IMG/VR virus record: IMGVR_UViG_3300044712_002337
Coordinates: 82,564 to 146,563 of that record
DNA from: a virus
Taxonomy: Duplodnaviria; Heunggongvirae; Uroviricota; Caudoviricetes
Strand: one strand, 5' to 3'
Length of the DNA: 64,000 bases
Part shown: positions 1-64,000 of the stretch, piece after piece
How positions within the stretch are numbered: the stretch's first letter is position 1
Layout of the letters: each line of letters starts with the position of its first letter
The notes under the pieces: generated by a model
What the model was told of the DNA's origin: nothing
What the model saw: the letters and a program-made list of their open reading frames with translations, nothing else
The model's database searches: none
Program-made: the position numbers and the translations under genes

Positions 1-7
1 AGCAAAG

Positions 8-523
8 ATGTCAGGATTGCAACCCGGAGGGGAAACAGTGAGTGAAGCGAACATCGACAATCTCTATGCGAACAAAGCGAGCGCCCTCTATTTAATGCAC
101 GCCGAGATGCCCGAGCCGGACGACGACGACCGCATCTACGTGACCGGTTCGTTCGTCGTGTCCGCGTTCCGGGGCGAGGACGCGAAGGAGCGGCTGGCCG
201 ACCGACTGGTCGACATTCTCATCGACAAGTGGAACGGGTGGGTGTGCGGCCGGCAACGGTCGCTGTGCGTGGTGGACGGCGTCGACGGGTTGGGCGAGTT
301 AACCGGGGGTGACGACCTGGTGGAATCCGGCATACGCAGCATCCGGGTGGGGTTCGGGCCGGAGCGAAAGAAGGAGGCGGCGGAACTGGAGGAGTGGCTG
401 GTTCAGCGGGTGCTGGAGGCCGAAAAGACCCGCCGGAAGGAACTCCGAGAAAAGGAAGAAGCGAACGAGCGGGCGGAGTTCGAGAGGCTGCGACAAAAAT
501 ATGGCGGCGAAGCCGCCACCTAA
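8..523 (+). CDS. hypothetical protein (acidic/coiled-coil C-terminus)
   Basis: ORF track 171 aa; plausible composition; followed by GTG-start gene with conserved leader. Confidence 0.5.
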   Translation: MSGLQPGGETVSEANIDNLYANKASALYLMHAEMPEPDDDDRIYVTGSFVVSAFRGEDAKERLADRLVDILIDKWNGWVCGRQRSLCVVDGVDGLGELTGGDDLVESGIRSIRVGFGPERKKEAAELEEWLVQRVLEAEKTRRKELREKEEANERAEFERLRQKYGGEAAT

Positions 524-549
524 AACTTTCTGTGAGTGGAGCGAACGAA

Positions 550-1119
550 GTGAGCAAAACGAACCAGCAAATCGTAGACGACTGCAACAAGCTGGCCCAG
601 ACGTTTTACGCGATGTGCGGGTACGAGGTGCCGGACGACTACAAGATGTATGAAGCGACGCACCCCCAAGAGACCAGCATGTGGACCATGGCGGTGTACG
701 CCTACGACCACATCGAGGGGACGGACGTGGAGTGCGCCCTGGCGGAGATGGAAGGAGATGAGAGCGATTTGAAAGAAGTGCGAGAACACTTCCAGAAGAA
801 CAAACCCGGCCTGGACGAGGCCCTGAAGGCCGCCGGGCAGAGCGAGCCGAAGTCGCTCGGAAAGGTTTTGGAGGAAGCCACCAAGAAGAAGTTGTTAAAG
901 ACGACATACACCGTCTGGAACCGGCCGAAGCGGACGAGCGACCCCGCCCACCACGAGAAGATGGACGCGTACGAAGACCTGGAGACGGCGAAGGAGTTCG
1001 CGACGGCGAACGTCGAGGACGGGCGGGCTTACGAGTCGTACGTGCTCGGCCCGACCGGGGTGTGCGTGTTCGAGGCGCGGAAGTCGGGCGTCCGCCCCGT
1101 TCCGAAGAGGAAGAAATGA
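550..1119 (+). CDS. hypothetical protein
   Basis: GTG at 550 in frame of ORF 394..1119, preceded by leader TGTGAGTGGAGCGAACGAA resembling conserved GTGAGCGGAGCGAAC; upstream part of long ORF overlaps previous gene. Confidence 0.5.
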   Translation: MSKTNQQIVDDCNKLAQTFYAMCGYEVPDDYKMYEATHPQETSMWTMAVYAYDHIEGTDVECALAEMEGDESDLKEVREHFQKNKPGLDEALKAAGQSEPKSLGKVLEEATKKKLLKTTYTVWNRPKRTSDPAHHEKMDAYEDLETAKEFATANVEDGRAYESYVLGPTGVCVFEARKSGVRPVPKRKK

Positions 1120-1379
1120 TTTTCACCCTGGGCAAACGCTCCATCTACGAGCCGCTCTTCGGCGGGCCCGAGCCCCCCTGTATGGCTAGACATAGCAGCG
1201 TGTGGGAGACCGCGGAGGCCGCCGCCGCCCACATCGCCGGCTTCGACTATGAGCCCGAGTTCGCCGTGTACGGGGTGCTGGCCGACTGGGACGACGACAC
1301 CTACGAGGGGGACTACCCGGACTGCGAGTGGCGGTGCCTCGGGCAGTCGATGCCGCTCGTCAAATTGGACGGGGGGTGA
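1115..1379 (+). CDS. hypothetical protein
   Basis: ATG overlapping upstream TGA (ATGA coupling); acidic protein. Confidence 0.4.
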
Positions 1380-1382
1380 CAC

Positions 1383-1682
1383 GTGCGACTACGAAAAGTG
1401 CGGGCCCACCTCCTCCCCTGCCCCTTCTGCGGGCTGTCCGAGCTCGACGTCGGGGTCCAATCTTGCGATTCGTACGGGGTCCGATGTCCCCAGTGTCGAG
1501 TCGGGATGAGCACCGGCCTGCCGGGGAGGTGGCCCCGGGGCGTGTGGCGGAAGGGGCTGACGGCGAACGCCAACATGAAGCGGCTGGCCGAGTGGTGTCT
1601 GAAACAGGCGGTGCTCCGCTGGAACGCCAGGTCGGCCGCGGCGGACCACGGGGTGAAGTACGAGTGCGTGGGATACCTCTAG
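1383..1682 (+). CDS. small zinc-ribbon protein, Lar-like (CPFCG...CPQC)
   Basis: CPFCG and CPQC cysteine pairs typical of Lar-family restriction-alleviation zinc ribbons; GTG start. Confidence 0.4.
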   Translation: MRLRKVRAHLLPCPFCGLSELDVGVQSCDSYGVRCPQCRVGMSTGLPGRWPRGVWRKGLTANANMKRLAEWCLKQAVLRWNARSAAADHGVKYECVGYL

Positions 1683-1740
1683 TGGGGGCAAGCCCCCACG
1701 CCCCGCGGCCCGAAGGGCCGCATGTTAAAAGGAGAAAACC
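1683..1740. repeat. intergenic punctuation cassette: two hairpins + ATGTTAAAAGGAGAAAACC directly before ATG
   Basis: TGGGGGcaagCCCCCA, GCGGCCCgaaGGGCCGC, core. Confidence 0.6.
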
Positions 1741-2226
1741 ATGGGGTCATGGAACGAAACCGACACGGTCACACACGCCCCCGTGTTCCCGGGCGACGAG
1801 GTGGTGATGCTGGTGTACGCCCCCGACCGCGGGCGGGGGACGGAGTTCTTCTCCCGGGACTTCGAGCTCATCGCCAAGGGGAAGTACAACGATTACGGTT
1901 GGCTGGAGAAGACGCCGGGCCAGTGGTCGGACGGGATGAAGTTACGCGCGAAAGGGTTGGACGAGCCGTACGAACGAGCCCTCTTCGTCCACAAGAAGAC
2001 CTGGGACACCATCCTCATCGCCAGCCCGAAGAAGCTCCGCAAGCTGGCCGACCAGGCCGAGTTCGTGCTCAACTTCTGTTCGCGCAACCGTATCAACCCG
2101 GAGGCCGCCCTCGCCTTCAAGGGGATGCAGCACGCGAACCTGAAGGAGTACAAGGCGCTCATCGCCCTGATGGACGCGCGGGCGGCAGCGTGGGAACTCC
2201 GCGAGAGCGAGGAAAGAGATGAGTAA
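1741..2226 (+). CDS. hypothetical protein
   Basis: ATG preceded by AAAAGGAGAAAACC (SD-like) inside conserved ATGTTAAAAGG cassette; non-low-complexity 161 aa. Confidence 0.55.
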   Translation: MGSWNETDTVTHAPVFPGDEVVMLVYAPDRGRGTEFFSRDFELIAKGKYNDYGWLEKTPGQWSDGMKLRAKGLDEPYERALFVHKKTWDTILIASPKKLRKLADQAEFVLNFCSRNRINPEAALAFKGMQHANLKEYKALIALMDARAAAWELRESEERDE

Positions 2227-2812
2227 TCCTGAAACAGGGGCGGCAGACGGGCTCGGCGGGAGCGGAGCCCCTGCCCGCCTGTGGAGCCGCCCCTTCTCCG
2301 CGGACCAGGTAGACAAGTTGAAAGAACTCTTCCCGGACCGATTCCCCAAACCTGCGAGGGAACCGAGTGTGACAAGCTGGACAGAGGCGAACAACTACGG
2401 GAAGGAGCCCGACGACCACGAAGACTTGTTACCGCCGACCGTCCCGGAGAAGCCGGTGAGGGGGGAGCGGTACATGCGGCGACTCGCGTTCGGGTGGACG
2501 GTGTTCGGCTGGTGGAACCCGTCGTGCGAGGCGTGCTGCGAACTCGGCCCGGCGGAGCGGAAGGCGTGTCCGGCCTGCCGGGGGACGGGGGACGGCCCGC
2601 CCGAGCCGGACGCCCTGGCCCGCGAGTTGACCGAGGAGGACGCGCGGCTCCTGGCGTTCGGGCGACAGGCCGTTGCCGCCCTGGCCGCCGCCCCCATCCC
2701 CCGCCTGGGCGAGACGCTCGACGAGTTCCGCGGGCGGTACTCCAAGTGGTACCGGGAGGCCCGCCACCCGGCGATGCGGGCCTTCCCGGGGGTCGACCCG
2801 TTCGTCGGGTGA
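2219..2812 (+). CDS. hypothetical Cys-rich protein
   Basis: ATGA overlap with upstream gene; CxxC..CxxC motifs; stop TGA immediately followed by inverted cassette. Confidence 0.5.
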   Translation: MSNPETGAADGLGGSGAPARLWSRPFSADQVDKLKELFPDRFPKPAREPSVTSWTEANNYGKEPDDHEDLLPPTVPEKPVRGERYMRRLAFGWTVFGWWNPSCEACCELGPAERKACPACRGTGDGPPEPDALARELTEEDARLLAFGRQAVAALAAAPIPRLGETLDEFRGRYSKWYREARHPAMRAFPGVDPFVG

Positions 2813-2889
2813 ATTTCCCTTTTAAAATCGCTGGCGTAGCCCGCGGGGGTCTGGGGTTCACCCCAGATGGGTCTGGGGCGCAGCCCCAG
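2813..2889. repeat. cassette (inverted): TGA-ATTTCCCTTTTAAAATC then GC hairpins
   Basis: CTGGGGttcaCCCCAG, CTGGGGCgcaGCCCCAG. Confidence 0.6.
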
Positions 2890-2939
2890 CCTGAGCACAT
2901 AAATCCAAACAACCTCTTCGAAGTGAGGCGTAGCCGAAC

Positions 2940-3404
2940 GTGAAGAAAGGGACACCGACCGTGAGCGTCCGGGCGGCCGCCGCCCGCGACGTGGCGAACA
3001 TCGCCGAGCTGGAGGCGGACGTCGGCTCGGACTGGACGGCCGAGCGGGTGGCGGCGGCGGTCAAGGCCGTCCGCTCGGCCTCGTACGTGGCGTACGCCGA
3101 CGGGGTGTGCGTCGGGCACGCCCTGGGGGTGCGGGAGCCGGCCCGCATCCGCCTGCTCCGCTGCTGGGCGGAGACGCCGGACGTGTACGCCCGGCTGGCC
3201 CGGCGGGTGGCCGAGCGGGTGGCCCGGGGGCCGGAGCGGCGGGCGGGGGTCGCCCTCCCGGCCGGCCCCGAGCGGTCCGACCTGTACGCCGGGTTCCTGG
3301 CCGCCGACTGGACGTACCAGGCGGCGGACGCCGCCGTGGACCAGGGCGGGCGGGAGTTCCGGTCGGAGGACCGGATGGTGTTCATGGTTTCGAAACCGGC
3401 CTGA
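2940..3404 (+). CDS. hypothetical protein, possibly GNAT-like acetyltransferase
   Basis: ORF track 154 aa; weak GNAT-like pattern; GTG start. Confidence 0.35.
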   Translation: MKKGTPTVSVRAAAARDVANIAELEADVGSDWTAERVAAAVKAVRSASYVAYADGVCVGHALGVREPARIRLLRCWAETPDVYARLARRVAERVARGPERRAGVALPAGPERSDLYAGFLAADWTYQAADAAVDQGGREFRSEDRMVFMVSKPA

Positions 3405-3419
3405 CCGAGGGGGTGACCC

Positions 3420-3626
3420 ATGTGGCGGGAGGACGAGGACGACCGGTCCACCCGGGCGTCCAGCCCGTTCGTGTTCCGCCGGGCGAAGGCCCGGCGGATG
3501 CGCTTCGACGACGACACGGTGGCGTTCTGCCAGCACCTGGTCGAGCACCAGGTGGACCTGTGGAAGGCGATGGACTTCATCAACCTGAAACTGAGCGAAG
3601 TGAGGGCGGGACATGATGTTCGCTGA
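3420..3626 (+). CDS. hypothetical small protein
   Basis: 68-aa ORF, ATG start. Confidence 0.35.
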   Translation: MWREDEDDRSTRASSPFVFRRAKARRMRFDDDTVAFCQHLVEHQVDLWKAMDFINLKLSEVRAGHDVR

Positions 3627-3749
3627 CTACGTGGGCACCCCGGCCGACTACGACCTGCTGGGGTGGGTCATCATGGCCGGGCTGCTGGCCGACACGCTGT
3701 ACAAGTACTGGCGCGGCTCCGCCCGCTAAACCCCTTCGGAGAGTGCGCG

Positions 3750-4190
3750 ATGACCAAAGCGGAGCTAGTGGCCCGCCTGCCCGAATTGGCTGACATTCGG
3801 GCCCGCCTGGCCGCCAACGAGGCTGAGAGGAACGCTCTTCGCGACGAGTGGGAAGAGCTACGCCAGGTTGAGTGGCGGCTGGGCGAGGTGGACGAGGTGT
3901 TCGAAGGGGTTCCCATCCGGGCGTACGGGTCGACCAACCTGCAGTTCCACGAACTCGGGGACGACGGCGAACACCGGTCGGCCTACGTGAACCCCTACTA
4001 CCGGGACGAGGACGAGGGGTGGGACGAGCCGGACGGGTACCTGCTCAGCCTGAGCGGGGCCGAGCGGGGGAGCGTGGAGCGGGAGTGGCGGAGGTACAAG
4101 GACCGCGGGACGGCGGTGGCCGCCGCCAAGCGGTTCGTGGCGCACGGGGTCGTCCCCCTGCCCGACGTCATCGTGGGGGCGAAGGAGTAA
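3750..4190 (+). CDS. hypothetical protein
   Basis: internal ATG (MTKAELVARL...) of ORF 3663..4190. Confidence 0.45.
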   Translation: MTKAELVARLPELADIRARLAANEAERNALRDEWEELRQVEWRLGEVDEVFEGVPIRAYGSTNLQFHELGDDGEHRSAYVNPYYRDEDEGWDEPDGYLLSLSGAERGSVEREWRRYKDRGTAVAAAKRFVAHGVVPLPDVIVGAKE

Positions 4191-4193
4191 GAC

Positions 4194-4496
4194 ATGGCAA
4201 AGGTAGCACCCGTGTTGGAATCGGCCGCGGTGGTCGCTCGGACGGTGAGCGGCCTCCTCCGCCGGGCCGGTCTGAAGGTGGGCCAGACCGTCCGGGGCAA
4301 GCGGACCGAGGGGTTCTGGGTATACCGCGTCGGGTACTCGGGGAGGGTGTCGGTGACGTACTGGTTGCCCGGCTACCGCCCGACCCCGGACGAGCGGGAG
4401 CGGCGGACGAAAGCTTGCCGGGAGGCGTTCGAGGTCCTGCGGGCGAGGGGCTACCCGGTGGACGACCGGGGGTACATCGAGTGCGGGGGCGAGTGA
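4194..4496 (+). CDS. hypothetical protein
   Basis: 100-aa ORF directly after previous stop. Confidence 0.45.
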   Translation: MAKVAPVLESAAVVARTVSGLLRRAGLKVGQTVRGKRTEGFWVYRVGYSGRVSVTYWLPGYRPTPDERERRTKACREAFEVLRARGYPVDDRGYIECGGE

Positions 4497-4537
4497 CTGG
4501 GCTTGTCAACGCGGCTAAAATTCACTATCTTATAAAA

Positions 4538-4948
4538 ATGCAAGACCTCGCCGGCCCGCCCCGCGTCCGCGTGTACCTGGACTCCACCCGGAAAGTCTGG
4601 TCCGTGACCCGCCGGGGGCGGGTGGCGGACAAGCCGCACCGCCTGCTCCTGGGGGACGTGCGGTTCGTGGTGAGCGAGCGGGCCAGGGCCCGCGCCCGGA
4701 AGACCGGGCGGAAGACCCCCCACGCGTACGTCGAGGGCGTGGTGCTCGGGCGGGACTGGTCGGCCCTGCGGCCCCGGGGCGGGCGGCGGTTCGGGTACAA
4801 CCCGTTCGTCCACCGGGGGTTCACCGACGGGGGCGGGCGAGTTCTGGAGGCCGCGAAGGCGGTCTACCTGGAAGTCGGCACGGGCGGGGTGACCTGTGTC
4901 GCGTTCCAGCCTAAAGGCCGGAAGCCGGCCGCCTGGAAGGCGCCCTGA
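4538..4948 (+). CDS. hypothetical protein
   Basis: ATG immediately abutted by CTATCTTATAAAAATG box; in frame of long ORF 3872..4948 whose upstream part is antisense junk. Confidence 0.45.
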   Translation: MQDLAGPPRVRVYLDSTRKVWSVTRRGRVADKPHRLLLGDVRFVVSERARARARKTGRKTPHAYVEGVVLGRDWSALRPRGGRRFGYNPFVHRGFTDGGGRVLEAAKAVYLEVGTGGVTCVAFQPKGRKPAAWKAP

Positions 4949-5000
4949 ACGAGGTGGAGCGGCTGCGGGCTCAGTTGAAAGCCCGAAGGGAGTTTAACTG

Positions 5001-5402
5001 ATGGATTCACAGAAAATGACGGTCGGCGGGCGGGAGATGTATGCCAAGCTGGCCAAGGTGACGGACGCCTGGTGCGGGCTGAACGAGCGGGGCTTCTTCG
5101 ACTGCTGGGTGTTCCTGGACTACGGCGGCTCCGCCCAGGGGTTCGGCGGGTACTGCCTGTCGCGGTACGACAAGGCGAAGGACCGGCAGGTCGGCACGGC
5201 GTGCGGCTTGGACTACGTGCTCGGCATCCTCCGGGCGTTCGGAGCGAGTAAGGTGGAGGACCTGAAGGGGCGGTTCGCGTACGCCCTGTTCGAGGACGAC
5301 AGCTGGAACTCGATGGTGAAGGGGCTGATGACCACCCCGCAGGAGGGCGGCAAGCACTTCCTCACCAGCGAGTGGCGGGAGGAGTGGAATCTGACCTCTT
5401 GA
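5001..5402 (+). CDS. hypothetical protein
   Basis: 133-aa ORF with balanced composition. Confidence 0.5.
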   Translation: MDSQKMTVGGREMYAKLAKVTDAWCGLNERGFFDCWVFLDYGGSAQGFGGYCLSRYDKAKDRQVGTACGLDYVLGILRAFGASKVEDLKGRFAYALFEDDSWNSMVKGLMTTPQEGGKHFLTSEWREEWNLTS

Positions 5403-5412
5403 GGGGGCGACC

Positions 5413-5967
5413 ATGGCGGAAGAAGACAAGCCGGAAGCCCTCCGCCTGGGCGAAGCCCTGCTCGCCCTGGAGCGGTGGGGCCGCAAGCACTACCGCTACG
5501 AAATCCACGGCGGGCCGGGCGTGATGCCGGGCGACGAGGGGTGGGTGCGGCTGTCCGCCGCGGGGCGGACGGTGACCGTCTCCCACTGCGAGATGGACCG
5601 GGGCGGGGAGGACGAGAACGGTGATGACACCACCACCCACTACGGCGACGTCGCCGACTCCATCCGCGAAGCCCTCCGCCTGTGGCACGCCGACACGACC
5701 CCGAAGCGGTTTAGTGTGACCGTGTACACGCCCGGCGGGCACCACCTTCTACCCGCGCCCGAACGGGTGAAGTATTGGGTCCACCCCGAGCAGGTCACCG
5801 TCTGGCTCGTCGCTGGAACCGAGGCCGAAGCGGTCGAGACGGCGAAAGCTCTGGTGCTGCCCAAGCTGGAAATCATCCCCCGGACGTCGGCGACCGAGAA
5901 GTGGGAGGCCGACTCCGACATGGAGCGGTATGTGCCGACCAACGTGTCGGCTACGCCGACATTTTAA
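5413..5967 (+). CDS. hypothetical protein
   Basis: 184-aa ORF; TAA stop lies inside an ACATTTTAAAAG motif. Confidence 0.5.
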   Translation: MAEEDKPEALRLGEALLALERWGRKHYRYEIHGGPGVMPGDEGWVRLSAAGRTVTVSHCEMDRGGEDENGDDTTTHYGDVADSIREALRLWHADTTPKRFSVTVYTPGGHHLLPAPERVKYWVHPEQVTVWLVAGTEAEAVETAKALVLPKLEIIPRTSATEKWEADSDMERYVPTNVSATPTF

Positions 5968-7200
5968 AAGATGTGAAGTCCACATAATTGGGTGTTTGAC
6001 GTGTACTTAACGGTTGATATCAGACTCATCGCAACGTCCGCCCAGGCGGAGTCGCTGGCCCGCACGGCGGTCGCCTTCGCCGCCGCCTGCGACCACGTGA
6101 GCGGGTACGCGTTCGAACACAAGCTATTCGGCCGGTTCGCCCTCCAGAAGGCGGTGTACCGCGACGTCCGGGAGAAGTTCGGCCTGTCCGCCCAGACGGC
6201 CTGCCTGGTCGTCGCCCGGGTGGCCGCCGCGTACAAGCGGGAGCGGGGCGTCCGCCACGAGTTCCGCCGGCCGACCGCCACCTACGACGACCGCGTCCTC
6301 GCCGTCGACCTCCCCGCCCGGACGGTCTCCGTCTGGACGGTGGACGGCCGCCTGAAGGGGGTACCGTTCGTCTGCGGGGCGCGGCAGGCCCGCCAACTGG
6401 AGGGCGAGCGGGGCGAGGCCGACCTGGTGTGCCGGGACGGGCGGTGGTACCTGCTGGTGACGGTGACCGCCCCGGAAAAGCCGCTCCGCCCGGCGACGGA
6501 CTACCTGGGGGTGGACCTCGGGGTGTACACCCTAGCGGCGGACAGCGATGGCGTCCGACACTCGGGCAAAGCGGTCAAGAGCGTCCGCCACCGCCACCGG
6601 CGGCTTCGCCGCAAACTCCAGAAGAAGAACACCAAGTCGGCCCTGCGGCGACTTCGCTTGCTGGCCGGGAAAGAAGGAAGGTTCGCTACCCATGTAAACC
6701 ACGTGTTGTCGAAAAAGTTGGTCTCGGTCGCCGAACGCACCGGCCGCGGGATTGCCCTGGAGGACCTCCGGGGTATTCGCGGGCGGATCAGGGCTAGCAG
6801 GGCGACGCGGGCTCAGCTCCACTCCTGGGCGTTCGCCCAGCTCCGGTCGTTCATCGCCTACAAGGCCGCCCTGGCGGGCGTCCCAGTGGCGGTGGTGGAC
6901 CCGGCGAACACCTCTCGCGCGTGCGCCGCTTGCGGGCACTGCGAGAAGGCCAACCGCCGCGGACGAGAGTTTCTTTGTCGCTCGTGCGGTTTTACCGCCG
7001 ACCCCGACACCAACGCGGCGGAGAACATCCGTCGGGCCGCAGTAAACCGGCCGAACGCCTGGAACGGCTCCGCCGTGGCCGGGTAAAGCTCATGACAAAA
7101 ACCTTGGGCGTTTACGTGGCCCGACTTGTCAACGCAGGGCTTATGAGTGACGGAGTAATAGTCACTCCAAGGCTACCACTTGAGAAGAGGATTAGGGGTC
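5968..7200 (+). mobile_element. IS200/IS605-family (IS1341-like, TnpA-less) element carrying tnpB copy 1; boundaries approximate
   Basis: TnpB ORF with subterminal hairpins (ATGTGaagtcCACAT upstream; GAGTGACggagtaatagTCACTC downstream, candidate omega-RNA region). Confidence 0.5.
5992..7086 (+). CDS. tnpB: TnpB (OrfB) RNA-guided nuclease, IS200/IS605 family
   Basis: RuvC-I GVDLG, RuvC-II ALEDL, C-terminal CxxC..CxxC zinc finger and RuvC-III DPDTNAAENI. Confidence 0.85.
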   Translation: MFDVYLTVDIRLIATSAQAESLARTAVAFAAACDHVSGYAFEHKLFGRFALQKAVYRDVREKFGLSAQTACLVVARVAAAYKRERGVRHEFRRPTATYDDRVLAVDLPARTVSVWTVDGRLKGVPFVCGARQARQLEGERGEADLVCRDGRWYLLVTVTAPEKPLRPATDYLGVDLGVYTLAADSDGVRHSGKAVKSVRHRHRRLRRKLQKKNTKSALRRLRLLAGKEGRFATHVNHVLSKKLVSVAERTGRGIALEDLRGIRGRIRASRATRAQLHSWAFAQLRSFIAYKAALAGVPVAVVDPANTSRACAACGHCEKANRRGREFLCRSCGFTADPDTNAAENIRRAAVNRPNAWNGSAVAG

Positions 7201-7205
7201 TAATT

Positions 7206-7535
7206 ATGAAAATCGAAACAGACTTGACCGTTAAGTGGCCCGACCTGTTCACCGGCGGGCCGGCGTCCAAGGTGTACACGCTCGAATTCCTGGCCGACTG
7301 CGTGCACCGCGCCTTCCAGGGCACCCGGTACAAGGTGCTGCTCCAGCAGGGCGGGGCGGTGAAGACGCCCCACCTGCAACTGGACGCGGACGGGACCGTG
7401 TACGGGTCGGCCAGGCTGAAGGCCGGGGCCGAGTTCCTCCACTCCCTGCCCGACGCCGTCCGGGCCGACCTGAAGGCCCTGCTCGACCCGGTCCGGCTGT
7501 TCGTCGGGGACGGGGCGGACCTGCGGGTTCGGTGA
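7206..7535 (+). CDS. hypothetical protein
   Basis: internal ATG (MKIETDL...) of ORF 6921..7535; TGA followed directly by CTTTCCCTTTTAACAT. Confidence 0.45.
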   Translation: MKIETDLTVKWPDLFTGGPASKVYTLEFLADCVHRAFQGTRYKVLLQQGGAVKTPHLQLDADGTVYGSARLKAGAEFLHSLPDAVRADLKALLDPVRLFVGDGADLRVR

Positions 7536-7570
7536 CTTTCCCTTTTAACATGTGTGGGGCTCCGTCCCAC
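7536..7570. repeat. cassette (inverted): TGA-CTTTCCCTTTTAACATG + hairpin
   Basis: seen directly after stop of 7206..7535. Confidence 0.55.
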
Positions 7571-7591
7571 GACCCCCGAAAGAGAGTAAGC

Positions 7592-7948
7592 GTGAAACTG
7601 CAGGGATTCATGCGGGCGTTGAGCGACGTCGTCGCCCGCCGCAAGTCGAAGGCGACTCATTCGCCCGCCGGCGAGGGGTCCGCCCTCCGCCTCTCGCTCC
7701 GCGTGGACGGCCACGTCTGCGAGCTCTGCCCGGTGACCGCCGTCGTGTGCGACCGGACCGGGTACGTGTACCACCCCGAGCACTACCGCGAGGCGGCCGG
7801 CCACATCCCCCTGGACCAGGACGACGCGGACGCCGTCGCCCGGGCGGCGGACGCGCTGGAGGGGCACGACCCGAAGCTGCGGGCCCGGCTGCTGCGGACT
7901 CTGCAACCGCCCGCGAAGCCGGCGGCGAAGAAGGGGGCAAAAAAGTGA
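7592..7948 (+). CDS. hypothetical protein
   Basis: GTG in frame of ORF 7235..7948 after hairpin; Cys-containing. Confidence 0.4.
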   Translation: MKLQGFMRALSDVVARRKSKATHSPAGEGSALRLSLRVDGHVCELCPVTAVVCDRTGYVYHPEHYREAAGHIPLDQDDADAVARAADALEGHDPKLRARLLRTLQPPAKPAAKKGAKK

Positions 7949-8244
7949 GCCACTCCGAGTCGCCCGCGGCGTTCCAGTCGCCCGCCCCCTTCGTCGACTG
8001 GGGCGTCGAGTACGTCACCCTGGACGGGCTCCGGCTGGAGGACGGCGAGCCGGTGCGGGTGCTCTGGCCGGACGGCTCCGAGACGGACGACGTGGTCCGC
8101 GTGCGGGAGGTGGACGCCCCGTTCTACGACCGCGGGCACCGCTGCCCGGGGAGCAACTTCGTGGCGACCATCCCCCGCGTCATGCGGGGCGCCCCGGTCG
8201 AGGTGCCGGTGCGCATGGTAAAACTGAAACGGAGGACCAGGTGA
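7945..8244 (+). CDS. hypothetical protein
   Basis: GTGA overlap with upstream stop. Confidence 0.4.
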   Translation: MSHSESPAAFQSPAPFVDWGVEYVTLDGLRLEDGEPVRVLWPDGSETDDVVRVREVDAPFYDRGHRCPGSNFVATIPRVMRGAPVEVPVRMVKLKRRTR

Positions 8245-8534
8245 CACGAACCGAACTACTATTGGTGAAGCTCTGGGAAGAGTGTGACGAGGTCGGCCAG
8301 CGGGTGGCGAAGGCCCTCCGCTTCGGGCTGGACGAGGTGCAGCCCGGCCAGGGGTTGACGAACGCGGAGCGGTTGAAGGACGAGTTCCTGGACCTGTGGG
8401 GCGCCTGGGGCCTGCTCTGTCGGGCGGGGGCGGTCCTGCCCATCGCCCCGATGGACGACCCCCTCATCCTGGCGAAACAGGAGAAGTTCGAGGAGACACT
8501 GGACTACTCCCGCGAGTGCAAAACTCTGAACTAA
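8241..8534 (+). CDS. MazG-like nucleotide pyrophosphohydrolase (small)
   Basis: EECDEV (ExxE) metal-binding motif and size typical of small MazG/NTP-PPase. Confidence 0.4.
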   Translation: MTRTELLLVKLWEECDEVGQRVAKALRFGLDEVQPGQGLTNAERLKDEFLDLWGAWGLLCRAGAVLPIAPMDDPLILAKQEKFEETLDYSRECKTLN

Positions 8535-8552
8535 CCACGGCCGGAGGGGGCG

Positions 8553-9560
8553 ATGGGTGAACGAGACGCCTTCCTGGCGGCCATCCGGGCGGCGCCGGAA
8601 AACGACTTACCCCGCCTCGTCTTCGCGGACTGGCTGGACGAGCACGGGGAGCCCGAGCGGGCCCGGTTTATCCGCGTCGGGGTGGAACTGGCGAAATACA
8701 CCCCGCCCCGCAAGGTGGTCGGGGTGCCGCGGAACGAGCGGATTGTCGGCAGCCGGGGCGAGGAGCGGGGCGGGGTGACGACACTCCGCACGGGGAAATA
8801 CGAACGTCCCGAGATGGACTTGGTCTGCTCTTACCACTGGTCCGAAGGCCTGGTGATGGGCGACCTGGTCCGGGTCGAGAGGGCCACGTCCCGGCTGACC
8901 GGGGAGGACCTGGGCGACTGGGTCGTGGTGGGTCGGGCGATGAACCCGGACGACCCGGCCGGGGTGGTGGAACTGACCCTCCGGCGGACCGACTGGCCGC
9001 CCCGCGAGGGCTATGACGCCCTCCTGCGGGAGCAGTACGCCGTCCTGGTGCGACACCTGGAGGAGACGGCCGACCGGCCGCAAGACTGCTGGGCGTTCCG
9101 GGTGGCCGAGTGCGCCATGTGGCACGAGGGGGTGCCCCGTTCGACCGTGACGCCCGCCCCCGGCGACCAGTTCCCCCGCGTCCTCCTGCCCGGCACCCGC
9201 GTGTTCCAGACGTTCCGCCGGGGGTTCGTCGAGCGGGCCGAATGCCCCGTCGACGAGTGGGAGGGGTTGCGCGGCGTGGTGAGGGACAACCCGGTGCGGC
9301 GGGTCGAGTTCGCCCTCGCCCAGCCGGCCCAGATGATTCGCCGGCGCGGAAACGGTGACGACTGGGCGCCCGCCTGGGCGTGGCTGAAAGACTCGCCGGC
9401 CGGGCACGACCCGGCCGAGCTGCCGGCCGAGCTGTTCGACGCCCTGCCGGGGCAGCCGCGACTGACCGACGAGGGGGAACTCCCCTGGATGAAGTTGTTC
9501 CCGTCCGAGGGGTCCGCCCGGACCGCCTTGTCCGACACCGCCCTCCGGCTGGTTTCCTGA
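8553..9560 (+). CDS. TIGR02996-type repeat-companion domain protein (paralog 1)
   Basis: N-terminus MGERDAFLAAIRAAPENDLPRLVFADWLDEHGEPERARFIRV, the signature of the TIGR02996 family abundant in Gemmata and myxobacteria. Confidence 0.6.
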   Translation: MGERDAFLAAIRAAPENDLPRLVFADWLDEHGEPERARFIRVGVELAKYTPPRKVVGVPRNERIVGSRGEERGGVTTLRTGKYERPEMDLVCSYHWSEGLVMGDLVRVERATSRLTGEDLGDWVVVGRAMNPDDPAGVVELTLRRTDWPPREGYDALLREQYAVLVRHLEETADRPQDCWAFRVAECAMWHEGVPRSTVTPAPGDQFPRVLLPGTRVFQTFRRGFVERAECPVDEWEGLRGVVRDNPVRRVEFALAQPAQMIRRRGNGDDWAPAWAWLKDSPAGHDPAELPAELFDALPGQPRLTDEGELPWMKLFPSEGSARTALSDTALRLVS

Positions 9561-9657
9561 TTTGACGGCCCAGCCCCCCTGCCGTTTCTCACCTGGGGGC
9601 GCAGCCCCCTGGAAAATCCCGTTTCCTTAAAGTAGGATAGACGGCGGAGGTGCGGCT

Positions 9658-9894
9658 ATGGGCACAGTCAAATGGCAGCGTGCGGAATACCGCGTGCTCG
9701 GGCACGGGTGGTACGCCCGGAAGAGCGTGCGGGACGGGCGGTGGCGGCTGTACTACGGCCCCAACGCCAAGGGGTCGGACGTGCCCGGCGTCCTCAAAGT
9801 GTTCGCCGGCGAGAAGGCGGGAGAACCCCTGTCGTTCCCGACCCTGGAGGCGTGCCGCCAGCACCTCGACACCCGAACTGGAGGAGGGATTTGA
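9658..9894 (+). CDS. hypothetical protein, tandem paralog A
   Basis: TVKWQRAEYRVLGHGWYAR...RLYYGPNAKGSDVPG; near-duplicate of next gene. Confidence 0.45.
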   Translation: MGTVKWQRAEYRVLGHGWYARKSVRDGRWRLYYGPNAKGSDVPGVLKVFAGEKAGEPLSFPTLEACRQHLDTRTGGGI

Positions 9895-10130
9895 AAACCG
9901 TTAAATGGCACACGCAGGAGTACCACGTGCTCGGGCACAACTGGTACGCCCGGCACGTCGAGCGGACCGGCACCTGGCGGCTGTACTACGGGACGAACGC
10001 CAAGGGGTCGGACGTGCCCGGGTACCTGAAGGCGTTCCGCGAGGGGGGCGAACTGGTCGCCCTGCCCACCCTGGCCGCCTGCCGCGAGTACGTCCAACTG
10101 CGGGCCCGGCCCGCGAAGGCGGGCCGATGA
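9891..10130 (+). CDS. hypothetical protein, tandem paralog B
   Basis: TTG start overlapping TGA of paralog A; TVKWHTQEYHVLGHNWYAR...RLYYGTNAKGSDVPG. Confidence 0.4.
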   Translation: MKTVKWHTQEYHVLGHNWYARHVERTGTWRLYYGTNAKGSDVPGYLKAFREGGELVALPTLAACREYVQLRARPAKAGR

Positions 10131-10393
10131 CCGACACCCAGACGGAGTACTACCTGTACCTGCTCAAGCACGTCGAGGACCACGGGTACCAGCCGAGCTA
10201 CAAGGAGATGGCCGAGGTGTTCGGGGTCACCCCCAAGTCGGTGAAGGACATCTTCCTCAACCTGGAGGCCCAGGGCGTCCTGGAACTCGGGGACTATCGA
10301 CAGGAGCGGTCGATTCGGCTAAAAGGGGTGAAGTTCTGGGCGTACGACGCCCGCCTGTCCCGCCCCCCGTGCCCGAAGTGCGAGAACGCATGA
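10127..10393 (+). CDS. LexA-like winged-helix DNA-binding protein (no peptidase domain)
   Basis: ATGA overlap; YLYLLKHVEDHGYQPSYKEMAEVFGVTPKSVKDIFLNLEAQGVLEL matches LexA N-terminal wHTH pattern. Confidence 0.45.
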   Translation: MTDTQTEYYLYLLKHVEDHGYQPSYKEMAEVFGVTPKSVKDIFLNLEAQGVLELGDYRQERSIRLKGVKFWAYDARLSRPPCPKCENA

Positions 10394-10788
10394 CCCCGCC
10401 CAAGCCGAAGTCCAAGAAGGAGTTGGTGCTCCAGGCCCTGGCCGCCCTCGGGGCGGACGCCGGCCTGCGGGAGGCCCAGGAGTGGGCCAAGAAGACGTAC
10501 AAAGAGAGCTTTCCCCCCACCGCCTATTTCGAGGTGAAAGAGGAAATGAGCAAACGCCTGGCGGCCGTGGCCGCGTCGAAGCCGGCGGCCGTGATGTCAC
10601 CAACCGTTCCCCCGGTCCCGCCGACAGCACCCCCCTCGCCGCCGGCGCCCCCGACCGTCCCGCCGTCGCCGGCGGGCGGCCCCTTCCTGGCCCAGTTGCA
10701 GGAGGTGATGGACGCCGCCCGCACGCTGGTGCGGGTGTGCGGGTCGAAGGAGGAGGCGGTGAAGGCGGTGCACCTGTTCGGCGGCTGA
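10390..10788 (+). CDS. hypothetical Pro/Thr-rich protein
   Basis: ATGA overlap; PTVPPVPPTAPPSPPAPP low-complexity linker; followed by terminator. Confidence 0.4.
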   Translation: MTPPKPKSKKELVLQALAALGADAGLREAQEWAKKTYKESFPPTAYFEVKEEMSKRLAAVAASKPAAVMSPTVPPVPPTAPPSPPAPPTVPPSPAGGPFLAQLQEVMDAARTLVRVCGSKEEAVKAVHLFGG

Positions 10789-10816
10789 CCCGCCGGGCGG
10801 GGAGGCCTGGTCTTCC

Positions 10817-10846
10817 GGGGGGCGAAAGCCCCCTTGTTTTTTACCG
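10817..10846 (+). terminator. intrinsic terminator
   Basis: GGGGGCgaaaGCCCCC followed by TTGTTTTTT. Confidence 0.6.
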
Positions 10847-10854
10847 CCACACAC

Positions 10855-10951
10855 CTATCTTATAAAAATGTGGGGACACCCCACAGCCCCCGCGGGCCGG
10901 TGGCCCGCATGTTAAAAGGGGAAACACACTTCCCGCGAGCGGAGCGAGCCC
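10855..10951. repeat. full-length cassette: CTATCTTATAAAAATG + 2 hairpins + ATGTTAAAAGGGGAAACAC + CGCGAGCGGAGCGAGCCC + ATG
   Basis: hairpins near-identical to copy at 1683. Confidence 0.65.
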
Positions 10952-11350
10952 ATGGCGGTGAGTCCGAAAGAACTGAACCAGAAGCGGGCCGAGGCGGTCG
11001 CGAAGGCCGCCGCCGAGAAGGCCGCCCGCGTCAAGGCGGAAGCCGACGGAATCGAGAGGCACGTCGACCAGGTGTTGCGGGAAAGGTACGCCGGCGGGGA
11101 GGTGGTCGTGCCGTACGCGGACCCCGTCCCCCCGGACGTGTTGGGCGAGGTGGGCCGGCGGTACGGCGCGGCCGGCTGGAAGGTGGCGTACGGCAAGGAG
11201 GGGTTCTCCCTCACGCCGAAGGAGGAGTCGCCCCCGTCCCTCCTGGACCTGCTGAAGGACACCCTGGACGCCCAGAAGGCCGGGTCGCGGGACGGGCAAC
11301 ACCGGACGCCCCCGTACCGGCGAATCTACTGCCTCGTTCCCGGGGAGTGA
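10952..11350 (+). CDS. hypothetical protein
   Basis: ATG preceded by full cassette plus leader CGCGAGCGGAGCGAGCCC. Confidence 0.45.
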   Translation: MAVSPKELNQKRAEAVAKAAAEKAARVKAEADGIERHVDQVLRERYAGGEVVVPYADPVPPDVLGEVGRRYGAAGWKVAYGKEGFSLTPKEESPPSLLDLLKDTLDAQKAGSRDGQHRTPPYRRIYCLVPGE

Positions 11351-11353
11351 GCC

Positions 11354-12247
11354 GTGACCAAGGTGCTGTTCGTGTACGGCGGCCGGCGGGTGGAACTGGC
11401 GAACGAGTTCATCCGTCACCACTGTGTGGTGACAGGTTATGAAGCGTCCGAGCGAGTGCCGCTCGCGTCGATCGCCGAAGTGGGCGTCGGCCTACCCTGG
11501 GACCACCCCGAGTTCGCCGACGACGTGGCCGGGACCGCCGAGGAAATCGGCGCCGACCTGATTGTCCCGCTCGGGTGCGGCGCGGCGGCCGTGCTGGCCG
11601 GGGCCGACGTGCCGTGTCCCGTCGTGGCCCACCCGCCCGGCACGGCGAAAGTCTGCCACGACAAGCTCGCCTTCGCCGAGGCGATGAAAGCCCTGCCCGA
11701 CCTGTACCCGTTCCCCCGCCAGGGGAAGCCGTGCGTCAAGAAGCCGCGGCTGGGCTTCGGGGGGAACGGGGTCGTTTACGAAACCGAATACGACCCGGTC
11801 TTCGCTGACAAGGCGTCGGTCTACCAGGCCCGCTTGCGCGGGCCGGAATATTCGGTCGATGCCTACTTCAACCGGGACGGCAGCCTGGCCGCCGCCACCG
11901 TCCGGGAGCGGCTGCGGGTGGCGGGCGGCGAGGTGATTGAGAGCGTGACGGTCGAAAAACCGGAGCTCGCGCAAGCACTCGCTCGTGTTGGAAACATCCT
12001 CCCCTTCCACGGCCCGGTTTGCGCCCAGTTCATGTGCGGTCCTGACGGACCACAGGTGTTGGAGGTGAACGCGCGGTTCGGCGGCGGCTGCACCCTGAGC
12101 GTCGCGGCCGGGATGGACCTGGTCGGGGCGACGCTGGCCGACTTCGTCCGCGGGGAGTCGGTCGACCTCAAACCGGGCGTGCCCGGGGTGTACCTGACGC
12201 GGTCGTACCGCGACCATGTGTTCCAGCCTGAGATGGCCTCTGCGTGA
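11354..12247 (+). CDS. ATP-grasp family ligase
   Basis: VKKPRLGFGGNGV and LEVNARFGGG motifs of the ATP-grasp fold; GTG start. Confidence 0.6.
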   Translation: MTKVLFVYGGRRVELANEFIRHHCVVTGYEASERVPLASIAEVGVGLPWDHPEFADDVAGTAEEIGADLIVPLGCGAAAVLAGADVPCPVVAHPPGTAKVCHDKLAFAEAMKALPDLYPFPRQGKPCVKKPRLGFGGNGVVYETEYDPVFADKASVYQARLRGPEYSVDAYFNRDGSLAAATVRERLRVAGGEVIESVTVEKPELAQALARVGNILPFHGPVCAQFMCGPDGPQVLEVNARFGGGCTLSVAAGMDLVGATLADFVRGESVDLKPGVPGVYLTRSYRDHVFQPEMASA

Positions 12248-12282
12248 TATTTTACCCTTTTAAAATCACGGGGGCACCCCGT
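12248..12282. repeat. cassette (inverted): TGA-TATTTTACCCTTTTAAAATC + hairpin CACGGGGgcaCCCCGTG
   Basis: after stop of ATP-grasp gene. Confidence 0.55.
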
Positions 12283-12309
12283 GGGCCCCGAAGACAAGGA
12301 GTCATCAAC

Positions 12310-12591
12310 ATGACCGTTTCCGAACTCATCAATAAACTCCAGACCTTCCCGCCGAACGCGGATGTGATTTACCAGTACCACTCCGACTGGAGCCCACTAG
12401 AGGAAGACGAGATTACACTCATCACGGCCGAGGAATCAAAGCGGCGAGTGGACGCCAGCAGCAGCAATTACATCGTGGAACGAGCTATTTGCTTCCGTGG
12501 CGGGCGGTACTGCGAGGCGTACTCGCGCGCCAACTACCCGCCGAGCGAGACACCGGTCTACCGAGACGTGGTCACCTTCCCGGGGAACTAA
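12310..12591 (+). CDS. hypothetical protein
   Basis: ATG after AAGGAG SD; 93 aa. Confidence 0.4.
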   Translation: MTVSELINKLQTFPPNADVIYQYHSDWSPLEEDEITLITAEESKRRVDASSSNYIVERAICFRGGRYCEAYSRANYPPSETPVYRDVVTFPGN

Positions 12592-12638
12592 TCCGGGGCT
12601 CCGCCCCCGACCCCGCAACCCGTGAGCGAAGCGAACTC

Positions 12639-13298
12639 ATGACCGTTATCGACCGGCTGAAAGCCCTCCCCCACCAGCACCCCGACTTCTCGGTGTGGCT
12701 GGAGAACGAAGACCATTACTCTTTCTATTATAAAATTTTCCAGGCCCTGAACCCGGACTCCGTCCTGGAGCTGGGCACCTGCCTGGGGTTCTCGCTGGCC
12801 GCCGCGGCGATGGCCCTGCCGGCCAAGGACCTGCACCTGTCCTGGGTGGACGACGAGTCCTACCTGCCGGGGTCGAACGAACTCGCCTGGGAGAACATCT
12901 GGGGCGTGTTCAAGGGGCGGTTCGAGGGGGAGAGCCCGTTCCACCCCCTGCGGTACTGGACCTCGCCCCCGCCGGCCGGGCGGGTGCGGGGCCTCTACCA
13001 GTTGGTCCACGTGGACGGGGACCATTCTTATGACGGGTGTCTGAAAGACCTGGAGTACGCCGAAGCCGTCCGGCCGCAAATCATCCTCGGGCACGACTAC
13101 CACCTGGAAGAGGGCGTCCGGCGGGCCGTTTCCGGGTTCTGTGCGAAGCACTCCTACGCGCACTTCGTCCTCGACCGGTTCAAGCACGGCCTGTTTTGCG
13201 TCGACCGCACCGCCCGCGCCCCGGACACCCTGTGGCGGCTGGCGGCGGCGGACGTGGGCGGGGTGCGGGTGGTCGTCCCGGGGGCCGTGGGGGCGTAG
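12639..13298 (+). CDS. class I SAM-dependent methyltransferase-like protein
   Basis: VLELGTCLGFS (motif I-like) and VHVDGDHSYD; ATG preceded by CGTGAGCGAAGCGAACTC leader. Confidence 0.5.
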   Translation: MTVIDRLKALPHQHPDFSVWLENEDHYSFYYKIFQALNPDSVLELGTCLGFSLAAAAMALPAKDLHLSWVDDESYLPGSNELAWENIWGVFKGRFEGESPFHPLRYWTSPPPAGRVRGLYQLVHVDGDHSYDGCLKDLEYAEAVRPQIILGHDYHLEEGVRRAVSGFCAKHSYAHFVLDRFKHGLFCVDRTARAPDTLWRLAAADVGGVRVVVPGAVGA

Positions 13299-13321
13299 CC
13301 CCCACATGTTAAAAGGGGAAA
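13281..13321. repeat. cassette: hairpin GTGGGGGcgtagCCCCCAC (contains upstream TAG) + ATGTTAAAAGGGGAAAGTC
   Basis: before HAD-like gene. Confidence 0.55.
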
Positions 13322-13630
13322 GTCATCAAGCGAATCGCGTTCGACATCGACGGGGTGTTGCGGCCCGAGGGCCCGGCCGGCGACCGCTACCTGCAGCGGC
13401 CGGACGTGCGGGTGCGGGAGGCGATGCGGCGGGCCAAGGCGGCCGGTCATTTCGTGATGGCGTTCACGGCCGCCCCCTGGGGGGACTACCGGCTGACGAA
13501 ACTCTGGCTGGACGAGCACGGGTTCCCCGTGGACGTCCTGATTTGCGGAAAACCTAACTACGACTGCTTCTACGACGACCGGACGGTCAACTCGCTCTCC
13601 GCCTTCGAGGAGTTCCTGGATGCCCATTAA
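13322..13630 (+). CDS. HAD-superfamily hydrolase-like protein (start codon unresolved)
   Basis: in-frame VIKRIAFDIDGVL (HAD motif I DxDGV) lies upstream of first canonical start (GTG 13355); frame opens after TAA inside ATGTTAAAAGG. Confidence 0.4.
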   Translation, partial: VIKRIAFDIDGVLRPEGPAGDRYLQRPDVRVREAMRRAKAAGHFVMAFTAAPWGDYRLTKLWLDEHGFPVDVLICGKPNYDCFYDDRTVNSLSAFEEFLDAH

Positions 13631-14375
13631 GGTCGCGGTCTGCTCGTCCTTTCGGGATTCCATGGTCTGGCACGGGCGAAAAATCAACCAGGTCGGAAGG
13701 TACTTCCGACAGACGGAAGCGAACGCGGCGGCGGCCGGCGTGACCCCCTCGTACTACCTGGTCGAGGGGAACAGCGCCGACAGGACCTCCGGCTGGCTGA
13801 AGCGGCATCAGCGGCGACTGTTCCCGCGCGAGATTCGCCTGTTCCACCACCACGTGACGGGCTCGGGCGTCGCCTCGGTGGTGAGCGACACCCGGTTCCG
13901 CAACCTGTCCGCCGTCGGGAACACGGTCCTGCGGCCGGCCCGGGACTCGGGGGCGGACTTCGTCCTCTGGATTGAGTCCGACTTCATCATCTCCGACGAC
14001 CTCCTGAAAACACTCCTCGAAGCGACCGAGCGGCCGGACTGGAAGGACACCCTGGGCGTGTGCCCGGTCCCCCTGGCGGGGGACCAGTTTTATGACACGT
14101 GGGCGTTCCAGGGGTTAGACGGGCGTTGGTGGTCGGGCGGGGAAGCCGAATTCTTCAAGACCTATCCGGACCGGTACCTACCCCTGGCGACCGCGGGGAG
14201 TTGCATCCTTTTTAATGGGTCCGCCCTCCGGGCTCACGATTTAGACTTCGGCGAGGCCGGGTGCCTTCCTGGTTTGTGTGGAGGAGGCCAGGCCGCAGGC
14301 CTGAAACTCCTCTGCGACACGTCTATCGTCATCCAACACCCGAACACCGAGAACGTCGGAGGCCGCCTCATATGA
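13620..14375 (+). CDS. putative glycosyltransferase-like protein
   Basis: 251-aa ORF with acidic WIESDFII DXD-like motif; weak. Confidence 0.35.
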   Translation: MPIKVAVCSSFRDSMVWHGRKINQVGRYFRQTEANAAAAGVTPSYYLVEGNSADRTSGWLKRHQRRLFPREIRLFHHHVTGSGVASVVSDTRFRNLSAVGNTVLRPARDSGADFVLWIESDFIISDDLLKTLLEATERPDWKDTLGVCPVPLAGDQFYDTWAFQGLDGRWWSGGEAEFFKTYPDRYLPLATAGSCILFNGSALRAHDLDFGEAGCLPGLCGGGQAAGLKLLCDTSIVIQHPNTENVGGRLI

Positions 14376-15445
14376 TTCGCCAATATACCCCCTGGGTGGC
14401 GACCAACCAGAAGAAGTATGTCAACGACTGCCTGGACGAGAACTACCTGAGTCACCGCGGGAAGTACGGGAAGCTCTTCGAGGCCGGCCTCGCGGCCGCC
14501 GCCAAGAGGAAGCACGCCGCCCTCACCGGCAGCGGCACGGCCGCCCTGTTCGCCATGTACTACGCCGAAGGGCTGGTGGGGAAACGGGTCCTGGCCCCGA
14601 CGCTCACGTACGCGGCCACGATAAATCAGCTGATTTTAATAGGTGCGACGCCGGTGCTCGTGGACTGCGACGAGCGGCACCAGATGGAGATTAACCAAGT
14701 GCGGGAGGGGCTCGCCCGGGGGTTGGCGGACGCGGTGGTGGTCGCCCCGCTCTACGGCGACGCCCCCAACATGCTCGCGTTCGAACTCGCCTGCCACGAC
14801 TTCGGCGTGCCCCTGCTCGTCGACGGGGCCCAGGCGTTCGGAGCCGACTGGAACGGACGTCCGGTGCTCAGTTATGGCCGCTCGGCCACCCTGTCCTTCT
14901 TTGCCGGGAAAACGCTCGGGACGGGGGAAGGCGGGTGCGTGTTCACTGACGACGAGGAGGTCGACCGCCGCGCCCGCGACGCGGTCAACCACAACACCTA
15001 CACGAATTACCGGCACGGCAGCCCGTACTGCACCAACTCGCGGATGACCAACCTGCAGGCGGCGGTCGGGCTGGCCCAGTTGGAGGACGCCCCCGCCATC
15101 CTGCAGAACAAGCGGCGGGTTCATACCGAGTACGCCCGCCTGCTCCCGGCCGCGGTCCTCCGCCCCCGCACGGGTCTGGCCTGGGTGAACGTCGTCCGGG
15201 TGAAGCCGGGACTCACGTACGCGGAGGTCGAGGCGGTCGCAAGAGCGGCCGGCGTGGAACTCCGCCCGATGTTCGCCCCCCTGCACACCCTGCCCGGGTA
15301 CGCCTCGCGGGTGGACACCCCGTTCCCCCTCCGGGCGAGTGAGGTGGCGGCCGCCACGCACGTCAGCCTGCCGAGCGGGCCGACCCTGACCGCGGAAGAA
15401 ATCGGCCGGGTGGCGGACGCGGTACGGCCGTTCCTGGTTGACTAA
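14372..15445 (+). CDS. DegT/DnrJ/EryC1/StrS-family PLP-dependent sugar aminotransferase
   Basis: SGTAAL and SFFAGKTLGTGEGG (PLP lysine region) motifs; ATGA overlap start. Confidence 0.75.
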   Translation: MIRQYTPWVATNQKKYVNDCLDENYLSHRGKYGKLFEAGLAAAAKRKHAALTGSGTAALFAMYYAEGLVGKRVLAPTLTYAATINQLILIGATPVLVDCDERHQMEINQVREGLARGLADAVVVAPLYGDAPNMLAFELACHDFGVPLLVDGAQAFGADWNGRPVLSYGRSATLSFFAGKTLGTGEGGCVFTDDEEVDRRARDAVNHNTYTNYRHGSPYCTNSRMTNLQAAVGLAQLEDAPAILQNKRRVHTEYARLLPAAVLRPRTGLAWVNVVRVKPGLTYAEVEAVARAAGVELRPMFAPLHTLPGYASRVDTPFPLRASEVAAATHVSLPSGPTLTAEEIGRVADAVRPFLVD

Positions 15446-15494
15446 AACTTGTCTATCTTATAAAATAACCGGACACCCCGCGAGCGGAGCGAAC

Positions 15495-15755
15495 ATGAGC
15501 ATCGCCGCCGACTGCCTGGACCTGGACCACAGCTTCGCCGACTGGCTGGTCCCCAGGCTCCGCCACCTGGCCTGTGACACCGACTGCTACCCGGAGGAGG
15601 TGGGCTCGCTGGAGAACTGGCAGCGCCTCCTGCACCGGATGGCCGACGGGTTCGCGCCGGTCGCCGTCGGGCACGAGCTGTCGCTCGCCGAGGGCGTCGC
15701 CCTGGACGAGGCCCTCGACCTGTTCCGGAAGCACTTCCGGGACTTGTGGCTGTAG
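15495..15755 (+). CDS. hypothetical protein
   Basis: ATG preceded by CTATCTTATAAAATAAC box and GCGAGCGGAGCGAAC leader. Confidence 0.4.
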   Translation: MSIAADCLDLDHSFADWLVPRLRHLACDTDCYPEEVGSLENWQRLLHRMADGFAPVAVGHELSLAEGVALDEALDLFRKHFRDLWL

Positions 15756-15822
15756 GTTTTCCCCTTTTAAAATCCGGGGCTCCCGCCCTCCCCGACACCC
15801 GACCCCGCGAGCGAGCCGAACC
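15756..15822. repeat. cassette (inverted): TAG-GTTTTCCCCTTTTAAAATC + GC-rich region + CCCGCGAGCGAGCCGAACC leader
   Basis: before sigma-like gene. Confidence 0.55.
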
Positions 15823-16632
15823 GTGCCGAACCGTAGCAACCCGACCACCGACCCGACCCGCCCGCCCCGGCACGGGCCGTGGGCGGACCGCGAGTGGAAG
15901 CCGGACGAGGGCCGCTGGCGGGTGTTCCTGAACGCCGCCGGGCTGGCCGAGTTCGACCGGGTGGTCGCCCGGTTCGGCGGGCGGCCGCTCGCCTGCCTGA
16001 AGAACACCCGGCACCACGGCCTGTACGTTCGGGCCACCCGCCCGGGCCGGGCGGAGGAGGCCGGGCAGGCGGCGCTGGTCGGGGTGCTGCACCACGTCCG
16101 CCTGTACGACCCCGCCCGCAGCCCGTGCCCGACCGCCTGCCTGCGGCAGTGGGTGCGGACCGAGGTGGCCACCGCCCTGTACGGCCGCACCCGCCGGGAC
16201 GCGACCGGCCGGTGGACCCGGACGGCCCGCCCGACCGAGCGGCTGGCGGCGGACCCGCCGGCGGCCGGCGGGTGGGAGGCCGAGGTCGACGGCCGCCTGG
16301 ACGCGGCCGCCCTGCTGGCCGCCCTCCCGCCCGGCCGGGCGGCCGCCGTGCGGCTGGCCTTCCTGGAGGGCCGGACGTACGCCGAGGCCGGCAAGAACCG
16401 CGTGAAGAACGGCGTCGCCCAGCTGAAGAAGCTGGTCGGCTCGACCGCCCCGAACCCGCGGTCCCGCCGGGTGTTCGCCCGCGACCTCCGCACCGGCGAG
16501 GTCCGCTGCTACGCCACCATCGCGGACGTGGAGGCGGACGGCTTCCTGCGGAGCTCGGTGAGCGACGCCTGCCGGGGCGCCAAGAAGTCCCACCGCGATT
16601 TCCAGTTCTGGTACGAACAATCCTCCCACTGA
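15823..16632 (+). CDS. sigma-70 family (ECF-like) sigma factor; N-terminal boundary uncertain
   Basis: region-4 HTH AVRLAFLEGRTYAEAGKNRVKNGVAQLKKL; in-frame GTG at 15823. Confidence 0.5.
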   Translation: MPNRSNPTTDPTRPPRHGPWADREWKPDEGRWRVFLNAAGLAEFDRVVARFGGRPLACLKNTRHHGLYVRATRPGRAEEAGQAALVGVLHHVRLYDPARSPCPTACLRQWVRTEVATALYGRTRRDATGRWTRTARPTERLAADPPAAGGWEAEVDGRLDAAALLAALPPGRAAAVRLAFLEGRTYAEAGKNRVKNGVAQLKKLVGSTAPNPRSRRVFARDLRTGEVRCYATIADVEADGFLRSSVSDACRGAKKSHRDFQFWYEQSSH

Positions 16633-16965
16633 CGGAGACCCCCGTGTCCCAACCACCCGACGGCAAGTGCTACTTCTGTCAGGACGACTCCGAGCCGATT
16701 GCTTTTTCGGTCGAGTTCGACACCCACGTGCACGAGGCCTGCCTGGCCGCCCAGTCGCCGGACGACGAGACGGCTGCTGCCATGCGGCGGGAGCTGTACG
16801 GAGAGCCGAACTAAAGGTGGCGTGGATGCACCTCCGCCCCGAGCTGGAGGCCCTGAAGGCGGCCGTCGTGGCCGTGTTCGTGCGGGACGCGTGCAACACC
16901 TGGTAGTGGGGGCTGGGCCCCCACACCCCCCGTGGGCCCGCGGCCCACATCACGAGGAGAAATCA

Positions 16966-17186
16966 TGCCGTTCGACAAAGAGGAGTGGGTCCAGGGGGAC
17001 TACGACGACTTCCTGGGGATGGGACCGGACGAGGTGGCCGTCGTCGAGGCCCGGGGGTTCGCCGACGAGCACGGCCCGGTGATGAGCCGGCGGGGGTGGA
17101 CCAACGCCCAGGTGAAGGCGTTCTTCCGCGAGGCCTTGCCCCGATTTCTAGATGAGTACCACCGCGGGCTACGCCCGCGATGTTAA
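16966..17186 (+). CDS. hypothetical protein
   Basis: ATG after GAGGAG SD and two GC hairpins; TAA stop inside ATGTTAAAAGG. Confidence 0.4.
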
Positions 17187-17198
17187 AAGGTGAAAATC
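17164..17198. repeat. cassette: hairpin CGCGGGCtacGCCCGCG + ATGTTAAAAGGTGAAAATC
   Basis: contains stop TAA of 16966..17186. Confidence 0.55.
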
Positions 17199-17225
17199 AA
17201 CCTACCCCCGCGAGGGCCCCGAGCC

Positions 17226-17495
17226 GTGTCACCCGACCTGAAGCGCCGCCTGTCCGCCGCCGTCGGCGGCGTCATCGAGGCGAACGAGGCGGCCCGCGCC
17301 GCCCACAACCGGGCGGCCGACGCCCGGGCCTGGCTGGAGCAGACGTTCGGCGACTGGACGGGGAAGGTGGTGCTGGAGCACAACGGGAAGCAGATTCTGG
17401 TCACCCGCACGAGGGACGAGGCCCGCCTCGCCCGCTGGTCTTGGGAGGAGATAGAGTCAACCACCCCACGGCTAAAGCCGGGGGCTTGCGGCTGA
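17226..17495 (+). CDS. hypothetical protein (3' end overlaps tnpB copy 2 terminus)
   Basis: GTG preceded by CCCGCGAGGGCCCCGAGCC leader variant; last ~24 nt overlap convergent tnpB. Confidence 0.35.
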   Translation: MSPDLKRRLSAAVGGVIEANEAARAAHNRAADARAWLEQTFGDWTGKVVLEHNGKQILVTRTRDEARLARWSWEEIESTTPRLKPGACG

Positions 17496-18590
17496 CGGGG
17501 CGGACCCCGTCGCCACCATAGGCCGGTTGGCGGCGGCCCGATGAGCGATGTTGAGGGCGGCGTTGTGGTCGGCATTGGCCGTGCGGGAGCACGACTTACA
17601 CCGAAACCGAACGCCCTTGCGGTTGGTTTTGGCGACGTGCCCGCAGGCGGCACACGTCTGCGAGGTGTAGGCGGGCTCGACCGCCCACACCGGCACCCCG
17701 GCGTGAATAGCCTTGTAGGTCACGAACGCCCGCAGTCGAGCGAACGACCAGGAGGAAAAAGCGTGGCGAACCGTTTTCTGAACCCGCCGCCCCCGCCGCC
17801 GAATCCCGGTCAGGTGTTCGAGGGCGATGGCGTGGTTCAGTGCCTTGGCCTTGCTCACAATCTGCGAACTGACGACGTGGTCGACGCCCTTGCGGAAGCG
17901 GGCCTCCCGCCCGCCGTTCTTCTTCAACCGCCGCTTGGCCGACTTCGTGCCGACCGCCTGGAGGGCCGCCCGGCGGCGGGCGTACCGCCCGACGACGGTT
18001 TTGTACTGGTCGTGCCCGAGGGCGGTGCCGTCCGACAGGGTGGCGAGGGTGCGGACGCCGAGGTCCACCCCGAGAACGCCGGTCGTCGGCCGCTCCGGTC
18101 CCGCGGGAACGTCGACGGCCACCGCCAGCCACCAGGACGGGCCTTCCCGGATGAGTTTCGCCTCCCGCCAGCCGTGGGCGAGCAGGGCCGCCTGGTAGTC
18201 GCCGCAGGCGAACGGGAGTTTAATCCGGCCGGCGGTCGCTGTGGTGATTCCGACCTCGCCGGACTTGCGGTCGTCGGCCGGTTTCAGCTTGAACAACCGG
18301 CAGTCCACCGGGACGGCCCCGCCCGGCTTGAACACCGGGCACCGGCGGCGGTCCCGGGCGAACACAGCGGCCGCCTTGGCCACCGCCTTGACGGCCCACT
18401 GGGCGGGCAGGCCGAACCGGTCTCGCAGGGGCCGGTAGACGAGCTTCTGCAGGCGGAACCCGTTGAACTCCTTCTCCCGGAACCCGACCGCGGCCGCCTC
18501 CGACGCGGCGGCGTTCACCGCGGCGAGGGTGGCCGTCAGCAGGGCGGCCTGCTCGGGCGTCGGTCGGAGGTGGAGGCGGACGGTTTTCAC
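17472..18590 (-). CDS. tnpB: TnpB (OrfB) RNA-guided nuclease, IS200/IS605 family, copy 2
   Basis: GTG start after AGGAG; GVDLGVRT, ALEHL, CAACGH...CKSCS zinc finger, NADHNAALNI; long ORF extension upstream rejected. Confidence 0.85.
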   Translation of the reverse strand: MKTVRLHLRPTPEQAALLTATLAAVNAAASEAAAVGFREKEFNGFRLQKLVYRPLRDRFGLPAQWAVKAVAKAAAVFARDRRRCPVFKPGGAVPVDCRLFKLKPADDRKSGEVGITTATAGRIKLPFACGDYQAALLAHGWREAKLIREGPSWWLAVAVDVPAGPERPTTGVLGVDLGVRTLATLSDGTALGHDQYKTVVGRYARRRAALQAVGTKSAKRRLKKNGGREARFRKGVDHVVSSQIVSKAKALNHAIALEHLTGIRRRGRRVQKTVRHAFSSWSFARLRAFVTYKAIHAGVPVWAVEPAYTSQTCAACGHVAKTNRKGVRFRCKSCSRTANADHNAALNIAHRAAANRPMVATGSAPSAASPRL

Positions 18591-18707
18591 TCCTAGTGAG
18601 TACCCCGAACGCCGCCGCGGGCGGTGGGGATTTTTTAAAATCGTCCGGCCGGCTCCGCCGGCACCCCGGGGCTGAAGCCCGGGGCCTCCGGACGAGGAGG
18701 AATTTCG

Positions 18708-19265
18708 GTGACCGAAATCTACGTGTCGACCGACGTCGAGACCGACGGGCCCATCCCGGGGCCGCACTCGATGCTCAGCTTCGGGTCCGCCGCGTTCACC
18801 GCCGAAGGCCGGATGCTGTCCACCTTCGAGGCCAACCTGGAGACCCTGCCGGGCGCGTCCGGGCACCCGGACACCATGCGGTGGTGGGAGACCCAGCCCG
18901 AGGCGTGGGCGGCCCACCGGACGGACTTGCGGACGCCCCTCGAAGCCATGACGAGGTACTCGGCCTGGCTGAAGGGGCTGCCCGGGCTGCCGGTGTTCGT
19001 GGGCTACCCGGCCGGGTTCGACTTCACCTGGATATATCATTATCTAATTATGTTTACGAATCACTCCCCGTTCTCCTTCTCGGCGGTGGACATCAAGACG
19101 TTCGCCATGTGCTTGTTGAAGAAGGACTACCGCCAGTCGACCAAGAAGAACATGCCGAAGCGGTGGTTCGGGGGCGTGAAACACTCCCACAAGGCACTGG
19201 AAGACGCCGTCGGCCAGGGGGAGCTGTTCATCAACATGCTGAAGGAAAGCCGAGGCGAGAAGTGA
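18708..19265 (+). CDS. DnaQ-like (DEDDh) 3'-5' exonuclease
   Basis: Exo [10 protein letters not shown] and Exo III H-x4-D (HKALEDA) motifs. Confidence 0.6.
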
Positions 19266-19528
19266 CCCTCTTGGATTTCGTCAGTCACATCCCCTTCCCC
19301 GACGGGGGCTTCTCCCCCAGTACCAGGGAAGAGGTACTCCAAGCCCTGAAGACGTTCTACTGCCGGTTCTTCGCGGAGGACGGGCGGGAGGGGAGCGTGT
19401 TCGACGGCGAGGTGCTGGACGCCCTGGACGCGGTCGGGCGGGCCAAGCCGGACTGCCCGGACCGGCACGCCGCCGGGCCGTGCGCCTTCTCCGAGGGGCG
19501 GTGCGTGTACTGCTGGCGGCCGAAGTGA
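19262..19528 (+). CDS. hypothetical Cys-containing protein
   Basis: GTGA overlap; 88 aa. Confidence 0.35.
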
Positions 19529-19633
19529 TTTGTCCCTTTCAACATGTGGGCCGCAGGCCCACGAGGCCGTGGGGGTGAGCCCCCACCATGTTAAAAGGAA
19601 AAATCCAACTACCCCCTGTGAGCGGAGCGAACA
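19529..19633. repeat. complete palindromic unit: TGA-TTTGTCCCTTTCAACATG + 2 hairpins + CATGTTAAAAGGAAAAATC + TGTGAGCGGAGCGAACA + GTG
   Basis: left and right arms are reverse complements. Confidence 0.65.
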
Positions 19634-20233
19634 GTGACGGAGCGAGACGCCTTCTTGGCCGCCATCCGGGCGACGCCCGACGACGACCTGCCCCGTCTTG
19701 TGTTCGCCGACTGGTTGGACGAGAACGGGCAGCCGGACCACGCAAGAGCCATCCGACACTACATCCACCGCCGCACGGTCCACACGAGTGCGGCGGGGTA
19801 CCCCGCCGAGTTGTGGTTGTTGGAGGGGGAAGACGGGTGGGCCAAGGAGATTGCTCCGGCTGTCCCGGGGGTGGCGTACACCGTCCGCCGCGGGTTCGTC
19901 AGCGGCGTCGAATGCCGGTGGGCTGACTGGTTCGGCTGGCCATGCTCATGCGAGGCTCGCGACCGGCGGTGCGATGGCGGGTGTACGGGCGGACGCATCG
20001 GCCGCGGTCCCGAATTGGTGAGGACCCACCCGATTGAGCGGGTCCGTTTTAGTGATGTCACCCCGCTCTCCGTTCACAACCCCACCGGCCCTCCGTACTG
20101 GACCCAGGGGCTGTACCCGCATTTAGTCCCGTGGGGGTACGCCCCGCTCACCTTCGAGAGTCCCGAGGCGGCGGAGGAGGCCACCTCCCGGCAGGCGCTG
20201 GCCTGGGCGCGGGGGCACCCCCCTTGTACTTAA
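19634..20233 (+). CDS. TIGR02996-type repeat-companion domain protein (paralog 2)
   Basis: MTERDAFLAAIRATPDDDLPRLVFADWLDENGQPDHARAIR; GTG preceded by TGTGAGCGGAGCGAACA. Confidence 0.55.
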   Translation: MTERDAFLAAIRATPDDDLPRLVFADWLDENGQPDHARAIRHYIHRRTVHTSAAGYPAELWLLEGEDGWAKEIAPAVPGVAYTVRRGFVSGVECRWADWFGWPCSCEARDRRCDGGCTGGRIGRGPELVRTHPIERVRFSDVTPLSVHNPTGPPYWTQGLYPHLVPWGYAPLTFESPEAAEEATSRQALAWARGHPPCT

Positions 20234-20251
20234 TATTTTTAGCAGTATAAT
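20224..20251 (+). promoter_or_regulatory. sigma-70-like promoter for excisionase gene (near-leaderless)
   Basis: TTGTAC -N16- TATAAT; start codon about 9 nt downstream of -10. Confidence 0.5.
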
Positions 20252-20259
20252 TACGGCTA

Positions 20260-20544
20260 GTGACATCCCACTGCCTAGACCTGTTGGCCGAGACGGTCCT
20301 CACCCTGCCCCAGGCGGCGGCGGTGCTGGCGGTCGACGCCGCCACCGTCGGGCGGTACGTGCGGGCGGGCCGGCTGGAGGGGGTGCGGGTGGGCGGGCGG
20401 TGGAAGACCAGCCGGGAGGCGGTCGCCCGGTTCCTGGCCGGCACCCAGCCGCGGGCGAAAGCCGACCCGCCCGCCCGGACGCCCGCCGGCCGCCGCGGGG
20501 AGAAGGCCCTCGCCCGGCTGCGGGCGATGGGGGTGAAGGTCTAG
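20260..20544 (+). CDS. excisionase-like / AlpA-type HTH DNA-binding protein
   Basis: LTLPQAAAVLAVDAATVGRYVRAGRLEGVRVGGRWKTSREAV winged-helix pattern; divergent from integrase. Confidence 0.5.
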   Translation: MTSHCLDLLAETVLTLPQAAAVLAVDAATVGRYVRAGRLEGVRVGGRWKTSREAVARFLAGTQPRAKADPPARTPAGRRGEKALARLRAMGVKV

Positions 20545-21758
20545 CCCGACTTCTTGGCGGCGTCGACCGCGTCCTTGTCCACCGGCCGCGAATACCGCTC
20601 GGTCGTCCGGGCGTTCTTGTGCCCGAGCAGCTTCTGGGCGACGTCCAGCCCGTGCTCGCCCCGGAACTCCACCCCGGCGGCGTGCCGCAGCTGGTTGCTG
20701 GTCCACTTCGCCACCCCCGCCCGCCCGCACGCCCGCTCGATGGCCTGGTTGTACGTCGCCGTCGTGTACCACAGCCCGACCCGGGCGGACGGCCCCTTCT
20801 CCGCCTGCTGCCGCTCCTTCACCTGGGACGGGTACCTCGGCCGCCGCTCGGCCCGCCGCCGGGCGAGCTGCTCGCGGGCGGAGGTGCGGGGGCGGAACAC
20901 CGGCAGGTCGGGCTCGGCCCAGTCCAGGTACGGGGCGAGCACCGCCTGGGCGGCGGGGCCGACGTACACCTCCCGCGTCTCCCCGGCGTGCGCCCGCTTG
21001 TGCCGGTCCGGCCGGAACACCCACACCGCGGCCCCGCGGTCAATCAGGCCGGGCGTCAGCCCGCACACGTCCTGCGGGCGGCACCCGGTCAGCCGGTGGA
21101 ACCGCACCATGGCGGCGACGGTCGGGGTGAGGTGCGGGAGGGTGGCCTCCACGTCCGCGTCGCCCACCGCCTCGACCGTCCGCTGCTCGGGGGCCCTCGT
21201 CTTCCCCTTCTTCAGCCCGTCCACGCTCCGCAGCTGGAACCACTTGCCGGCGGGCACCAGCTCCATCTTCTCCCCCCACCGGAACACCGCCCGCACCCGC
21301 CGCGCCTGGGCGTTCACGTGCTCGCGGGTCCACCCCTTGGCCACCATCGCGTCCCGCACGCGGATGAGCGCCCGCGGCCCGAACTCGGCGGCCGGGTCGA
21401 GCGGGCAGACGGTGCACAGCACCCCGACGGCCGCCTTGTAGTACTTCGTCTCCGACGCCGAGTACCCGACCAGCTCGGCCGCCAGGAACGCCTCGGCCAG
21501 TTCGGCCACGCACACCCCGCCCTTGGGCGGCCGCGCCGGCCCGGGCGGGGCGGGGGGCGGGGCGGGCGGGGCGTCGGGGTGCCCGGCCCGCCACTCGGCC
21601 AGGAACGCCTGGTACGCCGCCTTCGACTCCTCGCTCCCGTACCGGCCCAGGTACACCCGCACCCGGTCCCCCTTCTGTTCGTCGTACACGAAAACGAACG
21701 CCCGGTCGGTGGCGCGGTGGCGGCGGTAGGTGGGGACGACGTTGCGGGGTCGGGACAC
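20541..21758 (-). CDS. int: tyrosine recombinase / phage integrase
   Basis: C-terminal catalytic region LRHAAGVEFRGEHGLDVAQKLLGHKNARTTERYS (R..H-x-x-R..Y). Confidence 0.85.
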   Translation of the reverse strand: MSRPRNVVPTYRRHRATDRAFVFVYDEQKGDRVRVYLGRYGSEESKAAYQAFLAEWRAGHPDAPPAPPPAPPGPARPPKGGVCVAELAEAFLAAELVGYSASETKYYKAAVGVLCTVCPLDPAAEFGPRALIRVRDAMVAKGWTREHVNAQARRVRAVFRWGEKMELVPAGKWFQLRSVDGLKKGKTRAPEQRTVEAVGDADVEATLPHLTPTVAAMVRFHRLTGCRPQDVCGLTPGLIDRGAAVWVFRPDRHKRAHAGETREVYVGPAAQAVLAPYLDWAEPDLPVFRPRTSAREQLARRRAERRPRYPSQVKERQQAEKGPSARVGLWYTTATYNQAIERACGRAGVAKWTSNQLRHAAGVEFRGEHGLDVAQKLLGHKNARTTERYSRPVDKDAVDAAKKSG

Positions 21759-21759
21759 G

Positions 21760-21811
21760 GGGTTTTGGGGTCAGGTTTTCGGGGTCGGGGGGTTTTGGGG
21801 TCAGAAGTGTA
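21760..21811. repeat. arm-type direct repeats GGTTTTGGGGTCAG (x2) between int and tRNA fragment
   Basis: same 13-14-mer recurs at 22083-22130. Confidence 0.55.
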
Positions 21812-21864
21812 CCGCGGATATGCCTGCGTTTCCAGCCTTTTTTCGGTTTTCCCCTCGCGAAGCG

Positions 21865-21907
21865 AGTCGCTTATGAAGCGATTGCTCTAACCACTGAGCT
21901 ACCCCGC
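21865..21907 (-). pseudogene. truncated tRNA-Met(CAT) 5' fragment (positions ~1-43), candidate att core
   Basis: GGCGGGGTAGCTCAGTGGTTAGAGCAATCGCTTCATAAGCGAC: acceptor 5' strand, U8, D-arm, anticodon arm with CAT; no T-arm or 3' acceptor follows. Confidence 0.45.
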
Positions 21908-22082
21908 CTGATACCCTCATCTTAGGCCCCCGCGGCGGGCCGGCAAGGGGAATCGCCCCGCGACTTTTCCCTGGGATTTCAGGCTTCTTTTCCTGGGGCC
22001 CGGCGGGCGGGCGGGCCGCCGGGGCGGGCCGGCGGCGGGGGACGGGCCGGGCGGCAGACCGGGCGAACCGGGCGGTGTTTTG

Positions 22083-22135
22083 GGGTCAGCGGCGGGGGTT
22101 TTGGGGTCAATTGGGGTCAGCTTGACCCCAAAAGG
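22083..22135. repeat. arm-type repeats GTTTTGGGGTCAG (x2) plus 21-nt palindrome TTGGGGTCAGCTTGACCCCAA
   Basis: direct copies of the 21760 repeats; near-perfect inverted repeat. Confidence 0.55.
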
Positions 22136-22156
22136 AACGGGGCGGGTTTTACCCGC
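22127..22156 (-). terminator. intrinsic terminator for gene 22184..23072
   Basis: GGGGCGGGtaaaaCCCGCCCC then GTTCCTTTTGGGG on minus strand. Confidence 0.55.
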
Positions 22157-22183
22157 CCCGGAGGGAATGGTCTGACTTTGTCT

Positions 22184-23072
22184 TCACGGGCGAGCGGAGC
22201 GAGCCCAAGAAAGGAGCCCCTCCGAAACCCAAGACGTCGCCTCGGCGGCGGTCGCGGCGCCGACGTAACGACTGGTGAACGAGTGTTCCCTGGAAGATGA
22301 GTCCGCCAGGCCGGCCCTCAGAACGCACTCGAACACGTCGGCCGGCAGGACGGCCGACTCCGGTACGCCGTCGCTCGGCCGGGGCCGGTCTGCCGAATAG
22401 AAGCAGTAGTACCGCCCGTTCCAGTGCGGGGCCCGGTCGGTCGCCCGCACCGACTCGACCGGGTGGGCCCGCGCGACCCCCGGTCCGAGGCCGGGGGTGA
22501 ACAGGGTGGGCACCCGCCGGGTGCCGGGGCGGTCCATCCGGGACACCTCCGCCGTCTCCCACGTCCCGTACCAGTCGGCGAACCGGCACACCGCCGCGCG
22601 GACGAACCCGCGGCGCCAGAACAGTCCCTCCCCGCTCTCGTCCCGGCCCTGTCCAATTCTCTGCGGGACACCTCTGGTCTCCACCCAGGTGTGGTCCAGC
22701 AGGTGCCGCAGGGCCCGGTCGTCCAGGCCGAACGCACAGTTCGGGTCCGGGCAGTCCCGCCGGGACCAGGCGGAGCACTCCCGGCACGGCGTACACCGGG
22801 CGGCGTGGACTTGGGTTCGGATGAAGTCCGCCCTCGCGGCGTTCGCGTTCGGGGCAACCGCCTTGCCGCGGCAAACCCCGCACTCGTGCCCCCAAACCGG
22901 CTGGGTCACCCCGAGCCGCCGGGACAAGTCACAGACGCCCGTCCCGCCGCACTTCTCGCACCGCGTCGCGGCGGCGTTCTCGTCCAACCAGTCCGCGTAC
23001 ACCAGGCGTTCGAGGTCCGACGCCGGGTTGGCCCGGATGGCGGCGAGCAGGGCTTCTTCCTCGGTCATGCGT
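22184..23072 (-). CDS. TIGR02996-type repeat-companion domain protein (paralog 3), Cys-rich
   Basis: MTEEEALLAAIRANPASDLERLVYADWLDE; ATG preceded by GTGAGCGGAGCGAACGC; longer ORF start rejected. Confidence 0.55.
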
Positions 23073-23175
23073 TCGCTCCGCTCACGTTTCGGGTCTGGGG
23101 CGCAACCCCAGGGGGTGTGGGGTGCAACCCCAGGGGGTGTGGGGCAAAGCCCCACATGTTAAAAGGAGGAAGTCA
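23073..23175. repeat. cassette on minus-gene strand: TGA-CTTCCTCCTTTTAACA + 3 hairpins (22-nt tandem) + GTGAGCGGAGCGAACGC + ATG
   Basis: between TIGR02996 paralogs 4 and 3. Confidence 0.6.
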
Positions 23176-23893
23176 TCCGGGCCTCCGCCAGCAGCTCGGC
23201 GCTCAAGGCCGCCCGCGCCGCCCCGGGGGACTCGAACGACTCGGTGAGGCACCTCGGGCTGGTTGCCCCGGCCATGAAAATCCTCCCAATCCCCCGCGGG
23301 GCGTTCTCGCGGACAGGCACCAGGAAGACTCGGTCTCCCATCCGGTGGGTGGCGATATCGGTGACGTCCACTTTGGTGGCAAGCGGGTAGGACGGGAGAT
23401 TTTTCCGCAGCCAATCCAGCCGCCCCTTCACCCGGTCGACGAACCCGCGGGCGAACGTCACGCCGGCCGCCCCGTCGTGACCGAAGTTGCCGCAGTACGT
23501 CGCCACCCGCCCCGACCAGTCGTGCCAGTTCCGTTCGAGCAGGTCTCGCTCGCGGGAGAGCAACGCCCGCACCTCCCCGCCGAGCGGCCGGATGTTCGGG
23601 CCCGTCATCGGGGCGTTGTCGCAGCACTGTTCGCACTCCGCCGAACAGAGCGACCACCCCTTGTCCTCCGGCCACTCCACCCAGAGGGCGCCGCACGCCG
23701 CGCACGAGTGGGTGGGTGCGGGGGCTCCGTACGGTAGCACGACGCCGCGGCGGTGGAGCTCGACCTGGACGCGGGCGAAGTCCGCCCTTTCCCCCTCCCC
23801 GGTCTCGTCCAAAAAGTCGGCGTACACCAGGCGGGGCAAATCGTCGTGCGGACGTGCCACAATGGCGGCCAGGAGGGCGTCGGAGTCCGTCAT
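23159..23893 (-). CDS. TIGR02996-type repeat-companion domain protein (paralog 4), Cys-rich
   Basis: MTDSDALLAAIVARPHDDLPRLVYADFLDETGEGERADFARV; internal ATG chosen. Confidence 0.55.
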   Translation of the reverse strand: MTDSDALLAAIVARPHDDLPRLVYADFLDETGEGERADFARVQVELHRRGVVLPYGAPAPTHSCAACGALWVEWPEDKGWSLCSAECEQCCDNAPMTGPNIRPLGGEVRALLSRERDLLERNWHDWSGRVATYCGNFGHDGAAGVTFARGFVDRVKGRLDWLRKNLPSYPLATKVDVTDIATHRMGDRVFLVPVRENAPRGIGRIFMAGATSPRCLTESFESPGAARAALSAELLAEARMTSSF

Positions 23894-24037
23894 GGTTCCC
23901 TTTACCACACGGCCGGCGTTCCGCCCGGCCCGGAAGTTTTCGCCCGGCTAAAAAGCACCTTAAAAAACCGACTCCAGCCGCTTTTTTAAGATACCGCACC
24001 GGCCCGGTGTTGGTTAGTATGGGAGCGTGAACTCCCG

Positions 24038-24066
24038 TTGACGCCACCCGCGGTTCCCATTATTAT
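24038..24066 (+). promoter_or_regulatory. sigma-70 promoter
   Basis: TTGACG -N17- TATTAT in AT-rich islet. Confidence 0.55.
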
Positions 24067-24103
24067 TAATACTGGAATTAATACTAAGAAGGCCCGCCGA
24101 AAA

Positions 24104-24526
24104 ATGCAAGTCCGGAAGTTAGACCCTCACGACCTGCCCGCCCTCGCCCACGCCACCCGCGACGCCGCCCCGCTGGCCGACGCCGACCTGCCGCCCCTGC
24201 TGGCCGGCGGCGGCCGGCTGCTGGTGGCCGAGGAGGGGGCCGGGAACGCGGTCGGGTTCGTGCACTTCGTGGCCGGGGACGGCGGGACGCAAATCCGCCG
24301 GGTGACGGTGGACCCGGACTACCGCCGGGCCGGGGTGGGCACCGCCCTGGTGAAGAAGGTGCTGAAGGGGGCGGCGAGGGCGGGGGCGGGGGTGACCGCC
24401 CTGGTGCACGAGGAGGACGCCGACGCCCTGGAGTTCTACAAGGAGGGGTTCGGGGCGTCGTCGCGGCACGTCCGCGGGGCGTTCGGCGACCGGGACGGGG
24501 TGGAATTCACCCTCCCCACCTCTTGA
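24104..24526 (+). CDS. GNAT-family N-acetyltransferase
   Basis: RRVTVDPDYRRAGVGTALVKKVL acetyl-CoA binding motif; AAGAAGG SD. Confidence 0.6.
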   Translation: MQVRKLDPHDLPALAHATRDAAPLADADLPPLLAGGGRLLVAEEGAGNAVGFVHFVAGDGGTQIRRVTVDPDYRRAGVGTALVKKVLKGAARAGAGVTALVHEEDADALEFYKEGFGASSRHVRGAFGDRDGVEFTLPTS

Positions 24527-24591
24527 CGTCTGTACACCGCCCACGTTATCATCCCATACCCGTCCGACGGACCCTACTCAGGAATGCTCGC

Positions 24592-24786
24592 ATGTCGAAT
24601 GCCGACCGTGCCGTGATTTTGGCCCAGGTGGCGGTGGCCGACCTGGCGGTGGTGTGCGACCCGCTGGAGGCGCTGGACCTGTTCCTCACCCGCCTGGCGG
24701 CCGAGCCGCCGCCGGCCGGGCCGCTCGCCCGGTGGGTGCGGGAGGGGCTGGCGGCGGCGGGGCTGGAGCTGGCCGAGGCCGAGTGA
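24592..24786 (+). CDS. hypothetical small protein
   Basis: internal ATG of ORF 24523..24786. Confidence 0.3.
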   Translation: MSNADRAVILAQVAVADLAVVCDPLEALDLFLTRLAAEPPPAGPLARWVREGLAAAGLELAEAE

Positions 24787-24801
24787 ATTCGGCGAATCGG
24801 G

Positions 24802-24831
24802 TTGACAGTTGGGCACGGGGAATCCTATTAT
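24802..24831 (+). promoter_or_regulatory. sigma-70 promoter
   Basis: TTGACA -N18- TATTAT, then hairpin CTGGAGTataaaACTCCAG. Confidence 0.55.
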
Positions 24832-24865
24832 CGACACTGGAGTATAAACTCCAGTACCGAAAGGG

Positions 24866-25252
24866 GTGCCACCCGTGGCCAAGAACGAGGTCCTGACGAA
24901 CGAGCAGTTCGTGGTGATTTGGGAGAAGCACGACAACCTGGAGGCGATCGAGCGGGAGATGGCGGCGGTGTACAAGGCGGCCGGGCTCCGCCCGCCGGGC
25001 CGCCCGACCATCGCCGCCCGGGCCGGGCAGCTGCGGGCCAAGGGGGTGCAAATCTCCCGCAAGAAGGCCGGGCCGAAGGCGAAGACCGACCTGGCCCGGC
25101 TGAACGAGCTGGCCGAGACGGTGCGGGCGGCGGTGGCCGCCGGGAAGGCGCCCGCCTCCCCCGTCGTCCCGCCCGTCCCCCGCCCGCCCGAGCCGCCCGA
25201 CCAGTCGGACGTCATCCGGCGGATGCTCGACGAGCTGCACGCGGCCGGGTGA
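24866..25252 (+). CDS. hypothetical protein
   Basis: 128-aa ORF after promoter and AAAGGGG SD. Confidence 0.45.
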   Translation: MPPVAKNEVLTNEQFVVIWEKHDNLEAIEREMAAVYKAAGLRPPGRPTIAARAGQLRAKGVQISRKKAGPKAKTDLARLNELAETVRAAVAAGKAPASPVVPPVPRPPEPPDQSDVIRRMLDELHAAG

Positions 25253-25262
25253 GCGCGGGAAG

Positions 25263-25286
25263 GGGGCCTTGACGGGGCCCTTTTTT
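25263..25286 (+). terminator. intrinsic terminator
   Basis: GGGGCCttgacGGGGCCC followed by TTTTTT. Confidence 0.65.
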
Positions 25287-25297
25287 CGTGGTTAAAT

Positions 25298-25306
25298 TGA
25301 TATAAT
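25298..25306 (+). promoter_or_regulatory. extended -10 promoter (TGaTATAAT)
   Basis: TGATATAAT about 29 nt upstream of the methylase TTG start at 25335. Confidence 0.45.
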
Positions 25307-25334
25307 TAACAGTACAAATACCGGGGGCGGGAAG

Positions 25335-26186
25335 TTGGTCAAATCACCGTTAAAATTCCCCGGGGCGAAGAGCTACCTCGCCGACTGGCTCGTCTCCCTC
25401 CTCCCCGAGCGGGGCGGGTACACGACCTTCGTCGACCTCTTCGGGGGCGGGGGCTCGGTCTTGCTCGCCCACGACCCGGCCGGCAAGAGCGAGGTGTACA
25501 ACGACCTCGACGAGGGGCTGGTGAACCTGTGGCGGGTGCTCCGGGACCCGGCCCTGTTCGCCGGGTTCGTCCGCCTGTGCCAGGCCACCCCGTTCTCCAA
25601 GCCGGACTGGGAGTACGCCGACCAGTTGGAGTCGCTCATGGGGGTGGACGCGGGGACGGACAAGGCGGTGTCCGACGAGTTCCGCGTCCGCTGGGCGTGG
25701 GCGTACTTCGTCACCGTCCGCCAGTCGATGATGGGGCTGGGGAAGACCTTCGCCCCGCTGTCCACCGGCCGGGTGCGGGCCGGGATGAACGAGCAGGCGA
25801 GCGCCTGGCTGTCGGCCGTCGACCACCTGCCGGCCGTCCACGCCCGCCTCAAGCGGGTGGTGGTGCTGAACGAGGACGCCACCGGGCTGGTCGCCAAGTA
25901 CGACAAGCCGGGGGTGGTGCTCTTCGCCGACCCGCCGTACGCCCCGGACGCCCGCACCCCGGACCTGTACCGGTGCGAGATGGGCGTGGACGAGCACCGG
26001 GCGTTCGTCCGCGCCTGTCTGGGGGTGAGGCACGCCCGGGTGCTGGTGTGCGGGTACGACTCCCCCCTGTACACCGCCCCGCTCGAAGGGGCGGGGTGGA
26101 CGCGGCACGCCAAGGAGGTGGCGTCGGCGATGACCAAGGGGAAGGTGAAGCCGAAGCGGGAGGAGATTTGTTGGACGTCGTATTAG
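25335..26186 (+). CDS. DNA adenine methyltransferase (Dam/D12 class, N6-adenine)
   Basis: N-terminal LKFPGAK, DLFGGGGSV (FxGxG SAM site), catalytic DPPY. Confidence 0.8.
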   Translation: MVKSPLKFPGAKSYLADWLVSLLPERGGYTTFVDLFGGGGSVLLAHDPAGKSEVYNDLDEGLVNLWRVLRDPALFAGFVRLCQATPFSKPDWEYADQLESLMGVDAGTDKAVSDEFRVRWAWAYFVTVRQSMMGLGKTFAPLSTGRVRAGMNEQASAWLSAVDHLPAVHARLKRVVVLNEDATGLVAKYDKPGVVLFADPPYAPDARTPDLYRCEMGVDEHRAFVRACLGVRHARVLVCGYDSPLYTAPLEGAGWTRHAKEVASAMTKGKVKPKREEICWTSY

Positions 26187-26395
26187 AAGAGGTGCTGGCC
26201 GCCGCGGTCGGGCTGGCGACGCTCGCCGGCCTGGGGGCGGCGGCCGCCCCGGTCGCCCTCGCCCTGGTCGAGCCGCGGGTGTTCACCCCCCGGCGGGCGG
26301 CCGCCCTGGCGGCCGGCGGCCTGGCGGTGGCGGCGGCGGCCCTGGCCGCCGGGTACGCGGGCGGGCTGCGGTGGTCCCCCCTGGGGCCGCAGTAA
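26171..26395 (+). CDS. hypothetical Ala-rich small membrane protein
   Basis: TTG start overlapping methylase end; hydrophobic Ala/Leu-rich. Confidence 0.25.
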   Translation: MDVVLEEVLAAAVGLATLAGLGAAAAPVALALVEPRVFTPRRAAALAAGGLAVAAAALAAGYAGGLRWSPLGPQ

Positions 26396-27640
26396 ACGAC
26401 CGCCGGCTTCAGCCGGCGGCTTTGTGCCTCAGCGGTCTGGGCACTGATATGGGTGGTTTACGGCACCCCTAGCCGCGATGTTGCGCGCGGCGTTCTGGTC
26501 GGCGTGGGCGGCGTGCCCGCACGACGTACAGGAGAAGCGGTCTTGGGACTTCCGGCTCGCCTTGTCGATGTGCCCGCAGGCGAAGCACGTCCGCGACGTG
26601 TTGCGGGGGTCCACCGCCACCAGCGGCACCCCGGCCAACTTCGCCTTGTAGGTGAGGCAGTGCCGGAGGTGGTGGAACGCCCAGTTGGACAGCCGGGAGC
26701 GGTGCCGCGTGCGAACCGTTTTCTCCGTCCTGGTGCGGACGCCGTTGAGGTCTTCGACGGCGATACCCACGCCCAGACGGAGTGCCTTGGCGACAACCGT
26801 TTTGGAGATGCGGTGGTTCTCCCCCTTTTGGTAACGGGACTGCTTACCGGCGAGCGCCTTCAGCCGCCGCTTGGCGGACTTGGTTCCCCGGCGTTGGAAG
26901 CTTTGACGGGCCTTCAGGTGCCGCTTGCGGTGGCGTTCCACGTCCGCCCCGGTGTGCCGCTCGCCCTCGGAATCGGTGAGGACGTTGGCGATGCCCAAAT
27001 CCACCCCGAGGAAGGCCGACACCTCGGCGGCGGGCGGTTCGGGCACGTCGGCGGTGCAGTACAGGAAGAACTTCCCCCCGCGGTACACCAAGTCGGCCTG
27101 CCCCTTGAGGGCGTGCAGCGTGCCCGTGAAGTAGTCGCCGGCCACGTAGGGCACCAAAATCCGCCCGCCCATCGTGAGCAGGCTCACCCGGTCGACGCCC
27201 TTGAAGGAGAACGTCCGCTGGTCGTAGGTGACAGCCCCCAGGGGTTTGAACACCGGGCACTGGGTCTTGTCGCGGGCGAAGCACTCGACCGCCTTGCCGA
27301 TGGCGCGGACGGCGGTCTGCGAGGACACGCCGAACGTGTCCCGGAGGGCGCGGTAGCAGAGCTTGTGGATGGACGGCTGGGAGAACACCCGGTTCTCAAA
27401 CCCCACCCGCGCCGCTTCGGTGGCGGCGGCGTTGAAGGCCCGCATGTACGCGAGCAGGGCTGGCGCTTGCCCGGCGTCCGGCAGCAGTTTGATTTGCACG
27501 ACGAGTTTCACGACGGCATTTTAGGATGCCGTTTGTCCGTAATCAACCCCGGAGAGCGGCTTACCTCTGTCGCCTGAAGGCGACAGTCTCACGCCGCGAA
27601 TTTATGAGAGCGGGCTGTCGCCCGCATGTTAAAAAGGAAA
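26396..27640 (-). mobile_element. IS200/IS605-family element carrying tnpB copy 3; boundaries approximate
   Basis: 5' subterminal hairpins CTGTCGCCttcaGGCGACAG and GGCATcctaaaATGCC; 3' hairpin GCCGCCGGCTgaaGCCGGCGG. Confidence 0.5.
26429..27511 (-). CDS. tnpB: TnpB (OrfB) RNA-guided nuclease, IS200/IS605 family, copy 3
   Basis: GVDLGIANV, AVEDL, CFACGH...CTSCG zinc finger, HADQNAARNI. Confidence 0.85.
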   Translation of the reverse strand: MKLVVQIKLLPDAGQAPALLAYMRAFNAAATEAARVGFENRVFSQPSIHKLCYRALRDTFGVSSQTAVRAIGKAVECFARDKTQCPVFKPLGAVTYDQRTFSFKGVDRVSLLTMGGRILVPYVAGDYFTGTLHALKGQADLVYRGGKFFLYCTADVPEPPAAEVSAFLGVDLGIANVLTDSEGERHTGADVERHRKRHLKARQSFQRRGTKSAKRRLKALAGKQSRYQKGENHRISKTVVAKALRLGVGIAVEDLNGVRTRTEKTVRTRHRSRLSNWAFHHLRHCLTYKAKLAGVPLVAVDPRNTSRTCFACGHIDKASRKSQDRFSCTSCGHAAHADQNAARNIAARGAVNHPYQCPDR

Positions 27641-27645
27641 AACCA
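27610..27645. repeat. cassette: hairpin GCGGGCtgtcGCCCGC + ATGTTAAAAAGGAAAAACC + ATG
   Basis: abuts 5' end of IS copy 3. Confidence 0.55.
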
Positions 27646-27809
27646 TGACCGTGACGCTGATTGCCGCCGCCGTCCTGTGCGGCATCGTCGGGGTGGGCGG
27701 GGCGATGGAGTTGACGCTCGACGCCCCCTCCCGGTCCGCCTGGGTGCGGTTCGGGGTGGGCGCCACCGGACTCCTCCTCTGCGGCGGACTATTTTCCCTT
27801 TTAAAATAG
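27646..27809 (+). CDS. hypothetical small membrane protein
   Basis: 54-aa hydrophobic ORF between two cassette copies; TAG stop lies inside TTTTCCCTTTTAAAATAG. Confidence 0.3.
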
Positions 27810-27827
27810 CTTTCGCGGAGTCGCCCC

Positions 27828-28238
27828 GTGATACGAGCGTGCGAACTGTGCGGCCGGCCGGCGGTGAGCTGGTACGCCGCCCGCCGGGCGGCCCGGGCCG
27901 CCCCGCCCTTCCGCCGGCGGATGCGGGCCCCCAAGGTGCGGAAGGACCACCCCCTGTGCCCGGGGTGCCACAGCCGGACGAACCAGCCCAACTACCTGTG
28001 GGAGAGAAGACCGATGTACGGGGTGGGAGAGTACGTGTACGCGGCCGAGTTCAACCCCGCCCGGGTGTACTGCGGGCGGGTGGTGTCGGCCGACCGGGTG
28101 GGGGTGTGCCTGCTCGGGCCGGACGACCGGGTGGCGTTCGTCCCGGCCGACCGGGTGTTCCGCACGGCCGAGGCGGCCACCGCCGAGGCGGCCCGGCTGG
28201 CGGCCGAGTGGGAGGCGGTGCGAGGCCGGGCGGGGTAG
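27828..28238 (+). CDS. hypothetical zinc-ribbon protein
   Basis: CELCG...CPGCH; GTG preceded by CGCGGAGTCGCCCC leader variant. Confidence 0.45.
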   Translation: MIRACELCGRPAVSWYAARRAARAAPPFRRRMRAPKVRKDHPLCPGCHSRTNQPNYLWERRPMYGVGEYVYAAEFNPARVYCGRVVSADRVGVCLLGPDDRVAFVPADRVFRTAEAATAEAARLAAEWEAVRGRAG

Positions 28239-28279
28239 AAGCGGTCGCCCCCTTCGGACCCCGCGAGGCGCAGCCGAGC

Positions 28280-28477
28280 ATGAAGTACTCCGTCACCGTG
28301 TTCGACAAGCACACCAACGACGAGTTCGTCGCCCCCCAGGCGGGCAAGAACCCGGACGCCGCCCTGTCCGCCCTGCGGGCCGCCCTGGCGGCCGACTACG
28401 GGCTGGACGAGGAGGGGTACGACGCCCGTTTCTACGTGCGGCGAATCGTCCCGGCCAAGCCGTCGGGCGCGAAGTAG
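28280..28477 (+). CDS. hypothetical small protein
   Basis: ATG preceded by CCGCGAGGCGCAGCCGAGC leader variant. Confidence 0.35.
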   Translation: MKYSVTVFDKHTNDEFVAPQAGKNPDAALSALRAALAADYGLDEEGYDARFYVRRIVPAKPSGAK

Positions 28478-28536
28478 GCTTCCCCTTTTCGGGCAATTCC
28501 CCTCCCGCCCCGGCCCCCGCCGGGGTATCCCCTTTC

Positions 28537-28941
28537 ATGGACACGCCACGCTTCGACTCGACCGGTGCCGTCTCGGCCGTAGGCGGCGGGGCGCTCGGCG
28601 CCATCGCCGCGCTCGCCATCCGCCAGCCGGCCACCGTCCGGGAGGCGGCGTGGCGGGCGTTCGCCGGCGTCTCCCTGGCCTTCGCGTTCACCGGCCTGGT
28701 GTGCGAGTGGGTCGGGCTGCCGCCGGACAACTACCACCGGGTGCTGGCCGTCGGGTTCGGCCTCGGGTTCGGCGGGTGGGTGCTGCTGTCCATCGCCATG
28801 ACCGCCCTGGACGCCGCCCAGGAGTACTGCCGGAAGAACGGGCTGCTCGGCGGGTTCGACTACATCCTGAAGATGGTGACGTTCATCCGGGGCGGCGGCC
28901 AGCCCCCGGCCCCCCCGGCGGACTCCGGAGAGAAGAAATGA
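28537..28941 (+). CDS. hypothetical membrane protein
   Basis: multiple hydrophobic segments. Confidence 0.45.
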   Translation: MDTPRFDSTGAVSAVGGGALGAIAALAIRQPATVREAAWRAFAGVSLAFAFTGLVCEWVGLPPDNYHRVLAVGFGLGFGGWVLLSIAMTALDAAQEYCRKNGLLGGFDYILKMVTFIRGGGQPPAPPADSGEKK

Positions 28942-29285
28942 CCGTCGAGCAGACCCTGACGTCGGCCACCTTCGTCCTGTCCGCCGGCCTCGCCGGGGCG
29001 GGCGCGGTCGGCATGTTCTCCGTCTTCCGGCGGTTCCGGTACTGGGTGCGGCTGGGGTGCGGGCTGGTGACGCTCTCAGCCGCACTCAACGGGCTGTGCA
29101 TTTACCTGGCGGCCAAGACCGGGGTGGATTTGGGGGAAATTCTCAAGTATAAAAACACGGAAGTGACCGAGCTCGCCCTGGTCACCTCGTGCGCCGTGCT
29201 GATGGGCGCCCTGCTGGCCGGGGCGTACAACGGGCGGGTGCTCGAAGCCCGCCCGGACGAGCCGGTCGAGGTGACGGTCCGCTAA
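28938..29285 (+). CDS. hypothetical membrane protein
   Basis: ATGA overlap; 3 predicted TM segments. Confidence 0.45.
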   Translation: MTVEQTLTSATFVLSAGLAGAGAVGMFSVFRRFRYWVRLGCGLVTLSAALNGLCIYLAAKTGVDLGEILKYKNTEVTELALVTSCAVLMGALLAGAYNGRVLEARPDEPVEVTVR

Positions 29286-29950
29286 CGCGACCGGTTCAGG
29301 TTTCGGAGATACGCCTCGATTAGCGGCTTGTACTTGGGCGGCAGTTCGCGGGTGTACTCCTGCACCACTTTCGCCCGCTCGGCGGGCGGGAGCGTCCCCC
29401 ACACCTCGGCCATCTGCTTGAGCTTCTTCTCGTCCAGCTTCCCCTCCCCGCCCTCGGGCGGGGCGGACGGCCGGTCGTTCGGGCCGATGGGCCGGCCCGG
29501 GGCCTGGGCCTGGGCCTGGGCGTCCGCCCTCTTCCGGTCGGCGTCTTCGAGGTCCCGGATGTTCCGGTCGAGGTCGTCGAGGATTCGCTTCTGCCGGGCC
29601 TGCGTCCCGGCTCCCCCCTTGGCCACGCCCAGCCGCCCGACCACCTCCTTCATCCGGCGGCCGGTGGCCGCCAGGCCCTTCTCCTCCCAGGACGACAGGT
29701 CGTCCAATATCATCTGGCACACGACCCGGTGCCGCTTCTGCGGCGGGCGGAAGGCGTCCACCACGTCCCGGGCGGCCTCCTCGGCCACTTTGCGGTCCAA
29801 AGTGTGGTACGCGGCGACGGCCCGCATGAAGTTCGCCCGCTCGACCCGGGCCGGCGGGCAGTCCGCCTTCAGCAGGGTGAGGGCGGCCTCGTAATCCCCG
29901 GCCGAGAAGGCGGCCGAGGCGGCGGCGAAGAGGGACGTCTTGATGAACAA
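29282..29950 (-). CDS. hypothetical TPR-like helical protein
   Basis: TTG start after AGGAGG SD and ATTTTAAAAAG box; helical repeats. Confidence 0.45.
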   Translation of the reverse strand: MFIKTSLFAAASAAFSAGDYEAALTLLKADCPPARVERANFMRAVAAYHTLDRKVAEEAARDVVDAFRPPQKRHRVVCQMILDDLSSWEEKGLAATGRRMKEVVGRLGVAKGGAGTQARQKRILDDLDRNIRDLEDADRKRADAQAQAQAPGRPIGPNDRPSAPPEGGEGKLDEKKLKQMAEVWGTLPPAERAKVVQEYTRELPPKYKPLIEAYLRNLNRSR

Positions 29951-30141
29951 AAGGGTGGCCTCCTACCTTTACTTTTTAAAATAGGTGTTTTAATACGAGA
30001 CCGTAAGGCCGCCCGCACTTCCCGCACGCCCACAGGCGGAACGCGAACTCCGGCCCGGCCGGGAGGACCTTGTCCACGCCGCCGCCGGCCGGCTTCATCG
30101 CCCCGCCACAGCGGGGAGTGCGGCACGCCTTGGGCGGGGCC

Positions 30142-30178
30142 GCGGGGTGGGACCCCGCGATGTTAAAAGGGGAAGTCA
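30142..30178. repeat. cassette: hairpin + GATGTTAAAAGGGGAAGTCA (TGA of minus gene inside) Confidence 0.55.
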
Positions 30179-30925
30179 TCGCACCTCCGGGTGGGCCTCG
30201 TAGAACGCTCGGACGGCGTCCACCACTTGGGCTCCGCCCAACACCCGATTCACCCCGGTTCCACGCATCCCGGGCGCCACGTTGAAGTCGACGGCGTACA
30301 GGCCGGCCCGGCCGGGGGCGAAGTCGACCGCCCAGAGCGGCTTCTTGACGACCGGGTGGAATCCCGCGTTCAGCCGGTAGTCCACCAGGTCGACGTCCCC
30401 TTCCCCGTCGTTGGACATCCAACTCGCTTCGCTCGTGTACAGAAGGTAGAAGGTGTGGGGGCCGACCTGGAGGAGCCGCAGGCTCTCGGCCTTCTCGACG
30501 GGGACACCCCGGTACCCCTTCGGGTGGACGTACGCCGAGCAGTACAGTTGCTTCTCCCGCCAGTACCGGTCGCCGCCGGGCATCCCCATGTGCGGGTTCG
30601 AGGTGATTTGGCACTTGCGGAGCAGCCGCTTCCCTTCCGCGCAGTGGGCCGTCTCGTCGTCGTAGACGACCACCAGGTTGATGGGCGCCCAGGACGGGCC
30701 GCCGACTGAGTCCTGGTACTCCTCCGGCCAGGACCGGTTCATCACGTCGCCGACTAAGCCGTGCGGCGGAGTCTGGAACCCGGCCTCCTCCAGCAGGCGG
30801 AACTGGTCCCGCTTGGGCGGCCCGGTGTGGCCGCCGGTCCGGTCGAACACGACGGCGTCGTCCGACGGCGGGTCGAAGTAGTTGTCGTAGTACTCCCGCC
30901 ACGTGGAGCGGAGCGAAACCTTCAT
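30176..30925 (-). CDS. hypothetical protein
   Basis: internal ATG preceded by GCGAGCGGAGCGAGCA leader, cassette and hairpin. Confidence 0.5.
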   Translation of the reverse strand: MKVSLRSTWREYYDNYFDPPSDDAVVFDRTGGHTGPPKRDQFRLLEEAGFQTPPHGLVGDVMNRSWPEEYQDSVGGPSWAPINLVVVYDDETAHCAEGKRLLRKCQITSNPHMGMPGGDRYWREKQLYCSAYVHPKGYRGVPVEKAESLRLLQVGPHTFYLLYTSEASWMSNDGEGDVDLVDYRLNAGFHPVVKKPLWAVDFAPGRAGLYAVDFNVAPGMRGTGVNRVLGGAQVVDAVRAFYEAHPEVR

Positions 30926-30995
30926 TGCTCGCTCCGCTCGCAAGAAGAGTACGGTTTTCACCTTTTCAAAATTCGGCCCGCAGGGCCAAGAGGCG
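30926..30995. repeat. cassette (minus strand): hairpin GGCCCtgcGGGCC + GAATTTTGAAAAGGTGAAAACC + GCGAGCGGAGCGAGCA + ATG Confidence 0.55.
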
Positions 30996-31271
30996 ACCGC
31001 CCGAATCGAACGGGCCGGACGGAGAGGGGTTGCGCGCGACAACCGGGTTCCCCAGCCGTCACCCACATCTCAACCCGCCACCCCAGTGGGGTCGCCATGA
31101 CGAGGCCCGCGGGGCCCCGACCGGTTCACCCCGGGGAGGTTTTCCGGGGGCCGGCTGCCGCTGATGTCGGCGAGCTCAGTCGGCTCGCTCACGACTGCCC
31201 GGCCGGGTTGCGACCCCGCGGTCGCCAGTCAGCGGTCGGTCTCGCCCCGTCGCCGGGCGTTCTCTGGGGGC

Positions 31272-31490
31272 TTATGGGGCTACGCCCCCACCACAGCACC
31301 CGTCAGCCACCTTGCACATCTGTTTGGTGTTCATGGTGACGAGCGGCTTGTACGCCCCGCCCAGCGGCTCGTCGATGACCTCGACGGTCACGTTGCAGGC
31401 CTCCTCGCCCGGGCAGACGGCGGTCACCCGGCAGCGGACGACCACCTCGTCCCCGACCTTGATTTCGCGGTTGTTCTTGTCGTGCGGCAC
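31272..31490 (-). CDS. hypothetical small protein
   Basis: 72-aa ORF. Confidence 0.35.
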   Translation of the reverse strand: MPHDKNNREIKVGDEVVVRCRVTAVCPGEEACNVTVEVIDEPLGGAYKPLVTMNTKQMCKVADGCCGGGVAP

Positions 31491-31534
31491 CGCTCGGTCT
31501 CCTCGCGGAAAGATTCAGGTGGCGGCTACGCCGC

Positions 31535-32404
31535 TCACTTTTTGGGTTCAGCCGTTTTGAACACCGGCATGCCGTCGGGGCCGGTCGGAATGTAGATGGT
31601 CGCGTTGTTGTGCTTCGCACTCTCCTTCAACGCCTCGATCCACAAGTATTTGAGGTAGTTCTCGTCCAGGTCCTTCTTGATAATTTGCTGGGCGTCGGCG
31701 ATACCCTTGGCCTCAATCACCTTCGCCTCCGCCTCCAGTTCCTTCTGCCGCTTGTTCGCCATCGCCTCCTGCTCCCGCTGCTTGAACACGCTCTGCATGC
31801 GGAGGGCGTCCTGCTCGGCGGCCACCTTCGCCTCCACCCGCCCGGTCACCACGGCCGGCAGAATCGGGTCCTGGAGCATGACCGACTCGCACACGAACCC
31901 GCGGTCGCCGAGTTCTTTCCCCACCCGTGCCAGAATCTGATTCTCCACCGTCTGCCGGTCGACCGTGTACAGGGCCTCCGGGGCGAACTCGGCGCACACG
32001 TCGCGGACGGCGTTCTTGAAGTACAGGTCGATGATTTTCTCCTCGTACTTCTCGCCGAACTCCTTAATCACCCGCGGGGCTTCGGCCGGGTTCAGCCGGT
32101 ACAGCAGGTACGCCTTCACCTGGACGGACAACCCGCCCTTCGTCGGCACCGTGGCCGGCTCCTCGTTCTTCTCCGTCTGGACGCTCAGCCGATTGACCGA
32201 CGCCCACGGGCGGACCAGGTACGGGCCGCCGGCCGACAGCGGGGTCGGGCTCACGTCGCCGAACGAGGTGATGACACCTACGTGCCCCGGCGGGACAGAC
32301 CATACAACCGAGAGGAGGAGGGTGAAGAGGGCCGTCACCCCCAAAACCAGGGCGACAATCCCGAGGACAGCTTTTGCATCCCGACTCATGTGAAAATTTT
32401 CCAT
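31535..32404 (-). CDS. SPFH/band-7 (prohibitin/HflC-like) membrane protein
   Basis: N-terminal TM then SPFH-like core and coiled-coil tail; ATG inside AATTTTAAAATGG cassette. Confidence 0.7.
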   Translation of the reverse strand: MENFHMSRDAKAVLGIVALVLGVTALFTLLLSVVWSVPPGHVGVITSFGDVSPTPLSAGGPYLVRPWASVNRLSVQTEKNEEPATVPTKGGLSVQVKAYLLYRLNPAEAPRVIKEFGEKYEEKIIDLYFKNAVRDVCAEFAPEALYTVDRQTVENQILARVGKELGDRGFVCESVMLQDPILPAVVTGRVEAKVAAEQDALRMQSVFKQREQEAMANKRQKELEAEAKVIEAKGIADAQQIIKKDLDENYLKYLWIEALKESAKHNNATIYIPTGPDGMPVFKTAEPKK

Positions 32405-32451
32405 TTTAAAATTGGCGGCTACACCGCCCGGAGGCTGTGAAGTGTCTCCAC

Positions 32452-32781
32452 TCAGCCGATTACGTTATCCGGCGGCCAGGCGAACTTGACCACGGTGATG
32501 GGCTGCTCGTCGGCGAAGCCGGGGTGCCACTCCTTCTGGCGGGCCCGCATGCCGGCGGCCGACCCGAACCCGTACGACCGGGCCTCCTCGTCGCTCACGT
32601 CCGCCAGGCGGGTGTGGACCACCTCGCGGACGGTCACCACCACCGCGTTCAGCGGGTCGGCCGGGTCCTCCAGCAGGAGCTGGCCGGCGGCCACCGGCGG
32701 GTTGTCCGCCCGCACGGTCGCCCTCTTCTTGCCGGCGCGAATCAGGTCCAACTGGTCCGGCCGGAGTTTCAACGTCTGCAT
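32452..32781 (-). CDS. ASCH-domain protein
   Basis: MQTLKLRPDQLDLIRAGKKRATVRAD N-terminal ASCH/PUA-like pattern; ATG after hairpin plus ATGTTAAAAGGGCGAAGCCC. Confidence 0.5.
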   Translation of the reverse strand: MQTLKLRPDQLDLIRAGKKRATVRADNPPVAAGQLLLEDPADPLNAVVVTVREVVHTRLADVSDEEARSYGFGSAAGMRARQKEWHPGFADEQPITVVKFAWPPDNVIG

Positions 32782-32828
32782 GGGCTTCGCCCTTTTAACA
32801 TGGGGCGGCGAACGCCGCCCGCGGGGGA
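32782..32828. repeat. cassette (minus strand): hairpin GGGCGGCGttcGCCGCCC + ATGTTAAAAGGGCGAAGCCC + ATG Confidence 0.55.
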
Positions 32829-33230
32829 CTAACGGTCGGCGGGGGAGGACGGGTGGTTCTTGTCCAGCTCGCACAGCTTGTCGAGCACCACCGCGTTCGG
32901 GGCGACGGCCACCTTCACCGCCCGCTGGGCGTGCGGGTAGGCGAGGAACACGAAGAAGGCCACGGCCGCGGACTGCATGACCGTGCCGTACACGTTCACG
33001 AACCGGCGGGCGGCGGTCCCAAGGGCGGGGAACCCGCCCCGCACCAGCTGGGTGCCGACGGCGAACACCACCGCCGCGTACGCGGTGTACAGGAGGAAAG
33101 TCGCCACGGAGTCGACCAGGGCGAACCGCAGGTACTGGTCAATCGTCGTCATCGCCTGGTCGGGGGCGGCGGCCGCCAGGGGCCGGGCGCCGGCGTCGAG
33201 CACGTCGCGGTAGGACACGGGAATCCTCAC
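32829..33230 (-). CDS. hypothetical membrane protein
   Basis: hydrophobic segments. Confidence 0.45.
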   Translation of the reverse strand: MRIPVSYRDVLDAGARPLAAAAPDQAMTTIDQYLRFALVDSVATFLLYTAYAAVVFAVGTQLVRGGFPALGTAARRFVNVYGTVMQSAAVAFFVFLAYPHAQRAVKVAVAPNAVVLDKLCELDKNHPSSPADR

Positions 33231-33571
33231 GGGGTGGCGGGTTCGAACCGGACGACGGTGATGAAGTCGTTCCGGTCGAACTCGGGGTGGCGGTCGGACT
33301 GAATCTCGCTAATCCGGTCGGCCGAGCGGAACCCGAGGCGGCGGGCCTGCTCGTCCGTCATGCCGTTCAGCAGGGTGTAGGTGACCTCGGTGACGCGGAC
33401 CCGGCGGCCCTCGACCAGCCCGTTCGGGACGGCCCCCGAAGGGGACCGGTTGGGGAGGAACAGGAGCGGCCCGGGGGACACGTCCAGCTTGCCCCAGCGG
33501 GCGGTGGTGCGTTTCGTCCCCTGGTCAATCAGGGGGAACTGGTCGGCGTCGAGGTAGAGGGTCTGGCTCAC
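33227..33571 (-). CDS. ASCH-like protein (second copy)
   Basis: similar size and pattern to 32452..32781. Confidence 0.4.
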   Translation of the reverse strand: MSQTLYLDADQFPLIDQGTKRTTARWGKLDVSPGPLLFLPNRSPSGAVPNGLVEGRRVRVTEVTYTLLNGMTDEQARRLGFRSADRISEIQSDRHPEFDRNDFITVVRFEPATP

Positions 33572-33572
33572 G

Positions 33573-33911
33573 TCAGGCTCCGGCGGGCGACAGGGGAATG
33601 ATGGCTCCTACGACCTGGTCGGCGGCCCGCGTCTGCGTGTCCAGGTCCACGAGGGCGTCCCCCAGGTCACACTTTTCGGCCGCGTGCACGCCGTCCACGA
33701 CGCCCCTCGCCATGCCCGCGGCCATAGACATCTTGGCGTACGCCGCCCACAGCTTCTCCCGCCCGGCCGCTTCGGCCGCACACTCCCCCAACGCCGCCTC
33801 GAACCGGGCCTTGTAATCGTCCGGGTCGACCTGCCCGCTCGCCCGGTAGTCGGCGGCGACGGCCCCGAGGAGTTCGCCGAACAGGCCGGCCAGCTTGATG
33901 ACGGCGGTCAT
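33573..33911 (-). CDS. hypothetical protein
   Basis: internal ATG (MTAVIKLAG) after GGGGAAAACC. Confidence 0.4.
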   Translation of the reverse strand: MTAVIKLAGLFGELLGAVAADYRASGQVDPDDYKARFEAALGECAAEAAGREKLWAAYAKMSMAAGMARGVVDGVHAAEKCDLGDALVDLDTQTRAADQVVGAIIPLSPAGA

Positions 33912-34219
33912 TTGGTTTTCCCCAGGAGGGACTTCTCCACCCACCCGTACCCGACCCCGTCCAGGTGGGCCCAGGCGAAGTTCGGGCCGGGGGCGGTGCC
34001 GACGGGCGTGGCCCCCAGGGCGGACTTCGGCGGGGCGAAGGTGGCGGCCAACCGCTGAACCGGCCGCGGGGCGACCGCGCCGAACTGGACCGACCCGCCG
34101 AGCGGGCCGGACAGGGTCACCCCGAACCCGGGCCGGCACTGGCCGCCGGGGCACTGGGCCTGAGCGGCCGCCACTCCGAGGGCCGACGTGAACAAGGCGA
34201 GTGCCGTCTTCGTGACCAT
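33908..34219 (-). CDS. hypothetical small secreted Cys-containing protein
   Basis: signal-peptide-like N-terminus MVTKTALALFTSALGVAAAQA. Confidence 0.4.
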   Translation of the reverse strand: MVTKTALALFTSALGVAAAQAQCPGGQCRPGFGVTLSGPLGGSVQFGAVAPRPVQRLAATFAPPKSALGATPVGTAPGPNFAWAHLDGVGYGWVEKSLLGKTK

Positions 34220-34244
34220 GAACTTCGTCCTTTTTGAAGGGAAC

Positions 34245-34431
34245 GACCCCGAGGGGTCAGTGCGGCGGGATGGGGTCGAACCACCGCGCCCGGCTTGCTT
34301 AGGGCCGTTGCTCTTGCGGCACACTTTCTCGGAAGCGGTATGGCGCCATTCTCGCTCCCGTTCCGGTGAACCGCCCCGGTCCCGCCCGTCTGCAAAACGG
34401 TCAAGGTAACCGGCCTGCTGAGCTACCGCCG
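34245..34431 (-). ncRNA. tRNA-like structured RNA (perfect 7-bp acceptor GCGGCGG/CCGCCGC, T-arm GGTGG-TTCGACC-CCATC, TGC anticodon-like hairpin) with ~100-nt extra region
   Basis: acceptor/T-arm/U8-A9-GCTC elements found by eye; not a canonical tRNA. Confidence 0.3.
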
Positions 34432-34486
34432 CATGGAGGCCCGGGCGTGAGAACCACCGACGGGGGCCGAAGCCCCGCCCAGGCCA

Positions 34487-34553
34487 GTCGGAGGTAAGGG
34501 AGTCGAACACCTTCCACCCGGGTTATGAGCCCGGGGCGAGCACCGGCCCACCT
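34487..34553 (-). ncRNA. tRNA-like element with CAT anticodon stem-loop (CCGGG-CTCATAA-CCCGG), non-canonical D/T arms
   Basis: acceptor GGAGGTG/TACCTCC with G-U; anticodon loop canonical; T-arm fails. Confidence 0.25.
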
Positions 34554-34575
34554 CCGCCGTCACGTCAACACCCGC

Positions 34576-34603
34576 ATATTAACTGTTTTTATAAAGTAGT
34601 CAA
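34576..34603 (-). promoter_or_regulatory. sigma-70-like promoter driving the tRNA-like RNAs / downstream operon
   Basis: minus strand TTGACT -N16- TAATAT. Confidence 0.5.
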
Positions 34604-34690
34604 CACGACTTCGTCGTGATTTTAAAAGGGGTGACTCACACGGGCGATTTTCCTCTTTTAACAGGCGGGCCCCGCCCGCGGGGTGTCCCC
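34604..34690. repeat. composite cassette: GATTTTAAAAGGGGTGACTCA ... GATTTTCCTCTTTTAACAG + hairpins GCGGGCcccGCCCGC / GCGGGGtgtCCCCGC after dnaE-C stop Confidence 0.5.
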
Positions 34691-34691
34691 G

Positions 34692-37190
34692 CTAAATCTG
34701 CCAAAACTCCGTCGCCACGAACCCGTCCCCCCGCCGGGACGGCTCCAGCGCCACCTGCAGCACGTTGCCGTCCCGCAGGAGGGCGCGGTGTTTCTCATAA
34801 TCGTCAGGAAAACAGACGATTTCGTTGAGCGAGCCCGACTCGTCGCCCAGGGTGAGCCAGGCCATGTCCCGCCCCTTCTTGGTGCGGAACGCCCGCGAGC
34901 TTTTCAGGACGGCGCACACGCGGACCTTCTCCTTGCGGCCGTCGAGCAGGTCCTTGATGGGGGCGGTGCGGCCGGACACGTCGGCCCCGGCCAGCTTGGT
35001 GTAGGTGACGGGCACCCCCAGGGCCTTCTCCTCCAGCTCGGCAATCACCCGGGGCGTGTCCGCCTCGCTCGTGGGCGGGTGGTCCAGGAGGTAGGCTTCG
35101 TCCAGGAGGTCCTGAGTCGTGTTTTTGTTGGCGGCGGCGCCGCCCTCCTTCTTCGGCCTGGCAGCCGAACGAATTAGCTCCGCCAGGCTATCGGCTTCAC
35201 CCGCGTGGCTGACCAGCCACGCATGGACGGTCTTCTTGGACTTCAGCCGCGCCACGCACTTGGCCTCGTTCGCCTGACGTAACCGCGGCACCGAAAAGTG
35301 GGCGAACGCCCCCGCGTAGGCGAGCCCCTCCATCACTTTAACGGGCACGGTCGTGCCGACCTTCAGCAGGAAGTGGGTCCAGGTCCAGTCGGACAAAGGC
35401 TTTCCGCTCGACTCCTCTTCGGCTTGGATGGCCTCGACCATCTTTTCCACGTGCCCGTCCCCCACCCCGCTCACGTCGCACAGCCCGAACACGGCCGCGT
35501 CCCCGTCCAGGTCCACGCGGGCCGAGCGGGTGCGGACGTCGGGCGACCGAACCTTAATGTTCGCGGAGCGGGCGTCGTTCACCAGGAGGGACGCCTCCTC
35601 CTCGCACCCCTTCTTCTTCCCCTTGAGGAAGGCCAGGGCGAGCCAGTTGGCGTAGAAGGCGAGGGGGAAGTGGGCCTTCAGGTAGGCGGTCTTCACCGCC
35701 TTACACCCGTACGAATAAGCGTGGCTGTTGCAGACCACCAGCCCGTCGTTCACCACGAAGTTGTGGTTCGGGGCGTCCATAGTCACATCGTACGTCTCGC
35801 ACTCGCCGTCCGGCTCCACCGACACCACCCGCGTTTCCACCCGCGGGGCTCCCTTCTCCCCCCGCTTCACCCGCCCGCAGGCGTACTCCTTCTTCTTGTG
35901 GCAGGAGACGCACAGGAGTTGCAGGTTCTCGGGCTCATTGTTCGAGCGGTCGCCGTCGATGTGGTCCATCTCCAGGCGGCCCTCGGTCTTGCCGCACAGT
36001 TCGCACACCTTCGCCTTGGTCGCCTTCACCGCCTTAAACGAGGTGAACCCGCCGCCGGTGTACGCGTAGTTGTTCTCGCCGAACGCCCCGTTCACGAACC
36101 GGCCTTCCACGTACGGTCGGGTCTCGTTCGTGTACTTGCTGAAGTTGTACCGCTTCCCGTTCCCCTTCTCGTACTCCCCGCGGCGGAACACGACGACCTC
36201 CATCCCGAGCAACACCCGCCGGGCGATTTCAGCCACCGTCAGTTCGCCATCGGTGGTCGGCACCTTATGGTTGCCCGTCAGGCGGACTGACTGACCATCG
36301 GAGGTCGTGAGCCGGAACACCGGGCGGTAGCCGGCCGGCTGGATGTCGCGGATGAGGTTCGGGCGGACCCGCCCGTCCTCGCACATGGACAGCCCCTGGC
36401 CGTAGTGGCCAAGCCGCATCCACTTCCGGCGGAGCACGTCGTGCCCGTGTTTTTGGGCGTACCGGATGTCGTTCCGGATGCGGTACATGTGGCCGACCGT
36501 GTAGCCCACCCCCTTCACCTGCCCGCCCGTGCCGTACCGGACAATAATCGTATCCTCTGACGCGCACTTATTAAATGAGTACCGTGCCGACTCCTGAATC
36601 CAGTCGAACAACTGGACGGCGAGTTCGTAGGGGACGGCCCCGTACTCTTTGGCCCGCTCCAGGAACTTAAGTCGAGTGTCTGCCATGAGCTGCGCATCCT
36701 TCTTCCCGGCTGCCTTCCGTAGGAGCTGCGCCTCGGCTTTAGAAAAACCCGCAACCACTTCCGACAACTTGCAAATCTGTTCTTGAAAGACGACGACGTT
36801 GTAAGTCTTTGCCAGTACTTCATCTACGACGGGGTGTAGAGACTCCGTCTGCTCGTCCCCGTTCTTGCGGAGGACGTAGTGCTCCGTCATCGACACTCCA
36901 TTACTATCACGAGCTTTTAAACAACCGGGCCGGAGCAGACTAACGAGCGCACAGATGTGTTCCTCGTTCTCCGGCTTCAACATCTTGGACCACTTCTGGC
37001 CGAGGTACTCCTCCAGCTGGAACACCCCCTTGGTCTGCCCGTGCGCGAACAGGTTCGCCACCGCCGAGCAGAACGGGGCCTTGCGGATGTCCACGTCCAG
37101 GGCCGGCAGCCCGCCCGGGTAGGCCGGCGGCCCCACGACCGGCCAGGAGCACCCGCATTTTTTAAAGTGGTAAATTTCGTTCGTAGGCAC
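34692..37190 (-). CDS. dnaE: DNA polymerase III alpha (DnaE) C-terminal half with inserted HNH intein
   Basis: GVFQLE, VVFQEQ, FNK|C...intein...N|SHAYSYGCKAVKTAYLKAHFP; GTG start. Confidence 0.8.
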   Translation of the reverse strand: MPTNEIYHFKKCGCSWPVVGPPAYPGGLPALDVDIRKAPFCSAVANLFAHGQTKGVFQLEEYLGQKWSKMLKPENEEHICALVSLLRPGCLKARDSNGVSMTEHYVLRKNGDEQTESLHPVVDEVLAKTYNVVVFQEQICKLSEVVAGFSKAEAQLLRKAAGKKDAQLMADTRLKFLERAKEYGAVPYELAVQLFDWIQESARYSFNKCASEDTIIVRYGTGGQVKGVGYTVGHMYRIRNDIRYAQKHGHDVLRRKWMRLGHYGQGLSMCEDGRVRPNLIRDIQPAGYRPVFRLTTSDGQSVRLTGNHKVPTTDGELTVAEIARRVLLGMEVVVFRRGEYEKGNGKRYNFSKYTNETRPYVEGRFVNGAFGENNYAYTGGGFTSFKAVKATKAKVCELCGKTEGRLEMDHIDGDRSNNEPENLQLLCVSCHKKKEYACGRVKRGEKGAPRVETRVVSVEPDGECETYDVTMDAPNHNFVVNDGLVVCNSHAYSYGCKAVKTAYLKAHFPLAFYANWLALAFLKGKKKGCEEEASLLVNDARSANIKVRSPDVRTRSARVDLDGDAAVFGLCDVSGVGDGHVEKMVEAIQAEEESSGKPLSDWTWTHFLLKVGTTVPVKVMEGLAYAGAFAHFSVPRLRQANEAKCVARLKSKKTVHAWLVSHAGEADSLAELIRSAARPKKEGGAAANKNTTQDLLDEAYLLDHPPTSEADTPRVIAELEEKALGVPVTYTKLAGADVSGRTAPIKDLLDGRKEKVRVCAVLKSSRAFRTKKGRDMAWLTLGDESGSLNEIVCFPDDYEKHRALLRDGNVLQVALEPSRRGDGFVATEFWQI
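35727..36566 (-). mobile_element. intein (Hint + HNH endonuclease) in DnaE at the FNK/SHA site
   Basis: block A CASEDTIIV, block B TGNH, HNH HIDGDRSNNEPENLQLLCVSCH, C-terminal NHNFVVNDGLVVCN followed by Ser. Confidence 0.7.
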
Positions 37191-37191
37191 G

Positions 37192-37569
37192 TCAGCGGCC
37201 CTCCCCCGGCGGGGCCGCCGGCATCCGCCGGGGCACCGGGCGGGTGGCCAGCTGCAGCACGTGCTGCATGTCCTCGTCCCGCCCGCCGCACAGGTGCGGG
37301 GTCATGTGCACCCACTCCCACGAGTCCTTGTGCTTGTCGAACCGGCCGGACGCGTCGATGACCCGGCACACCACCCGGGGCAGGCTGTGCCGGGCGTACA
37401 GCCGGGACCAGGCGGTGTGACACCGCTCGGCCACCTCCGGGGACGGGCTTTGCATCCCGTCCCACAACAGAGGGGCGGCCAGCCAGCCGGCCCGTTCGAG
37501 CCGGGCCTGGTGGGCGTCCCGCACCCGGTACTCGCGGTCGCCCAGGGGGTCACACCCCCCAAGTGCCAT
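37192..37569 (-). CDS. hypothetical protein
   Basis: internal ATG; stop adjacent to dnaE-C GTG. Confidence 0.35.
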   Translation of the reverse strand: MALGGCDPLGDREYRVRDAHQARLERAGWLAAPLLWDGMQSPSPEVAERCHTAWSRLYARHSLPRVVCRVIDASGRFDKHKDSWEWVHMTPHLCGGRDEDMQHVLQLATRPVPRRMPAAPPGEGR

Positions 37570-38209
37570 AGTCAGAAAAATCCACATGCTGGCCGGACTC
37601 CCTGAATTTCGGCGCCATCTGCACGGCGAGCCGCCGGTAGAAGTTCATGAATTTGCACAACACCCACGCCGTGTGCCGCACGTCCGTCATCCCCCGGTGG
37701 GCCCCGTCCTTCGGGATGCCGAAGTAGTCGCGGACGGCGTCCATCCCGATGCTGTCCGTCTGGTTGGTCTGGCCGAACCAGCGGAACAGGTCGTCCAGGG
37801 TGTCCAGCACCACCCGCTTGTTGAACAGGGTGGACTCCCCGGCCTCGTTCACGTACCCAAACCGCTCGGCGTACCGGTCGAGGATGGGCAGGTCAAATCC
37901 CCGAACGTTCTGACCGGCCGGAAAGGGCGCCGTGGAGGGGGACGCGGTCTTGCCGCCGAACCGGCGGACGTGCTCGTAGAACCGCGGGAACACCGTTTTG
38001 ATGGACGGGGCTTTTTCCAAATCCGCAATCGCAATCTTGTTCTTCGCCATCGCCCCGGCTTCCAGGGCGGAGAAGTCCTCCGGCCGGACCAGGGTCTCGA
38101 ACTCGCTCCCCGGAATCGGCGCCCACTTCTTCGGGTCGATGACGAGGGCGGCAATCTCTAAAATCTGGGTGGTCTCCTGCTTCGCGCTGGAGGTCTCCAA
38201 GTCGACCAC
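37550..38209 (-). CDS. DnaQ-like (DEDDh) 3'-5' exonuclease
   Basis: Exo I LEIAALVID, Exo III HRGMTDVRHTAWV. Confidence 0.7.
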   Translation of the reverse strand: MVDLETSSAKQETTQILEIAALVIDPKKWAPIPGSEFETLVRPEDFSALEAGAMAKNKIAIADLEKAPSIKTVFPRFYEHVRRFGGKTASPSTAPFPAGQNVRGFDLPILDRYAERFGYVNEAGESTLFNKRVVLDTLDDLFRWFGQTNQTDSIGMDAVRDYFGIPKDGAHRGMTDVRHTAWVLCKFMNFYRRLAVQMAPKFRESGQHVDFSDYGTWGV

Positions 38210-38284
38210 GATGACGTAGTTGAGGTTGATAACTTCACCCTTTCGAAATGCGGGCGGAGCCCGGGGGGCCGTGGGGCGCCCCCG

Positions 38285-38557
38285 CTAGTCGGCCAGGGCC
38301 AGCACCACCGTGCCGTCGTCCAGCACCTCGGCGGTGAACCCCTCCCCGTCGGCCGCGTCGAGCAGCTCGGGCTCCAGGTCGAGCGGCCCCACCTTGAGCA
38401 GGATGGCGACGAGCAGCCGGCGGGAGTGGCGGGTGCGGTCGGCGTTCGCCGCCGCCTGGTCGGCCACCACCCGGCGGAGGGCGGCCGCCTCGGCGGCCGG
38501 GTCGGCGGGGGCGGGCGGGGCTTCCCGGGCGAACAGCGTCTTGAGTCTGGCGAGCAT
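38285..38557 (-). CDS. hypothetical protein
   Basis: 90-aa ORF after cassette. Confidence 0.4.
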   Translation of the reverse strand: MLARLKTLFAREAPPAPADPAAEAAALRRVVADQAAANADRTRHSRRLLVAILLKVGPLDLEPELLDAADGEGFTAEVLDDGTVVLALAD

Positions 38558-38585
38558 GGGAGGCTGGCTCGGGGGTTCGGGGCCG

Positions 38586-38622
38586 CGGGGGCGGGCCCCC
38601 GCATGTTAAAAGGGGAAAGTCA
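38586..38622. repeat. cassette: hairpin GCGGGGGCggGCCCCCGC + CATGTTAAAAGGGGAAAGTCA Confidence 0.55.
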
Positions 38623-39177
38623 GGCGGGCAGGTACCGCTTCACCTCCGCCAGCACGTCGACGACGCAGAACGTGCCGTCCGGGCGGAGGTCTCCCCGCCG
38701 ACAATTCCAGGGACGTGGAACCAACACCGCACACCCGCCCCGCTTGCGGAAGGCGTCCACGTTGTCGTCGTGGTCGTCGACCAGGATGTTGTCCGGGCCG
38801 GCGGCGGCCGCCTTGCCCCCGCCCAGGAGGGCCCGGCGGGCGAACTGCGGCCCGACCTCCCGGCGGAGCCAGTCCCGCTTACCGGCTTCACACCCGTCGG
38901 TGGCGCACGGGCTGGACAGGGCGGTGACGTTCTCCTCCCCGACCAGATGGACCAGCCCGTGGAAGAGGGCCTTCCCCTCCCGGGTCCAGGGCAGGTTCGC
39001 CCAGAACTCCCGCCCCATCGGGGCCCAGAAGTCGGCCTGCCGGCCCTGGAACCCGATTTGCTCGAAGAAGTCCCAGCGGACGTCGAGGTACGGGACGGAC
39101 GCCCCGTGCAGGGCGAAGGCCGCCTCGGTGAACGAACACTTGACCCCGTCCATGTCGAGCAGGATGTGCTTGTGCAT
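38620..39177 (-). CDS. HAD-family 5'(3')-deoxyribonucleotidase-like
   Basis: motif I LLDMDGV, motif IV ILVDDHDDNV. Confidence 0.6.
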   Translation of the reverse strand: MHKHILLDMDGVKCSFTEAAFALHGASVPYLDVRWDFFEQIGFQGRQADFWAPMGREFWANLPWTREGKALFHGLVHLVGEENVTALSSPCATDGCEAGKRDWLRREVGPQFARRALLGGGKAAAAGPDNILVDDHDDNVDAFRKRGGCAVLVPRPWNCRRGDLRPDGTFCVVDVLAEVKRYLPA

Positions 39178-39215
39178 GGGGGTATTCTAGCCGAGGATTA
39201 GTTTTTGTAAAGTAG

Positions 39216-39602
39216 TCATTTCTGATGGGAAACCCACTCCCACATCGCGTCCCGGGCGGCCTGGTAATAGTCTTTCTTCACCCGCTCGTACCGCCCGCAC
39301 GCCGGCCACGACTCCAGCATGGCGTCGACCATCCGCAGCCACGTCGAAACCTGCCCCACGGTCAAGTCGTGGGCGAACTCCAGCTTGTGCAGGCGGCTGT
39401 CCAGCCAGCCGTCGTACCCGCCGTCGCACTCGAACCAGGAAACGCCCGCGCCGAGCAGCCGGTCGACGGACTCCAGGTACGAATGACGATTCACCCCGTC
39501 GGCCTGCCACTCCGCCCACGGCCGGGTCAGCACCCGCGGGTCGATATCTTCTCGCCCCGGCCACCAACACCCCGTCGGGGCCGGGACGCGGATGTCAATC
39601 AT
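39216..39602 (-). CDS. hypothetical protein
   Basis: 128-aa Trp-rich ORF. Confidence 0.45.
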   Translation of the reverse strand: MIDIRVPAPTGCWWPGREDIDPRVLTRPWAEWQADGVNRHSYLESVDRLLGAGVSWFECDGGYDGWLDSRLHKLEFAHDLTVGQVSTWLRMVDAMLESWPACGRYERVKKDYYQAARDAMWEWVSHQK

Positions 39603-41682
39603 CTTCGTCCTCCTGGGTCTCTTCGAGCCCTTTCATCCAGCGGTAGTCGGGCACCCGGTGCGTCCGGATGGTCTCCAGACAGCCGACCAGCTTGTCCTCG
39701 ACCGCCACCCCGAGAAAGTCTAATTTAGGCACACCTAATTGTTCTAACTCAGGATAATCCATTCCGGCGATGAGTTCGCCCGCCTTGGCGTCCCACACCA
39801 GCGGGCACATCTCGGCCAGCGGGCGGGCGGAAATGACGATGCCGCTGGCGTGGGTGCCCCGCCCCCGCTTGCACCCCTCCAGCCGGGAGGCCTGGGCGAA
39901 GAGCGGGCCGAGCGGCCCCTCGAACGCCCCGTCCGGGGTGAGCTTGACGAACTCCTGGAAGTCCTCCGGGTGGTGCGTGAGCACGTACTTGATGATGCTC
40001 GCCTCGCCCGTCTCCTCCCGCATCTCCTGCAGCTTGTCGGCAATCTGGTCCTTGCCGGGGAGCCGCTTGGTGATTTCCTTCCGCTCCTTGTAGTCCCCCC
40101 ACCCGTGGGCCGAGAACACGGCGGTCAGGGCGCTCGCCCCGTGCAGGCTCTGGAAGGTGGCGATGTGGGCCACCCGGTCGCTCCCGTACTTCTTGCGGAC
40201 GTACCGGATGACCGCCTCCCGCCGGCCGACCGGGAAGTCCATGTCGATGTCCGGCAGCATGGCCGGCTTCCCGGGCTGGTTACGGGAGTCGTCGTAGAAC
40301 CGCTCGAACGACAGGTCGGCCTTGATGGGGTCGGTGTCGTGGATGTCGAGCAAGTACCCAACAATCGTACCGGCGGCCGAGCCACGCCCTTCGACGGCCC
40401 TCGCCCCGATGGAGATGGCGTACCGGCAGACGTCGGCGGCGATGAGGAAGTAGCCGTGCAGGTTCGCCTTGTCGTACACGGCGTACTCGTGTTCGAGCTG
40501 GGCGCGGTACCTGTCCTGCTCGTGAGCGGGGACCACCCCCGCCACCTTCCGCTCCCACCCCTCCTTGCACAGCGCCCGCAGGTGCTCGCCCTCGGCCTCG
40601 CCGCCCGGCGTGGGGAAGCCCGGCAGTTCGGGCGGGCCGGACAGGCTGTAGCTCTCGCACATGTCCGCGAAGTGGAGGGAGGCCTCCAGCTCGCCCGGCT
40701 CGTGGCGGGCGGCCATGTGTTCGACGGACGGGATGTGGAACTGGCTCGACCGGAAGAAGCCGCCGAGCGTCACGTCTTCGCCGTTGTCGGCCTGCTGTTG
40801 GACCTTGGCCAAAGTCGTCTTGAACGCGTTGCAGAGGAGCACCCGCTGGTCCGGCGCGTCCTCCGGGCGGGCCATGTGGGCGTCCGGGGTGGCCACCACC
40901 CGCGTCCCCGTCTCCTTCCCCGCCCACCGCATGATGTTGGCCAGCACCTGGGCGGCGGGCGAGTTCAGCCTCCCCTCGTCGTCCACGTCGTACAGTTGGA
41001 CTTCGAGCCCGACGTTCTCCTTGCCGAACAGGTCGTGGTACCGGCCAATCTCGCGGACCAAATCGACCTTCAAGGCCGACCAGTCCTTCACGTAAGACTT
41101 GGCCCGCTCGTACGTGGCCGCCTTGTAAGCCGCCTTCGGGTCGGCGAAGACGAAGTCGGCCAGGGTGCTGCCGATGTGCCCGGTGAGGGCAATCAGGTTG
41201 CCGCCCGCGAAGCCGCCCAGTCTTTCTAAATCAAGCCTTGGCTTGTAGTAGAAGTGGTCCGGGTGGTTCGAGGCCGAGGTGGCCTTCAGGAGAGACTGCC
41301 ACCCGGCGCGGTTCTTGGCGAGGATGACCAGGTGGGACAGGCCGCGGTCGTCCTTGTCCTTGACGGTCGCGTCCTTGCGACAGACGTAAAACTCATTTCC
41401 CAGGATGAGCTTCTTCTTCGACGGCTCGTACGCCGGGCACGCCTCCCCGGCAATCAGACACCGCCCCTTCCCCCCGTCCGCGTGCGAGCTCTTCGGCCGC
41501 CCGCACACGCCGCACGCGTCCGCCATCGCCCGCTGGTACGCCGGGGCCCCGCTGACGCTGCCGTGCTCCGTAATCGCCGCGCCGGGCAGGCCGCACTTCA
41601 CCACCCGGGCGGCCATGTCCTGGGGTGATGTAAGTCCGTCTAATAAACTATGTTGACCGTGACAATGAAGAGGATAATACAT
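39595..41682 (-). CDS. dnaE: DNA polymerase III alpha (DnaE) N-terminal half (PHP + palm)
   Basis: PHP LHCHGQHSLLDG...ITEHG, GRGSAAGTIVGYLLDI, catalytic PDIDMDF, HASGIVIS, KLDFLGV; ends with acidic tail and stop before fingers domain. Confidence 0.85.
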   Translation of the reverse strand: MYYPLHCHGQHSLLDGLTSPQDMAARVVKCGLPGAAITEHGSVSGAPAYQRAMADACGVCGRPKSSHADGGKGRCLIAGEACPAYEPSKKKLILGNEFYVCRKDATVKDKDDRGLSHLVILAKNRAGWQSLLKATSASNHPDHFYYKPRLDLERLGGFAGGNLIALTGHIGSTLADFVFADPKAAYKAATYERAKSYVKDWSALKVDLVREIGRYHDLFGKENVGLEVQLYDVDDEGRLNSPAAQVLANIMRWAGKETGTRVVATPDAHMARPEDAPDQRVLLCNAFKTTLAKVQQQADNGEDVTLGGFFRSSQFHIPSVEHMAARHEPGELEASLHFADMCESYSLSGPPELPGFPTPGGEAEGEHLRALCKEGWERKVAGVVPAHEQDRYRAQLEHEYAVYDKANLHGYFLIAADVCRYAISIGARAVEGRGSAAGTIVGYLLDIHDTDPIKADLSFERFYDDSRNQPGKPAMLPDIDMDFPVGRREAVIRYVRKKYGSDRVAHIATFQSLHGASALTAVFSAHGWGDYKERKEITKRLPGKDQIADKLQEMREETGEASIIKYVLTHHPEDFQEFVKLTPDGAFEGPLGPLFAQASRLEGCKRGRGTHASGIVISARPLAEMCPLVWDAKAGELIAGMDYPELEQLGVPKLDFLGVAVEDKLVGCLETIRTHRVPDYRWMKGLEETQEDEDD

Positions 41683-41694
41683 CGTCAGAATGAC

Positions 41695-42009
41695 TCACGA
41701 GTAGACGGTGACGGCCGGGGCGTACGCCGGGGCGGAAACGGTCAGCGCCGCCGGCGGCCGCTCGACCACCGGGGCAGGGTCCACCCACAGGGCGTTCGAC
41801 TCGGCCGGGATGGTGAGGAGGGTCCCGCGCTGGCGGGTTAGCGAGCCCAGGACGGAAGCGGGAAGCCCGCCGAAACCCGGCGCTATCGCGGCCGGGACGA
41901 AATCGCCCGCCACCCGCAAGCGCCCGGCCGAGACGGCCGGGGCCGACGGCTTCAGCCCGCAGGCGGCCGCCGCCGCCCCGACCGCCGAGAAGAACTTCCG
42001 CCGAATCAT
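41695..42009 (-). CDS. hypothetical small secreted protein
   Basis: MIRRKFFSAVGAAAAACGL signal/lipobox-like. Confidence 0.35.
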   Translation of the reverse strand: MIRRKFFSAVGAAAAACGLKPSAPAVSAGRLRVAGDFVPAAIAPGFGGLPASVLGSLTRQRGTLLTIPAESNALWVDPAPVVERPPAALTVSAPAYAPAVTVYS

Positions 42010-42020
42010 GCTCGCTCCGC

Positions 42021-42542
42021 TCACGAGGGGAGAACGGGAGCGTCGACCTCCCGCGTGTCGCCGGCGCCCGAGATGGTGTTCGTCTTCTTCCGCGCGGTCA
42101 GCTTGTCCAGGTTCCCCTGGGCGACGTCGGCGGCGTTCAGCCCCATGTCCCCCATCACCTTGTTGGCGTACCACATTTGGCCGTCCCCGATTTCTTTGGA
42201 GATGGGGGTGATGTCCATCCCGAAGAGGAGGCCGCGGAACTTGCTGCACCACGCCTTGTCCGCCTCGCCGAACCCGCCCTGGTCGCGGACCCGCTTCTTC
42301 TCGGCCTCGGCCAGTTTCCCGACGCGGGTGAACCCCTCCAAGGCGCCCTTGAACATGATGGCGGTGAGCGACCCCCCGTCCGGGATTTGGGCCGCGACGG
42401 CGAGCAGCTTTTCGCACAGTTCGCCCGTCTCGCCCATGAGGCCGAGCATGGGGTACACCACCGCCGCCTCGGTCGGGTACATGGCGAAGGCCGCCGCCTG
42501 GGTCTGGTAGTCGGTGAAGGTCAGGTCGTTCGCTTCGTTCAC
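42021..42542 (-). CDS. MazG-family nucleoside triphosphate pyrophosphohydrolase
   Basis: LGLMGETGELCEKL EExxE-type motif. Confidence 0.6.
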   Translation of the reverse strand: MNEANDLTFTDYQTQAAAFAMYPTEAAVVYPMLGLMGETGELCEKLLAVAAQIPDGGSLTAIMFKGALEGFTRVGKLAEAEKKRVRDQGGFGEADKAWCSKFRGLLFGMDITPISKEIGDGQMWYANKVMGDMGLNAADVAQGNLDKLTARKKTNTISGAGDTREVDAPVLPS

Positions 42543-42615
42543 AGGGGTCTCCGGGCGGGCACGGCCCGCGGGGGTTAGGGGGCAGAGCCCCCGGATGTTA
42601 AAAGGGGGAAGTCCG

Positions 42616-42924
42616 CTACCGCGATTTCGTTCCGACGGTCAGGGCCCACCCCAGCGGGCGGAGGACCCAGAACCAGACGGCGACGCCGGCCAGCCACACG
42701 GGCCACGTGACCACCACCATCCCGCCGAAGAACATCACCTCGTCGTCGTCCGGTCCGCCGCCGTAACACCCGCCGCTGAGCGGCCCCCACCGCCGGCTCA
42801 CGAAGAGCCGGCCCGTCAGGACGCCGCCCAGCAGGTAGGCGAAAACGCCCAGGGCCCACCACACCGCCGGCGGGACGCCGGTCCAGAAGTCGGGGATTTC
42901 AATGACCACGTGCGCTGCGCTCAC
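42616..42924 (-). CDS. hypothetical membrane protein
   Basis: 3 hydrophobic segments, Trp-rich. Confidence 0.45.
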   Translation of the reverse strand: MSAAHVVIEIPDFWTGVPPAVWWALGVFAYLLGGVLTGRLFVSRRWGPLSGGCYGGGPDDDEVMFFGGMVVVTWPVWLAGVAVWFWVLRPLGWALTVGTKSR

Positions 42925-42994
42925 GAAAAGGGGAATTTTTCACCTTTCAACATCCGGGCCGCAGGCCCGCGGGGCACTGGGGGCGGAGCCCCGG

Positions 42995-43315
42995 TCACTC
43001 CATCAGCCGCCGAATCCCGTCCGTCAGCCCGACCGCCTCGAAGTCGGACCTGTGCCGGTCGAAGAACGCGGCCGCCACCCCGGCCAGCCGCTCCGCCTGC
43101 TCGTGCGAGCGGTGGGCCATGGGGGAGGCGGACGCGAGGGACTTGCCGTCCGAAGACAGGACCGCCTCCCCGCCCCGGAGGGACGCCAGGACGGCGTCCA
43201 CGACGTCGCCGGCGGGCACCCCCACGTAGGCCATCAGCCGCTGGTAGGCGGCCAGCGACACCGGGGACGGGTGCCCGCGGAGGAGGTCGGACAGGGTGGC
43301 TCGGGGGTCGACCAT
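42995..43315 (-). CDS. hypothetical protein
   Basis: 106-aa ORF. Confidence 0.45.
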   Translation of the reverse strand: MVDPRATLSDLLRGHPSPVSLAAYQRLMAYVGVPAGDVVDAVLASLRGGEAVLSSDGKSLASASPMAHRSHEQAERLAGVAAAFFDRHRSDFEAVGLTDGIRRLME

Positions 43316-43357
43316 GTTTTTATAAGATAGGTGTTATTCGGGCGGGCGTCAAGGGGG

Positions 43358-44359
43358 CTAGGCGGCCGGCTTGGTGTCCCGGTCGGTCTGGCCGCCGCCG
43401 CTGCCGTAATTCTTATAAGCGTTAGGCTTTCCAAACTTGGCCACCACCCGGTCGGTGCCGAGCCCCACCATCTGCCCGTACAGGTGGTCGCACACGCTCT
43501 GCCCGGAGTCCTTCCACTGCGTCTTCCCCCAGTAGCAGAACGTCTCGCACGGGCGGTCTTTCCCCCGCCACCGGTCGTCCTCCTTAATCCGCTTGGGAAG
43601 GACCGTGTCCCGCACCCCCTCGAAGTACTTCCGCAGCACGCTCTCGGCCTCGACCAGGTCCGAGTCGTCGAACGGGATGGTGATGGGGCCGACCGCCTTG
43701 GCGAAGAAGATGGTGAGGGCGACCACGTCATCCGGATAAAGCGTGCGGAGGGCCAGGTAGTAGAGCAGCAGCTGGTGGTCTTTCCGGAGGGTCGTCGGCG
43801 ACTTGGCACTCCCGTTCGGGCAGGACCAGTCCCGCATCGACCCGGACTTCCAGTCGGTGTATGCAATCACCCCTGGCTCCGGGCGGAGCACCAGGTCCAT
43901 CGCCCCGCGGATGCGGTACCGGCCGGCCACCCGCTCGCCCGTGTGCGGGTCGGGGAAATCGTACGTCGCCCAGTCGTACGGCAGTTCCAGGTCAAAAAAT
44001 TGTTCGGGGTACAGGACGTCCGCGGTGAGCGGGGAGTACGGGCCGGCCAGCACCCCGTCCACCAGCCGCCGCATCTCCCGCTTGTCCGCCGGGCGGAACT
44101 TCGGGTGGCCGTCGACGTACGCGTCCCAGCCGATGTCGCAGGCCCGGTCGACCGTCATCTCCGCCGCGACGTACTCGCCACCCGACTCGTCGTCCTTGAA
44201 CGACGGCGTGCCGGACGTTTCGGCCAGCCGCTTCTTGGCAAGGAGTTCGAGGGCCTTGTGGACCATGGACCCGAGGAGCGTCGCCTTGTTCGGTTTACTC
44301 TCAAGGCCCAGGACGTAGCTCAGTGCATAATCCATCTGACATAATTTAAACGTTCCCAT
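43358..44359 (-). CDS. PD-(D/E)XK nuclease, Cas4/RecB-exonuclease-like with C-terminal Cys cluster
   Basis: DLVL..YTDWKSG motifs; CETFCYWGKTQWKDSGQSVC; internal ATG start. Confidence 0.6.
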   Translation of the reverse strand: MGTFKLCQMDYALSYVLGLESKPNKATLLGSMVHKALELLAKKRLAETSGTPSFKDDESGGEYVAAEMTVDRACDIGWDAYVDGHPKFRPADKREMRRLVDGVLAGPYSPLTADVLYPEQFFDLELPYDWATYDFPDPHTGERVAGRYRIRGAMDLVLRPEPGVIAYTDWKSGSMRDWSCPNGSAKSPTTLRKDHQLLLYYLALRTLYPDDVVALTIFFAKAVGPITIPFDDSDLVEAESVLRKYFEGVRDTVLPKRIKEDDRWRGKDRPCETFCYWGKTQWKDSGQSVCDHLYGQMVGLGTDRVVAKFGKPNAYKNYGSGGGQTDRDTKPAA

Positions 44360-44379
44360 GGCCGAGGAACGGGCGAAGG

Positions 44380-44889
44380 TCACTTGCACGGGGCCCCCTT
44401 CAGGAGTCCGGCGAAGGCGGCCAGCCGGTCCAGCTTGCGGTAGAAGTCGGCGAGCGAGCCGTGGTTCTCGATAATCACGTCGCAGACTTCGGGCCCGAAC
44501 TTGATGGTCGGGTCCCAGGCGACCCGGCCGTTCGCCACCCACACGTACAGGTCGAACAGCCCCTCGGCCTGGCACGCCTTCACCTCGGCGTCGTCCCGCA
44601 GCCCGCCCGTGATGGGGCCGACTTCGAGGGCGCGGCGGGCGAGGGTGGACGGCCCGGCCAGTCGCAGTTCGTTCCCGCCGTTGTACCAGGCCGTCCGCAT
44701 CTCGTTCGACTCGTGGCGGCGGCGGTAGGCTTCCTCGGCGGATAAACCGAGCTTCTCGCCCATGTGCCTGGCCAGGTACAGGCTGGTGGTCCCGGCGAAC
44801 TTGAGCCCGGTGACGAGCTCCAGGTACTCGCCGGCGGTGTCTTTTCCGCTTCGACCAGCGCCTAATAGACAGATTGTTTTAGTCTTCAA
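44380..44889 (-). CDS. P-loop nucleotide/nucleoside kinase (dNMP kinase-like)
   Basis: Walker A ICLLGAGRSGKDT. Confidence 0.55.
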   Translation of the reverse strand: MKTKTICLLGAGRSGKDTAGEYLELVTGLKFAGTTSLYLARHMGEKLGLSAEEAYRRRHESNEMRTAWYNGGNELRLAGPSTLARRALEVGPITGGLRDDAEVKACQAEGLFDLYVWVANGRVAWDPTIKFGPEVCDVIIENHGSLADFYRKLDRLAAFAGLLKGAPCK

Positions 44890-45100
44890 TCGGCACTTCC
44901 TTTAAGAGCTTGGGGAGGCGACCGCCGCTGTAGGCCAGGTCGTCGGAGTACTCTTGGGAGGGGTAGACGTTCTTCAGGTAAGAGCCGAGGGCGGCCGCCA
45001 CGTCGTCGGGCGTGATGCGGTGCCCCTGGGTGGCCAACTCCCCGTTCAGGTACAGCCCCTCCCAGTCCTCCAGGCTCACCACCACCAGTTCGGGTTTCAT
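44879..45100 (-). CDS. hypothetical small protein
   Basis: 73-aa ORF. Confidence 0.4.
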   Translation of the reverse strand: MKPELVVVSLEDWEGLYLNGELATQGHRITPDDVAAALGSYLKNVYPSQEYSDDLAYSGGRLPKLLKEVPIED

Positions 45101-45162
45101 GCTCGGCTTCGCCTCACTCCCGGGGTTGTGGGGCGGAGCCCCACATTTTAAAAGGGTGAAAA

Positions 45163-45629
45163 CTACGTTCGGGAGGACGCCCCGTTCAACTCGAACGTCA
45201 GTTCGAGGTGGTTCCGCCGCCCGCAGAAGTGCGAGCCGACGAACCCGGCGGCGAGCAGGTTCTTGAGCGACGCGAAGTTGTCCAGGTCGACGGCGGTCAC
45301 CAGCCGGGCCACCTTCTTCTTGCGGGCGTACGCGACGCGCGCCTCTAACAGGCGAAGCTGAAGGCCCCGCCCGCGGAACTGCGGCAGGACATAGGTGGGC
45401 CCGGCCCAGGCGATGCCGCCCGCCGGCGCCGGGTCCATGCCGCCGTACCCGGCCAACCTCCCGTCGACCACGGCCCGCCAGTAGTGCCGCTCTTGCGGCA
45501 CGGACAACCCCGCGTCCACCATGTCATGCAGAACCAGCGGGGACAACTGCTCCCACTTGTGCGGGCCGTCCACGTGGACCCCGGGTGGGAACCCGTTGAC
45601 CAGCAGGGAAATCCGTTCGCGAAGCGTCA
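45163..45629 (-). CDS. GNAT-family acetyltransferase (start approximate)
   Basis: LPQFRGRGLQLRLLEARVAYAR motif; TTG start overlapping primase stop. Confidence 0.45.
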
Positions 45630-46661
45630 AAGGCCCAACCTCCTCTTGATGTCGTCCGGCGGCGTCGCCGCCCAGTCCTTCTCCGGCGGCCGGCACCGCC
45701 GCACGTTGAACAGCCGGGACAGCCGGCTCAGCACGGTGGCGTACCCCTTCTCCCCGGCCTCGTCGTTGTCGGTGGCCACCACCACCTCCAGGGCCCCGCT
45801 CTGTTCGAGCAGGAACTGCTGGCCGTCCTTGAGGGTCTGGCCGAACAGGCCGACCACGTCCGGAACCCCGGCCGCCCGGCACGCCCACACGTCCCCGGGG
45901 CCTTCCACCAGGACCACCCGCTGCGTCGCCCGAATGCCGGGCTGGGCTCGTCCCAGCCCGTACAAGTGGCGGCCGCTGTGGAACCCGTGGTGCCGCCACT
46001 TCGGGGTGGCGTCGTCCCACTCCCGCTCCCCCGTCACCCGCCCGGAGAAGCCCACCACCCGGGTGCCCTCGCCGTTGAGGACGGGGGCCAGGGCCCGCCC
46101 CCGCAACGCCCGCGCCTTCGGCTCCGCCCGGGGCTCGCCGACCAGGAACTCCTCTAGCACGGCGGGGGCGAAGCCCCGGCCGAGGAAGTACGGGCTGGGG
46201 GTCACCAGCCACCGCCGCACCTCCTCGACCGGTATCCCGTCCTCCTCTCTCGGGGGCGTCAGCCGCCCCATCGCCTTCACGAACGCCGCGCCCGGGGCCG
46301 CCGGCGGGAGGGGGGCGACCTGGCCCCCCAGGAACCCCTCGGCCCACCGGGCCGCCTCGACGGCCCCGACCTCCCGGCCCTCCCGGGCCGACAGGACCGC
46401 CCGGACGAGACCCAGGCAGTTGTCCGGGGCGTGCCCGTGGCAGCCGTTCGTCCAGCACCGCCAGCGGTCGTTCGGGTACAGGGTGAACGCCGTCGGGTTG
46501 TCCCCGCAGTGCACCGGGCACGGGCCGTTCAGGTACCCGGGGCCCGGGCTGACGGCGGCCCCCAGGGCGGCCAGCAGGTCCTCGGACCGGGCCACCAGGG
46601 CGGCCGACACCGCCTTAAAATCGTACGGCTTCGTCGGCGCCGCCGGCCTTCGAGTACTCAT
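45627..46661 (-). CDS. DNA primase (DnaG-like zinc-binding + TOPRIM)
   Basis: CPVHCGD...CWTNGCHGH and TOPRIM VVLVEGPGDVWA...ATDNDEAGEKG. Confidence 0.75.
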   Translation of the reverse strand: MSTRRPAAPTKPYDFKAVSAALVARSEDLLAALGAAVSPGPGYLNGPCPVHCGDNPTAFTLYPNDRWRCWTNGCHGHAPDNCLGLVRAVLSAREGREVGAVEAARWAEGFLGGQVAPLPPAAPGAAFVKAMGRLTPPREEDGIPVEEVRRWLVTPSPYFLGRGFAPAVLEEFLVGEPRAEPKARALRGRALAPVLNGEGTRVVGFSGRVTGEREWDDATPKWRHHGFHSGRHLYGLGRAQPGIRATQRVVLVEGPGDVWACRAAGVPDVVGLFGQTLKDGQQFLLEQSGALEVVVATDNDEAGEKGYATVLSRLSRLFNVRRCRPPEKDWAATPPDDIKRRLGL

Positions 46662-48009
46662 GCAGCGTCGGCCCCTCGGACAGCCGACACGTGCCGGGGT
46701 CCATTTTCATGTAGATGAAATCGCCCGCCCGCCACTTGCCCCCGTGCCGGGTGTCCTGCGGGGTGAGGGCGTGGGTGAACTCGCGGTCCTTCAGCTGGGC
46801 CACCTCCTCCTCTTCCAGCCACCGCAGGTCGGACAGCGACGTGCAGAACCACCGCAGCCGGTCGCTCTGGGACACGTCCAGCTGGCGGTTCAGCTGGACG
46901 AACGCCACGCACCGCCCGGAGTACTTGGCCATCAGGTCCTTGACCGCGGTGGCCAGGAACCCCATGGCCTGGAACTCGGCCATCTCCCCCAGGTCCTTGG
47001 ACGAGGTGAGCTTGAAGTAGTCGAGGAAGATGACGCACGGCTTCACCTGCGACTCGGGGGTGAGGCCCACCTTGGTGAGCATCCACCGCCGCATGGCGGA
47101 CACGATTTCGTCCATCGTCCTGCCGGCCACGCACTCGTGGTAGAACGGCAGCCGCTCCAGCCCGTCGTACACCGCCCGCAGGGAGTCCAGCAGGGCCGGG
47201 TCGCCGGCCACCTGCCCGTCCCGGATGAGCCGCTCCCGCACCCCCGAGGCGTTCGCCGCCATCCGGCGAATCTGCTCCTCCAGGGTCATCTCCGTGTCCA
47301 CGTACAGGACCGGGTACCCGTTGCGGGCGACGTTCATCGCAATCGACAACGCGCAGACGCTCTTGCCCGTCTTGGGGCGAGCCGCGATGATGTCGAGCGA
47401 GTTCGGCAGGAGCCCCCCGCCCAGGGCCTCGTCCCACCGCGGGAACCCGGTCGGGATGCCCATCGGCCGGGCCGTCCCGAGCAGCGCCTCCAGGTACCCC
47501 CGCACCCGCTCGCCCACCCGGACGAGGCCGTCGTGCTCGTCGGCCCGGCGGCCGAAGTCGAGCACCCGCCCCTCCACCCTGGCCATCAGCTCGGCGATGG
47601 GGTCGGCCGGGTCGTACCCGGCCACGTCCGCCTTGGCCGCCTCCAGCTCGCCGGCGAAGTCCCGCACCAGGTGCAGCTTCCGCACCCGCTGAGCCAGCTT
47701 GCGGGCGTTCCCCAGGTCGGCCGGGAAGTTGGTGATGGCCCGCAGGTAGTCGACGTGCTCGGCCCTGTCGGCGAACTCCCTGAACCCGAGCTCCTCGGCC
47801 TTGGACAGGACGGTGGCCAGGTCGGGCCTGGCCTGGGGGTCGTCGTCCAGGAGCCGCGTCAGCACGCGGTACAGGACGGCGGCCACCGGGATGGTGAAGC
47901 TCGTCGGGGAGAGGAGGCCGCCGACGTCGGCGTACACCCCGTTCCCGCCGCGGAACAGGCAGGCGATCACCCCCCGCTCGGCGGCCGGGTCGCAGTGGCT
48001 CGTCATCAC
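46615..48009 (-). CDS. dnaB: replicative DNA helicase DnaB
   Basis: N-terminal ERGVIACL, Walker A IIAARPKTGKS, RecA-like core. Confidence 0.85.
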   Translation of the reverse strand: MMTSHCDPAAERGVIACLFRGGNGVYADVGGLLSPTSFTIPVAAVLYRVLTRLLDDDPQARPDLATVLSKAEELGFREFADRAEHVDYLRAITNFPADLGNARKLAQRVRKLHLVRDFAGELEAAKADVAGYDPADPIAELMARVEGRVLDFGRRADEHDGLVRVGERVRGYLEALLGTARPMGIPTGFPRWDEALGGGLLPNSLDIIAARPKTGKSVCALSIAMNVARNGYPVLYVDTEMTLEEQIRRMAANASGVRERLIRDGQVAGDPALLDSLRAVYDGLERLPFYHECVAGRTMDEIVSAMRRWMLTKVGLTPESQVKPCVIFLDYFKLTSSKDLGEMAEFQAMGFLATAVKDLMAKYSGRCVAFVQLNRQLDVSQSDRLRWFCTSLSDLRWLEEEEVAQLKDREFTHALTPQDTRHGGKWRAGDFIYMKMDPGTCRLSEGPTLHEYSKAGGADEAVRF

Positions 48010-48030
48010 ACCCTCGTGTTCGATTTCGGG

Positions 48031-48078
48031 ACCCGCGGGGTACCCCCGCGGATTTTAAAAGGGTGAAATCACACTCAG
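48031..48078. repeat. cassette: hairpin CCGCGGGGtacCCCCGCGG + GATTTTAAAAGGGTGAAATCACACTCA Confidence 0.55.
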
Positions 48079-48530
48079 CACGACGGCCGGGGCACGCGCC
48101 CCCCGGCGGCCGGCGACGCCGCCTCCATCGCGTCCGTCTTCGGCCCCACGGGCGGCAGGTCGGCCTCGTTGTTGTCGTACACCCGCGGGCCGGAGGCCGC
48201 GCACCGGGCGAGGCCGCCGGTCGGCCAGGCGGACGGGGTGTACGGGAACGGGGAGGGCGGTGGCGACACGGGGCCGCACACGACGCGGGGGAGCTTGAGC
48301 CCCGGCGTCACCCCCGGCGGCGTGTCCTGCCAGTACGGGTAGTACGGCACCGTGAGGGGGTTTACACTCGGGGCCGGGGTCTGGGGCGGAGCCCCGGTGA
48401 CCTTGTTGAACACCAGCGCCAGGTGCTCCCGGACCATGTCCGTTTGCTCGGCGGTGAGGGCCTGGCCGGGTTTGACGCCCTGGAGTTCGAACAACCCCCA
48501 CAGCCAGAAACAGAAATTTTGTTCCGACAC
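48075..48530 (-). CDS. hypothetical Pro-rich protein
   Basis: GTG start after hairpin and cassette. Confidence 0.4.
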   Translation of the reverse strand: MSEQNFCFWLWGLFELQGVKPGQALTAEQTDMVREHLALVFNKVTGAPPQTPAPSVNPLTVPYYPYWQDTPPGVTPGLKLPRVVCGPVSPPPSPFPYTPSAWPTGGLARCAASGPRVYDNNEADLPPVGPKTDAMEAASPAAGGRVPRPSC

Positions 48531-48563
48531 CGCTCACCTCGTTCGCAGAAAGAGTATGGACTT

Positions 48564-48594
48564 CGTCCTTTTAAAATGAGCGGCTTCGCCGCTC
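48564..48594. repeat. cassette (inverted): CGTCCTTTTAAAAT + hairpin GAGCGGCttcGCCGCTC Confidence 0.5.
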
Positions 48595-48605
48595 TGTCCC
48601 CCACA

Positions 48606-48941
48606 TCACCGCTCCCGCCGCCGCTTACTGTGCGCCAGCCCCTCGAACGACTTCGCCACCTCCCAGACGCCGTTCGCCAGCTCGCGGAGCCGAACCAGTT
48701 TCAACTCCACGCCCAGCCGGGCCTTGTCCAGTTCCAACGCGTCCGGGTTGTTCATCACCGCCTTCCACGCCCGCTCCTCGCGGGAGTACCCCTGGTAGTC
48801 GTCCACCCGGCTCACAATCAGGCGGTCCCGCTGGTACACCAGGAAGCGGAGGTGCCCCTCCTCCTCGGCCAGAATGCGGGCGACGTAGCCGGCGTACGCC
48901 TTGAGCGAGATGGCCGCGTCGTCGCAGTTCTCCGCGCTCAT
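48606..48941 (-). CDS. hypothetical protein
   Basis: internal ATG chosen to avoid overlap with 48958..49473. Confidence 0.3.
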   Translation of the reverse strand: MSAENCDDAAISLKAYAGYVARILAEEEGHLRFLVYQRDRLIVSRVDDYQGYSREERAWKAVMNNPDALELDKARLGVELKLVRLRELANGVWEVAKSFEGLAHSKRRRER

Positions 48942-48957
48942 CAGCCGGCGGTCGGCC

Positions 48958-49473
48958 TCATCCGAGTCGAGCAGCTCCAGGGCCTTCTCCGTCGCCCTCG
49001 GCCGCTTCGGCGGGGGGAGCCCCTTCTGCTCCTCCCAGAGGGCGAGGTTCGCCCTCACCCGCTCCCAGGAGGAGGGCGCGCCAGGTTTCGGGCTTGTCGT
49101 CATCGAGGGTGACGAATCGCCATCCGTTCCGCTCGCAATACTGTCGCTTCCCGGCGTCTCGCTTTCGCTGCTCACGGAATTTCTCCTCGGTGCCGTGCAA
49201 AAAAGGGGAAAACCGGCGGTGCTGGGCCCCTTGCACCTCAACGGCGAGGGGCGTGAGCAGGGTCGGGACGAACAGGTCGAGGTACAGCGGCCACCTCGCC
49301 CCGGGCAAAAACACCTCCTCGAACACGCGGTCGTGCGGGTAGAGCGTGGCGAGCATCGCCCTCGCCGCCCGGTGCCCGGCGGACCGCGTCCGGTCGTCCG
49401 TGTAATCGTTCCGGGCGACACTGGCGTGCAACGCCAGCTTGTACTCGCGGCCGTTCGGGGCGGTGACTCTCAT
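48958..49473 (-). CDS. DUF559/Vsr-like endonuclease-domain protein
   Basis: YLDLFVP..LAVEVQGAQH pattern; ATGA overlap with upstream stop. Confidence 0.45.
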   Translation of the reverse strand: MRVTAPNGREYKLALHASVARNDYTDDRTRSAGHRAARAMLATLYPHDRVFEEVFLPGARWPLYLDLFVPTLLTPLAVEVQGAQHRRFSPFLHGTEEKFREQRKRDAGKRQYCERNGWRFVTLDDDKPETWRALLLGAGEGEPRPLGGAEGAPPAEAAEGDGEGPGAARLG

Positions 49474-50545
49474 GCCGCGGTCGCCTTGCGGATTTCGTCG
49501 TGCAGCCGGTCGGCCAGTTTCGGGTTCTCGGTGAGCAGGTCGTACATCTTCTGCATGCCGTGCGCCTTCACCCCGTCCGCCCACGGCAGGTTGTACCACG
49601 CCCCGGACTGCACCACCTTCCCCAGCTCAGTGCCGAGCTGGATGAGCTCCCACACCTTGTCCACCCCCACCCCGAACCGCATGTGCAGGGTGAACTCCCC
49701 GCCCGGCGGACCGAGGGCCGACGTGTTCACGAACAACTCGGGGATGAGGCCGATTTGCGGCCCAGTGTCGTTGTTCCCCAGTCGCCACCGCTCCATCTTC
49801 TTGATGGTTAGCTTGGTGGTCGCCTGGTACTCGAACGAGCTGGGAATCTTATCCTTCTTGCCCGCCCCGTACCCGCTGGTGTTCGCGTACTGGTGGGCGA
49901 CGGCGATGACGATGGCCCGGTTGGCCGGGACGACGCTCTCCATCATCGAGCAGAACTGGGCGGCCAGCTTGTACCCGCTCGACCGGTCGCCCCCCTCGTT
50001 CACCCCCTTCTCCATCGTGCTCGGCGCGCACATGGCGCTCACGCTGTCGAACACGACCACCGCCCCGGGCACCGTCTTGATGATGCGCTCGGCAATCTTG
50101 TAGTGGTCCTCGCTGGTGAGCGGCCTTCCCTCCTGCGAGCGGAGGAAGTGGAAGTGCGGCTGGTCCAGCTTCAGCCCCTTGATGCCGTGCAGGTCTCTCT
50201 GTTCGACCCGGCACTCGACGTCGAGGTAGAACACCGGCCGCTCGCCGTTCTCCGGCTTCTGGGCTTCGGCGCAAATCTGGAGGGCGAGCAGCGACTTCCC
50301 ATGCTTGGGCGGACCCACTAGCAAGTTCCATGAACCTTCTGGGATGCCGCCCACCGCCATGTCGAACGCCGGGCTCACTTTGATGACGTGCCGCGGGCGG
50401 TCGGCGTGCTCGGCGCCGCTGCGGGCGATGCCGCCGTACGCCTTGTTCAGTTCGGCCAACAGCTTGTCGGTGGCCGCGGACAGGCCAGCCCCCGTGGTCA
50501 CCTCTTCGCCGCCCTCGACCGCGTCGGTCGCCTTCTTCTTCGCCA
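49470..50545 (-). CDS. RecA-like recombinase/ATPase (UvsX/Sak4/RecA family)
   Basis: Walker A LLVGPPKHGKSLLAL, VVFDSVSAM; GTG after AATTTTAAAAAGGGAAGAATCC. Confidence 0.6.
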
Positions 50546-50584
50546 CGGATTCTTCCCTTTTTAAAATTGCGGCCGACAGGCCGC

Positions 50585-51037
50585 CTAGTCGAGGTCGTGG
50601 AACACGGACGCCTTGCGGGCCGACGGCGGCGGGGCCTGGGGGCCGCATTTCGGCGGGTCGGGAGCAGGCGCCGGCGGAGGCGGTAACGGGGTCGTCGGCT
50701 CCGCCTCCCAGTTCCCTCGGGCTTTCAACAGGGTGGCCCGCTTGGCGACCGCCTTCATCAGCGGGGGCGAGCCGAGGGAGTACCCCCAGTTGAACTCTTT
50801 GTCTTTTAAGAGGGATATTAACGGCTCATGCCCGTAGTCCTTGACCATCCCGTTCGCGTACGTCACCTGCTGGCGGAAGAACTTGAGCCACCTGGCCTGC
50901 TTCCAGAACTGCGGGGGGAGCGGGCCGAGCCCCTCGGCGGCGGCCCGCCGCTCGCACATCCGCTCGGCCGCCCACTGGGCGGCGGTCACCTTCTTGTCGG
51001 TGTACTTGCTGTCGAAGCGGGGGGACTTGGTGGCCAT
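50585..51037 (-). CDS. hypothetical protein
   Basis: 150-aa ORF. Confidence 0.45.
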   Translation of the reverse strand: MATKSPRFDSKYTDKKVTAAQWAAERMCERRAAAEGLGPLPPQFWKQARWLKFFRQQVTYANGMVKDYGHEPLISLLKDKEFNWGYSLGSPPLMKAVAKRATLLKARGNWEAEPTTPLPPPPAPAPDPPKCGPQAPPPSARKASVFHDLD

Positions 51038-51096
51038 GGGGGCATGTTACCACGCCCCGCCGGGAAATCAATACTCGTAATTATACTAATTACGTT

Positions 51097-51480
51097 TTAG
51101 ACGGCGAAGGCGGAGACTTCGCCCCACGGCCGCTCGAACTCCTGGACGTGCCCGGTGAACGGGCGGGGGAAGCGGGTGCACCGGGCGACGGGGCCGGACC
51201 GGACGGCGACGGTGGTCGAGTTCCCCTTGTCCCCGGCGGACGAGGCGAACACGGAGTTGTACACGGCGACCCCCCGGGCCGCCTCGAAGGTGGCCAGGTG
51301 CACCTGGCCGAGCCACATGGAGAGCGTCCTCACCCCCAGCCGGTTCGCCCGGCAGTGGGCCTGCAGGCGGGCCCAGGCGGACGGCCGGCCCGGCTCCTCC
51401 ACCTGGACCGCCACGCCGCCGTCGGACAGCGCGGCCGTCCAGTACACCGGCGGGTCGGCCTGGTCCGGGGGCAGGGTCAC
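51097..51480 (-). CDS. hypothetical protein
   Basis: 127-aa ORF. Confidence 0.4.
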   Translation of the reverse strand: MTLPPDQADPPVYWTAALSDGGVAVQVEEPGRPSAWARLQAHCRANRLGVRTLSMWLGQVHLATFEAARGVAVYNSVFASSAGDKGNSTTVAVRSGPVARCTRFPRPFTGHVQEFERPWGEVSAFAV

Positions 51481-52010
51481 AGGGCCGCCTCGGCCAGGGA
51501 GAGGTGGAGGGGCAGGCCGGTCTCCAGGAACGTGACGTAGTTCCAGTAGGCCGGCTCGGCCGCCGGCCGCATCTCGGGCGTGGCGGCCGCCCCGAACGGG
51601 TCGTACAGCCCGTCGGCCACGAACGGGAGCTCCTTCACGACGCCCTGCCTCAGCAGGGCTTCCAGCATGCTGTCAGCCGACAAGTTCGACCTCCACGGTC
51701 ATCCGGTCGCCCGCCTTCCGCGGGGTGGTCACCAGGCGGGTCACCGCCGCCCAGTCGTCCGGGCACACCACCGACACGAACACCCCGTCGTCCGTCTCGA
51801 CCGGGCGTTCGGCCGCCACGTCCACCGTCACCGGGGCGACCGCCGGGGACACGACCGCCCGGCAGGCCACCCACTCGGGCAGGCCGGCGTCCCCGCACGC
51901 CGGGCACGGGCACACCACCCCGTACGGGGGCTCGGGCTTGGCCGGGTCGAGCAGCAGCTCGCACAGCGGCTGGCCGCACGCCAGGCAGGACAGCTTCTGG
52001 ATGGTACCGG

Positions 52011-52352
52011 TCACGCGACGTCCTTCCCCTTGAGCACCTCTTTGAGCGCCCCGCGGTCCACCCGCCGGGTGCTCGTCTTCCGGTTCGCCGGGCCGGCCGC
52101 CGCCCGCCGCCGCTTCAGCTCGTCCGGGTTGTCCCGCTGCAGCCTGCGGCGGTTCCGCTCGGCCAGCTGGCCGATGGTCTTCGGGTCGTCGTCGGCGTAG
52201 TTTATCCCGTTGGGAACGCTGAACTTGCGGCGGCACGGCTGGCCGGTCTCGGGGTGGGCGGTGAGCGACTCGTCCCGCATGCGTTGGACCCAGTCGAACG
52301 TCCCCGCCGCCTCCCCGTCCGGGCCGATGAGCTCGTACTCGTACACTGGCAC
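52011..52352 (-). CDS. FmdB-like small protein (degenerate zinc ribbon)
   Basis: N-terminus MPVYEYELIGPDGE resembles FmdB MPIYEY but lacks Cys. Confidence 0.35.
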   Translation of the reverse strand: MPVYEYELIGPDGEAAGTFDWVQRMRDESLTAHPETGQPCRRKFSVPNGINYADDDPKTIGQLAERNRRRLQRDNPDELKRRRAAAGPANRKTSTRRVDRGALKEVLKGKDVA

Positions 52353-52448
52353 CGCTACCGCCCCCGGGGCCGCGGGGCTGCGCCCCGCATTTTAAAAGGG
52401 TGAAATGTCACCTCTCACCCCCTCATACCCGCCCGGGGCCCCGCGCGG

Positions 52449-53381
52449 TCAGCCCACCCGCAGGTCGTCCTCCTGGCGGCTCGCCAGGTACGCCCGGACG
52501 GCGTCCCGGAACCCCGGCTTGAGCTCGGTCAGCTTGAGCAGCCCCTCGTCGTCCGGGAACACGTCGGCGGCCGGGTCGTACTGGTGGTCGCGGAGGATTT
52601 TCCACCGCCAGTTGTACCCCCGCGAGTTCCGGCTGCCGTGGAACTGGTGGGTGAGGGCGCAGTTGACGAAGCCGACGTTCCGGTTCACCTTCCGGTGGGC
52701 CCGCTCCTGCCAGATTTTGATGTACTTCTTGTACGCGTCCCCGCACTCCCGGGTGTCGTACGTCAGCTCCTTCGACCCGATGAGGCCCATCGCCATGTGC
52801 AGGTCGGCCGACCCGAGCACGCACCGGTCCATCAGGCTGCCGCACGCCTCGAACGCCTCCCGGCGGAACGCCCACGCGAACCCCGGCGACCCGAGCCGCC
52901 AGTACTCGCTCTCCCCGTCCTTGGGCGGCGCGTCCCCGGTCACCTGGGCCTCCACCCCCTTCTGGTACAGGTAGGCCATGCCGTACCGCGTCTTCAGCAC
53001 CTCGTGGTTCGGCCCCAGGTCGGTGTGCGAGCTGAACGGCTGCACCCAGTCGTACACGGCCAGCTGGTGGATGGTCTCCAGGGCCCAGTCCTGGCGGTTG
53101 AACATGACGTCGCCGTCGCACCAGCAGCCGAACTCCCAGGACTTGTCGAACCGCCAGATGACCTGGTTGAGGACGTTCTCCTTGTGCCACAGGAGGTCCC
53201 GCGTGCGGAACTGGAAGTCGTCCGGGTTGCTCGCCGAGGTGACCTCCCAGTTCCGGTCGCCCACCGCCACCTCACCGACGTAAAGCCTTACGTTCGGCAT
53301 GGTTGCGATGTACCGGCGGAAGTTGTTGAACAGGTGGAGGCGGGACTTGTACCGCAGCGGGTTGCTGTACATGACGGCCAT
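52449..53381 (-). CDS. putative glycosyltransferase-like protein (DXD)
   Basis: FGCWCDGDVMF; internal ATG chosen, start uncertain. Confidence 0.35.
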   Translation of the reverse strand: MAVMYSNPLRYKSRLHLFNNFRRYIATMPNVRLYVGEVAVGDRNWEVTSASNPDDFQFRTRDLLWHKENVLNQVIWRFDKSWEFGCWCDGDVMFNRQDWALETIHQLAVYDWVQPFSSHTDLGPNHEVLKTRYGMAYLYQKGVEAQVTGDAPPKDGESEYWRLGSPGFAWAFRREAFEACGSLMDRCVLGSADLHMAMGLIGSKELTYDTRECGDAYKKYIKIWQERAHRKVNRNVGFVNCALTHQFHGSRNSRGYNWRWKILRDHQYDPAADVFPDDEGLLKLTELKPGFRDAVRAYLASRQEDDLRVG

Positions 53382-53558
53382 GTGCAGCGTCTGGGACTGT
53401 GCCCAGTCAGCGTGGGCGGCCGTCCCGTTCGGGTGGGCCACGTCGTGCCGGACGGCGGTGCAACTGCGGGCGGCCTCGCTGGCCGAATGTCGGAACGTGG
53501 ACACAGGACGACTCCGGCGGCGGGGCGGGCGAGCGGGGGACACCGCTCATACCCCGGT

Positions 53559-53603
53559 GGGGCCCGCCGAAGTCAATTTTTTAAAAGGGTGAATTAACCT
53601 TCA
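53559..53603. repeat. cassette: CCCCaccGGGG + CAATTTTTTAAAAGGGTGAATTAACC abutting RNR stop Confidence 0.5.
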
Positions 53604-55865
53604 CACCTCGCACGCCCCGCCGGCGCACGCCACCTCCCCGCCCAGGTTCACCCCGCTCCGCTCCTCCACCATCCCGGCGTAGTCCACCTCCACGTACTCG
53701 GCCTTCAGCCGCTGGTGCAGGTAGTAGCAGTACACGTCTTTCAGACAGTAGGAGGTGAGTTTGACGTCCGAAGCGAAGAGGGCGGCGGCCAGGTCCTTCA
53801 CCTGGTCCAGCCACCACGCCGCCTGCTCCGTCCGCCCCCGCAGGCCGAGCAGCATGTCGCACCACTGCCACAGGGTGACGCTGTCGCCCGCCGGCAGGGC
53901 GTTGAGGAGGGCCGACGCGCGGGCGACCGCCGGGTGCCCGTACCGGGCGAGCATTTCCTCGGCCGTGGGCACGGCGGTGAACGGCGCCTGCACGTAGTCC
54001 TTGTCCCCGCTCTGGGAGATGAGGGACACGCCGGCGTAGTCGGCCTGGTGGGTGAAAATCTGCTCGGCCACCTCCGCCCACTCGTGCTCCCGCACCTTCA
54101 CCGTGTTCGACGTGTTGTGGCACAGGCCGGGCACCACGCACCGGGCCGGGACCGTCCCCGGCCGCACCCAGTTGTTCTGCACCGTCCGCACGTGCCCGAG
54201 GAACTCGACCGCCGTCATGTCGTCCTCCAGCAGCCCCTCGTACTCGACGCAGAAGCGGATGACGTCGTCCGTCCCCTCCCGCGACCAGGCCGACGGCTCG
54301 CACGCCGCCTCGTTCCGGCTCTTGAAGTGCCGGTACGGGGCCTCCTGCCGGTTCGCCTGGACGGTGCGGAACCCGCGGCGGATTTTGCCCGGGTGGCACC
54401 CCGAGTACGAGCCGAGGAGCGACGCCAGGTTGCCGTCCGGCTTCACGCACGTGGTGCGGGCGGCCGGGTTGATGCCGATGCGGGCGGCCACCCGCTCGTT
54501 CCGGGCGACCACCCGCGCCGCGCCCTCCCGCAGGGCGGCCGGGTCCAGGAATATCTCCGGGTGGTGCATCATCCCGCACACGGACACCCCGATGAGCGAT
54601 TCGGCGCGGAAGATGTCCTCGCTCACCGGGCCGACGAACGGCATCTTCGTCATGCCGGCCTGCCAGGTGCCGATTTCCGCCGCCGCCTCCGCCCGCTCGA
54701 AGAAGTCGTCTTTGTCCCGGACGGTCTTACCGTTGACAGAGGACAGGTTGCACCCCTGGAAACCGGACAGCCGGACCTTGCCCGGGGTGTGCGCCCGGTC
54801 CACCGGGCCGTCGTACGCGGCGAAGTACCGGCCCAGTCGGGCCGAGTCGGCCTCGTCCACGAGTAGGTACGGGTACATCCCAATCTCGACACACGGGTTA
54901 TAGCAAAAATCCAGGTCGTCCAACCAGATGAACCCCGGTTCGCCGAACTGCCGGGTGCACTCGAACAGGGCGAAGAACTCCTCCCAGGTGACCTTCCCGC
55001 GGGGCAGCGCGGCCGACATGTTCGCCCGCCCCCGCTGCGGGTTGGCCTCGAACCAGTTGCCCGTCTTGTACGCCCGCATCCGCGGGGAGTCGCGGTCGAA
55101 CACCCCCAGGTTGGCGCTCCGCCGCACCCCGCCGGACACCACCGCGTCCGACCCGTTCAGGTGGTAGTCGGACGCCTGCTCGTCGGTCAGCCGGGTGTGC
55201 CCCTCCCCAATCGCCCGGGCGAGCAGCCGCTTGTTCCGGGCGAGCGCCTGGGCGAGGGGTTTGGGGCCGGGGGCGGTGCCCACCCCGTAGGACAGGGGCG
55301 AGCCGGCCGGGCGGACGTCGTCGAACTCGAACTCCACCTCGCAATCGAAATACTCCTCGTACCCGGGCACCGGCCGGTCGAAGTGGCTGGACAGCTGGAC
55401 GTGGGCGCAGGACGCCCACCCCTCGATGGAGTCGGGCACGCGGTACGGCTTCTTCGGCAGCTTCCGCCCGGCCAGCCGGGCCTTGCTGAACCCGGGCAGG
55501 TGGCGGATGTGCCGCTCCTGCACGCTGTACCCGACCCCGGACCCGGCCAGGAGGAGGTACATGGCCTGGCCGAAGAAGCTGAGGCGGTCGACGTTGGAGC
55601 TGCAGCAGTTGTAGGTGCGAGCCTCGTGTTTGAGCAGCGGCGGGCCGCCGAACTGCAGGCTCCGCATGCTCGGCAGAACGTCCATCGGCCGGACGTAGCG
55701 GTCGGCCAGGTGGCGAATCCGGCCGGCCTCGCCCGGGTACTTGGTGGCGAACCCGTCCGCCCACCGCTCGACCGTCTCCGGCCACACCTCGCGGCGGTTG
55801 AGCTCCTGGATGTGGCGGGCGTATTTGGAGACGGACGTGTACTTCTGGAGTTCGGCGACGGACAT
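53601..55865 (-). CDS. ribonucleotide reductase catalytic protein (class II-like)
   Basis: CYNPCVEIGM (NPC(G/V)EI) catalytic motif, C-terminal Cys pair CAGGACEV; internal ATG start. Confidence 0.8.
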   Translation of the reverse strand: MSVAELQKYTSVSKYARHIQELNRREVWPETVERWADGFATKYPGEAGRIRHLADRYVRPMDVLPSMRSLQFGGPPLLKHEARTYNCCSSNVDRLSFFGQAMYLLLAGSGVGYSVQERHIRHLPGFSKARLAGRKLPKKPYRVPDSIEGWASCAHVQLSSHFDRPVPGYEEYFDCEVEFEFDDVRPAGSPLSYGVGTAPGPKPLAQALARNKRLLARAIGEGHTRLTDEQASDYHLNGSDAVVSGGVRRSANLGVFDRDSPRMRAYKTGNWFEANPQRGRANMSAALPRGKVTWEEFFALFECTRQFGEPGFIWLDDLDFCYNPCVEIGMYPYLLVDEADSARLGRYFAAYDGPVDRAHTPGKVRLSGFQGCNLSSVNGKTVRDKDDFFERAEAAAEIGTWQAGMTKMPFVGPVSEDIFRAESLIGVSVCGMMHHPEIFLDPAALREGAARVVARNERVAARIGINPAARTTCVKPDGNLASLLGSYSGCHPGKIRRGFRTVQANRQEAPYRHFKSRNEAACEPSAWSREGTDDVIRFCVEYEGLLEDDMTAVEFLGHVRTVQNNWVRPGTVPARCVVPGLCHNTSNTVKVREHEWAEVAEQIFTHQADYAGVSLISQSGDKDYVQAPFTAVPTAEEMLARYGHPAVARASALLNALPAGDSVTLWQWCDMLLGLRGRTEQAAWWLDQVKDLAAALFASDVKLTSYCLKDVYCYYLHQRLKAEYVEVDYAGMVEERSGVNLGGEVACAGGACEV

Positions 55866-56016
55866 CACTGTTCCTTGGCTCGGGGCGGCGGACCGGAATC
55901 GGCGAGGTGCTAGTACCCCCGGCGGAGACGGGTATTGTACAGGTTTTTGTAAAATAGAAAAGGCCACCCGGAGGCGGCCCCGTCCCCTTTTCCTCGCCCC
56001 GCCCGTAGGCCGGGCG

Positions 56017-56415
56017 TCACCGCCGCCCGCGGAACTCCCGCCACAGCTTGAAGAGCTCGACGGCCAGCCCGGCGATGGTGACCAGGTCCGTCAGGCCGAA
56101 CTTGGCGGCTTCCGCCCGCAGCTCGTCGGCCGCCGCCGTCAACTCCCGCACCGCCAGGGCGACCGACGGGTCCGCCAGGGCGGCCGCGACGTCGGCCCGG
56201 AGGGCCGCCATAACGGGAGCGGCGGCAACGCCTTCGGGAACGGCCCGCGGGGCCGGCGAGAGCCGGTCGGCGACCGGGGCGACGGCGACGAGCACCCGCC
56301 CGCCGGACCGGCACGCGTCGCCGTACCGCTGGCCCCGCACGGCCTCGGTCAGCTCCTTCATCTCGGCCGTCACGTTCCGCACGGCGGCCAGGTAGTCTTG
56401 GATGGTGTCGAACAT
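56017..56415 (-). CDS. hypothetical protein
   Basis: internal ATG preceded by TTTGCGAGCGTCGCGAACAA leader, hairpins and cassette. Confidence 0.4.
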   Translation of the reverse strand: MFDTIQDYLAAVRNVTAEMKELTEAVRGQRYGDACRSGGRVLVAVAPVADRLSPAPRAVPEGVAAAPVMAALRADVAAALADPSVALAVRELTAAADELRAEAAKFGLTDLVTIAGLAVELFKLWREFRGRR

Positions 56416-56429
56416 TTGTTCGCGACGCT

Positions 56430-56528
56430 CGCAAAGAGTGGGTGGAATGTTTCCTTTTACCGTCACGCGGGGGGCGGAGCCCCCGAAGCCCCGTCGGCCC
56501 GCGGCCGACATTTTAAAAGGGGAAATTA
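56430..56528. repeat. cassette: leader + hairpins + ACATTTTAAAAGGGGAAATTA Confidence 0.5.
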
Positions 56529-56724
56529 CACGTCCGGGCAGACCGGCCGGACCGCCTTGTCGCCCAGCGGGTGCTTCGCCACCTCCACCCGGAACGGGCG
56601 GGGCCGGGCGTCCGGGCCGGACACGGCGTTCAGCCGGGCCCACAGGTCGCCGGCATACACGTCGTATTCCAAAGAATAACTCCGTAGGGGGTGAACGAAC
56701 CGCTCACCGGCACCCGGCCGGGGT

Positions 56725-57102
56725 TCAGGTCCCGCCCAGCTGGGCGGCGTAGCTCGGGAAGGCGGGGGCCGCCGCCGGGGCGGGCCGGAAGACGACGGCG
56801 GGGGCGGCCGCCCGCTCGACCGTCGGCACCCCGTTGCGGAGGGCGCACACCACCGCGTCCCCGGCCCGGGTGACCGACCCGTCGCTCAGGGTGATCCCGA
56901 CCAGGGGGTCGCCGGCCGGGTCGGCGCCCAGGCGGACGGCGACGGCCTCGCCGCCCGCCACGCGGGCCACCAGCCGCTCGTACGGCGACGGCCCGGGGGG
57001 CGGGGCGGCTTCCGGGGGGAAGGCGGGCGGCGGGTCGGCCGGGGCGGGCTCGACCATCGCCGGGGCGTCGAAGAACTTCGGCTCGGGAACGTCTGCGTCC
57101 AC
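56725..57102 (-). CDS. hypothetical Pro/Ala-rich protein
   Basis: GTG after GGAG; low complexity. Confidence 0.25.
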   Translation of the reverse strand: MDADVPEPKFFDAPAMVEPAPADPPPAFPPEAAPPPGPSPYERLVARVAGGEAVAVRLGADPAGDPLVGITLSDGSVTRAGDAVVCALRNGVPTVERAAAPAVVFRPAPAAAPAFPSYAAQLGGT

Positions 57103-57105
57103 GGG

Positions 57106-57978
57106 TCACTCCGCGAAGTTGGGGGTCGGGACGTCCAGGTCGTCGTTGAGGAGGTACACCGTCCGCAGGGCCCAGCACCCGTACAGGGGGGCGCCCCGCT
57201 CCACCCGCTCGACCGGCACCACCCCGAACCCGTCGTCCCCCCACACGGGGAACTTCAGCTGGCGGCCCCGCTCGTCGCGGAACGCCGGCGTGTGCGAGTC
57301 GCCGTGGTGGTTGTTGAACAGGATGCCGACGCCGGACGGGCTGAGGGCGTACCCCATCACCACCCCGCAGGCGAGCACCGAGTGCCCGCCCTTCCCGCCC
57401 CGCCCGGCCACCGGCAAATGGCCGGTCGGCCCGGGGTTGGCGTCCGAGTCCCACCAGTCGATGCCGATGTTCACCGGGTCGTTGTTCAGCAGGGCGGACA
57501 CCACGTCCTCCCGCGTCACGCACTGCTCCCACTCGTCGGCGCGGAACAGGGCCCGCCGCCGCTGGGCGTCCTCCGGGAACCGCCGCGGGCGGTCGTACCA
57601 CTCGGGCAGGTCCGGGGTGACCGGGAACAGACCCCGCTCGGCGATGGCCCGGATGCTCTCCAGCGGCATGGTGCCGACGTTGAAGTCGTTGCCCGTGTCC
57701 TCGGCGAACCCGGCCACGTAGCTCACCTCCGGGTACTTGCCCGGGGTGCCGGCCATGAACGCGTACTTCGTCTGGTACGCCTTGCCGGTGGTGTGCCAGT
57801 TGCACGAGGGGACGTGCCTCTGACACTTACCCCTTGGCACATAAGGCTTGAGAGCGTCCGACGACCGCCACTCGCCCGGGGGGATTCGCGCCCCCGTGTA
57901 CGGGGCGCAACATTTGCCCACCCGCGTGTCCATGGGCTGCGGCAGGCAGCCGGTCGCCATCTTGATGGTGTCGTCCAC
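57106..57978 (-). CDS. hypothetical protein (Cys/His-rich)
   Basis: 290-aa ORF. Confidence 0.45.
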   Translation of the reverse strand: MDDTIKMATGCLPQPMDTRVGKCCAPYTGARIPPGEWRSSDALKPYVPRGKCQRHVPSCNWHTTGKAYQTKYAFMAGTPGKYPEVSYVAGFAEDTGNDFNVGTMPLESIRAIAERGLFPVTPDLPEWYDRPRRFPEDAQRRRALFRADEWEQCVTREDVVSALLNNDPVNIGIDWWDSDANPGPTGHLPVAGRGGKGGHSVLACGVVMGYALSPSGVGILFNNHHGDSHTPAFRDERGRQLKFPVWGDDGFGVVPVERVERGAPLYGCWALRTVYLLNDDLDVPTPNFAE

Positions 57979-57979
57979 G

Positions 57980-58768
57980 TCAGCCCCCGATGCGGTCGAG
58001 GATGGAAATGAGTTCGGCGGGGGTGGCCGGGGCCGGCCCCTCGTACAGCACGGCGTTGGTGGCCAGGTCGACCAGGTACAGTTGCGGGAGCGTCTTCCCC
58101 TTCGCCCGGTCGACGTACGGCTTCAGCTTGTCCGGCGTCGTCTTCGTCACCGGGTCCTTGACGTTCTGGTCGACCACGACGGGGGCCGCGTGCCCCTTCG
58201 CCTTCCACCGCTCGGCCAACGCTTTGTCGGTGAAGAACTCGGCCCGCTTGGCGGTGGCGTCGGCCGTCTCCTCCACCACCACCGCCTTCAGCTTGACCGC
58301 CCGGGGGGCGGGCTTCGGGTCGACCACCGGCGGCTTCCCCTTGCCGTCGTCCGGGGGCGGCTCGCCGGCGTCGGCGTACAGCGTCCGCCGCACCACCTCC
58401 GCCTCCCCCTTCAGCCCGACCGGGGCGACCAGGAGTTCCACCCGCCCGGTGGCCGCCGCCTCCACCGAGTAGACGAACTTCCCCTTGTACTCCCGCGTCT
58501 CCGTCTTCCCGCCGCCGTCCACGAACCGCCCGCGGACGCGGAGCGGCCCCGGCTCGGCCGTCACCCGCACCAGCCCCTTCGGGCTGGACAGGACCACCAG
58601 CTCGACGTCCGAGTCGAGCATGTACAGCCGGTCGGGGGCCAGCTTGGGCACCACCGCCGGGGCGGCCGGCTCGGCCGGGCAGTCGGCCGGCAGGCGGACC
58701 GGCGGGTCGGCGGCGGCCGCCGCCCCCACGGCCAGGACGAGGGCCAGCGGCCCGAACCAGTTACGCAT
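57980..58768 (-). CDS. hypothetical secreted protein
   Basis: signal peptide MRNWFGPLALVLAVGAAAAA. Confidence 0.45.
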   Translation of the reverse strand: MRNWFGPLALVLAVGAAAAADPPVRLPADCPAEPAAPAVVPKLAPDRLYMLDSDVELVVLSSPKGLVRVTAEPGPLRVRGRFVDGGGKTETREYKGKFVYSVEAAATGRVELLVAPVGLKGEAEVVRRTLYADAGEPPPDDGKGKPPVVDPKPAPRAVKLKAVVVEETADATAKRAEFFTDKALAERWKAKGHAAPVVVDQNVKDPVTKTTPDKLKPYVDRAKGKTLPQLYLVDLATNAVLYEGPAPATPAELISILDRIGG

Positions 58769-59297
58769 GAGTCTCGGTCTCCTCGGTATGGAGCTCCGCC
58801 ACTTCGCGGAGCTTGGCCAGCCCCTGGCGGAGCAGGCGGGCGAACACGTTCTTCCCCACCCCCAGCTCGGCCGCCGCCTCCCGGCGGGTCTTCCCCTCCA
58901 GGAACACCTTGGTGACCGCCGCCCGCTGGGCGGCCGGCAGGCACCCCCGCACCCACCCGGCCACCCGCCCGACGGCCGCCGCGTGGGCGGGGGCGGGGGG
59001 CGGGGGCGGCTCGGCCGGGCGGTCGAGCAGCAGCCCGGCCGGCACCGGGGCGCGGGCGTACGCCTTGGCCAGGGAGGCGAGCCGCTTCTTCAGGAAGAAG
59101 CGGACGGTGCTGGTGAACTTCTGCCCGCCGTCCCGGTGCCCCTTCACCGCCCGCCGCACCGCCTCGTACCCGGCGCTCTCCACGTCGTCCGGGTCGGCCC
59201 AGGCGGTGGCCCGGTGGTAGTACCGCAGCAGCCGGGCCACCGCCGGGCGGGCCAGGGCGGCCTCCACCGACCGCGGGTTGGTCAGTTCCTCATCCAC
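58761..59297 (-). CDS. ECF-type sigma-70 family sigma factor
   Basis: region 4 VTKVFLEGKTRREAAAELGVGKNVFARLLRQGLAKLRE. Confidence 0.6.
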   Translation of the reverse strand: MDEELTNPRSVEAALARPAVARLLRYYHRATAWADPDDVESAGYEAVRRAVKGHRDGGQKFTSTVRFFLKKRLASLAKAYARAPVPAGLLLDRPAEPPPPPAPAHAAAVGRVAGWVRGCLPAAQRAAVTKVFLEGKTRREAAAELGVGKNVFARLLRQGLAKLREVAELHTEETETHA

Positions 59298-59847
59298 GCG
59301 CCGCCACCCCCCACAGCCCGCCGGCGGCGGCCACCGCCCGCTCCACCTCGCCCCCGGTCCGCCGGCCGACGCACCGGTAGGTGGGCTCGTCCCGGTCGGG
59401 GTTGCTCGGCGGCCCTTCGAGCACCGCCCAGTGGCGGTGCCGGGCCAACCCCCGGCACAGCTTTTCGAGCCGGGACCGCCGCCGCGGGCCGCACAGGGCC
59501 TCCTCGATGCGGCCGCGGACCTCCTCGTCCTCGAACTGGGTGCCGATCCCGACCAGGAACCGGTAGCGGGTGAGCGGCTCCAGGATTTCCACCCCGCGGA
59601 CCGCCTCCACCCGGCCGAGGTCGGCCTCGGTCACGTCGAACGGGGCGGCGGCCACCCACATGGCGCAGTGGCGGGTGAGCAGGTTGCGGCGGTCGTTGCA
59701 CACCAGCCCCAGGTTGGTGGCCGCGACGGGCGGGTCGACGAAGGTGATTCTCCCCCGCACCTCGTCCGCCAGGTCCTCCCACGGGGCCCCGCCGGGCGGC
59801 TCGGGGCGGGCGAGGGGGTCGACCCACGGGAGCCATCGGATGGTCAT
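59290..59847 (-). CDS. hypothetical protein
   Basis: 185-aa ORF. Confidence 0.45.
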   Translation of the reverse strand: MTIRWLPWVDPLARPEPPGGAPWEDLADEVRGRITFVDPPVAATNLGLVCNDRRNLLTRHCAMWVAAAPFDVTEADLGRVEAVRGVEILEPLTRYRFLVGIGTQFEDEEVRGRIEEALCGPRRRSRLEKLCRGLARHRHWAVLEGPPSNPDRDEPTYRCVGRRTGGEVERAVAAAGGLWGVAARG

Positions 59848-60650
59848 ACTTTCCGGAACTCCGTGGTCAGTTCGAACGTGCCGTCCGGGAGTGGGACTTT
59901 TTGATAATCACCGAACAAATTAGGTGAGTCCGAAACCAAGACGTCCAACATCGCGGCCGCCAGCTTGCGGATTTCCGGCTCGGCGTGGCGGCTCCCCCGC
60001 TGCTCCAGGAAGTGCCGGGCGGCGCGGGCGTTCAGCGTGCAGGTGATTTTCGTCTCGGTCGCGTTCGGCAGGACGGAGCGGGCGGCCTGGCGGGCGGCCT
60101 TGCGGATGTCCGTTTTAGAAGCGTCCGCCGGGAGCATGGCCGCCGCCCGCGAATCCGGGTCGGCCAGTTTTGCGGCCAGTTTGTTGGACAGCGACACGTA
60201 CATGTTGTGAGCGTTGACCATCGCCACCCCCCACATCGCCCGCAGTTCCGGGTCTGCCGCGATGACGTCCGGGCACACGTACTCGGCCACCGACTCGTCC
60301 ACGTACCGCTGGCTCAACTGGCTGTACGCCCAGCCGGCCCGATGCCGGACTAGTTCATGGGAGAGCGAGCGGGAGATGCCGGTGATGATAAAAGTCCAGA
60401 CGGCGTGCTCGGCGACTGAGCCATGCCCCGTCTCCAGAATGTGTCCGAGGTACGCCTTATTCCCGCCGGGGCGAGGTTTGGCGTAGCTCATGTAACAAAT
60501 CCGGCCGGCCGTCTCGGTGACCACCTCGGCGGCCACCTCGCTGTCGCTCTCCCAGGTCACCTCGTGGTCCGCCAGGAAGCGGTCCAGTTCGCCCTGGACG
60601 AGGGTCTGCTTGCTCAGCAGGTAGACCGACGGCTCGGTGATGAGTTTCAT
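59844..60650 (-). CDS. thyX: flavin-dependent thymidylate synthase ThyX
   Basis: ThyX signature ELVRHRAGWAYSQLSQRY (RHRxxxxxxxSxR). Confidence 0.8.
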   Translation of the reverse strand: MKLITEPSVYLLSKQTLVQGELDRFLADHEVTWESDSEVAAEVVTETAGRICYMSYAKPRPGGNKAYLGHILETGHGSVAEHAVWTFIITGISRSLSHELVRHRAGWAYSQLSQRYVDESVAEYVCPDVIAADPELRAMWGVAMVNAHNMYVSLSNKLAAKLADPDSRAAAMLPADASKTDIRKAARQAARSVLPNATETKITCTLNARAARHFLEQRGSRHAEPEIRKLAAAMLDVLVSDSPNLFGDYQKVPLPDGTFELTTEFRKV

Positions 60651-60706
60651 TTCACCCTTTTAACATTGCGGGCGGGGCCCGCGGGGGTGTGGGGGCGTCC
60701 CCCACG

Positions 60707-61003
60707 TCAGAGGCGGACGGCCCGCGGCCCGACCGCCGGCCCCGACTCCCGGGCGTGCCCGGCCACGCCCCACAGGTGGTCGACGCTGTCGGCCAGCCGC
60801 CCGTCCCCGAATTTCTCCCCGACGGCCGCCAGCAGGCGGGCCAGCTTCGGGTTCCAGTCGGCCAGGCTCTCCATCAGCCGGCCGAGGTCGCGGGCCGACC
60901 CGCCGGGCGGGAGCACCAGGCGGGCCGTGTACCCGTCCGCGTCGGCCTCGAACACGACCGCCGGCTTGGCGGGCTCGGACGGGGGGCGGGGGAAGGGCCA
61001 CAT
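60707..61003 (-). CDS. hypothetical protein (leaderless candidate)
   Basis: ATG 6 nt downstream of TAAAAT. Confidence 0.4.
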   Translation of the reverse strand: MWPFPRPPSEPAKPAVVFEADADGYTARLVLPPGGSARDLGRLMESLADWNPKLARLLAAVGEKFGDGRLADSVDHLWGVAGHARESGPAVGPRAVRL

Positions 61004-61009
61004 GTTACT

Positions 61010-61038
61010 ATTTTACAGAAACCAGGCCGAAGAGTCAA
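61010..61038 (-). promoter_or_regulatory. sigma-70-like promoter, leaderless arrangement
   Basis: minus strand TTGACT -N17- TAAAAT -agtaac- ATG. Confidence 0.5.
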
Positions 61039-61040
61039 CC

Positions 61041-61072
61041 CCTCCCCGGGCCCGCGGGGCGTCCGATTTATT
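61041..61072. repeat. cassette: CCCGCGGG + GATTTATTTTAAAAGGGTAAAATATCA abutting minus-gene stop Confidence 0.5.
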
Positions 61073-61654
61073 TTAAAAGGGTAAAATATCATCTGGGGCT
61101 CCGCCCCAGCCCCCAGACGGCGGCGGGCCCCCGCCCCCGCCGAACAGGTCGAGCAGCAGCAGCCCGAGCGGCAGCTCGTGCAGGTGGTCGACGCGGGTGA
61201 ACACCGGGCCGAGCAGGTCCGCCCCGCGGTACAGCCGGCAGGCGGCGTTCCCGCTCGGGGAGGTGACCTCCCGCACGCCCTCGGTCCGCTCGAAGAACGC
61301 CTTGAACCGGCCCGTCGGGCACACCCACACCTCGTCCCCGAGCACGTAGCACCACAGGTCGGAGGTGGACGCCGCCAGGCCGGTCGGGACACCTTTCTTG
61401 GGGTTACTATGTTCGACCGCGAGATTACCCGTCGACTGGAACCTCACATCGAACTTGATTTCCGCCTTCCGCCACACGCCCCCGACCTGGAACAGGACGT
61501 CGTTCGTGCGGCACTCGGACACCCGCACCGGGACGGCCCGCTGGAGCACCTGCAGGAGCCGCTGCTCGCCTAGCTTGCCGTAGGCGAGGTCGCGGACGAA
61601 CCCGCCTTTGGATTCCGAGCGAACTCGCGGAGTTCGGACGCCGTTTTTAGCCAC
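61073..61654 (-). CDS. hypothetical protein
   Basis: 193-aa ORF; start uncertain. Confidence 0.4.
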   Translation of the reverse strand: MAKNGVRTPRVRSESKGGFVRDLAYGKLGEQRLLQVLQRAVPVRVSECRTNDVLFQVGGVWRKAEIKFDVRFQSTGNLAVEHSNPKKGVPTGLAASTSDLWCYVLGDEVWVCPTGRFKAFFERTEGVREVTSPSGNAACRLYRGADLLGPVFTRVDHLHELPLGLLLLDLFGGGGGPPPSGGWGGAPDDILPF

Positions 61655-62724
61655 GTGTGCTTCCTGGCGAACAGGGGGCCGAGGGGATTGGGGGTGTACG
61701 AAGAAGGAGAAGTCCGGTACCGCTCGTACTCGCCGCGGAGGGCGGCCGCGGCGGCGTCCAGCTCGTCATCCGCGCATTCGTACCAGCCGGCTTCCCCGGT
61801 GTACGGGATGAACGGCGGCTCCCGCATCGGGGCGTGCCGCGACGCCTTCAGCATGAACGCCCCGGCCTCGGGCCCGTACTCGTGCCCCGAGTTGTCGCTC
61901 ATGAAAACGCGGCCGCCCACGGCGGCCACTTCGGCCGCCTCCAGGTTCCACCCCTCCGCCCGGGCGGGGAACAGGCCGACCTGGGCCCGCCTCATGAGCG
62001 AGGCGAGTTCGCCCTGCGTTTGGAACCGGGTCGCGGACACGTGGACCTTTCCGGCCCGGCCCATCGGCGACCGCGTCGCCCACTTCCCCCACTGCCGCGA
62101 GACGTCCGGGCCGTCGAACCCGGGGGCCTTGAGCCAGTTGTGCGAGTGCATCACCAGCAAGGCGTCGTCGTCCGGCCGGAACGCCCGGTTGAAAATGTCG
62201 ACCACCTGGTCGCACCCCTTGCGGACCTCCCACTTGCCGGCAAACAGGACGACGAAAGTGGAGTCCGCGACCCCGGGGAGAGCGGCCGGGGTGACGCCGG
62301 GGTGAAAGATGGCTGTGTCTACACCGGGCCGGACCACGGCGACCGGGACGGTCACCCCGCTGTCCCGCAGCACCTTCTCCGCCCACCGGGTGGGGACCGC
62401 CACCCCGTCCAGCGTGTTGAGACCGCGGGCGCGGTCCCCGGGGAGTCGGTCGAGTTCGAAGAAGGTGTAGAGGACCCGGGGCCCGTTGAGGCCCCGGAGG
62501 GGGCTCAGGTCGAAGTCGTGCCACACCAGCAGGGTGGGGTCTTCGGGGTCCGGCTCCGGCAATTGCCCCAGCAGGTGTTCGAACTCGTCCGCGTACTCCC
62601 CCGACAGGTCCGGCTCGTGGACGCACCGGAACGCGAAGGGTTCCCCGAGCTGGGCGAGGCCGCGGAGGACGCCCTTCCCCGTCTGGCCGAATCCTGTGGA
62701 ATTTAAACAGGTCACCAAATTCAC
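61570..62724 (-). CDS. glycosyltransferase family 1 (GT4-like)
   Basis: EGWNLEAAEVAAVGGRV; GTGA overlap with upstream stop. Confidence 0.6.
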   Translation of the reverse strand: MNLVTCLNSTGFGQTGKGVLRGLAQLGEPFAFRCVHEPDLSGEYADEFEHLLGQLPEPDPEDPTLLVWHDFDLSPLRGLNGPRVLYTFFELDRLPGDRARGLNTLDGVAVPTRWAEKVLRDSGVTVPVAVVRPGVDTAIFHPGVTPAALPGVADSTFVVLFAGKWEVRKGCDQVVDIFNRAFRPDDDALLVMHSHNWLKAPGFDGPDVSRQWGKWATRSPMGRAGKVHVSATRFQTQGELASLMRRAQVGLFPARAEGWNLEAAEVAAVGGRVFMSDNSGHEYGPEAGAFMLKASRHAPMREPPFIPYTGEAGWYECADDELDAAAAALRGEYERYRTSPSSYTPNPLGPLFARKHTWLKTASELREFARNPKAGSSATSPTAS

Positions 62725-63797
62725 TGGAGATAACCCTCCAGAAATCGTTCCGCGACGTCCCATTTTCGCCTCAGACGATGTGGGACCGTTGCTTTGTGAT
62801 TATGCAGGGGGAAAAGAAAACCACGAGCTTTGTTATGAGTAGCAGACATTTTGAATGTAAGGCCATCTTTACAATCACTACGTCTACAAATTGAGTATTT
62901 TTGACCGCTCACGAGAGACATCCATTCAAGCATCGGACGCGTGCCAGTTATCGAGACCACTGGGTACTCATATCCGGTCTTCTTGTTCCGGGCGAACGAT
63001 ATGGTGCCGTCACCGTCAATAAAACCGGTGATAAAAGAAAGCGAGCAGTCACGGTCAAGGTGTTTCGGTGGCCGGAGCGTGAGACTTTTGGCTGGCGTTA
63101 TAAAGTAGTTATTTTTTAGGTCATCAACCATTTGCTGCGATGCGAATGAGATGGAGTTCTCAATCGTGAACCCGCGGTCGCGATTCAAGATTTTGCACGT
63201 GTGACCGATTTCAGCACGGAGCTTTTCCAGCGGCTCAATTTCACGCTGATAGAAAGTGACGTTATTCTTATAAATACTGCCATCGGCAGCTAGAAAACCG
63301 GCCCAGTAGCTGTTAACCGAATTCGGAATTGAAAAGTAGGCCTCGTTGAACGGAGTGAGTCTACGGTTCGTGACGTGACGATTAGCCTTCAAACCTCGCA
63401 TAGCGGCTTGGTAGGCGATGGCGTAAGGCGTCCTAGCTGGTAGTAGTTTGACGAGTTCTTGCTTCTTGACTTTACCGTAATAAGCATCGAGTGTATTCAA
63501 CTCTTCTACTGTCCAAACCCCCAATCGTGAGCACCCACAGGATAGCCACTTACAGTTGTCAGCGCGAATACCACTTAAGCACGGATTACATACGTTTCCG
63601 CAGTCACAAACACACTTCCATCGGAAGTTCGTTGTACCGGGGATACTCTCACGTCCACCCGGAAGACAAGTAAGTTTTCCGTACCGCTTATTCGAGTGGT
63701 CGACTGGTTTACGGGCCATGGTGATGAGCTTGCCGAGCGAACCGGCGAATTGCCGAATCGTCTCTCGAACGCTACTACCCCAGCCAGAGTAGTTCAT
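62721..63797 (-). CDS. LAGLIDADG homing endonuclease (two-motif) with N-terminal Cys-rich zinc-binding region
   Basis: YWAGFLAADGSIY and FITGFIDGDGTISF; CVCDCGNVCNPC; GC content drops sharply across this gene. Confidence 0.7.
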   Translation of the reverse strand: MNYSGWGSSVRETIRQFAGSLGKLITMARKPVDHSNKRYGKLTCLPGGRESIPGTTNFRWKCVCDCGNVCNPCLSGIRADNCKWLSCGCSRLGVWTVEELNTLDAYYGKVKKQELVKLLPARTPYAIAYQAAMRGLKANRHVTNRRLTPFNEAYFSIPNSVNSYWAGFLAADGSIYKNNVTFYQREIEPLEKLRAEIGHTCKILNRDRGFTIENSISFASQQMVDDLKNNYFITPAKSLTLRPPKHLDRDCSLSFITGFIDGDGTISFARNKKTGYEYPVVSITGTRPMLEWMSLVSGQKYSICRRSDCKDGLTFKMSATHNKARGFLFPLHNHKATVPHRLRRKWDVAERFLEGYLQ

Positions 63798-63821
63798 AGG
63801 GCTTATAAAGTAGAAATTATT

Positions 63822-64000
63822 CAGCACGGCTTGGGGGGCTCCACCCGGATTTGGACGTGGGTGCCGGCCGGGCCACCCGTCACCTGGTCGTACTCCCACG
63901 TCAGCCGCGGGTCGCCGTCGTCCAGGTCCAGCTTCTCGGCGAGCCGGTCGCGGACGGCCTTGAACCCGCCCGCTAAATTGTCACTATCAAGCGAACGTCC
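63822..64000 (-). CDS. hypothetical protein (5' partial, continues beyond window)
   Basis: open frame to window edge, TGA at 63822. Confidence 0.3.

Follow-up and report, generated by a model that had tools for sequence, protein, structure and literature searches.

Two aberrant phage tRNA genes behind a promoter-like site, one of them apparently belonging to a rare group with a ~100-nt D-loop insertion

The minus strand of positions 34245-34603 carries a sigma-70-like promoter, followed by a tRNA-Met(CAU)-like gene (E1), a hairpin spacer and a second tRNA-like gene (E2), and all of these features were confirmed as real in the window, which here means the whole stretch of DNA analysed (64 kb out of a contig of ~176 kb). 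We interpret the region as a cluster of two aberrant phage tRNA genes, driven by the promoter and placed first in a minus-strand operon. In this reading, E2 is a member of a family of tRNA genes with an insertion in the D-loop and the insertion is retained; the rough probability of this reading as a whole is 0.5, a figure that blends its parts. It is highly probable that both elements are tRNA-derived genes and that E2 belongs to the D-loop-insertion family, while retention of the insertion in the mature RNA falls somewhat short of an even chance. Judged from the sequences, E2 seems to represent a rare, apparently undescribed phage tRNA group with a D-loop insertion of ~100 nt. Degenerate phage tRNAs were one of three options offered in an earlier note on this DNA, and this option came closest, as both elements are tRNA-derived and a promoter-like site precedes them within a phage replication module.

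The promoter (TTGACT-N16-TAATAT, 34576-34603, minus strand) had been claimed before and was borne out by the analysis. It matches the consensus at 9 of 12 positions and is the sole such site within 33500-35200, where 0.0 sites are expected from shuffled sequences. It sits in a patch of 52% GC in a genome of 69% GC, and transcription is predicted to start near 34569, ~13 nt ahead of E1. An inverted repeat read from the sequence (CACGAC-GAA-GTCGTG, 34604-34618, minus strand) abuts the -35 hexamer and could be an operator or the end of an upstream transcript. The surroundings are a phage replication module with a bacterial-type context (DnaE, sigma-70-like promoter and Shine-Dalgarno sites). The RNA region itself shows no codon-position GC periodicity, with values of 0.66-0.72 at every position, and the GC3 of the flanking genes is 0.89-0.95. 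Using ARAGORN, one call was obtained for each element, and the two calls lie on the same strand just 3' of the promoter with about 54-55 nt between them; in Markov-randomised windows of 64 kb, the chance rate was ~0.1 default calls and ~0.25 intron-mode calls per window.

E1 (34487-34556, minus strand, 70 nt) was called tRNA-Met(CAT) at 34556-34487 by ARAGORN with default settings. Its acceptor stem (CGGAGGU/ACCUCCG) has 7 bp, the anticodon arm (CCGGG-CUCAUAA-CCCGG) is of the initiator type, the T stem carries a U.C mismatch, and CCA is not encoded. The earlier description of this element holds: the helix CGGAGGTG/TACCTCCG and the arm CCGGG-CTCATAA-CCCGG are present, and the D and T arms are poor. 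The D arm is truncated, with a distance of only 14 nt from the acceptor to the anticodon stem; ARAGORN draws 2 pairs there, and the best alternative pairing (GGGC/GCUC) leaves a 4-nt loop and zero linker at positions 8-9. A normal D arm, with a stem of 3-4 bp, a loop of 7-11 nt containing G18 G19 and a U8/N9 linker, was therefore not found in E1. Rfam gave nothing for E1 at gathering scores, and the best member of the tRNA clan was tRNA-Sec with 29.4 bits against a gathering score of 47. Among ordinary phage tRNAs, the centre of E1 resembles the tRNA-Met of Bixzunavirus mycobacteriophages, whose anticodon arm (CCGGG-CUCAUAA-CCCGG) is identical and which, like E1, are phage-borne, promoter-proximal and without encoded CCA. 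In contrast to these tRNAs, E1 is ~5 nt shorter in the D-arm region (70 vs 75 nt), has the T-stem mismatch and falls under the Rfam threshold.

E2 (34261-34432, minus strand) is a tRNA body split by a 98-nt insertion. Its 5' segment (34414-34432) consists of the acceptor strand GCGGCGG, U8 A9, the D-stem strand GCUC and the D-loop nucleotides A14 G15 C16 A17 G18 G19. The 3' segment (34261-34315) continues with A20 A21, the D-stem strand GAGC, the linker AA, the anticodon arm CGGCC-CUAAGCA-AGCCG (34307-34291, 3' of GAGC), the variable region GGCGC, the T arm GGUGG-UUCGACC-CCAUC, the acceptor strand CCGCCGC and A73, and no CCA is encoded. The acceptor (7/7), D (4/4) and T (5/5) stems are complete, the T loop has the TTCRA sequence, and the nucleotides of the tertiary contacts (U8, A14, G15, G18, G19, A21, C48, G53, T54-A58 and C61) are kept. 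The anticodon arm is aberrant, having a C31.A39 mismatch, C37 and a 2-nt linker at position 26, or, in an alternative reading, a 4-bp stem with a 9-nt loop (CCUAAGCAA). A canonical arm (5-bp stem, 7-nt loop, U33 and purine 37) is present in the two relatives described below and absent from E2. As encoded, E2 gave no Rfam tRNA match even at E<=10, and it was called by ARAGORN in intron mode only, with the intron placed at the anticodon stem; this placement was rejected, as homology supports placement in the D-loop. ARAGORN, which had been suggested as a check, can thus detect both elements, E1 by default and E2 in intron mode, with the intron of the latter wrongly placed. Rfam, the other check, gave nothing at gathering scores for the whole window, and in E-value mode merely weak tRNA-clan or chance matches were obtained for the region, for both relatives and for a further comparison locus (L121).

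The anatomy of E2 differs in several points from that given in the earlier note. The helix GCGGCGG/CCGCCGC, TA-GCTC and GGTGG-TTCGACC-CCATC are all present as claimed, with G1 at 34432 instead of 34431. The element had been extended down to 34245, but the tRNA-like part stops at A73 (34261), and 34258-34245 forms a separate 3' hairpin. The supposed TGC-anticodon-like hairpin lies inside a domain of the insertion (H1, see below) and has no conserved counterpart in the relatives, and it is the stretch at 34307-34291 that forms the true anticodon arm. The ~100 extra nucleotides do exist, and what had been missed is that they form a single discrete D-loop insertion between G19 and A20-A21.

This insertion (34316-34413, minus strand; boundaries by homology with the relatives) splits E2 exactly between G19 and A20. 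Pattern scans of viral contigs gave only two other distinct genes with an insertion at the same site, referred to here as L125 and L154. Apart from the insert, L125 is a canonical tRNA-Ile(GAU) and L154 is a canonical tRNA-Thr(UGU). Both lie in high-GC viral contigs, L154 is identical to another locus (L134) and present in two samples, and all three members come from metagenomic assemblies. The insertions of L125 and L154 are 105-106 nt long, giving a range of 98-106 nt for the group, and the junctions (GG/CC...GC/AAGAGC, with slashes at the insertion boundaries) are common to E2, L125 and L154. Although the pattern that found L125 allowed extra bases anywhere from the D-loop to the T-loop, its insertion site is identical to that of E2, and it has the same T stem (GGTGG/CCATC). 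When the insert was removed in silico, default ARAGORN called a standard cloverleaf in all three members, namely Leu(AAG) for the resulting 74-nt E2, Ile(GAT) for L125 and Thr(TGT) for L154. With the Rfam tRNA model, L125 reached 34.6 bits and the 3' part of L154 reached 27.9 bits, and the 3' halves of both match ordinary phage tRNAs. Across the three members, compensatory changes are seen at 5 of 7 pairs in the acceptor stems and at 2 of 5 pairs in the T stems, which suggests selection on the tRNA body. Almost no sequence is common to the three inserts, which have diverged past alignment and have no conserved core, and the contexts of the relatives differ, one tRNA lying directly 3' of a gene stop codon and the other 3' of a terminator-like hairpin. 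As a practical consequence, standard tRNA finders overlook or mis-annotate such genes: default ARAGORN finds none of the three members as encoded. In intron mode, it puts the insertion in the wrong place in each of them and assigns a wrong anticodon to L125.

The insertion is predicted to fold into two domains on the minus strand, H1 (34376-34413, closing helix CCGGUU/GGACCGG) and H3 (34316-34374, closing helix GCGGU/GCCGC, with its 3' strand formed by the final 5 nt of the insertion), which are separated by a single G (34375). In this model, which was defined post hoc from three sequences, the closing helices of H1 and H3 would start at the first nucleotide of the insertion and end at its last. 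When the cloverleaf was enforced and the nucleotides of the D-loop contacts were kept unpaired, the minimum-energy fold was exactly H1-G-H3 in the window and in L125, and in L154 the same arrangement was within 1.6 kcal/mol of the optimum. Covariation can be seen in H1 (CCGGU/ACCGG in the window vs CCAAG/CUUGG in L125) and at the third pair of H3, where two members have G-C and one has C-G. An arrangement as strong was found in 0.3%, 0.13% and 6.8% of dinucleotide shuffles of the three members. Unconstrained folding gave H1 and H3 base-pair probabilities of 0.34 and 0.56 in the window and ~0 in L125 and L154, and L154 has an alternative fold in which the insert is closed end to end. The fold energies were not significant against shuffles (z of -0.9, -1.3 and 0.0), and RNAalifold on a MAFFT alignment gave an uninformative insert consensus because the inserts do not align. 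The inserts had no match in Rfam. A multicopy mobile DNA element (MITE or IS-derived) was rejected as their source, since blastn-short with each insert against the 64-kb window and ~170 comparison loci returned only the insert itself.

Further members of the group were found neither in GTDB genomes nor in one metagenome collection nor in cultured phages. The pattern scan of GTDB genomes gave 11 matches, all of them chance or tandem-tRNA matches, the metagenome scan gave 2 chance matches only, and the cultured-phage search matched just ordinary 3' tRNA halves. An exact search for the 3' end of E2 in viral contigs gave 0 matches, protein-based searches of viral contigs returned nothing useful, and a custom D-loop-insert detector run over the comparison loci found no additional member. 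Relatives of the window phage identified through DnaE-C have <=45% identity, and in these SSB follows directly after DnaE-C with no RNA gap and no tRNA. Similarly, relatives of the proteins flanking L125 and L154 (53-63% identity) have no tRNA at the syntenic site. Since the syntenic relatives of all three phages are without the tRNA, these tRNA genes appear to be dispensable and sporadic. In the literature, of which our coverage was incomplete, D-loop insertions were not found reported for tRNAs of phages or bacteria, so that an earlier description is possible.

To our knowledge, the only insertions known in the tRNA genes of bacteria and their viruses are group I introns, which lie in the anticodon loop. 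The tRNA group I introns are ~200 nt or more in length and have a conserved catalytic core. The E2 group resembles them in having an intervening sequence in a tRNA gene in the bacterial world, but differs in the D-loop site, the length of ~100 nt, and the lack of an Rfam match and of a conserved core. A group I intron was accordingly rejected for the insertion, since Rfam matched neither the window region nor L125 nor L154, the length is 98-106 nt and no core is shared. Intervening sequences of bacterial 23S rRNA are excised by RNase III without ligation. Like the E2 insertion, these sequences and the rRNA expansion segments are variable helical insertions that replace a loop at a fixed site while the core is kept; however, they are known in rRNA and not in tRNA, and the likeness to E2 comes from the predicted fold only. 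In archaea, most non-canonical tRNA introns are far shorter than 98-106 nt. Introns that interrupt the D-loop or D-arm of tRNAs have been described in archaea, for example in Aeropyrum pernix tRNA-Thr2(UGU) (PMC3241643), and in the red alga Cyanidioschyzon merolae (PMC3728597, PMC9602550). As in E2, their exact removal from the D-loop restores a canonical cloverleaf, but they contain a bulge-helix-bulge motif at which the splicing endonuclease of archaea or eukaryotes cuts, whereas the E2 group forms no such motif and E2 belongs to a bacterial-type tailed phage. Three phage tRNA genes of differing anticodon identity carry a ~100-nt element, predicted to be folded, at the same D-loop position with their cores intact, and the shared site and intact cores point to either a bacterial removal route not known so far or the tolerance, or use, of a large domain at the tRNA elbow. 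Either outcome bears on tRNA processing, on the tailoring of phage tRNAs in conflict with the host and on the design of tRNA scaffolds.

A removal route could mean that the insertion is a new kind of true intron, which we consider rather unlikely. It would either splice itself out or be cut out by a nuclease of the host or phage, with a ligase acting next, and the exons would be joined into a canonical tRNA of 72-74 nt. In all three members, cutting out exactly the insert yields a standard cloverleaf whose D-loop has the canonical 8 nt (AGCAGGAA or AGAAGGAA), the anticodon arms of L125 (Ile-GAU) and L154 (Thr-UGU) are flawless as expected if these tRNAs decode, an insert beside the elbow might not fit the ribosome, and D-loop introns do exist in archaea, as in A. 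pernix tRNA-Thr2 (PMC3241643). However, a bulge-helix-bulge (two 3-nt bulges with a 4-bp helix between them) was found in none of the three members, wherever the bulges were placed up to 3 nt from the junctions, the central helix reaching at most 3 of 4 pairs in the window and L125 and 2 of 4 in L154. The genomic context is also bacterial in type, the 98-106 nt are far under the size of group I introns, no Rfam intron or ribozyme matched at E<=1-10, and no conserved sequence core able to be catalytic is present. In addition, no RtcB or RNA ligase was found among the 25 listed, out of 29, Pfam families of 58 window ORFs or among ORFs scanned separately, a result that covers the 64 kb of the window out of ~176 kb. 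By analogy with the 23S rRNA intervening sequences, excision by a double-strand-specific RNase, for example RNase III, could instead occur with no re-ligation and leave a two-piece tRNA of ~19 + 55 nt. This is improbable: the helical domains are predicted to be long and to start and end exactly at the insertion boundaries, and the 7-bp acceptor and 4-bp D stems would bridge both pieces, but H1 is short and interrupted by internal loops and should thus be a poor substrate of RNase III, and we know of no natural two-piece tRNA in bacteria that is nicked in the D-loop.

The remaining explanations concern whether the elements are functional tRNAs at all. Both could be decaying genes, as E1 is below the Rfam threshold with a truncated D arm and a T-stem mismatch, and E2 has an aberrant anticodon arm (C31.A39 or a 9-nt loop, C37 and an extra linker nucleotide) and no Rfam tRNA match; the syntenic sites of relatives are also without tRNAs. 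In that case, E2 would have been inactivated by an old insertion and E1 by a D-arm deletion, and neither RNA would be functional. We regard such decay as unlikely. The damage in E2 is limited to the anticodon arm, with the other helices perfect and the tertiary contacts kept, a strong promoter-like site is preserved directly upstream, and L125 and L154 are fully canonical apart from the insert, which indicates that the insertion itself is not inactivating debris. A resemblance to tmRNA is limited to the tRNA-like acceptor and T-arm ends and a large internal domain, and some phages do encode tmRNA. E2 contains a 16-codon open frame (AUG GCG ... CCC UAA) that would serve as the tag frame of a small tmRNA-like RNA; L125 and L154 do not share this frame, and open frames are frequent in DNA of 69% GC. 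Moreover, ARAGORN in tmRNA mode found nothing even at 80% stringency, no Rfam tmRNA model matched, E2 retains an anticodon arm along with a normal D stem, and its G3-C70 pair takes the place of the G3.U70 needed for alanine charging, so that a tmRNA is effectively refuted. Finally, the two other options raised before, a recombination target (here as attP) or a regulatory 5' leader that acts purely in cis on the downstream operon, would fit the position of the elements between the promoter and the first gene of the operon and the tyrosine integrase encoded in the window. The integrase gene (20541-21758) is the only one in the window and lies 12.5 kb from the RNA elements, E2 has both tRNA halves and not merely a 3' fragment, no riboswitch, T-box or leader family of Rfam matched, and the homologous tRNAs L125 and L154 sit in different contexts. 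Both uses are hence very improbable; the recombination target in particular found little support, and the leader has nothing in its favour except its place ahead of an operon.

For the preferred reading, in which two tRNA-derived genes are expressed and the insertion of E2 is retained, we propose the following course. Transcription would start near 34569, and RNase P together with 3' nucleases would release E1, as a 70-nt tRNA-Met(CAU)-like RNA, and E2. CCA would be added to both after processing because neither gene encodes it. The insertion would fold into H1 and H3 and stay as an extra domain that projects from the variable pocket at the tRNA elbow and leaves the L-shaped core intact, making E2 a natural tRNA-scaffolded RNA. 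Since the anticodon loop is abnormal, the window E2 is more likely to be a tRNA-like RNA than an efficient decoder, and it may act, for example, as a decoy or ligand for tRNA-binding factors of the host or phage. More generally, and only tentatively, high-GC tailed phages may possess an undescribed class of tRNAs with a ~100-nt two-domain element at D-loop position 20, which would be either a new intron or a permanent domain. If it is an intron, it would be of a new kind in the bacterial world, without a bulge-helix-bulge motif or a group I core. If it is a permanent domain, it would sit on a functional L-shaped tRNA core and provide a natural tRNA-scaffolded RNA, possibly directed against tRNA-targeting host defences or recruiting a phage factor. 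Separately, we observe that a ~100-nt domain beside the G19:C56 face of the elbow could clash with RNase P or the ribosome, and such a clash would favour either an insert that is removed or a function other than translation.

Two further hairpins were read from the sequence on the minus strand. The spacer between E1 and E2 (54 nt in total) contains a hairpin at 34438-34485 with a 10-bp stem (GGCCUGGGCG/CGCCCGGGCC) around GGGGC-UUCG-GCCCC, which also appears in the computed fold and is probably a processing or stability element. Downstream of E2, the 3' trailer hairpin (GACCCC-UC-GGGGUC, 34245-34258) is followed by GUUCCCUUC. It is absent from the terminators listed in the promoter and terminator scan, and it may be at best a weak terminator or a processing signal, because the next gene already begins at 34219. 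This first downstream gene (33908-34219, minus strand) encodes a product of 103 aa that has no family match and carries a signal-peptide-like N-terminus; its GC3 is 0.94, and it is probably co-transcribed with the upstream RNAs.

A promoter-like site followed by two tRNA-derived genes was found on the minus strand of the window, and in the second of these genes (E2) the tRNA core is complete but interrupted at D-loop position 20. Judged from sequence, the same split-core architecture is present in two canonical tRNAs predicted in other phages. When the sequence was re-read, the promoter, acceptor stems and arms that the earlier note had listed for both elements were all present. The promoter TTGACT-16-TAATAT (34603-34576, minus strand) lies within a 52% GC island, in a window of about 69% GC, and was the sole sigma-70-like site in 33500-35200 (shuffles gave 0.0). 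Default ARAGORN called a tRNA-Met(CAT) at 34556-34487 (E1), and intron mode added 34432-34260. Because Markov-randomised copies of the window gave about 0.1 default and 0.25 intron-mode calls per 64 kb, two calls lying 55 nt apart behind a promoter cannot be ascribed to chance. The region 34260-34560 is flat in GC over codon positions (0.66-0.72), in contrast to a GC3 of 0.89-0.95 in the flanking genes, and is thus non-coding. Both elements presumably share a transcript with the downstream operon; RNase P and 3' nucleases would then process them, and CCA would be added last. Directly upstream of the -35 hexamer lies a perfect inverted repeat (CACGAC-GAA-GUCGUG, 34604-34618, minus strand), which could be an operator. 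The 54-nt spacer between E1 and E2 (34438-34485, minus strand) folds into a 10-bp stem, GGCCUGGGCG/CGCCCGGGCC, that encloses a UUCG-capped hairpin, and the UCCA that follows gives it a minihelix-like look. A further intron-mode call, tRNA-Ser(GGA) with a 19-nt intron (39416-39525, minus strand), lies inside the protein-coding ORF 39216-39602 and was taken as a false positive.

E1 has a 7-bp acceptor stem (CGGAGGU/ACCUCCG) plus A73, and its anticodon arm, CCGGG-CUCAUAA-CCCGG, carries the three G-C pairs usual in initiator tRNAs and is identical to that of Bixzunavirus mycobacteriophage tRNA-Met. Only 14 nt separate the acceptor and anticodon stems, so a normal D arm is missing, and the T stem contains a U.C mismatch. 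The Rfam search proposed earlier did return a clan match for E1, the best being tRNA-Sec at 29.4 bits, but this is below the gathering score of 47. E1 is a tRNA-Met-derived gene whose decoding competence is doubtful.

For E2, the tRNA-like features described earlier were confirmed, but both of its ends had to be moved: G1 is 34432, and the tRNA-like part stops at 34261, with 34258-34245 forming a separate hairpin outside it. Likewise, the hairpin that had been read as TGC-anticodon-like is not its anticodon arm. E2 begins at its 5' end like a textbook tRNA (GCGGCGG-UA-GCUC-AGCAGG) and finishes at its 3' end like one (GGUGG-UUCGACC-CCAUC-CCGCCGC-A). The middle, when read like its relative L125 (a viral-contig locus), follows AGCAGG as [98 nt]-AA-GAGC-AA-CGGCC-CUAAGCA-AGCCG-GGCGC up to the T arm. 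Its anticodon arm is irregular, with C37, one linker nucleotide too many and a C31.A39 mismatch; it can equally be read as having a 9-nt loop (CCUAAGCAA).

Relatives were searched for in viral contigs using TAGCTCAGCAGG, a gap of 116-146 nt and GGTTCGANNCC, and matches were kept if the flanking heptamers paired 7/7; most were tandem tRNAs, but L125 was not. This locus (98.7-kb contig, locus GC 62%) reads GGCUGAG-UA-GCUC-AGCAGG-[106 nt]-AA-GAGC-A-CCGGU-CUGAUAA-ACCGG-AGGGC-GGUGG-UUCGAUU-CCAUC-CUCAGCC, a perfect tRNA-Ile(GAU) with the D-loop broken after G18-G19. A second viral-contig scan gave L154 (14-kb contig), identical to L134 (within a 115-kb contig) from a second sample. This perfect tRNA-Thr(UGU), at a locus of 72% GC with portal and HK97 capsid genes, has a 105-nt insert at the site matching L125 and E2. 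The junctions GG|CC...GC|AAGAGC are common to all three genes, and the T stem GGUGG/CCAUC to E2 and L125. With the insert deleted in silico, default ARAGORN returned standard cloverleaves for all three: Ile(GAT) for L125, Thr(TGT) for L154 and Leu(AAG) for E2. The Rfam scores were 34.6 bits for L125 and 27.9 bits for the 3' part of L154, and E2 was without a match; matches to cultured-phage tRNAs were confined to the 3' halves of L125 and L154. Taken together, the three sequences support a tRNA gene type that probably carries an intervening or expansion element.

This type appears to be rare. No new member was obtained in three more viral-contig pattern scans (stricter; any D stem; T-loop GGTTCAA) or by a custom detector on all fetched loci, the metagenome scan gave two chance matches only, and the 185,579 GTDB species genomes scanned yielded chance matches or tandem tRNAs only; all scan patterns needed GCTC/GAGC-like or GGCC/GCAAG features, and members differing there would escape. 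Where flanking proteins link other phages to L125 or L154 (53-63% identity), these phages carry no tRNA at the syntenic place. Two viral-contig loci of GC 0.47, L121 (4460-4643) and L072 (193-376), are tRNA-like with a 7/7 acceptor stem and a normal D arm; their insertion of about 111 nt lies in the anticodon arm, falls short of the usual length of group I introns and had no Rfam intron match.

The inserts (98, 106 and 105 nt in E2, L125 and L154) are not alignable with each other, and RNAalifold on the MAFFT output was uninformative for them. All three can adopt an arrangement of two helical domains, H1 and H3, separated by a single G. H1 starts at insert nucleotide 1 (CCGGUU/GGACCGG, CCAAGG/UCUUGG and CCGG/CCGG, respectively) and closes a hairpin domain of 38-42 nt, and the 3' strand of H3 (GCGGU/GCCGC, GCGGCGG/CCGUCGC and GCCG/CGGC) comprises the last insert nucleotides, with both-side changes at H1 pairs 3-5 and H3 pair 3. 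When RNAfold was constrained by enforcing the cloverleaf helices and keeping A14-G19 and A20-A21 single-stranded, as the tertiary structure requires, the optimum was exactly H1-G-H3 for E2 and L125, and for L154 this fold lay 1.6 kcal/mol above the optimum. Among dinucleotide shuffles, any such arrangement occurred in 4-7% and one as strong as observed in 0.3%, 0.13% and 6.8% for the three genes, figures that refer to a model defined post hoc, after the data had been seen. Unconstrained pair probabilities favour it in E2 only, and the fold z-scores are unremarkable. In alignment A3 (columns 16-22 and 140-146), N16-A17-G18-G19-C-C-N can also form 5-7 bp with positions 32-33 and the anticodon stem's 5' strand in all three genes, a pairing that would rival the cloverleaf in each.

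The three tRNA bodies are intact and differ from each other by compensatory changes, and the inserts have diverged in sequence while keeping their length and predicted closing helices, which argues for selection on both body and insert. In tRNA structure, position 20 belongs to the elbow's exposed variable pocket and is therefore the place in the D-loop where extra nucleotides are best tolerated. For this reason we favour, tentatively (probability about 0.4-0.45), that the insert is retained as an extra domain in the mature RNA. Removal of the insert with ligation of the exons is the next candidate, a distinctly less probable one. In the literature, of which our coverage was incomplete, reports of D-loop introns were confined to archaea, a red alga and plants, with none for phages or bacteria. 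A bulge-helix-bulge intron, a type documented in D-loops of archaeal tRNAs (PMC3241643), was rejected: no 4-bp central helix was obtained at any bulge placement in the insert. A group I intron or known ribozyme was rejected by insert size, the lack of an Rfam match and the lack of a common core. Excision by an RNase III-type enzyme without ligation is very improbable.

Decay of the window copies is unlikely, ranking just behind splicing; it concerns E1 and E2. Given the aberrant anticodon loop of E2 and E1's truncated D arm, we speculate that in the window phage both RNAs may act as tRNA-like molecules and not as efficient decoders. A tmRNA was rejected on three grounds: the G3-C70 pair, the lack of any ARAGORN -m call and an internal open frame without conservation. 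A multicopy MITE was rejected too, the insert being single-copy in all DNA searched.

Several smaller observations concern these loci. The heptamer GGCCGGU forms the G18-G19/insert junction in E2 (34409-34415, minus strand) and L154. A further copy, in E1's truncated D region (34539-34545, minus strand; GGUGGGCCGGUGCUC), may be due to chance or be left from a related rearrangement there. In L125 (1314-1324, minus strand), U8-A9-G10 of the tRNA-Ile is the UAG stop codon of an upstream 257-aa gene, giving a 10-nt overlap. Another tRNA, scoring 45.9 bits in Rfam, lies 11 nt downstream of the tRNA-Thr (L154 13343-13416, identical to L134 7638-7711, both minus strand). Its anticodon loop has 8 nt (ACUUCAAA), ARAGORN cannot assign it an anticodon, and this tRNA may be a UGA or frameshift suppressor.

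The minus strand around E1 and E2 encodes a phage-type replication module. DnaE (Pol III alpha) is divided into an N-terminal ORF (39595-41682, minus strand; PHP and NTPase domains) and a C-terminal ORF, DnaE-C (34692-37190, minus strand; finger, intein with HNH, HhH and OB domains). About 2.4 kb of DNA with five small genes separates the two ORFs, and an RNase_T exonuclease and a dNMPase-like gene lie in this interval. DnaE-C is identical to a JGI protein (176-kb contig), and its nearest relatives are just 45% identical; in these there is no tRNA, and SSB directly follows DnaE-C. Relatives at 45% identity (L016-L021) show the same DnaE split. DnaB, primase, RecA, ThyX, Dam, a tyrosine integrase and several TnpB genes lie farther away in the window. 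The tyrosine recombinase (20541-21758, minus strand; Phage_integrase C-terminal match) suggests a temperate lifestyle or a resolvase role; at 12.5 kb from E1 and E2, it is not close to the insert. Up to three TnpB/IS605 OrfB-like (Cas12f1-like TNB) ORFs occur in the phage replication region, two of which were located at 5992-7086 (plus strand) and 26429-27511 (minus strand).

Follow-up and report, generated by a model that had tools for sequence, protein, structure and literature searches.

A phage replicative DnaE encoded as two separate proteins with a proofreading exonuclease gene between them

The cyanobacterial Ssp and Npu DnaE proteins (Wu, Hu and Liu 1998, as cited in PMC2677866) are made as split-intein halves from genes that lie far apart, and the halves are ligated to one chain. 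The study of Dassa et al. (2009, PMC2677866) defined 'fractured genes', in which a split intein is found together with a free-standing homing endonuclease, and reported three metagenomic DnaE loci of this kind. The T4-like 'genes in pieces' cited in the same paper include a split gp43 polymerase and the NrdA of Aeh1, which is split by a homing endonuclease. In group 2.2 jumbo phages a 'minimal Pol III alpha' is split into two proteins (Iyer et al. 2021, PMC7824862); it is a minimal catalytic core that has neither PHP nor the remaining domains, is split within the nucleotidyltransferase module, is encoded by distant genes and is found beside a family B replicase. The pairing of a C-family polymerase with a DEDDh proofreader is known in two forms, as a domain within the chain in PolC or as a separate subunit in E. 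coli (PMC12926913 and established knowledge).

We analysed a window of 64,000 nucleotides from an uncultured tailed phage, in which the replicative DnaE is encoded as two separate proteins with the gene for a proofreading exonuclease between them (Table 1). An initial annotation of this DNA had placed two ORFs at these positions and read them as the N-terminal and C-terminal halves of DnaE. Both ORFs were confirmed, on the minus strand, and so was the division of domains when the halves were compared with DnaE HMMs, with PHP and a complete DNA_pol3_alpha in one half and the finger, HHH_6 and OB matches in the other. Taken across the two halves, the domain set of Pol III alpha (PHP, three-Asp palm, thumb, fingers, HhH and OB) is present, and the N-half also aligns to the Taq, M. 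tuberculosis and E. coli alpha subunits in the PDB. A single polypeptide is the usual but not a strictly defining form of DnaE; here a stop follows aa 695 and a new start lies 2.4 kb downstream. The NCBIfam equivalogs for bacterial DnaE (e.g. PRK05673) score the N-half at 300 bits and the C-half at 225 bits against a cut-off of 1002, and judged by sequence both are divergent phage-type DnaE halves.

Table 1. Positions in the window of the two DnaE halves, their domains and the genes between them.
Feature	Position	Strand	Description
DnaE N-half (alpha-N)	39595..41682	-	695 aa; PHP, palm, thumb, first finger helix
PHP domain	40996..41670	-	Pfam PHP, aa 5-229 of N-half
Cys/His cluster inserted in PHP domain	41428..41514	-	C57, C60, H67, C75, C82
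Palm/thumb	39709..40587	-	Pfam DNA_pol3_alpha, complete (profile 1-260/260), aa 366-658
Last N-half helix	39661..39705	-	aa 660-674; first finger-domain helix (E. coli alpha ~561-576)
Disordered acidic tail and TGA stop	39595..39636	-	aa 683-695, EETQEDEDD
Accessory g128	39216..39602	-	128 aa; no family assigned
Accessory 5'(3')-deoxyribonucleotidase	38620..39177	-	HAD-type, 185 aa; PHROG 2643
Accessory g90	38285..38557	-	90 aa
DEDDh 3'-5' exonuclease	37550..38209	-	DnaQ/epsilon-like, 219 aa; Pfam RNase_T, PHROG 192
Accessory g131	37192..37587	-	131 aa; no family match
DnaE C-half (alpha-C) precursor	34692..37190	-	832 aa; CxC...C head, fingers (Pfam DNA_pol3_finger 43-182, profile 31-164/166), HNH intein, HhH domain, OB fold
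N-terminal head of C-half	37068..37190	-	aa 1-41; C12-G-C14, C41; clade-specific
In-frame HNH intein	35727..36566	-	280 aa, C-half aa 209-488, between FNK and SHA
HNH endonuclease domain	35886..36005	-	within intein
C-extein 3' of intein	34695..35726	-	fingers end, HhH/beta-binding domain, OB fold
HhH/beta-binding domain	35283..35561	-	within C-extein; Pfam HHH_6 544-636
OB fold	34722..34925	-	within C-extein; Pfam OB 756-823

The correct start of alpha-N is the upstream ATG at 41682, which retains the conserved PLHxH motif; the public gene calls give a protein of 673 aa that is 22 aa short and has lost this motif. The candidate metal ligands of the PHP domain (H6, H8, D15, H40, E97, H117, H169, D267 and H269) are 95-100% conserved in the clade, with D267 and H269 falling just outside the span of the Pfam match. 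The Cys/His cluster inserted in this domain shows no variation among the 10 closest relatives and is missing from about 97% of the AT-rich relatives. The three catalytic aspartates, D478 and D480 (PDIDMDF) and D655 (KLDFLG), are all in alpha-N and are 100% conserved, and the AF2 model of this half has a pLDDT of 92.3. Its acidic tail is lineage-specific, most relatives ending 12-25 residues past K-x-D-x-L-G, and its TGA stop and the ATG of the following gene overlap (ATGATTGA).

The C-half begins at a GTG with its own Shine-Dalgarno sequence, GGGAGG, 7 nt ahead. The JGI gene call is 18 aa short and is labelled hypothetical protein. In relatives, the head of the C-half has C7, G8 and C9 conserved at 90% or more and an invariant C36; in the model this head forms a short beta hairpin, and zinc binding by it is possible. 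The finger motifs GVFQLE, RPG, YQEQ, RKAxGKK and FNKSH are 97-100% conserved in alpha-C. A model of a C-half homologue (pLDDT 92.7) has M. tuberculosis DnaE1 as its top Foldseek match (7pu7, TMq 0.70) and superposes on the C-terminal half of the M. tuberculosis, Taq and E. coli alpha subunits. Neither domain searches nor structure comparison found the tau-binding C-terminal domain in the C-half.

All five genes between the halves are co-directional, as the initial annotation had said, and have a GC3 of 0.88-0.98; its calls of a HAD nucleotidase and a DnaQ exonuclease hold up in the PHROG and Pfam matches of Table 1. Stop and start codons are coupled along the operon. The exonuclease is the sole constant gene between the halves; the other four are accessory and vary from genome to genome. 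The exonuclease carries Exo I (DxE), Exo II (D) and Exo III (Hx4D), with D3, E5, D106, H171 and D176 conserved at 98-100%, and it also matches the PHROG annotated 'DNA polymerase exonuclease subunit' and, below threshold, the NCBIfam epsilon family. A search for its homologues returned 6 proteins, all standalone, and neither the 76 related loci nor the top 150 representatives include a case in which it is fused to one of the halves; the long matches are intein-bearing N-halves, unsplit genes and one fusion to an unrelated domain.

Among the accessory genes, g128 has a homologue in none of the related loci, and a copy of the nucleotidase, 51% identical, occupies the equivalent position in one relative (L102). 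The g90 product has no family match and resembles, by eye only, the product of a ~95-aa ORF that directly precedes the exonuclease gene in four relatives (L021, L024, L025 and L080). The g131 gene overlaps the 3' end of the exonuclease gene, and its TGA stands 1 nt ahead of the GTG of the C-half. We considered and rejected a universal small subunit encoded between the N-half and the exonuclease: a ~60-aa '...VSCC...' ORF is common in compact loci, unrelated small ORFs are found there in other subclades, and the small ORFs of this slot matched no known family.

The initial annotation had proposed a search for the same split in related phage genomes. The same-strand order DnaE-N, DEDDh exonuclease, DnaE-C is found in 76 of the 76 related loci with enough DNA to show the arrangement, and the same break point is present in hundreds of contigs from many samples. 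The best 120 homologues of the N-half are 578-773 aa long and carry PHP and DNA_pol3_alpha only; the best 120 homologues of the C-half are 503-955 aa long, and none has PHP or DNA_pol3_alpha. N-halves account for about 140 of the best 150 representatives (50% identity); 122 of the 150 are N-only as judged by K-x-D-x-L-G, mostly ending 12-37 aa past this motif, and a further 23 are of N-half length without the exact motif. The split is the rule across a large uncultured clade of phages of roughly 150-240 kb, with clade identities of 37-58%. The two-polypeptide alpha that the initial annotation called unusual is thus no one-off of this genome. Where dS is unsaturated, dN/dS is 0.003-0.2 for the N-half, the exonuclease and the C-half, indicating purifying selection on all three.

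We found no near-identical DNA in cultured phages; the best protein identity to these is about 30%, and their genes are unsplit in every case. In the PB1-like phage Pa193 the polymerase is unsplit and the exonuclease gene is upstream. A search of genome contigs with a narrow alignment gave 4 MAG fragments, every one split, and returned 0 isolates and 0 prophages. The record MT836709, with an ORF of 718 aa, was rejected as a further split case, being an unverified record of an unsplit gene with a frameshift. In the neighbourhoods examined we saw no additional polymerase.

We consider it likely that the two chains and the exonuclease form a polymerase core that has no covalent link, and the clade-wide split appears to be derived. 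On this reading the region is the core replicase cassette of this uncultured phage clade. Alpha-N carries PHP, palm, thumb, the three catalytic aspartates and the first finger helix, and alpha-C carries the remaining finger parts, dNTP-binding motifs included, together with the HhH/clamp-binding domain and OB fold. The chain is interrupted within a variable surface loop (E. coli alpha ~577-596) and most likely stays unjoined; the terminal helix of alpha-N would dock on alpha-C, completing the finger domain. The DEDDh exonuclease would probably join them to give an alpha-N/epsilon/alpha-C core from one operon. In this phage genome the intergenic slots have acquired the four accessory genes, including the dNMP nucleotidase. 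Against the proposed assembly, the charges of the N-tail and the C-head are no more complementary than background, and no exonuclease fusion turned up in these searches to serve as a Rosetta stone.

The halves could instead be functionally independent; alpha-N might, for example, serve by itself as a PHP nuclease or minimal polymerase, with alpha-C binding DNA or the clamp as a separate factor. The presence of all three catalytic aspartates and an apparently intact PHP site in alpha-N would agree with this, as would one relative (P0333) whose N-half has gained an unrelated C-terminal domain, so that the C-terminus of its alpha-N is a free end. However, the strongly conserved finger motifs that bind dNTP, by comparison with known alpha subunits, sit in alpha-C, the two halves co-occur in strict order in every one of the 76 loci, selection is equally strong on both, and the unsplit relatives are collinear with them, so that we regard independent functions as improbable.

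The position of the break can be located by alignment to unsplit proteins. In M. tuberculosis DnaE1 (5lew), residue 677 of the N-half and residue 30 of the C-half both align to residue 603, and in E. coli alpha the corresponding positions are 576 for N-half residue 676 and 597 for C-half residue 45. In the Streptomyces phage RedBear the matches to the two halves abut at 40941 and 40931, and in unsplit homologues the alignments of the two halves meet within one residue. The homologous stretch of the C-half begins near residue 30, and Pfam finger positions 1-30 are missing from it; one helix of the finger domain precedes the break. The initial annotation, which had the break fall cleanly in the palm-fingers linker, was therefore right that it lies near the palm/finger junction and wrong about the exact boundary; likewise, the C-half starts 54 residues ahead of GVFQLE and not 21.

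The statement that neither an intein nor an intron marks the break stands. No intein or Hint-domain match was found at the tail of the N-half or the head of the C-half, and no Rfam intron at E ≤ 1 in 34000-42500. An IntN tail, an IntC head and a free-standing homing endonuclease, which are the parts of a split intein or fractured gene, are all missing at the break, and the intervening genes have no HNH, GIY-YIG, LAGLIDADG or Vsr match.

What this reading had overlooked is a contiguous, in-frame intein of 280 aa inside the C-half. It interrupts the conserved finger motif FNKSH, and the C-halves of most relatives do not have it (~540 aa) and abut exactly across the site; aa 208 and aa 489 align to the neighbouring Taq alpha residues K815 and S816. 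The intein begins with C1 (CASEDTII), has a block B of LTGNHKV (T-G-N-H) and ends in ...VVCN/S with a +1 Ser. PDB inteins of DnaB and DnaE match it over blocks B, F and G at E ~1e-5, and the Pfam Intein_splicing score is 25.4, under the gathering cut-off of 35.8. In place of the usual penultimate His of block G (HN) the intein has Cys, which lowers the certainty that the intein is active and does not affect its identity. Some active inteins do not have the penultimate His. The HNH intein at FNK/SH would have to be spliced out of alpha-C first, restoring an essential finger motif. This site is 4 residues away from the cyanobacterial DnaE junction, which we take to be KFAEY/CFNKS. The clade is rich in inteins, with at least two DnaE sites and both contiguous and split forms.

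It is very unlikely that the N-tail and the C-head make up a cryptic, atypical split intein that ligates the halves after translation. The Cys residues of the head (C-G-C ... C) are conserved and missing from unsplit homologues, and split inteins are present elsewhere in DnaE within the clade (L069, P0287 and P0332), which would be in keeping with such an element. However, past the last extein-like helix the N-tail is only ~5-20 residues long, is unconserved and has no conserved junction Cys, Ser or Thr, and the head does not have a terminal Asn followed by Cys, Ser or Thr. In addition to the missing Hint-domain match, the residues on either side of the break can be aligned with unsplit DnaE as extein, and in one subclade the head is missing entirely and DnaE is nevertheless split.

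It is extremely unlikely that the 2.4 kb are removed or bypassed to give one polypeptide, whether as a large intron with ORFs, by trans-splicing or by translational hopping. Group I introns often interrupt phage polymerase genes, which gives this reading some precedent, but the locus offers no positive evidence for it: the region has no Rfam intron match, a same-strand exonuclease gene that is conserved and under selection lies in the interval, the variable tail of the N-half ends in a genuine stop codon, and the C-half, with its conserved N-terminal extension, is served by a Shine-Dalgarno sequence and start codon of its own. The split as misassembly, frameshift or decaying pseudogene is effectively refuted, since against the imperfect public gene calls stand a 95 kb contig from Logan (SRR26046407), assembled independently and with identical gene order, which also speaks against the assembly error named in the initial annotation as a possible refutation, the recurrence of the break point across contigs and samples, strong purifying selection, intact catalytic residues, and a GC3 of 0.86-0.98 in all seven genes.

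Unsplit relatives with a matching replication-module synteny exist, and one of them (P0286) branches first in 84-88% of NJ bootstraps. Because the unsplit relatives share this synteny and one is first-branching, the arrangement appears to be derived from an unsplit dnaE, a polarity that is read from NJ trees of a crude kind. In 76-88% of bootstraps the unsplit lineage P0284/P0272 is nested within the split diversity. The unsplit relatives have the exonuclease gene at other places (1.2 kb upstream in L098, 4 kb downstream in L097), and its interposition between the halves could therefore be historical and not functional. A further idea, which we consider less likely than not, is that the split was created by the exonuclease gene or is retained for its sake. 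Insertion of this gene at the palm/finger junction would have given an obligate three-chain replicase in which the donated finger helix and the Cys-rich head form a dock for the exonuclease near the primer terminus, giving PolC-like proofreading from separate chains; the arrangement would be reversible, with one lineage re-fused after the exonuclease had moved.

Hundreds of phage lineages have a replicative C-family polymerase whose backbone is interrupted where the catalytic palm gives way to the dNTP-binding fingers. Should the halves assemble into an active enzyme, this would reveal a permissive split point in a family usually viewed as a single chain of ~1150 aa, and would provide a ready system for studies of composite active-site assembly and for split-polymerase engineering. 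The constant presence of a proofreader gene inside a polymerase gene suggests that production or assembly of the two enzymes is coupled. The halves receive inconsistent names from annotation pipelines, ranging between 'DNA polymerase-3 subunit alpha' and 'hypothetical protein', and their start codons are misplaced, which distorts polymerase-based surveys and counts of pseudogenes in viromes.

In the literature that we searched, we found no account of the DnaE-N/exonuclease/DnaE-C layout. The initial annotation was correct that the best-known split DnaE uses a trans-splicing intein at a different site. Like the cyanobacterial proteins, the phage Pol III alpha has two genes and is split in the finger region, but its break is ~190 residues further upstream and has no intein parts, and its half genes are adjacent with the exonuclease gene between them. 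The fractured genes are similar in that an environmental phage-like DnaE is in pieces with a gene between, and the clade contains an exact case, L069, in which IntN, a Vsr-like endonuclease and IntC follow one another at FNK/S. The break studied here differs in having neither a split intein nor a homing endonuclease, and in the constant DEDDh exonuclease between its halves. With the T4-like genes in pieces it shares an essential replication enzyme in two unjoined polypeptides with 1-3 kb of inserted genes between; the splits reported there are limited to a few phages and go with a homing endonuclease, whereas the DnaE split involves a C-family polymerase, a whole clade and a functional partner gene inside. 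As in the group 2.2 jumbo phages, a C-family polymerase module is in two proteins, but here it is a full-length DnaE cut after the palm and encoded by adjacent genes. Finally, as in PolC and the E. coli core (alpha-epsilon-theta), a C-family polymerase is paired with a DEDDh proofreader. The exonuclease domain of PolC, in Firmicutes, is inside PHP, and in E. coli dnaQ is unlinked to dnaE; in this phage clade, unlike either, a separate exonuclease gene is lodged at the palm/finger junction and the candidate PHP metal ligands are kept.

Both DnaE open reading frames lie on the minus strand, exactly where the initial annotation placed them. The N-half (695 aa) carries a Pfam PHP domain (aa 5-229) and a complete DNA_pol3_alpha domain (aa 366-658, profile positions 1-260 of 260), and the C-half (832 aa) carries DNA_pol3_finger from profile position 31 onward (aa 43-182), an HhH domain (544-636) and an OB fold (756-823). 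Against NCBIfam PRK05673 the N-half match stops at model position 579 and the C-half match restarts at 596. The two products abut when aligned to solved structures: residue 603 of M. tuberculosis DnaE1 (5lew) aligns to both N-half residue 677 and C-half residue 30, and E. coli alpha residues 576 and 597 correspond to N-half residue 676 and C-half residue 45. In RedBear, a Streptomyces phage with an unsplit DnaE, the tblastn matches of the two halves are 10 nt apart inside one annotated DnaE gene. Because the alignments to solved structures, PRK05673 and RedBear abut there, we place the break in a variable loop directly after the first helix following the strand with the third catalytic Asp (KLD655FLG). 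A break falling cleanly in the palm-fingers linker had been proposed; there is a variable loop near the junction, but the break lies one helix into the finger domain and not at its exact boundary. The first finger helix is supplied by the N-half, and the C-half is without Pfam finger positions 1-30. The C-half was also said to begin 21 residues ahead of GVFQLE; the distance is 54. In published gene calls the N-half begins only at Met23 (673 aa), which cuts off the conserved PHP PLHxH motif, and the JGI call of the C-half (814 aa, 'hypothetical protein') cuts off a conserved C-G-C head; in both cases the alignments of homologues favour the longer ORF.

Coordinates of features in the window and in related loci
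Sequence	Feature	Position	Strand
Window	DnaE N-half	39595..41682	-
Window	N-half start missing from published calls	41617-41682
Window	Cys/His cluster in PHP domain	41428-41514
Window	Low-GC3 stretch, N-half	39598-39820
Window	Accessory gene g128	39216..39602	-
Window	Deoxyribonucleotidase	38620..39177
Window	Accessory gene g90	38285..38557	-
Window	DEDDh exonuclease	37550..38209
Window	Accessory gene g131	37192..37587	-
Window	DnaE C-half	34692..37190	-
Window	C-half start missing from JGI call	37137-37190
Window	Low-GC3 stretch, C-half	36567-37010
Window	tRNA-Met (CAT)	34487-34556	-
Window	Transposase-like paralogues (three; PHROG 506/12300) and tyrosine-type integrase	5992-7086, 17472-19040, 26429-27511, 20541-21758	+, -, -, -
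Window	LAGLIDADG-type ORF	62721-63899	-
L101	RPG|C intein carrier	7045-9501
L070	RPG|C intein carrier	7707-10046
P0272	RPG|C intein carrier
L069	DnaE in three pieces	9995-18847

An assembly error at the junctions had been named as something that would refute the split; an independent Logan assembly (run SRR26046407) has the identical order for all seven genes, so misassembly is no concern. The reported absence of intein or intron signatures holds, with no Rfam intron in the region of the break, neither a Hint signal nor a conserved nucleophile at the break, and no homing endonuclease among the five intervening genes. No fusion of the exonuclease to either DnaE half was found. The five intervening ORFs are co-directional, as described, with coding-type GC3 (0.88-0.98), and both functional calls among them stand, one product matching the phage 5'-3' deoxyribonucleotidase family and the other being an RNase_T/DEDDh exonuclease. 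Across the relatives the exonuclease is the sole constant gene between the halves. No homologue of the accessory genes g128, g90 or g131 was detected in the other loci, the nucleotidase is also present in one relative (L102, 51% identity), and in other relatives these slots are taken up by UDG or by small ORFs that are unrelated. The genes further out form a conserved neighbourhood, with RecA, DnaB, primase, dNMP kinase and PD-(D/E)XK nuclease followed by the DnaE cassette, SSB and glycosyltransferases. We also observed that most AT-rich relatives encode a conserved ~60-aa protein of no known family (…F.ELxxGxxF…Y.K…RVSCCK…EV.V) in the ~190-nt 'gap' that follows their N-half; this protein occupies the slot before the exonuclease in L014, L016, L018 and many other compact loci; in other subclades unrelated small ORFs are found there.

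The same split is present clade-wide. A scan of IMG/VR gave 558 related stretches, of which the best 80 were fetched, plus others from public assemblies. The end of the N-half is on the contig in 85 loci; the exonuclease and C-half are also present in 76, all of them with the order N-half, exonuclease, C-half on a single strand (76/76), and in the remaining nine the contig ends within 1.4 kb. The median distance from N-half end to C-half start is 888 nt, which fits a small ORF plus the exonuclease, and the 2.4 kb of the window is toward the larger end. In a collection of 5.8 billion proteins, the 120 best N-half homologues are all 578-773 aa long with only PHP and DNA_pol3_alpha, and the 120 best C-half homologues (503-955 aa) include none with PHP or palm. 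Among the best 150 representatives (50%-identity clusters), 122 are classed as N-halves by the motif K-x-D-x-L-G and stop 12-37 residues past it, except for four longer ones; another 23 are of N-half length without the exact motif, and five are unsplit at this site. The cultured phages in our INPHARED copy include no member of the clade (top identity 30%), and species-representative genomes yielded only four MAG fragments of it, all split. The loci span GC contents of 0.29-0.68. A Promethearchaeota (Asgard) MAG includes two contigs that bear the split cassette (L095, L096) and are probably mis-binned phage DNA. One N-half homologue, P0333, has an extra ~150-aa C-terminal domain (…GGQTGADIAGL…) fused past the usual break point, and P0006, P0104 and L005 have a ~100-aa insertion immediately ahead of the catalytic PDIDxDF motif.

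Both chains show signs of function. Within the clade the catalytic Asp residues are 100% conserved, nine candidate PHP metal ligands 95-100%, the finger motifs GVFQLE, RPG, YQEQ, RKxxGKK and FNKSH 97-100%, and the exonuclease DEDDh residues 98-100%. Close locus pairs give low dN/dS (Nei-Gojobori) for the N-half (0.015-0.14), exonuclease (0.017-0.18) and C-half (0.003-0.2). The N-half stop codon overlaps the following ATG, and the C-half has a Shine-Dalgarno sequence (GGGAGG) 7 nt ahead of its own GTG, which lies one base after the g131 stop. The N-half model (pLDDT 92.3) ends in a helix (660-674) and a disordered acidic tail from 683, and the model of P0133 (pLDDT 92.7), an intein-less C-half homologue (48% identical), superposes on Taq alpha, E. 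coli alpha and M. tuberculosis DnaE1, in each case over the C-terminal half. The C-half has a clade-specific N-terminal extension (a short hairpin in a high-confidence model) consisting of (F/Y)-x-C-G-C-x-(F/W), 15-25 variable residues and a third conserved Cys directly ahead of a T-W-D-L helix (the Trp is absent in the window's subclade). Across 50 aligned homologues, conservation is 90% or higher at C7, G8 and C9, and C36 does not vary. The extension, which neither the unsplit relatives nor one of the split subclades (L029, L035, L039, L052, L064) possess, could have a zinc-binding or docking role. The PHP domain contains a separate, inserted Cys/His cluster (CxxC…H…C…C), which occurs only in the GC-rich subclade, is invariant in the 10 closest relatives there and may be a zinc finger.

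The initial annotation overlooked an in-frame 280-aa intein within the C-half. Taq alpha K815 corresponds to C-half residue 208 (…YSFNK) and S816 to residue 489 (SHAYSY…). The intein starts with CASEDTII and ends in …HNFVVNDGLVVCN followed by Ser, its penultimate residue being Cys, not His; it contains block-B LTGNH and, as endonuclease, an HNH domain (Pfam HNH 396-435). Solved DnaB and DnaE inteins match it over the Hint blocks (E about 1e-5), and it is likely active. The junction of the cyanobacterial DnaE split intein (KFAEY|CFNKS) is four residues away from the site. In the relative closest to the window, and in others, a second C-half site, RPG|C (…LLRPG|CVSGDTKI…VHN|CLKA), is occupied by an HNH intein; in the window this second site is empty (LLRPGCLKA). 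Between the empty site and the 280-aa intein GC3 falls to 0.55-0.8 (C-half codons ~61-210), and it falls to ~0.65 over N-half codons 621-695; elsewhere in both halves it is 0.75-1.0, except for the first 40 N-half codons (0.57). A lower-GC relative may have donated these stretches by gene conversion. Inserts occur in ~20% of top C-half homologues and in several N-halves of ~1000-1420 aa. L069 carries, in order, the N-half, the exonuclease, unrelated genes over 3.2 kb, a C1-IntN fusion, a free-standing Vsr-like endonuclease (306 aa) and an IntC-C2 fusion; C1 ends in a split-intein N fragment (…FNK|CLDVSTVV…VVYE-stop), also found at the ends of P0287 and P0332, and IntC (…ATSN|SHSVSY) is fused to C2.

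The five unsplit representatives (P0272, P0284, P0286, P0287, P0332) are 44-53% identical to AT-rich split N-halves. The contexts of P0284 and P0286 have the same replication-module synteny as split members, the exonuclease gene lying 4 kb downstream of dnaE in P0284 and 1.2 kb upstream of it in P0286. In NJ trees of concatenated N and C sequences (46 taxa; outgroups RedBear and L006; amino-acid and Dayhoff-6 coding), split and unsplit members form a single group (100% bootstrap), P0286 branches first (84-88%), P0284/P0272 are nested among AT-rich split members (76-88%), and all split members together are monophyletic in 2-28%. Most simply, one old fission followed the divergence of the P0286 lineage, and a secondary re-fusion or further fissions came later; this polarity is only suggestive, because the NJ method is crude and base composition varies widely.

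Elsewhere in the window, the sole tRNA gene is found 135 nt past the stop codon of the C-half, three transposase-like paralogues and an integrase all fall inside 22 kb of this phage-like contig, and a free-standing homing-endonuclease-like ORF with two LAGLIDADG-like motifs sits at the window edge in a lower-GC patch (0.58 vs 0.69).

The split reported initially is real and was in essence correctly read. At the level of the clade, where its interest lies, it is an intein-less, conserved and selected two-chain DnaE with a proofreader gene lodged in the break, to which the window's version adds an HNH intein and accessory genes. The arrangement goes unmentioned in surveys of C-family polymerases and of viral replication proteins (PMC3919608, PMC12926913, PMC4889955), nor was it found in the full-text literature searched, whose coverage is incomplete, so that an earlier description elsewhere is possible. 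Cyanobacterial DnaE and the metagenomic 'fractured' DnaE loci of Dassa et al. are split via split inteins, the fractured loci additionally having a free-standing endonuclease between the parts (PMC2677866). L069 is such a 'fractured gene' (Dassa et al. 2009), located in this clade at FNK|S. Intein-less split gp43 and NrdA of T4-like phages, linked to homing endonucleases, are cited in PMC2677866. The split Pol III that Iyer et al. described in group 2.2 jumbo phages (PMC7824862), minimal and PHP-less, is of a different kind from the split DnaE of the window.
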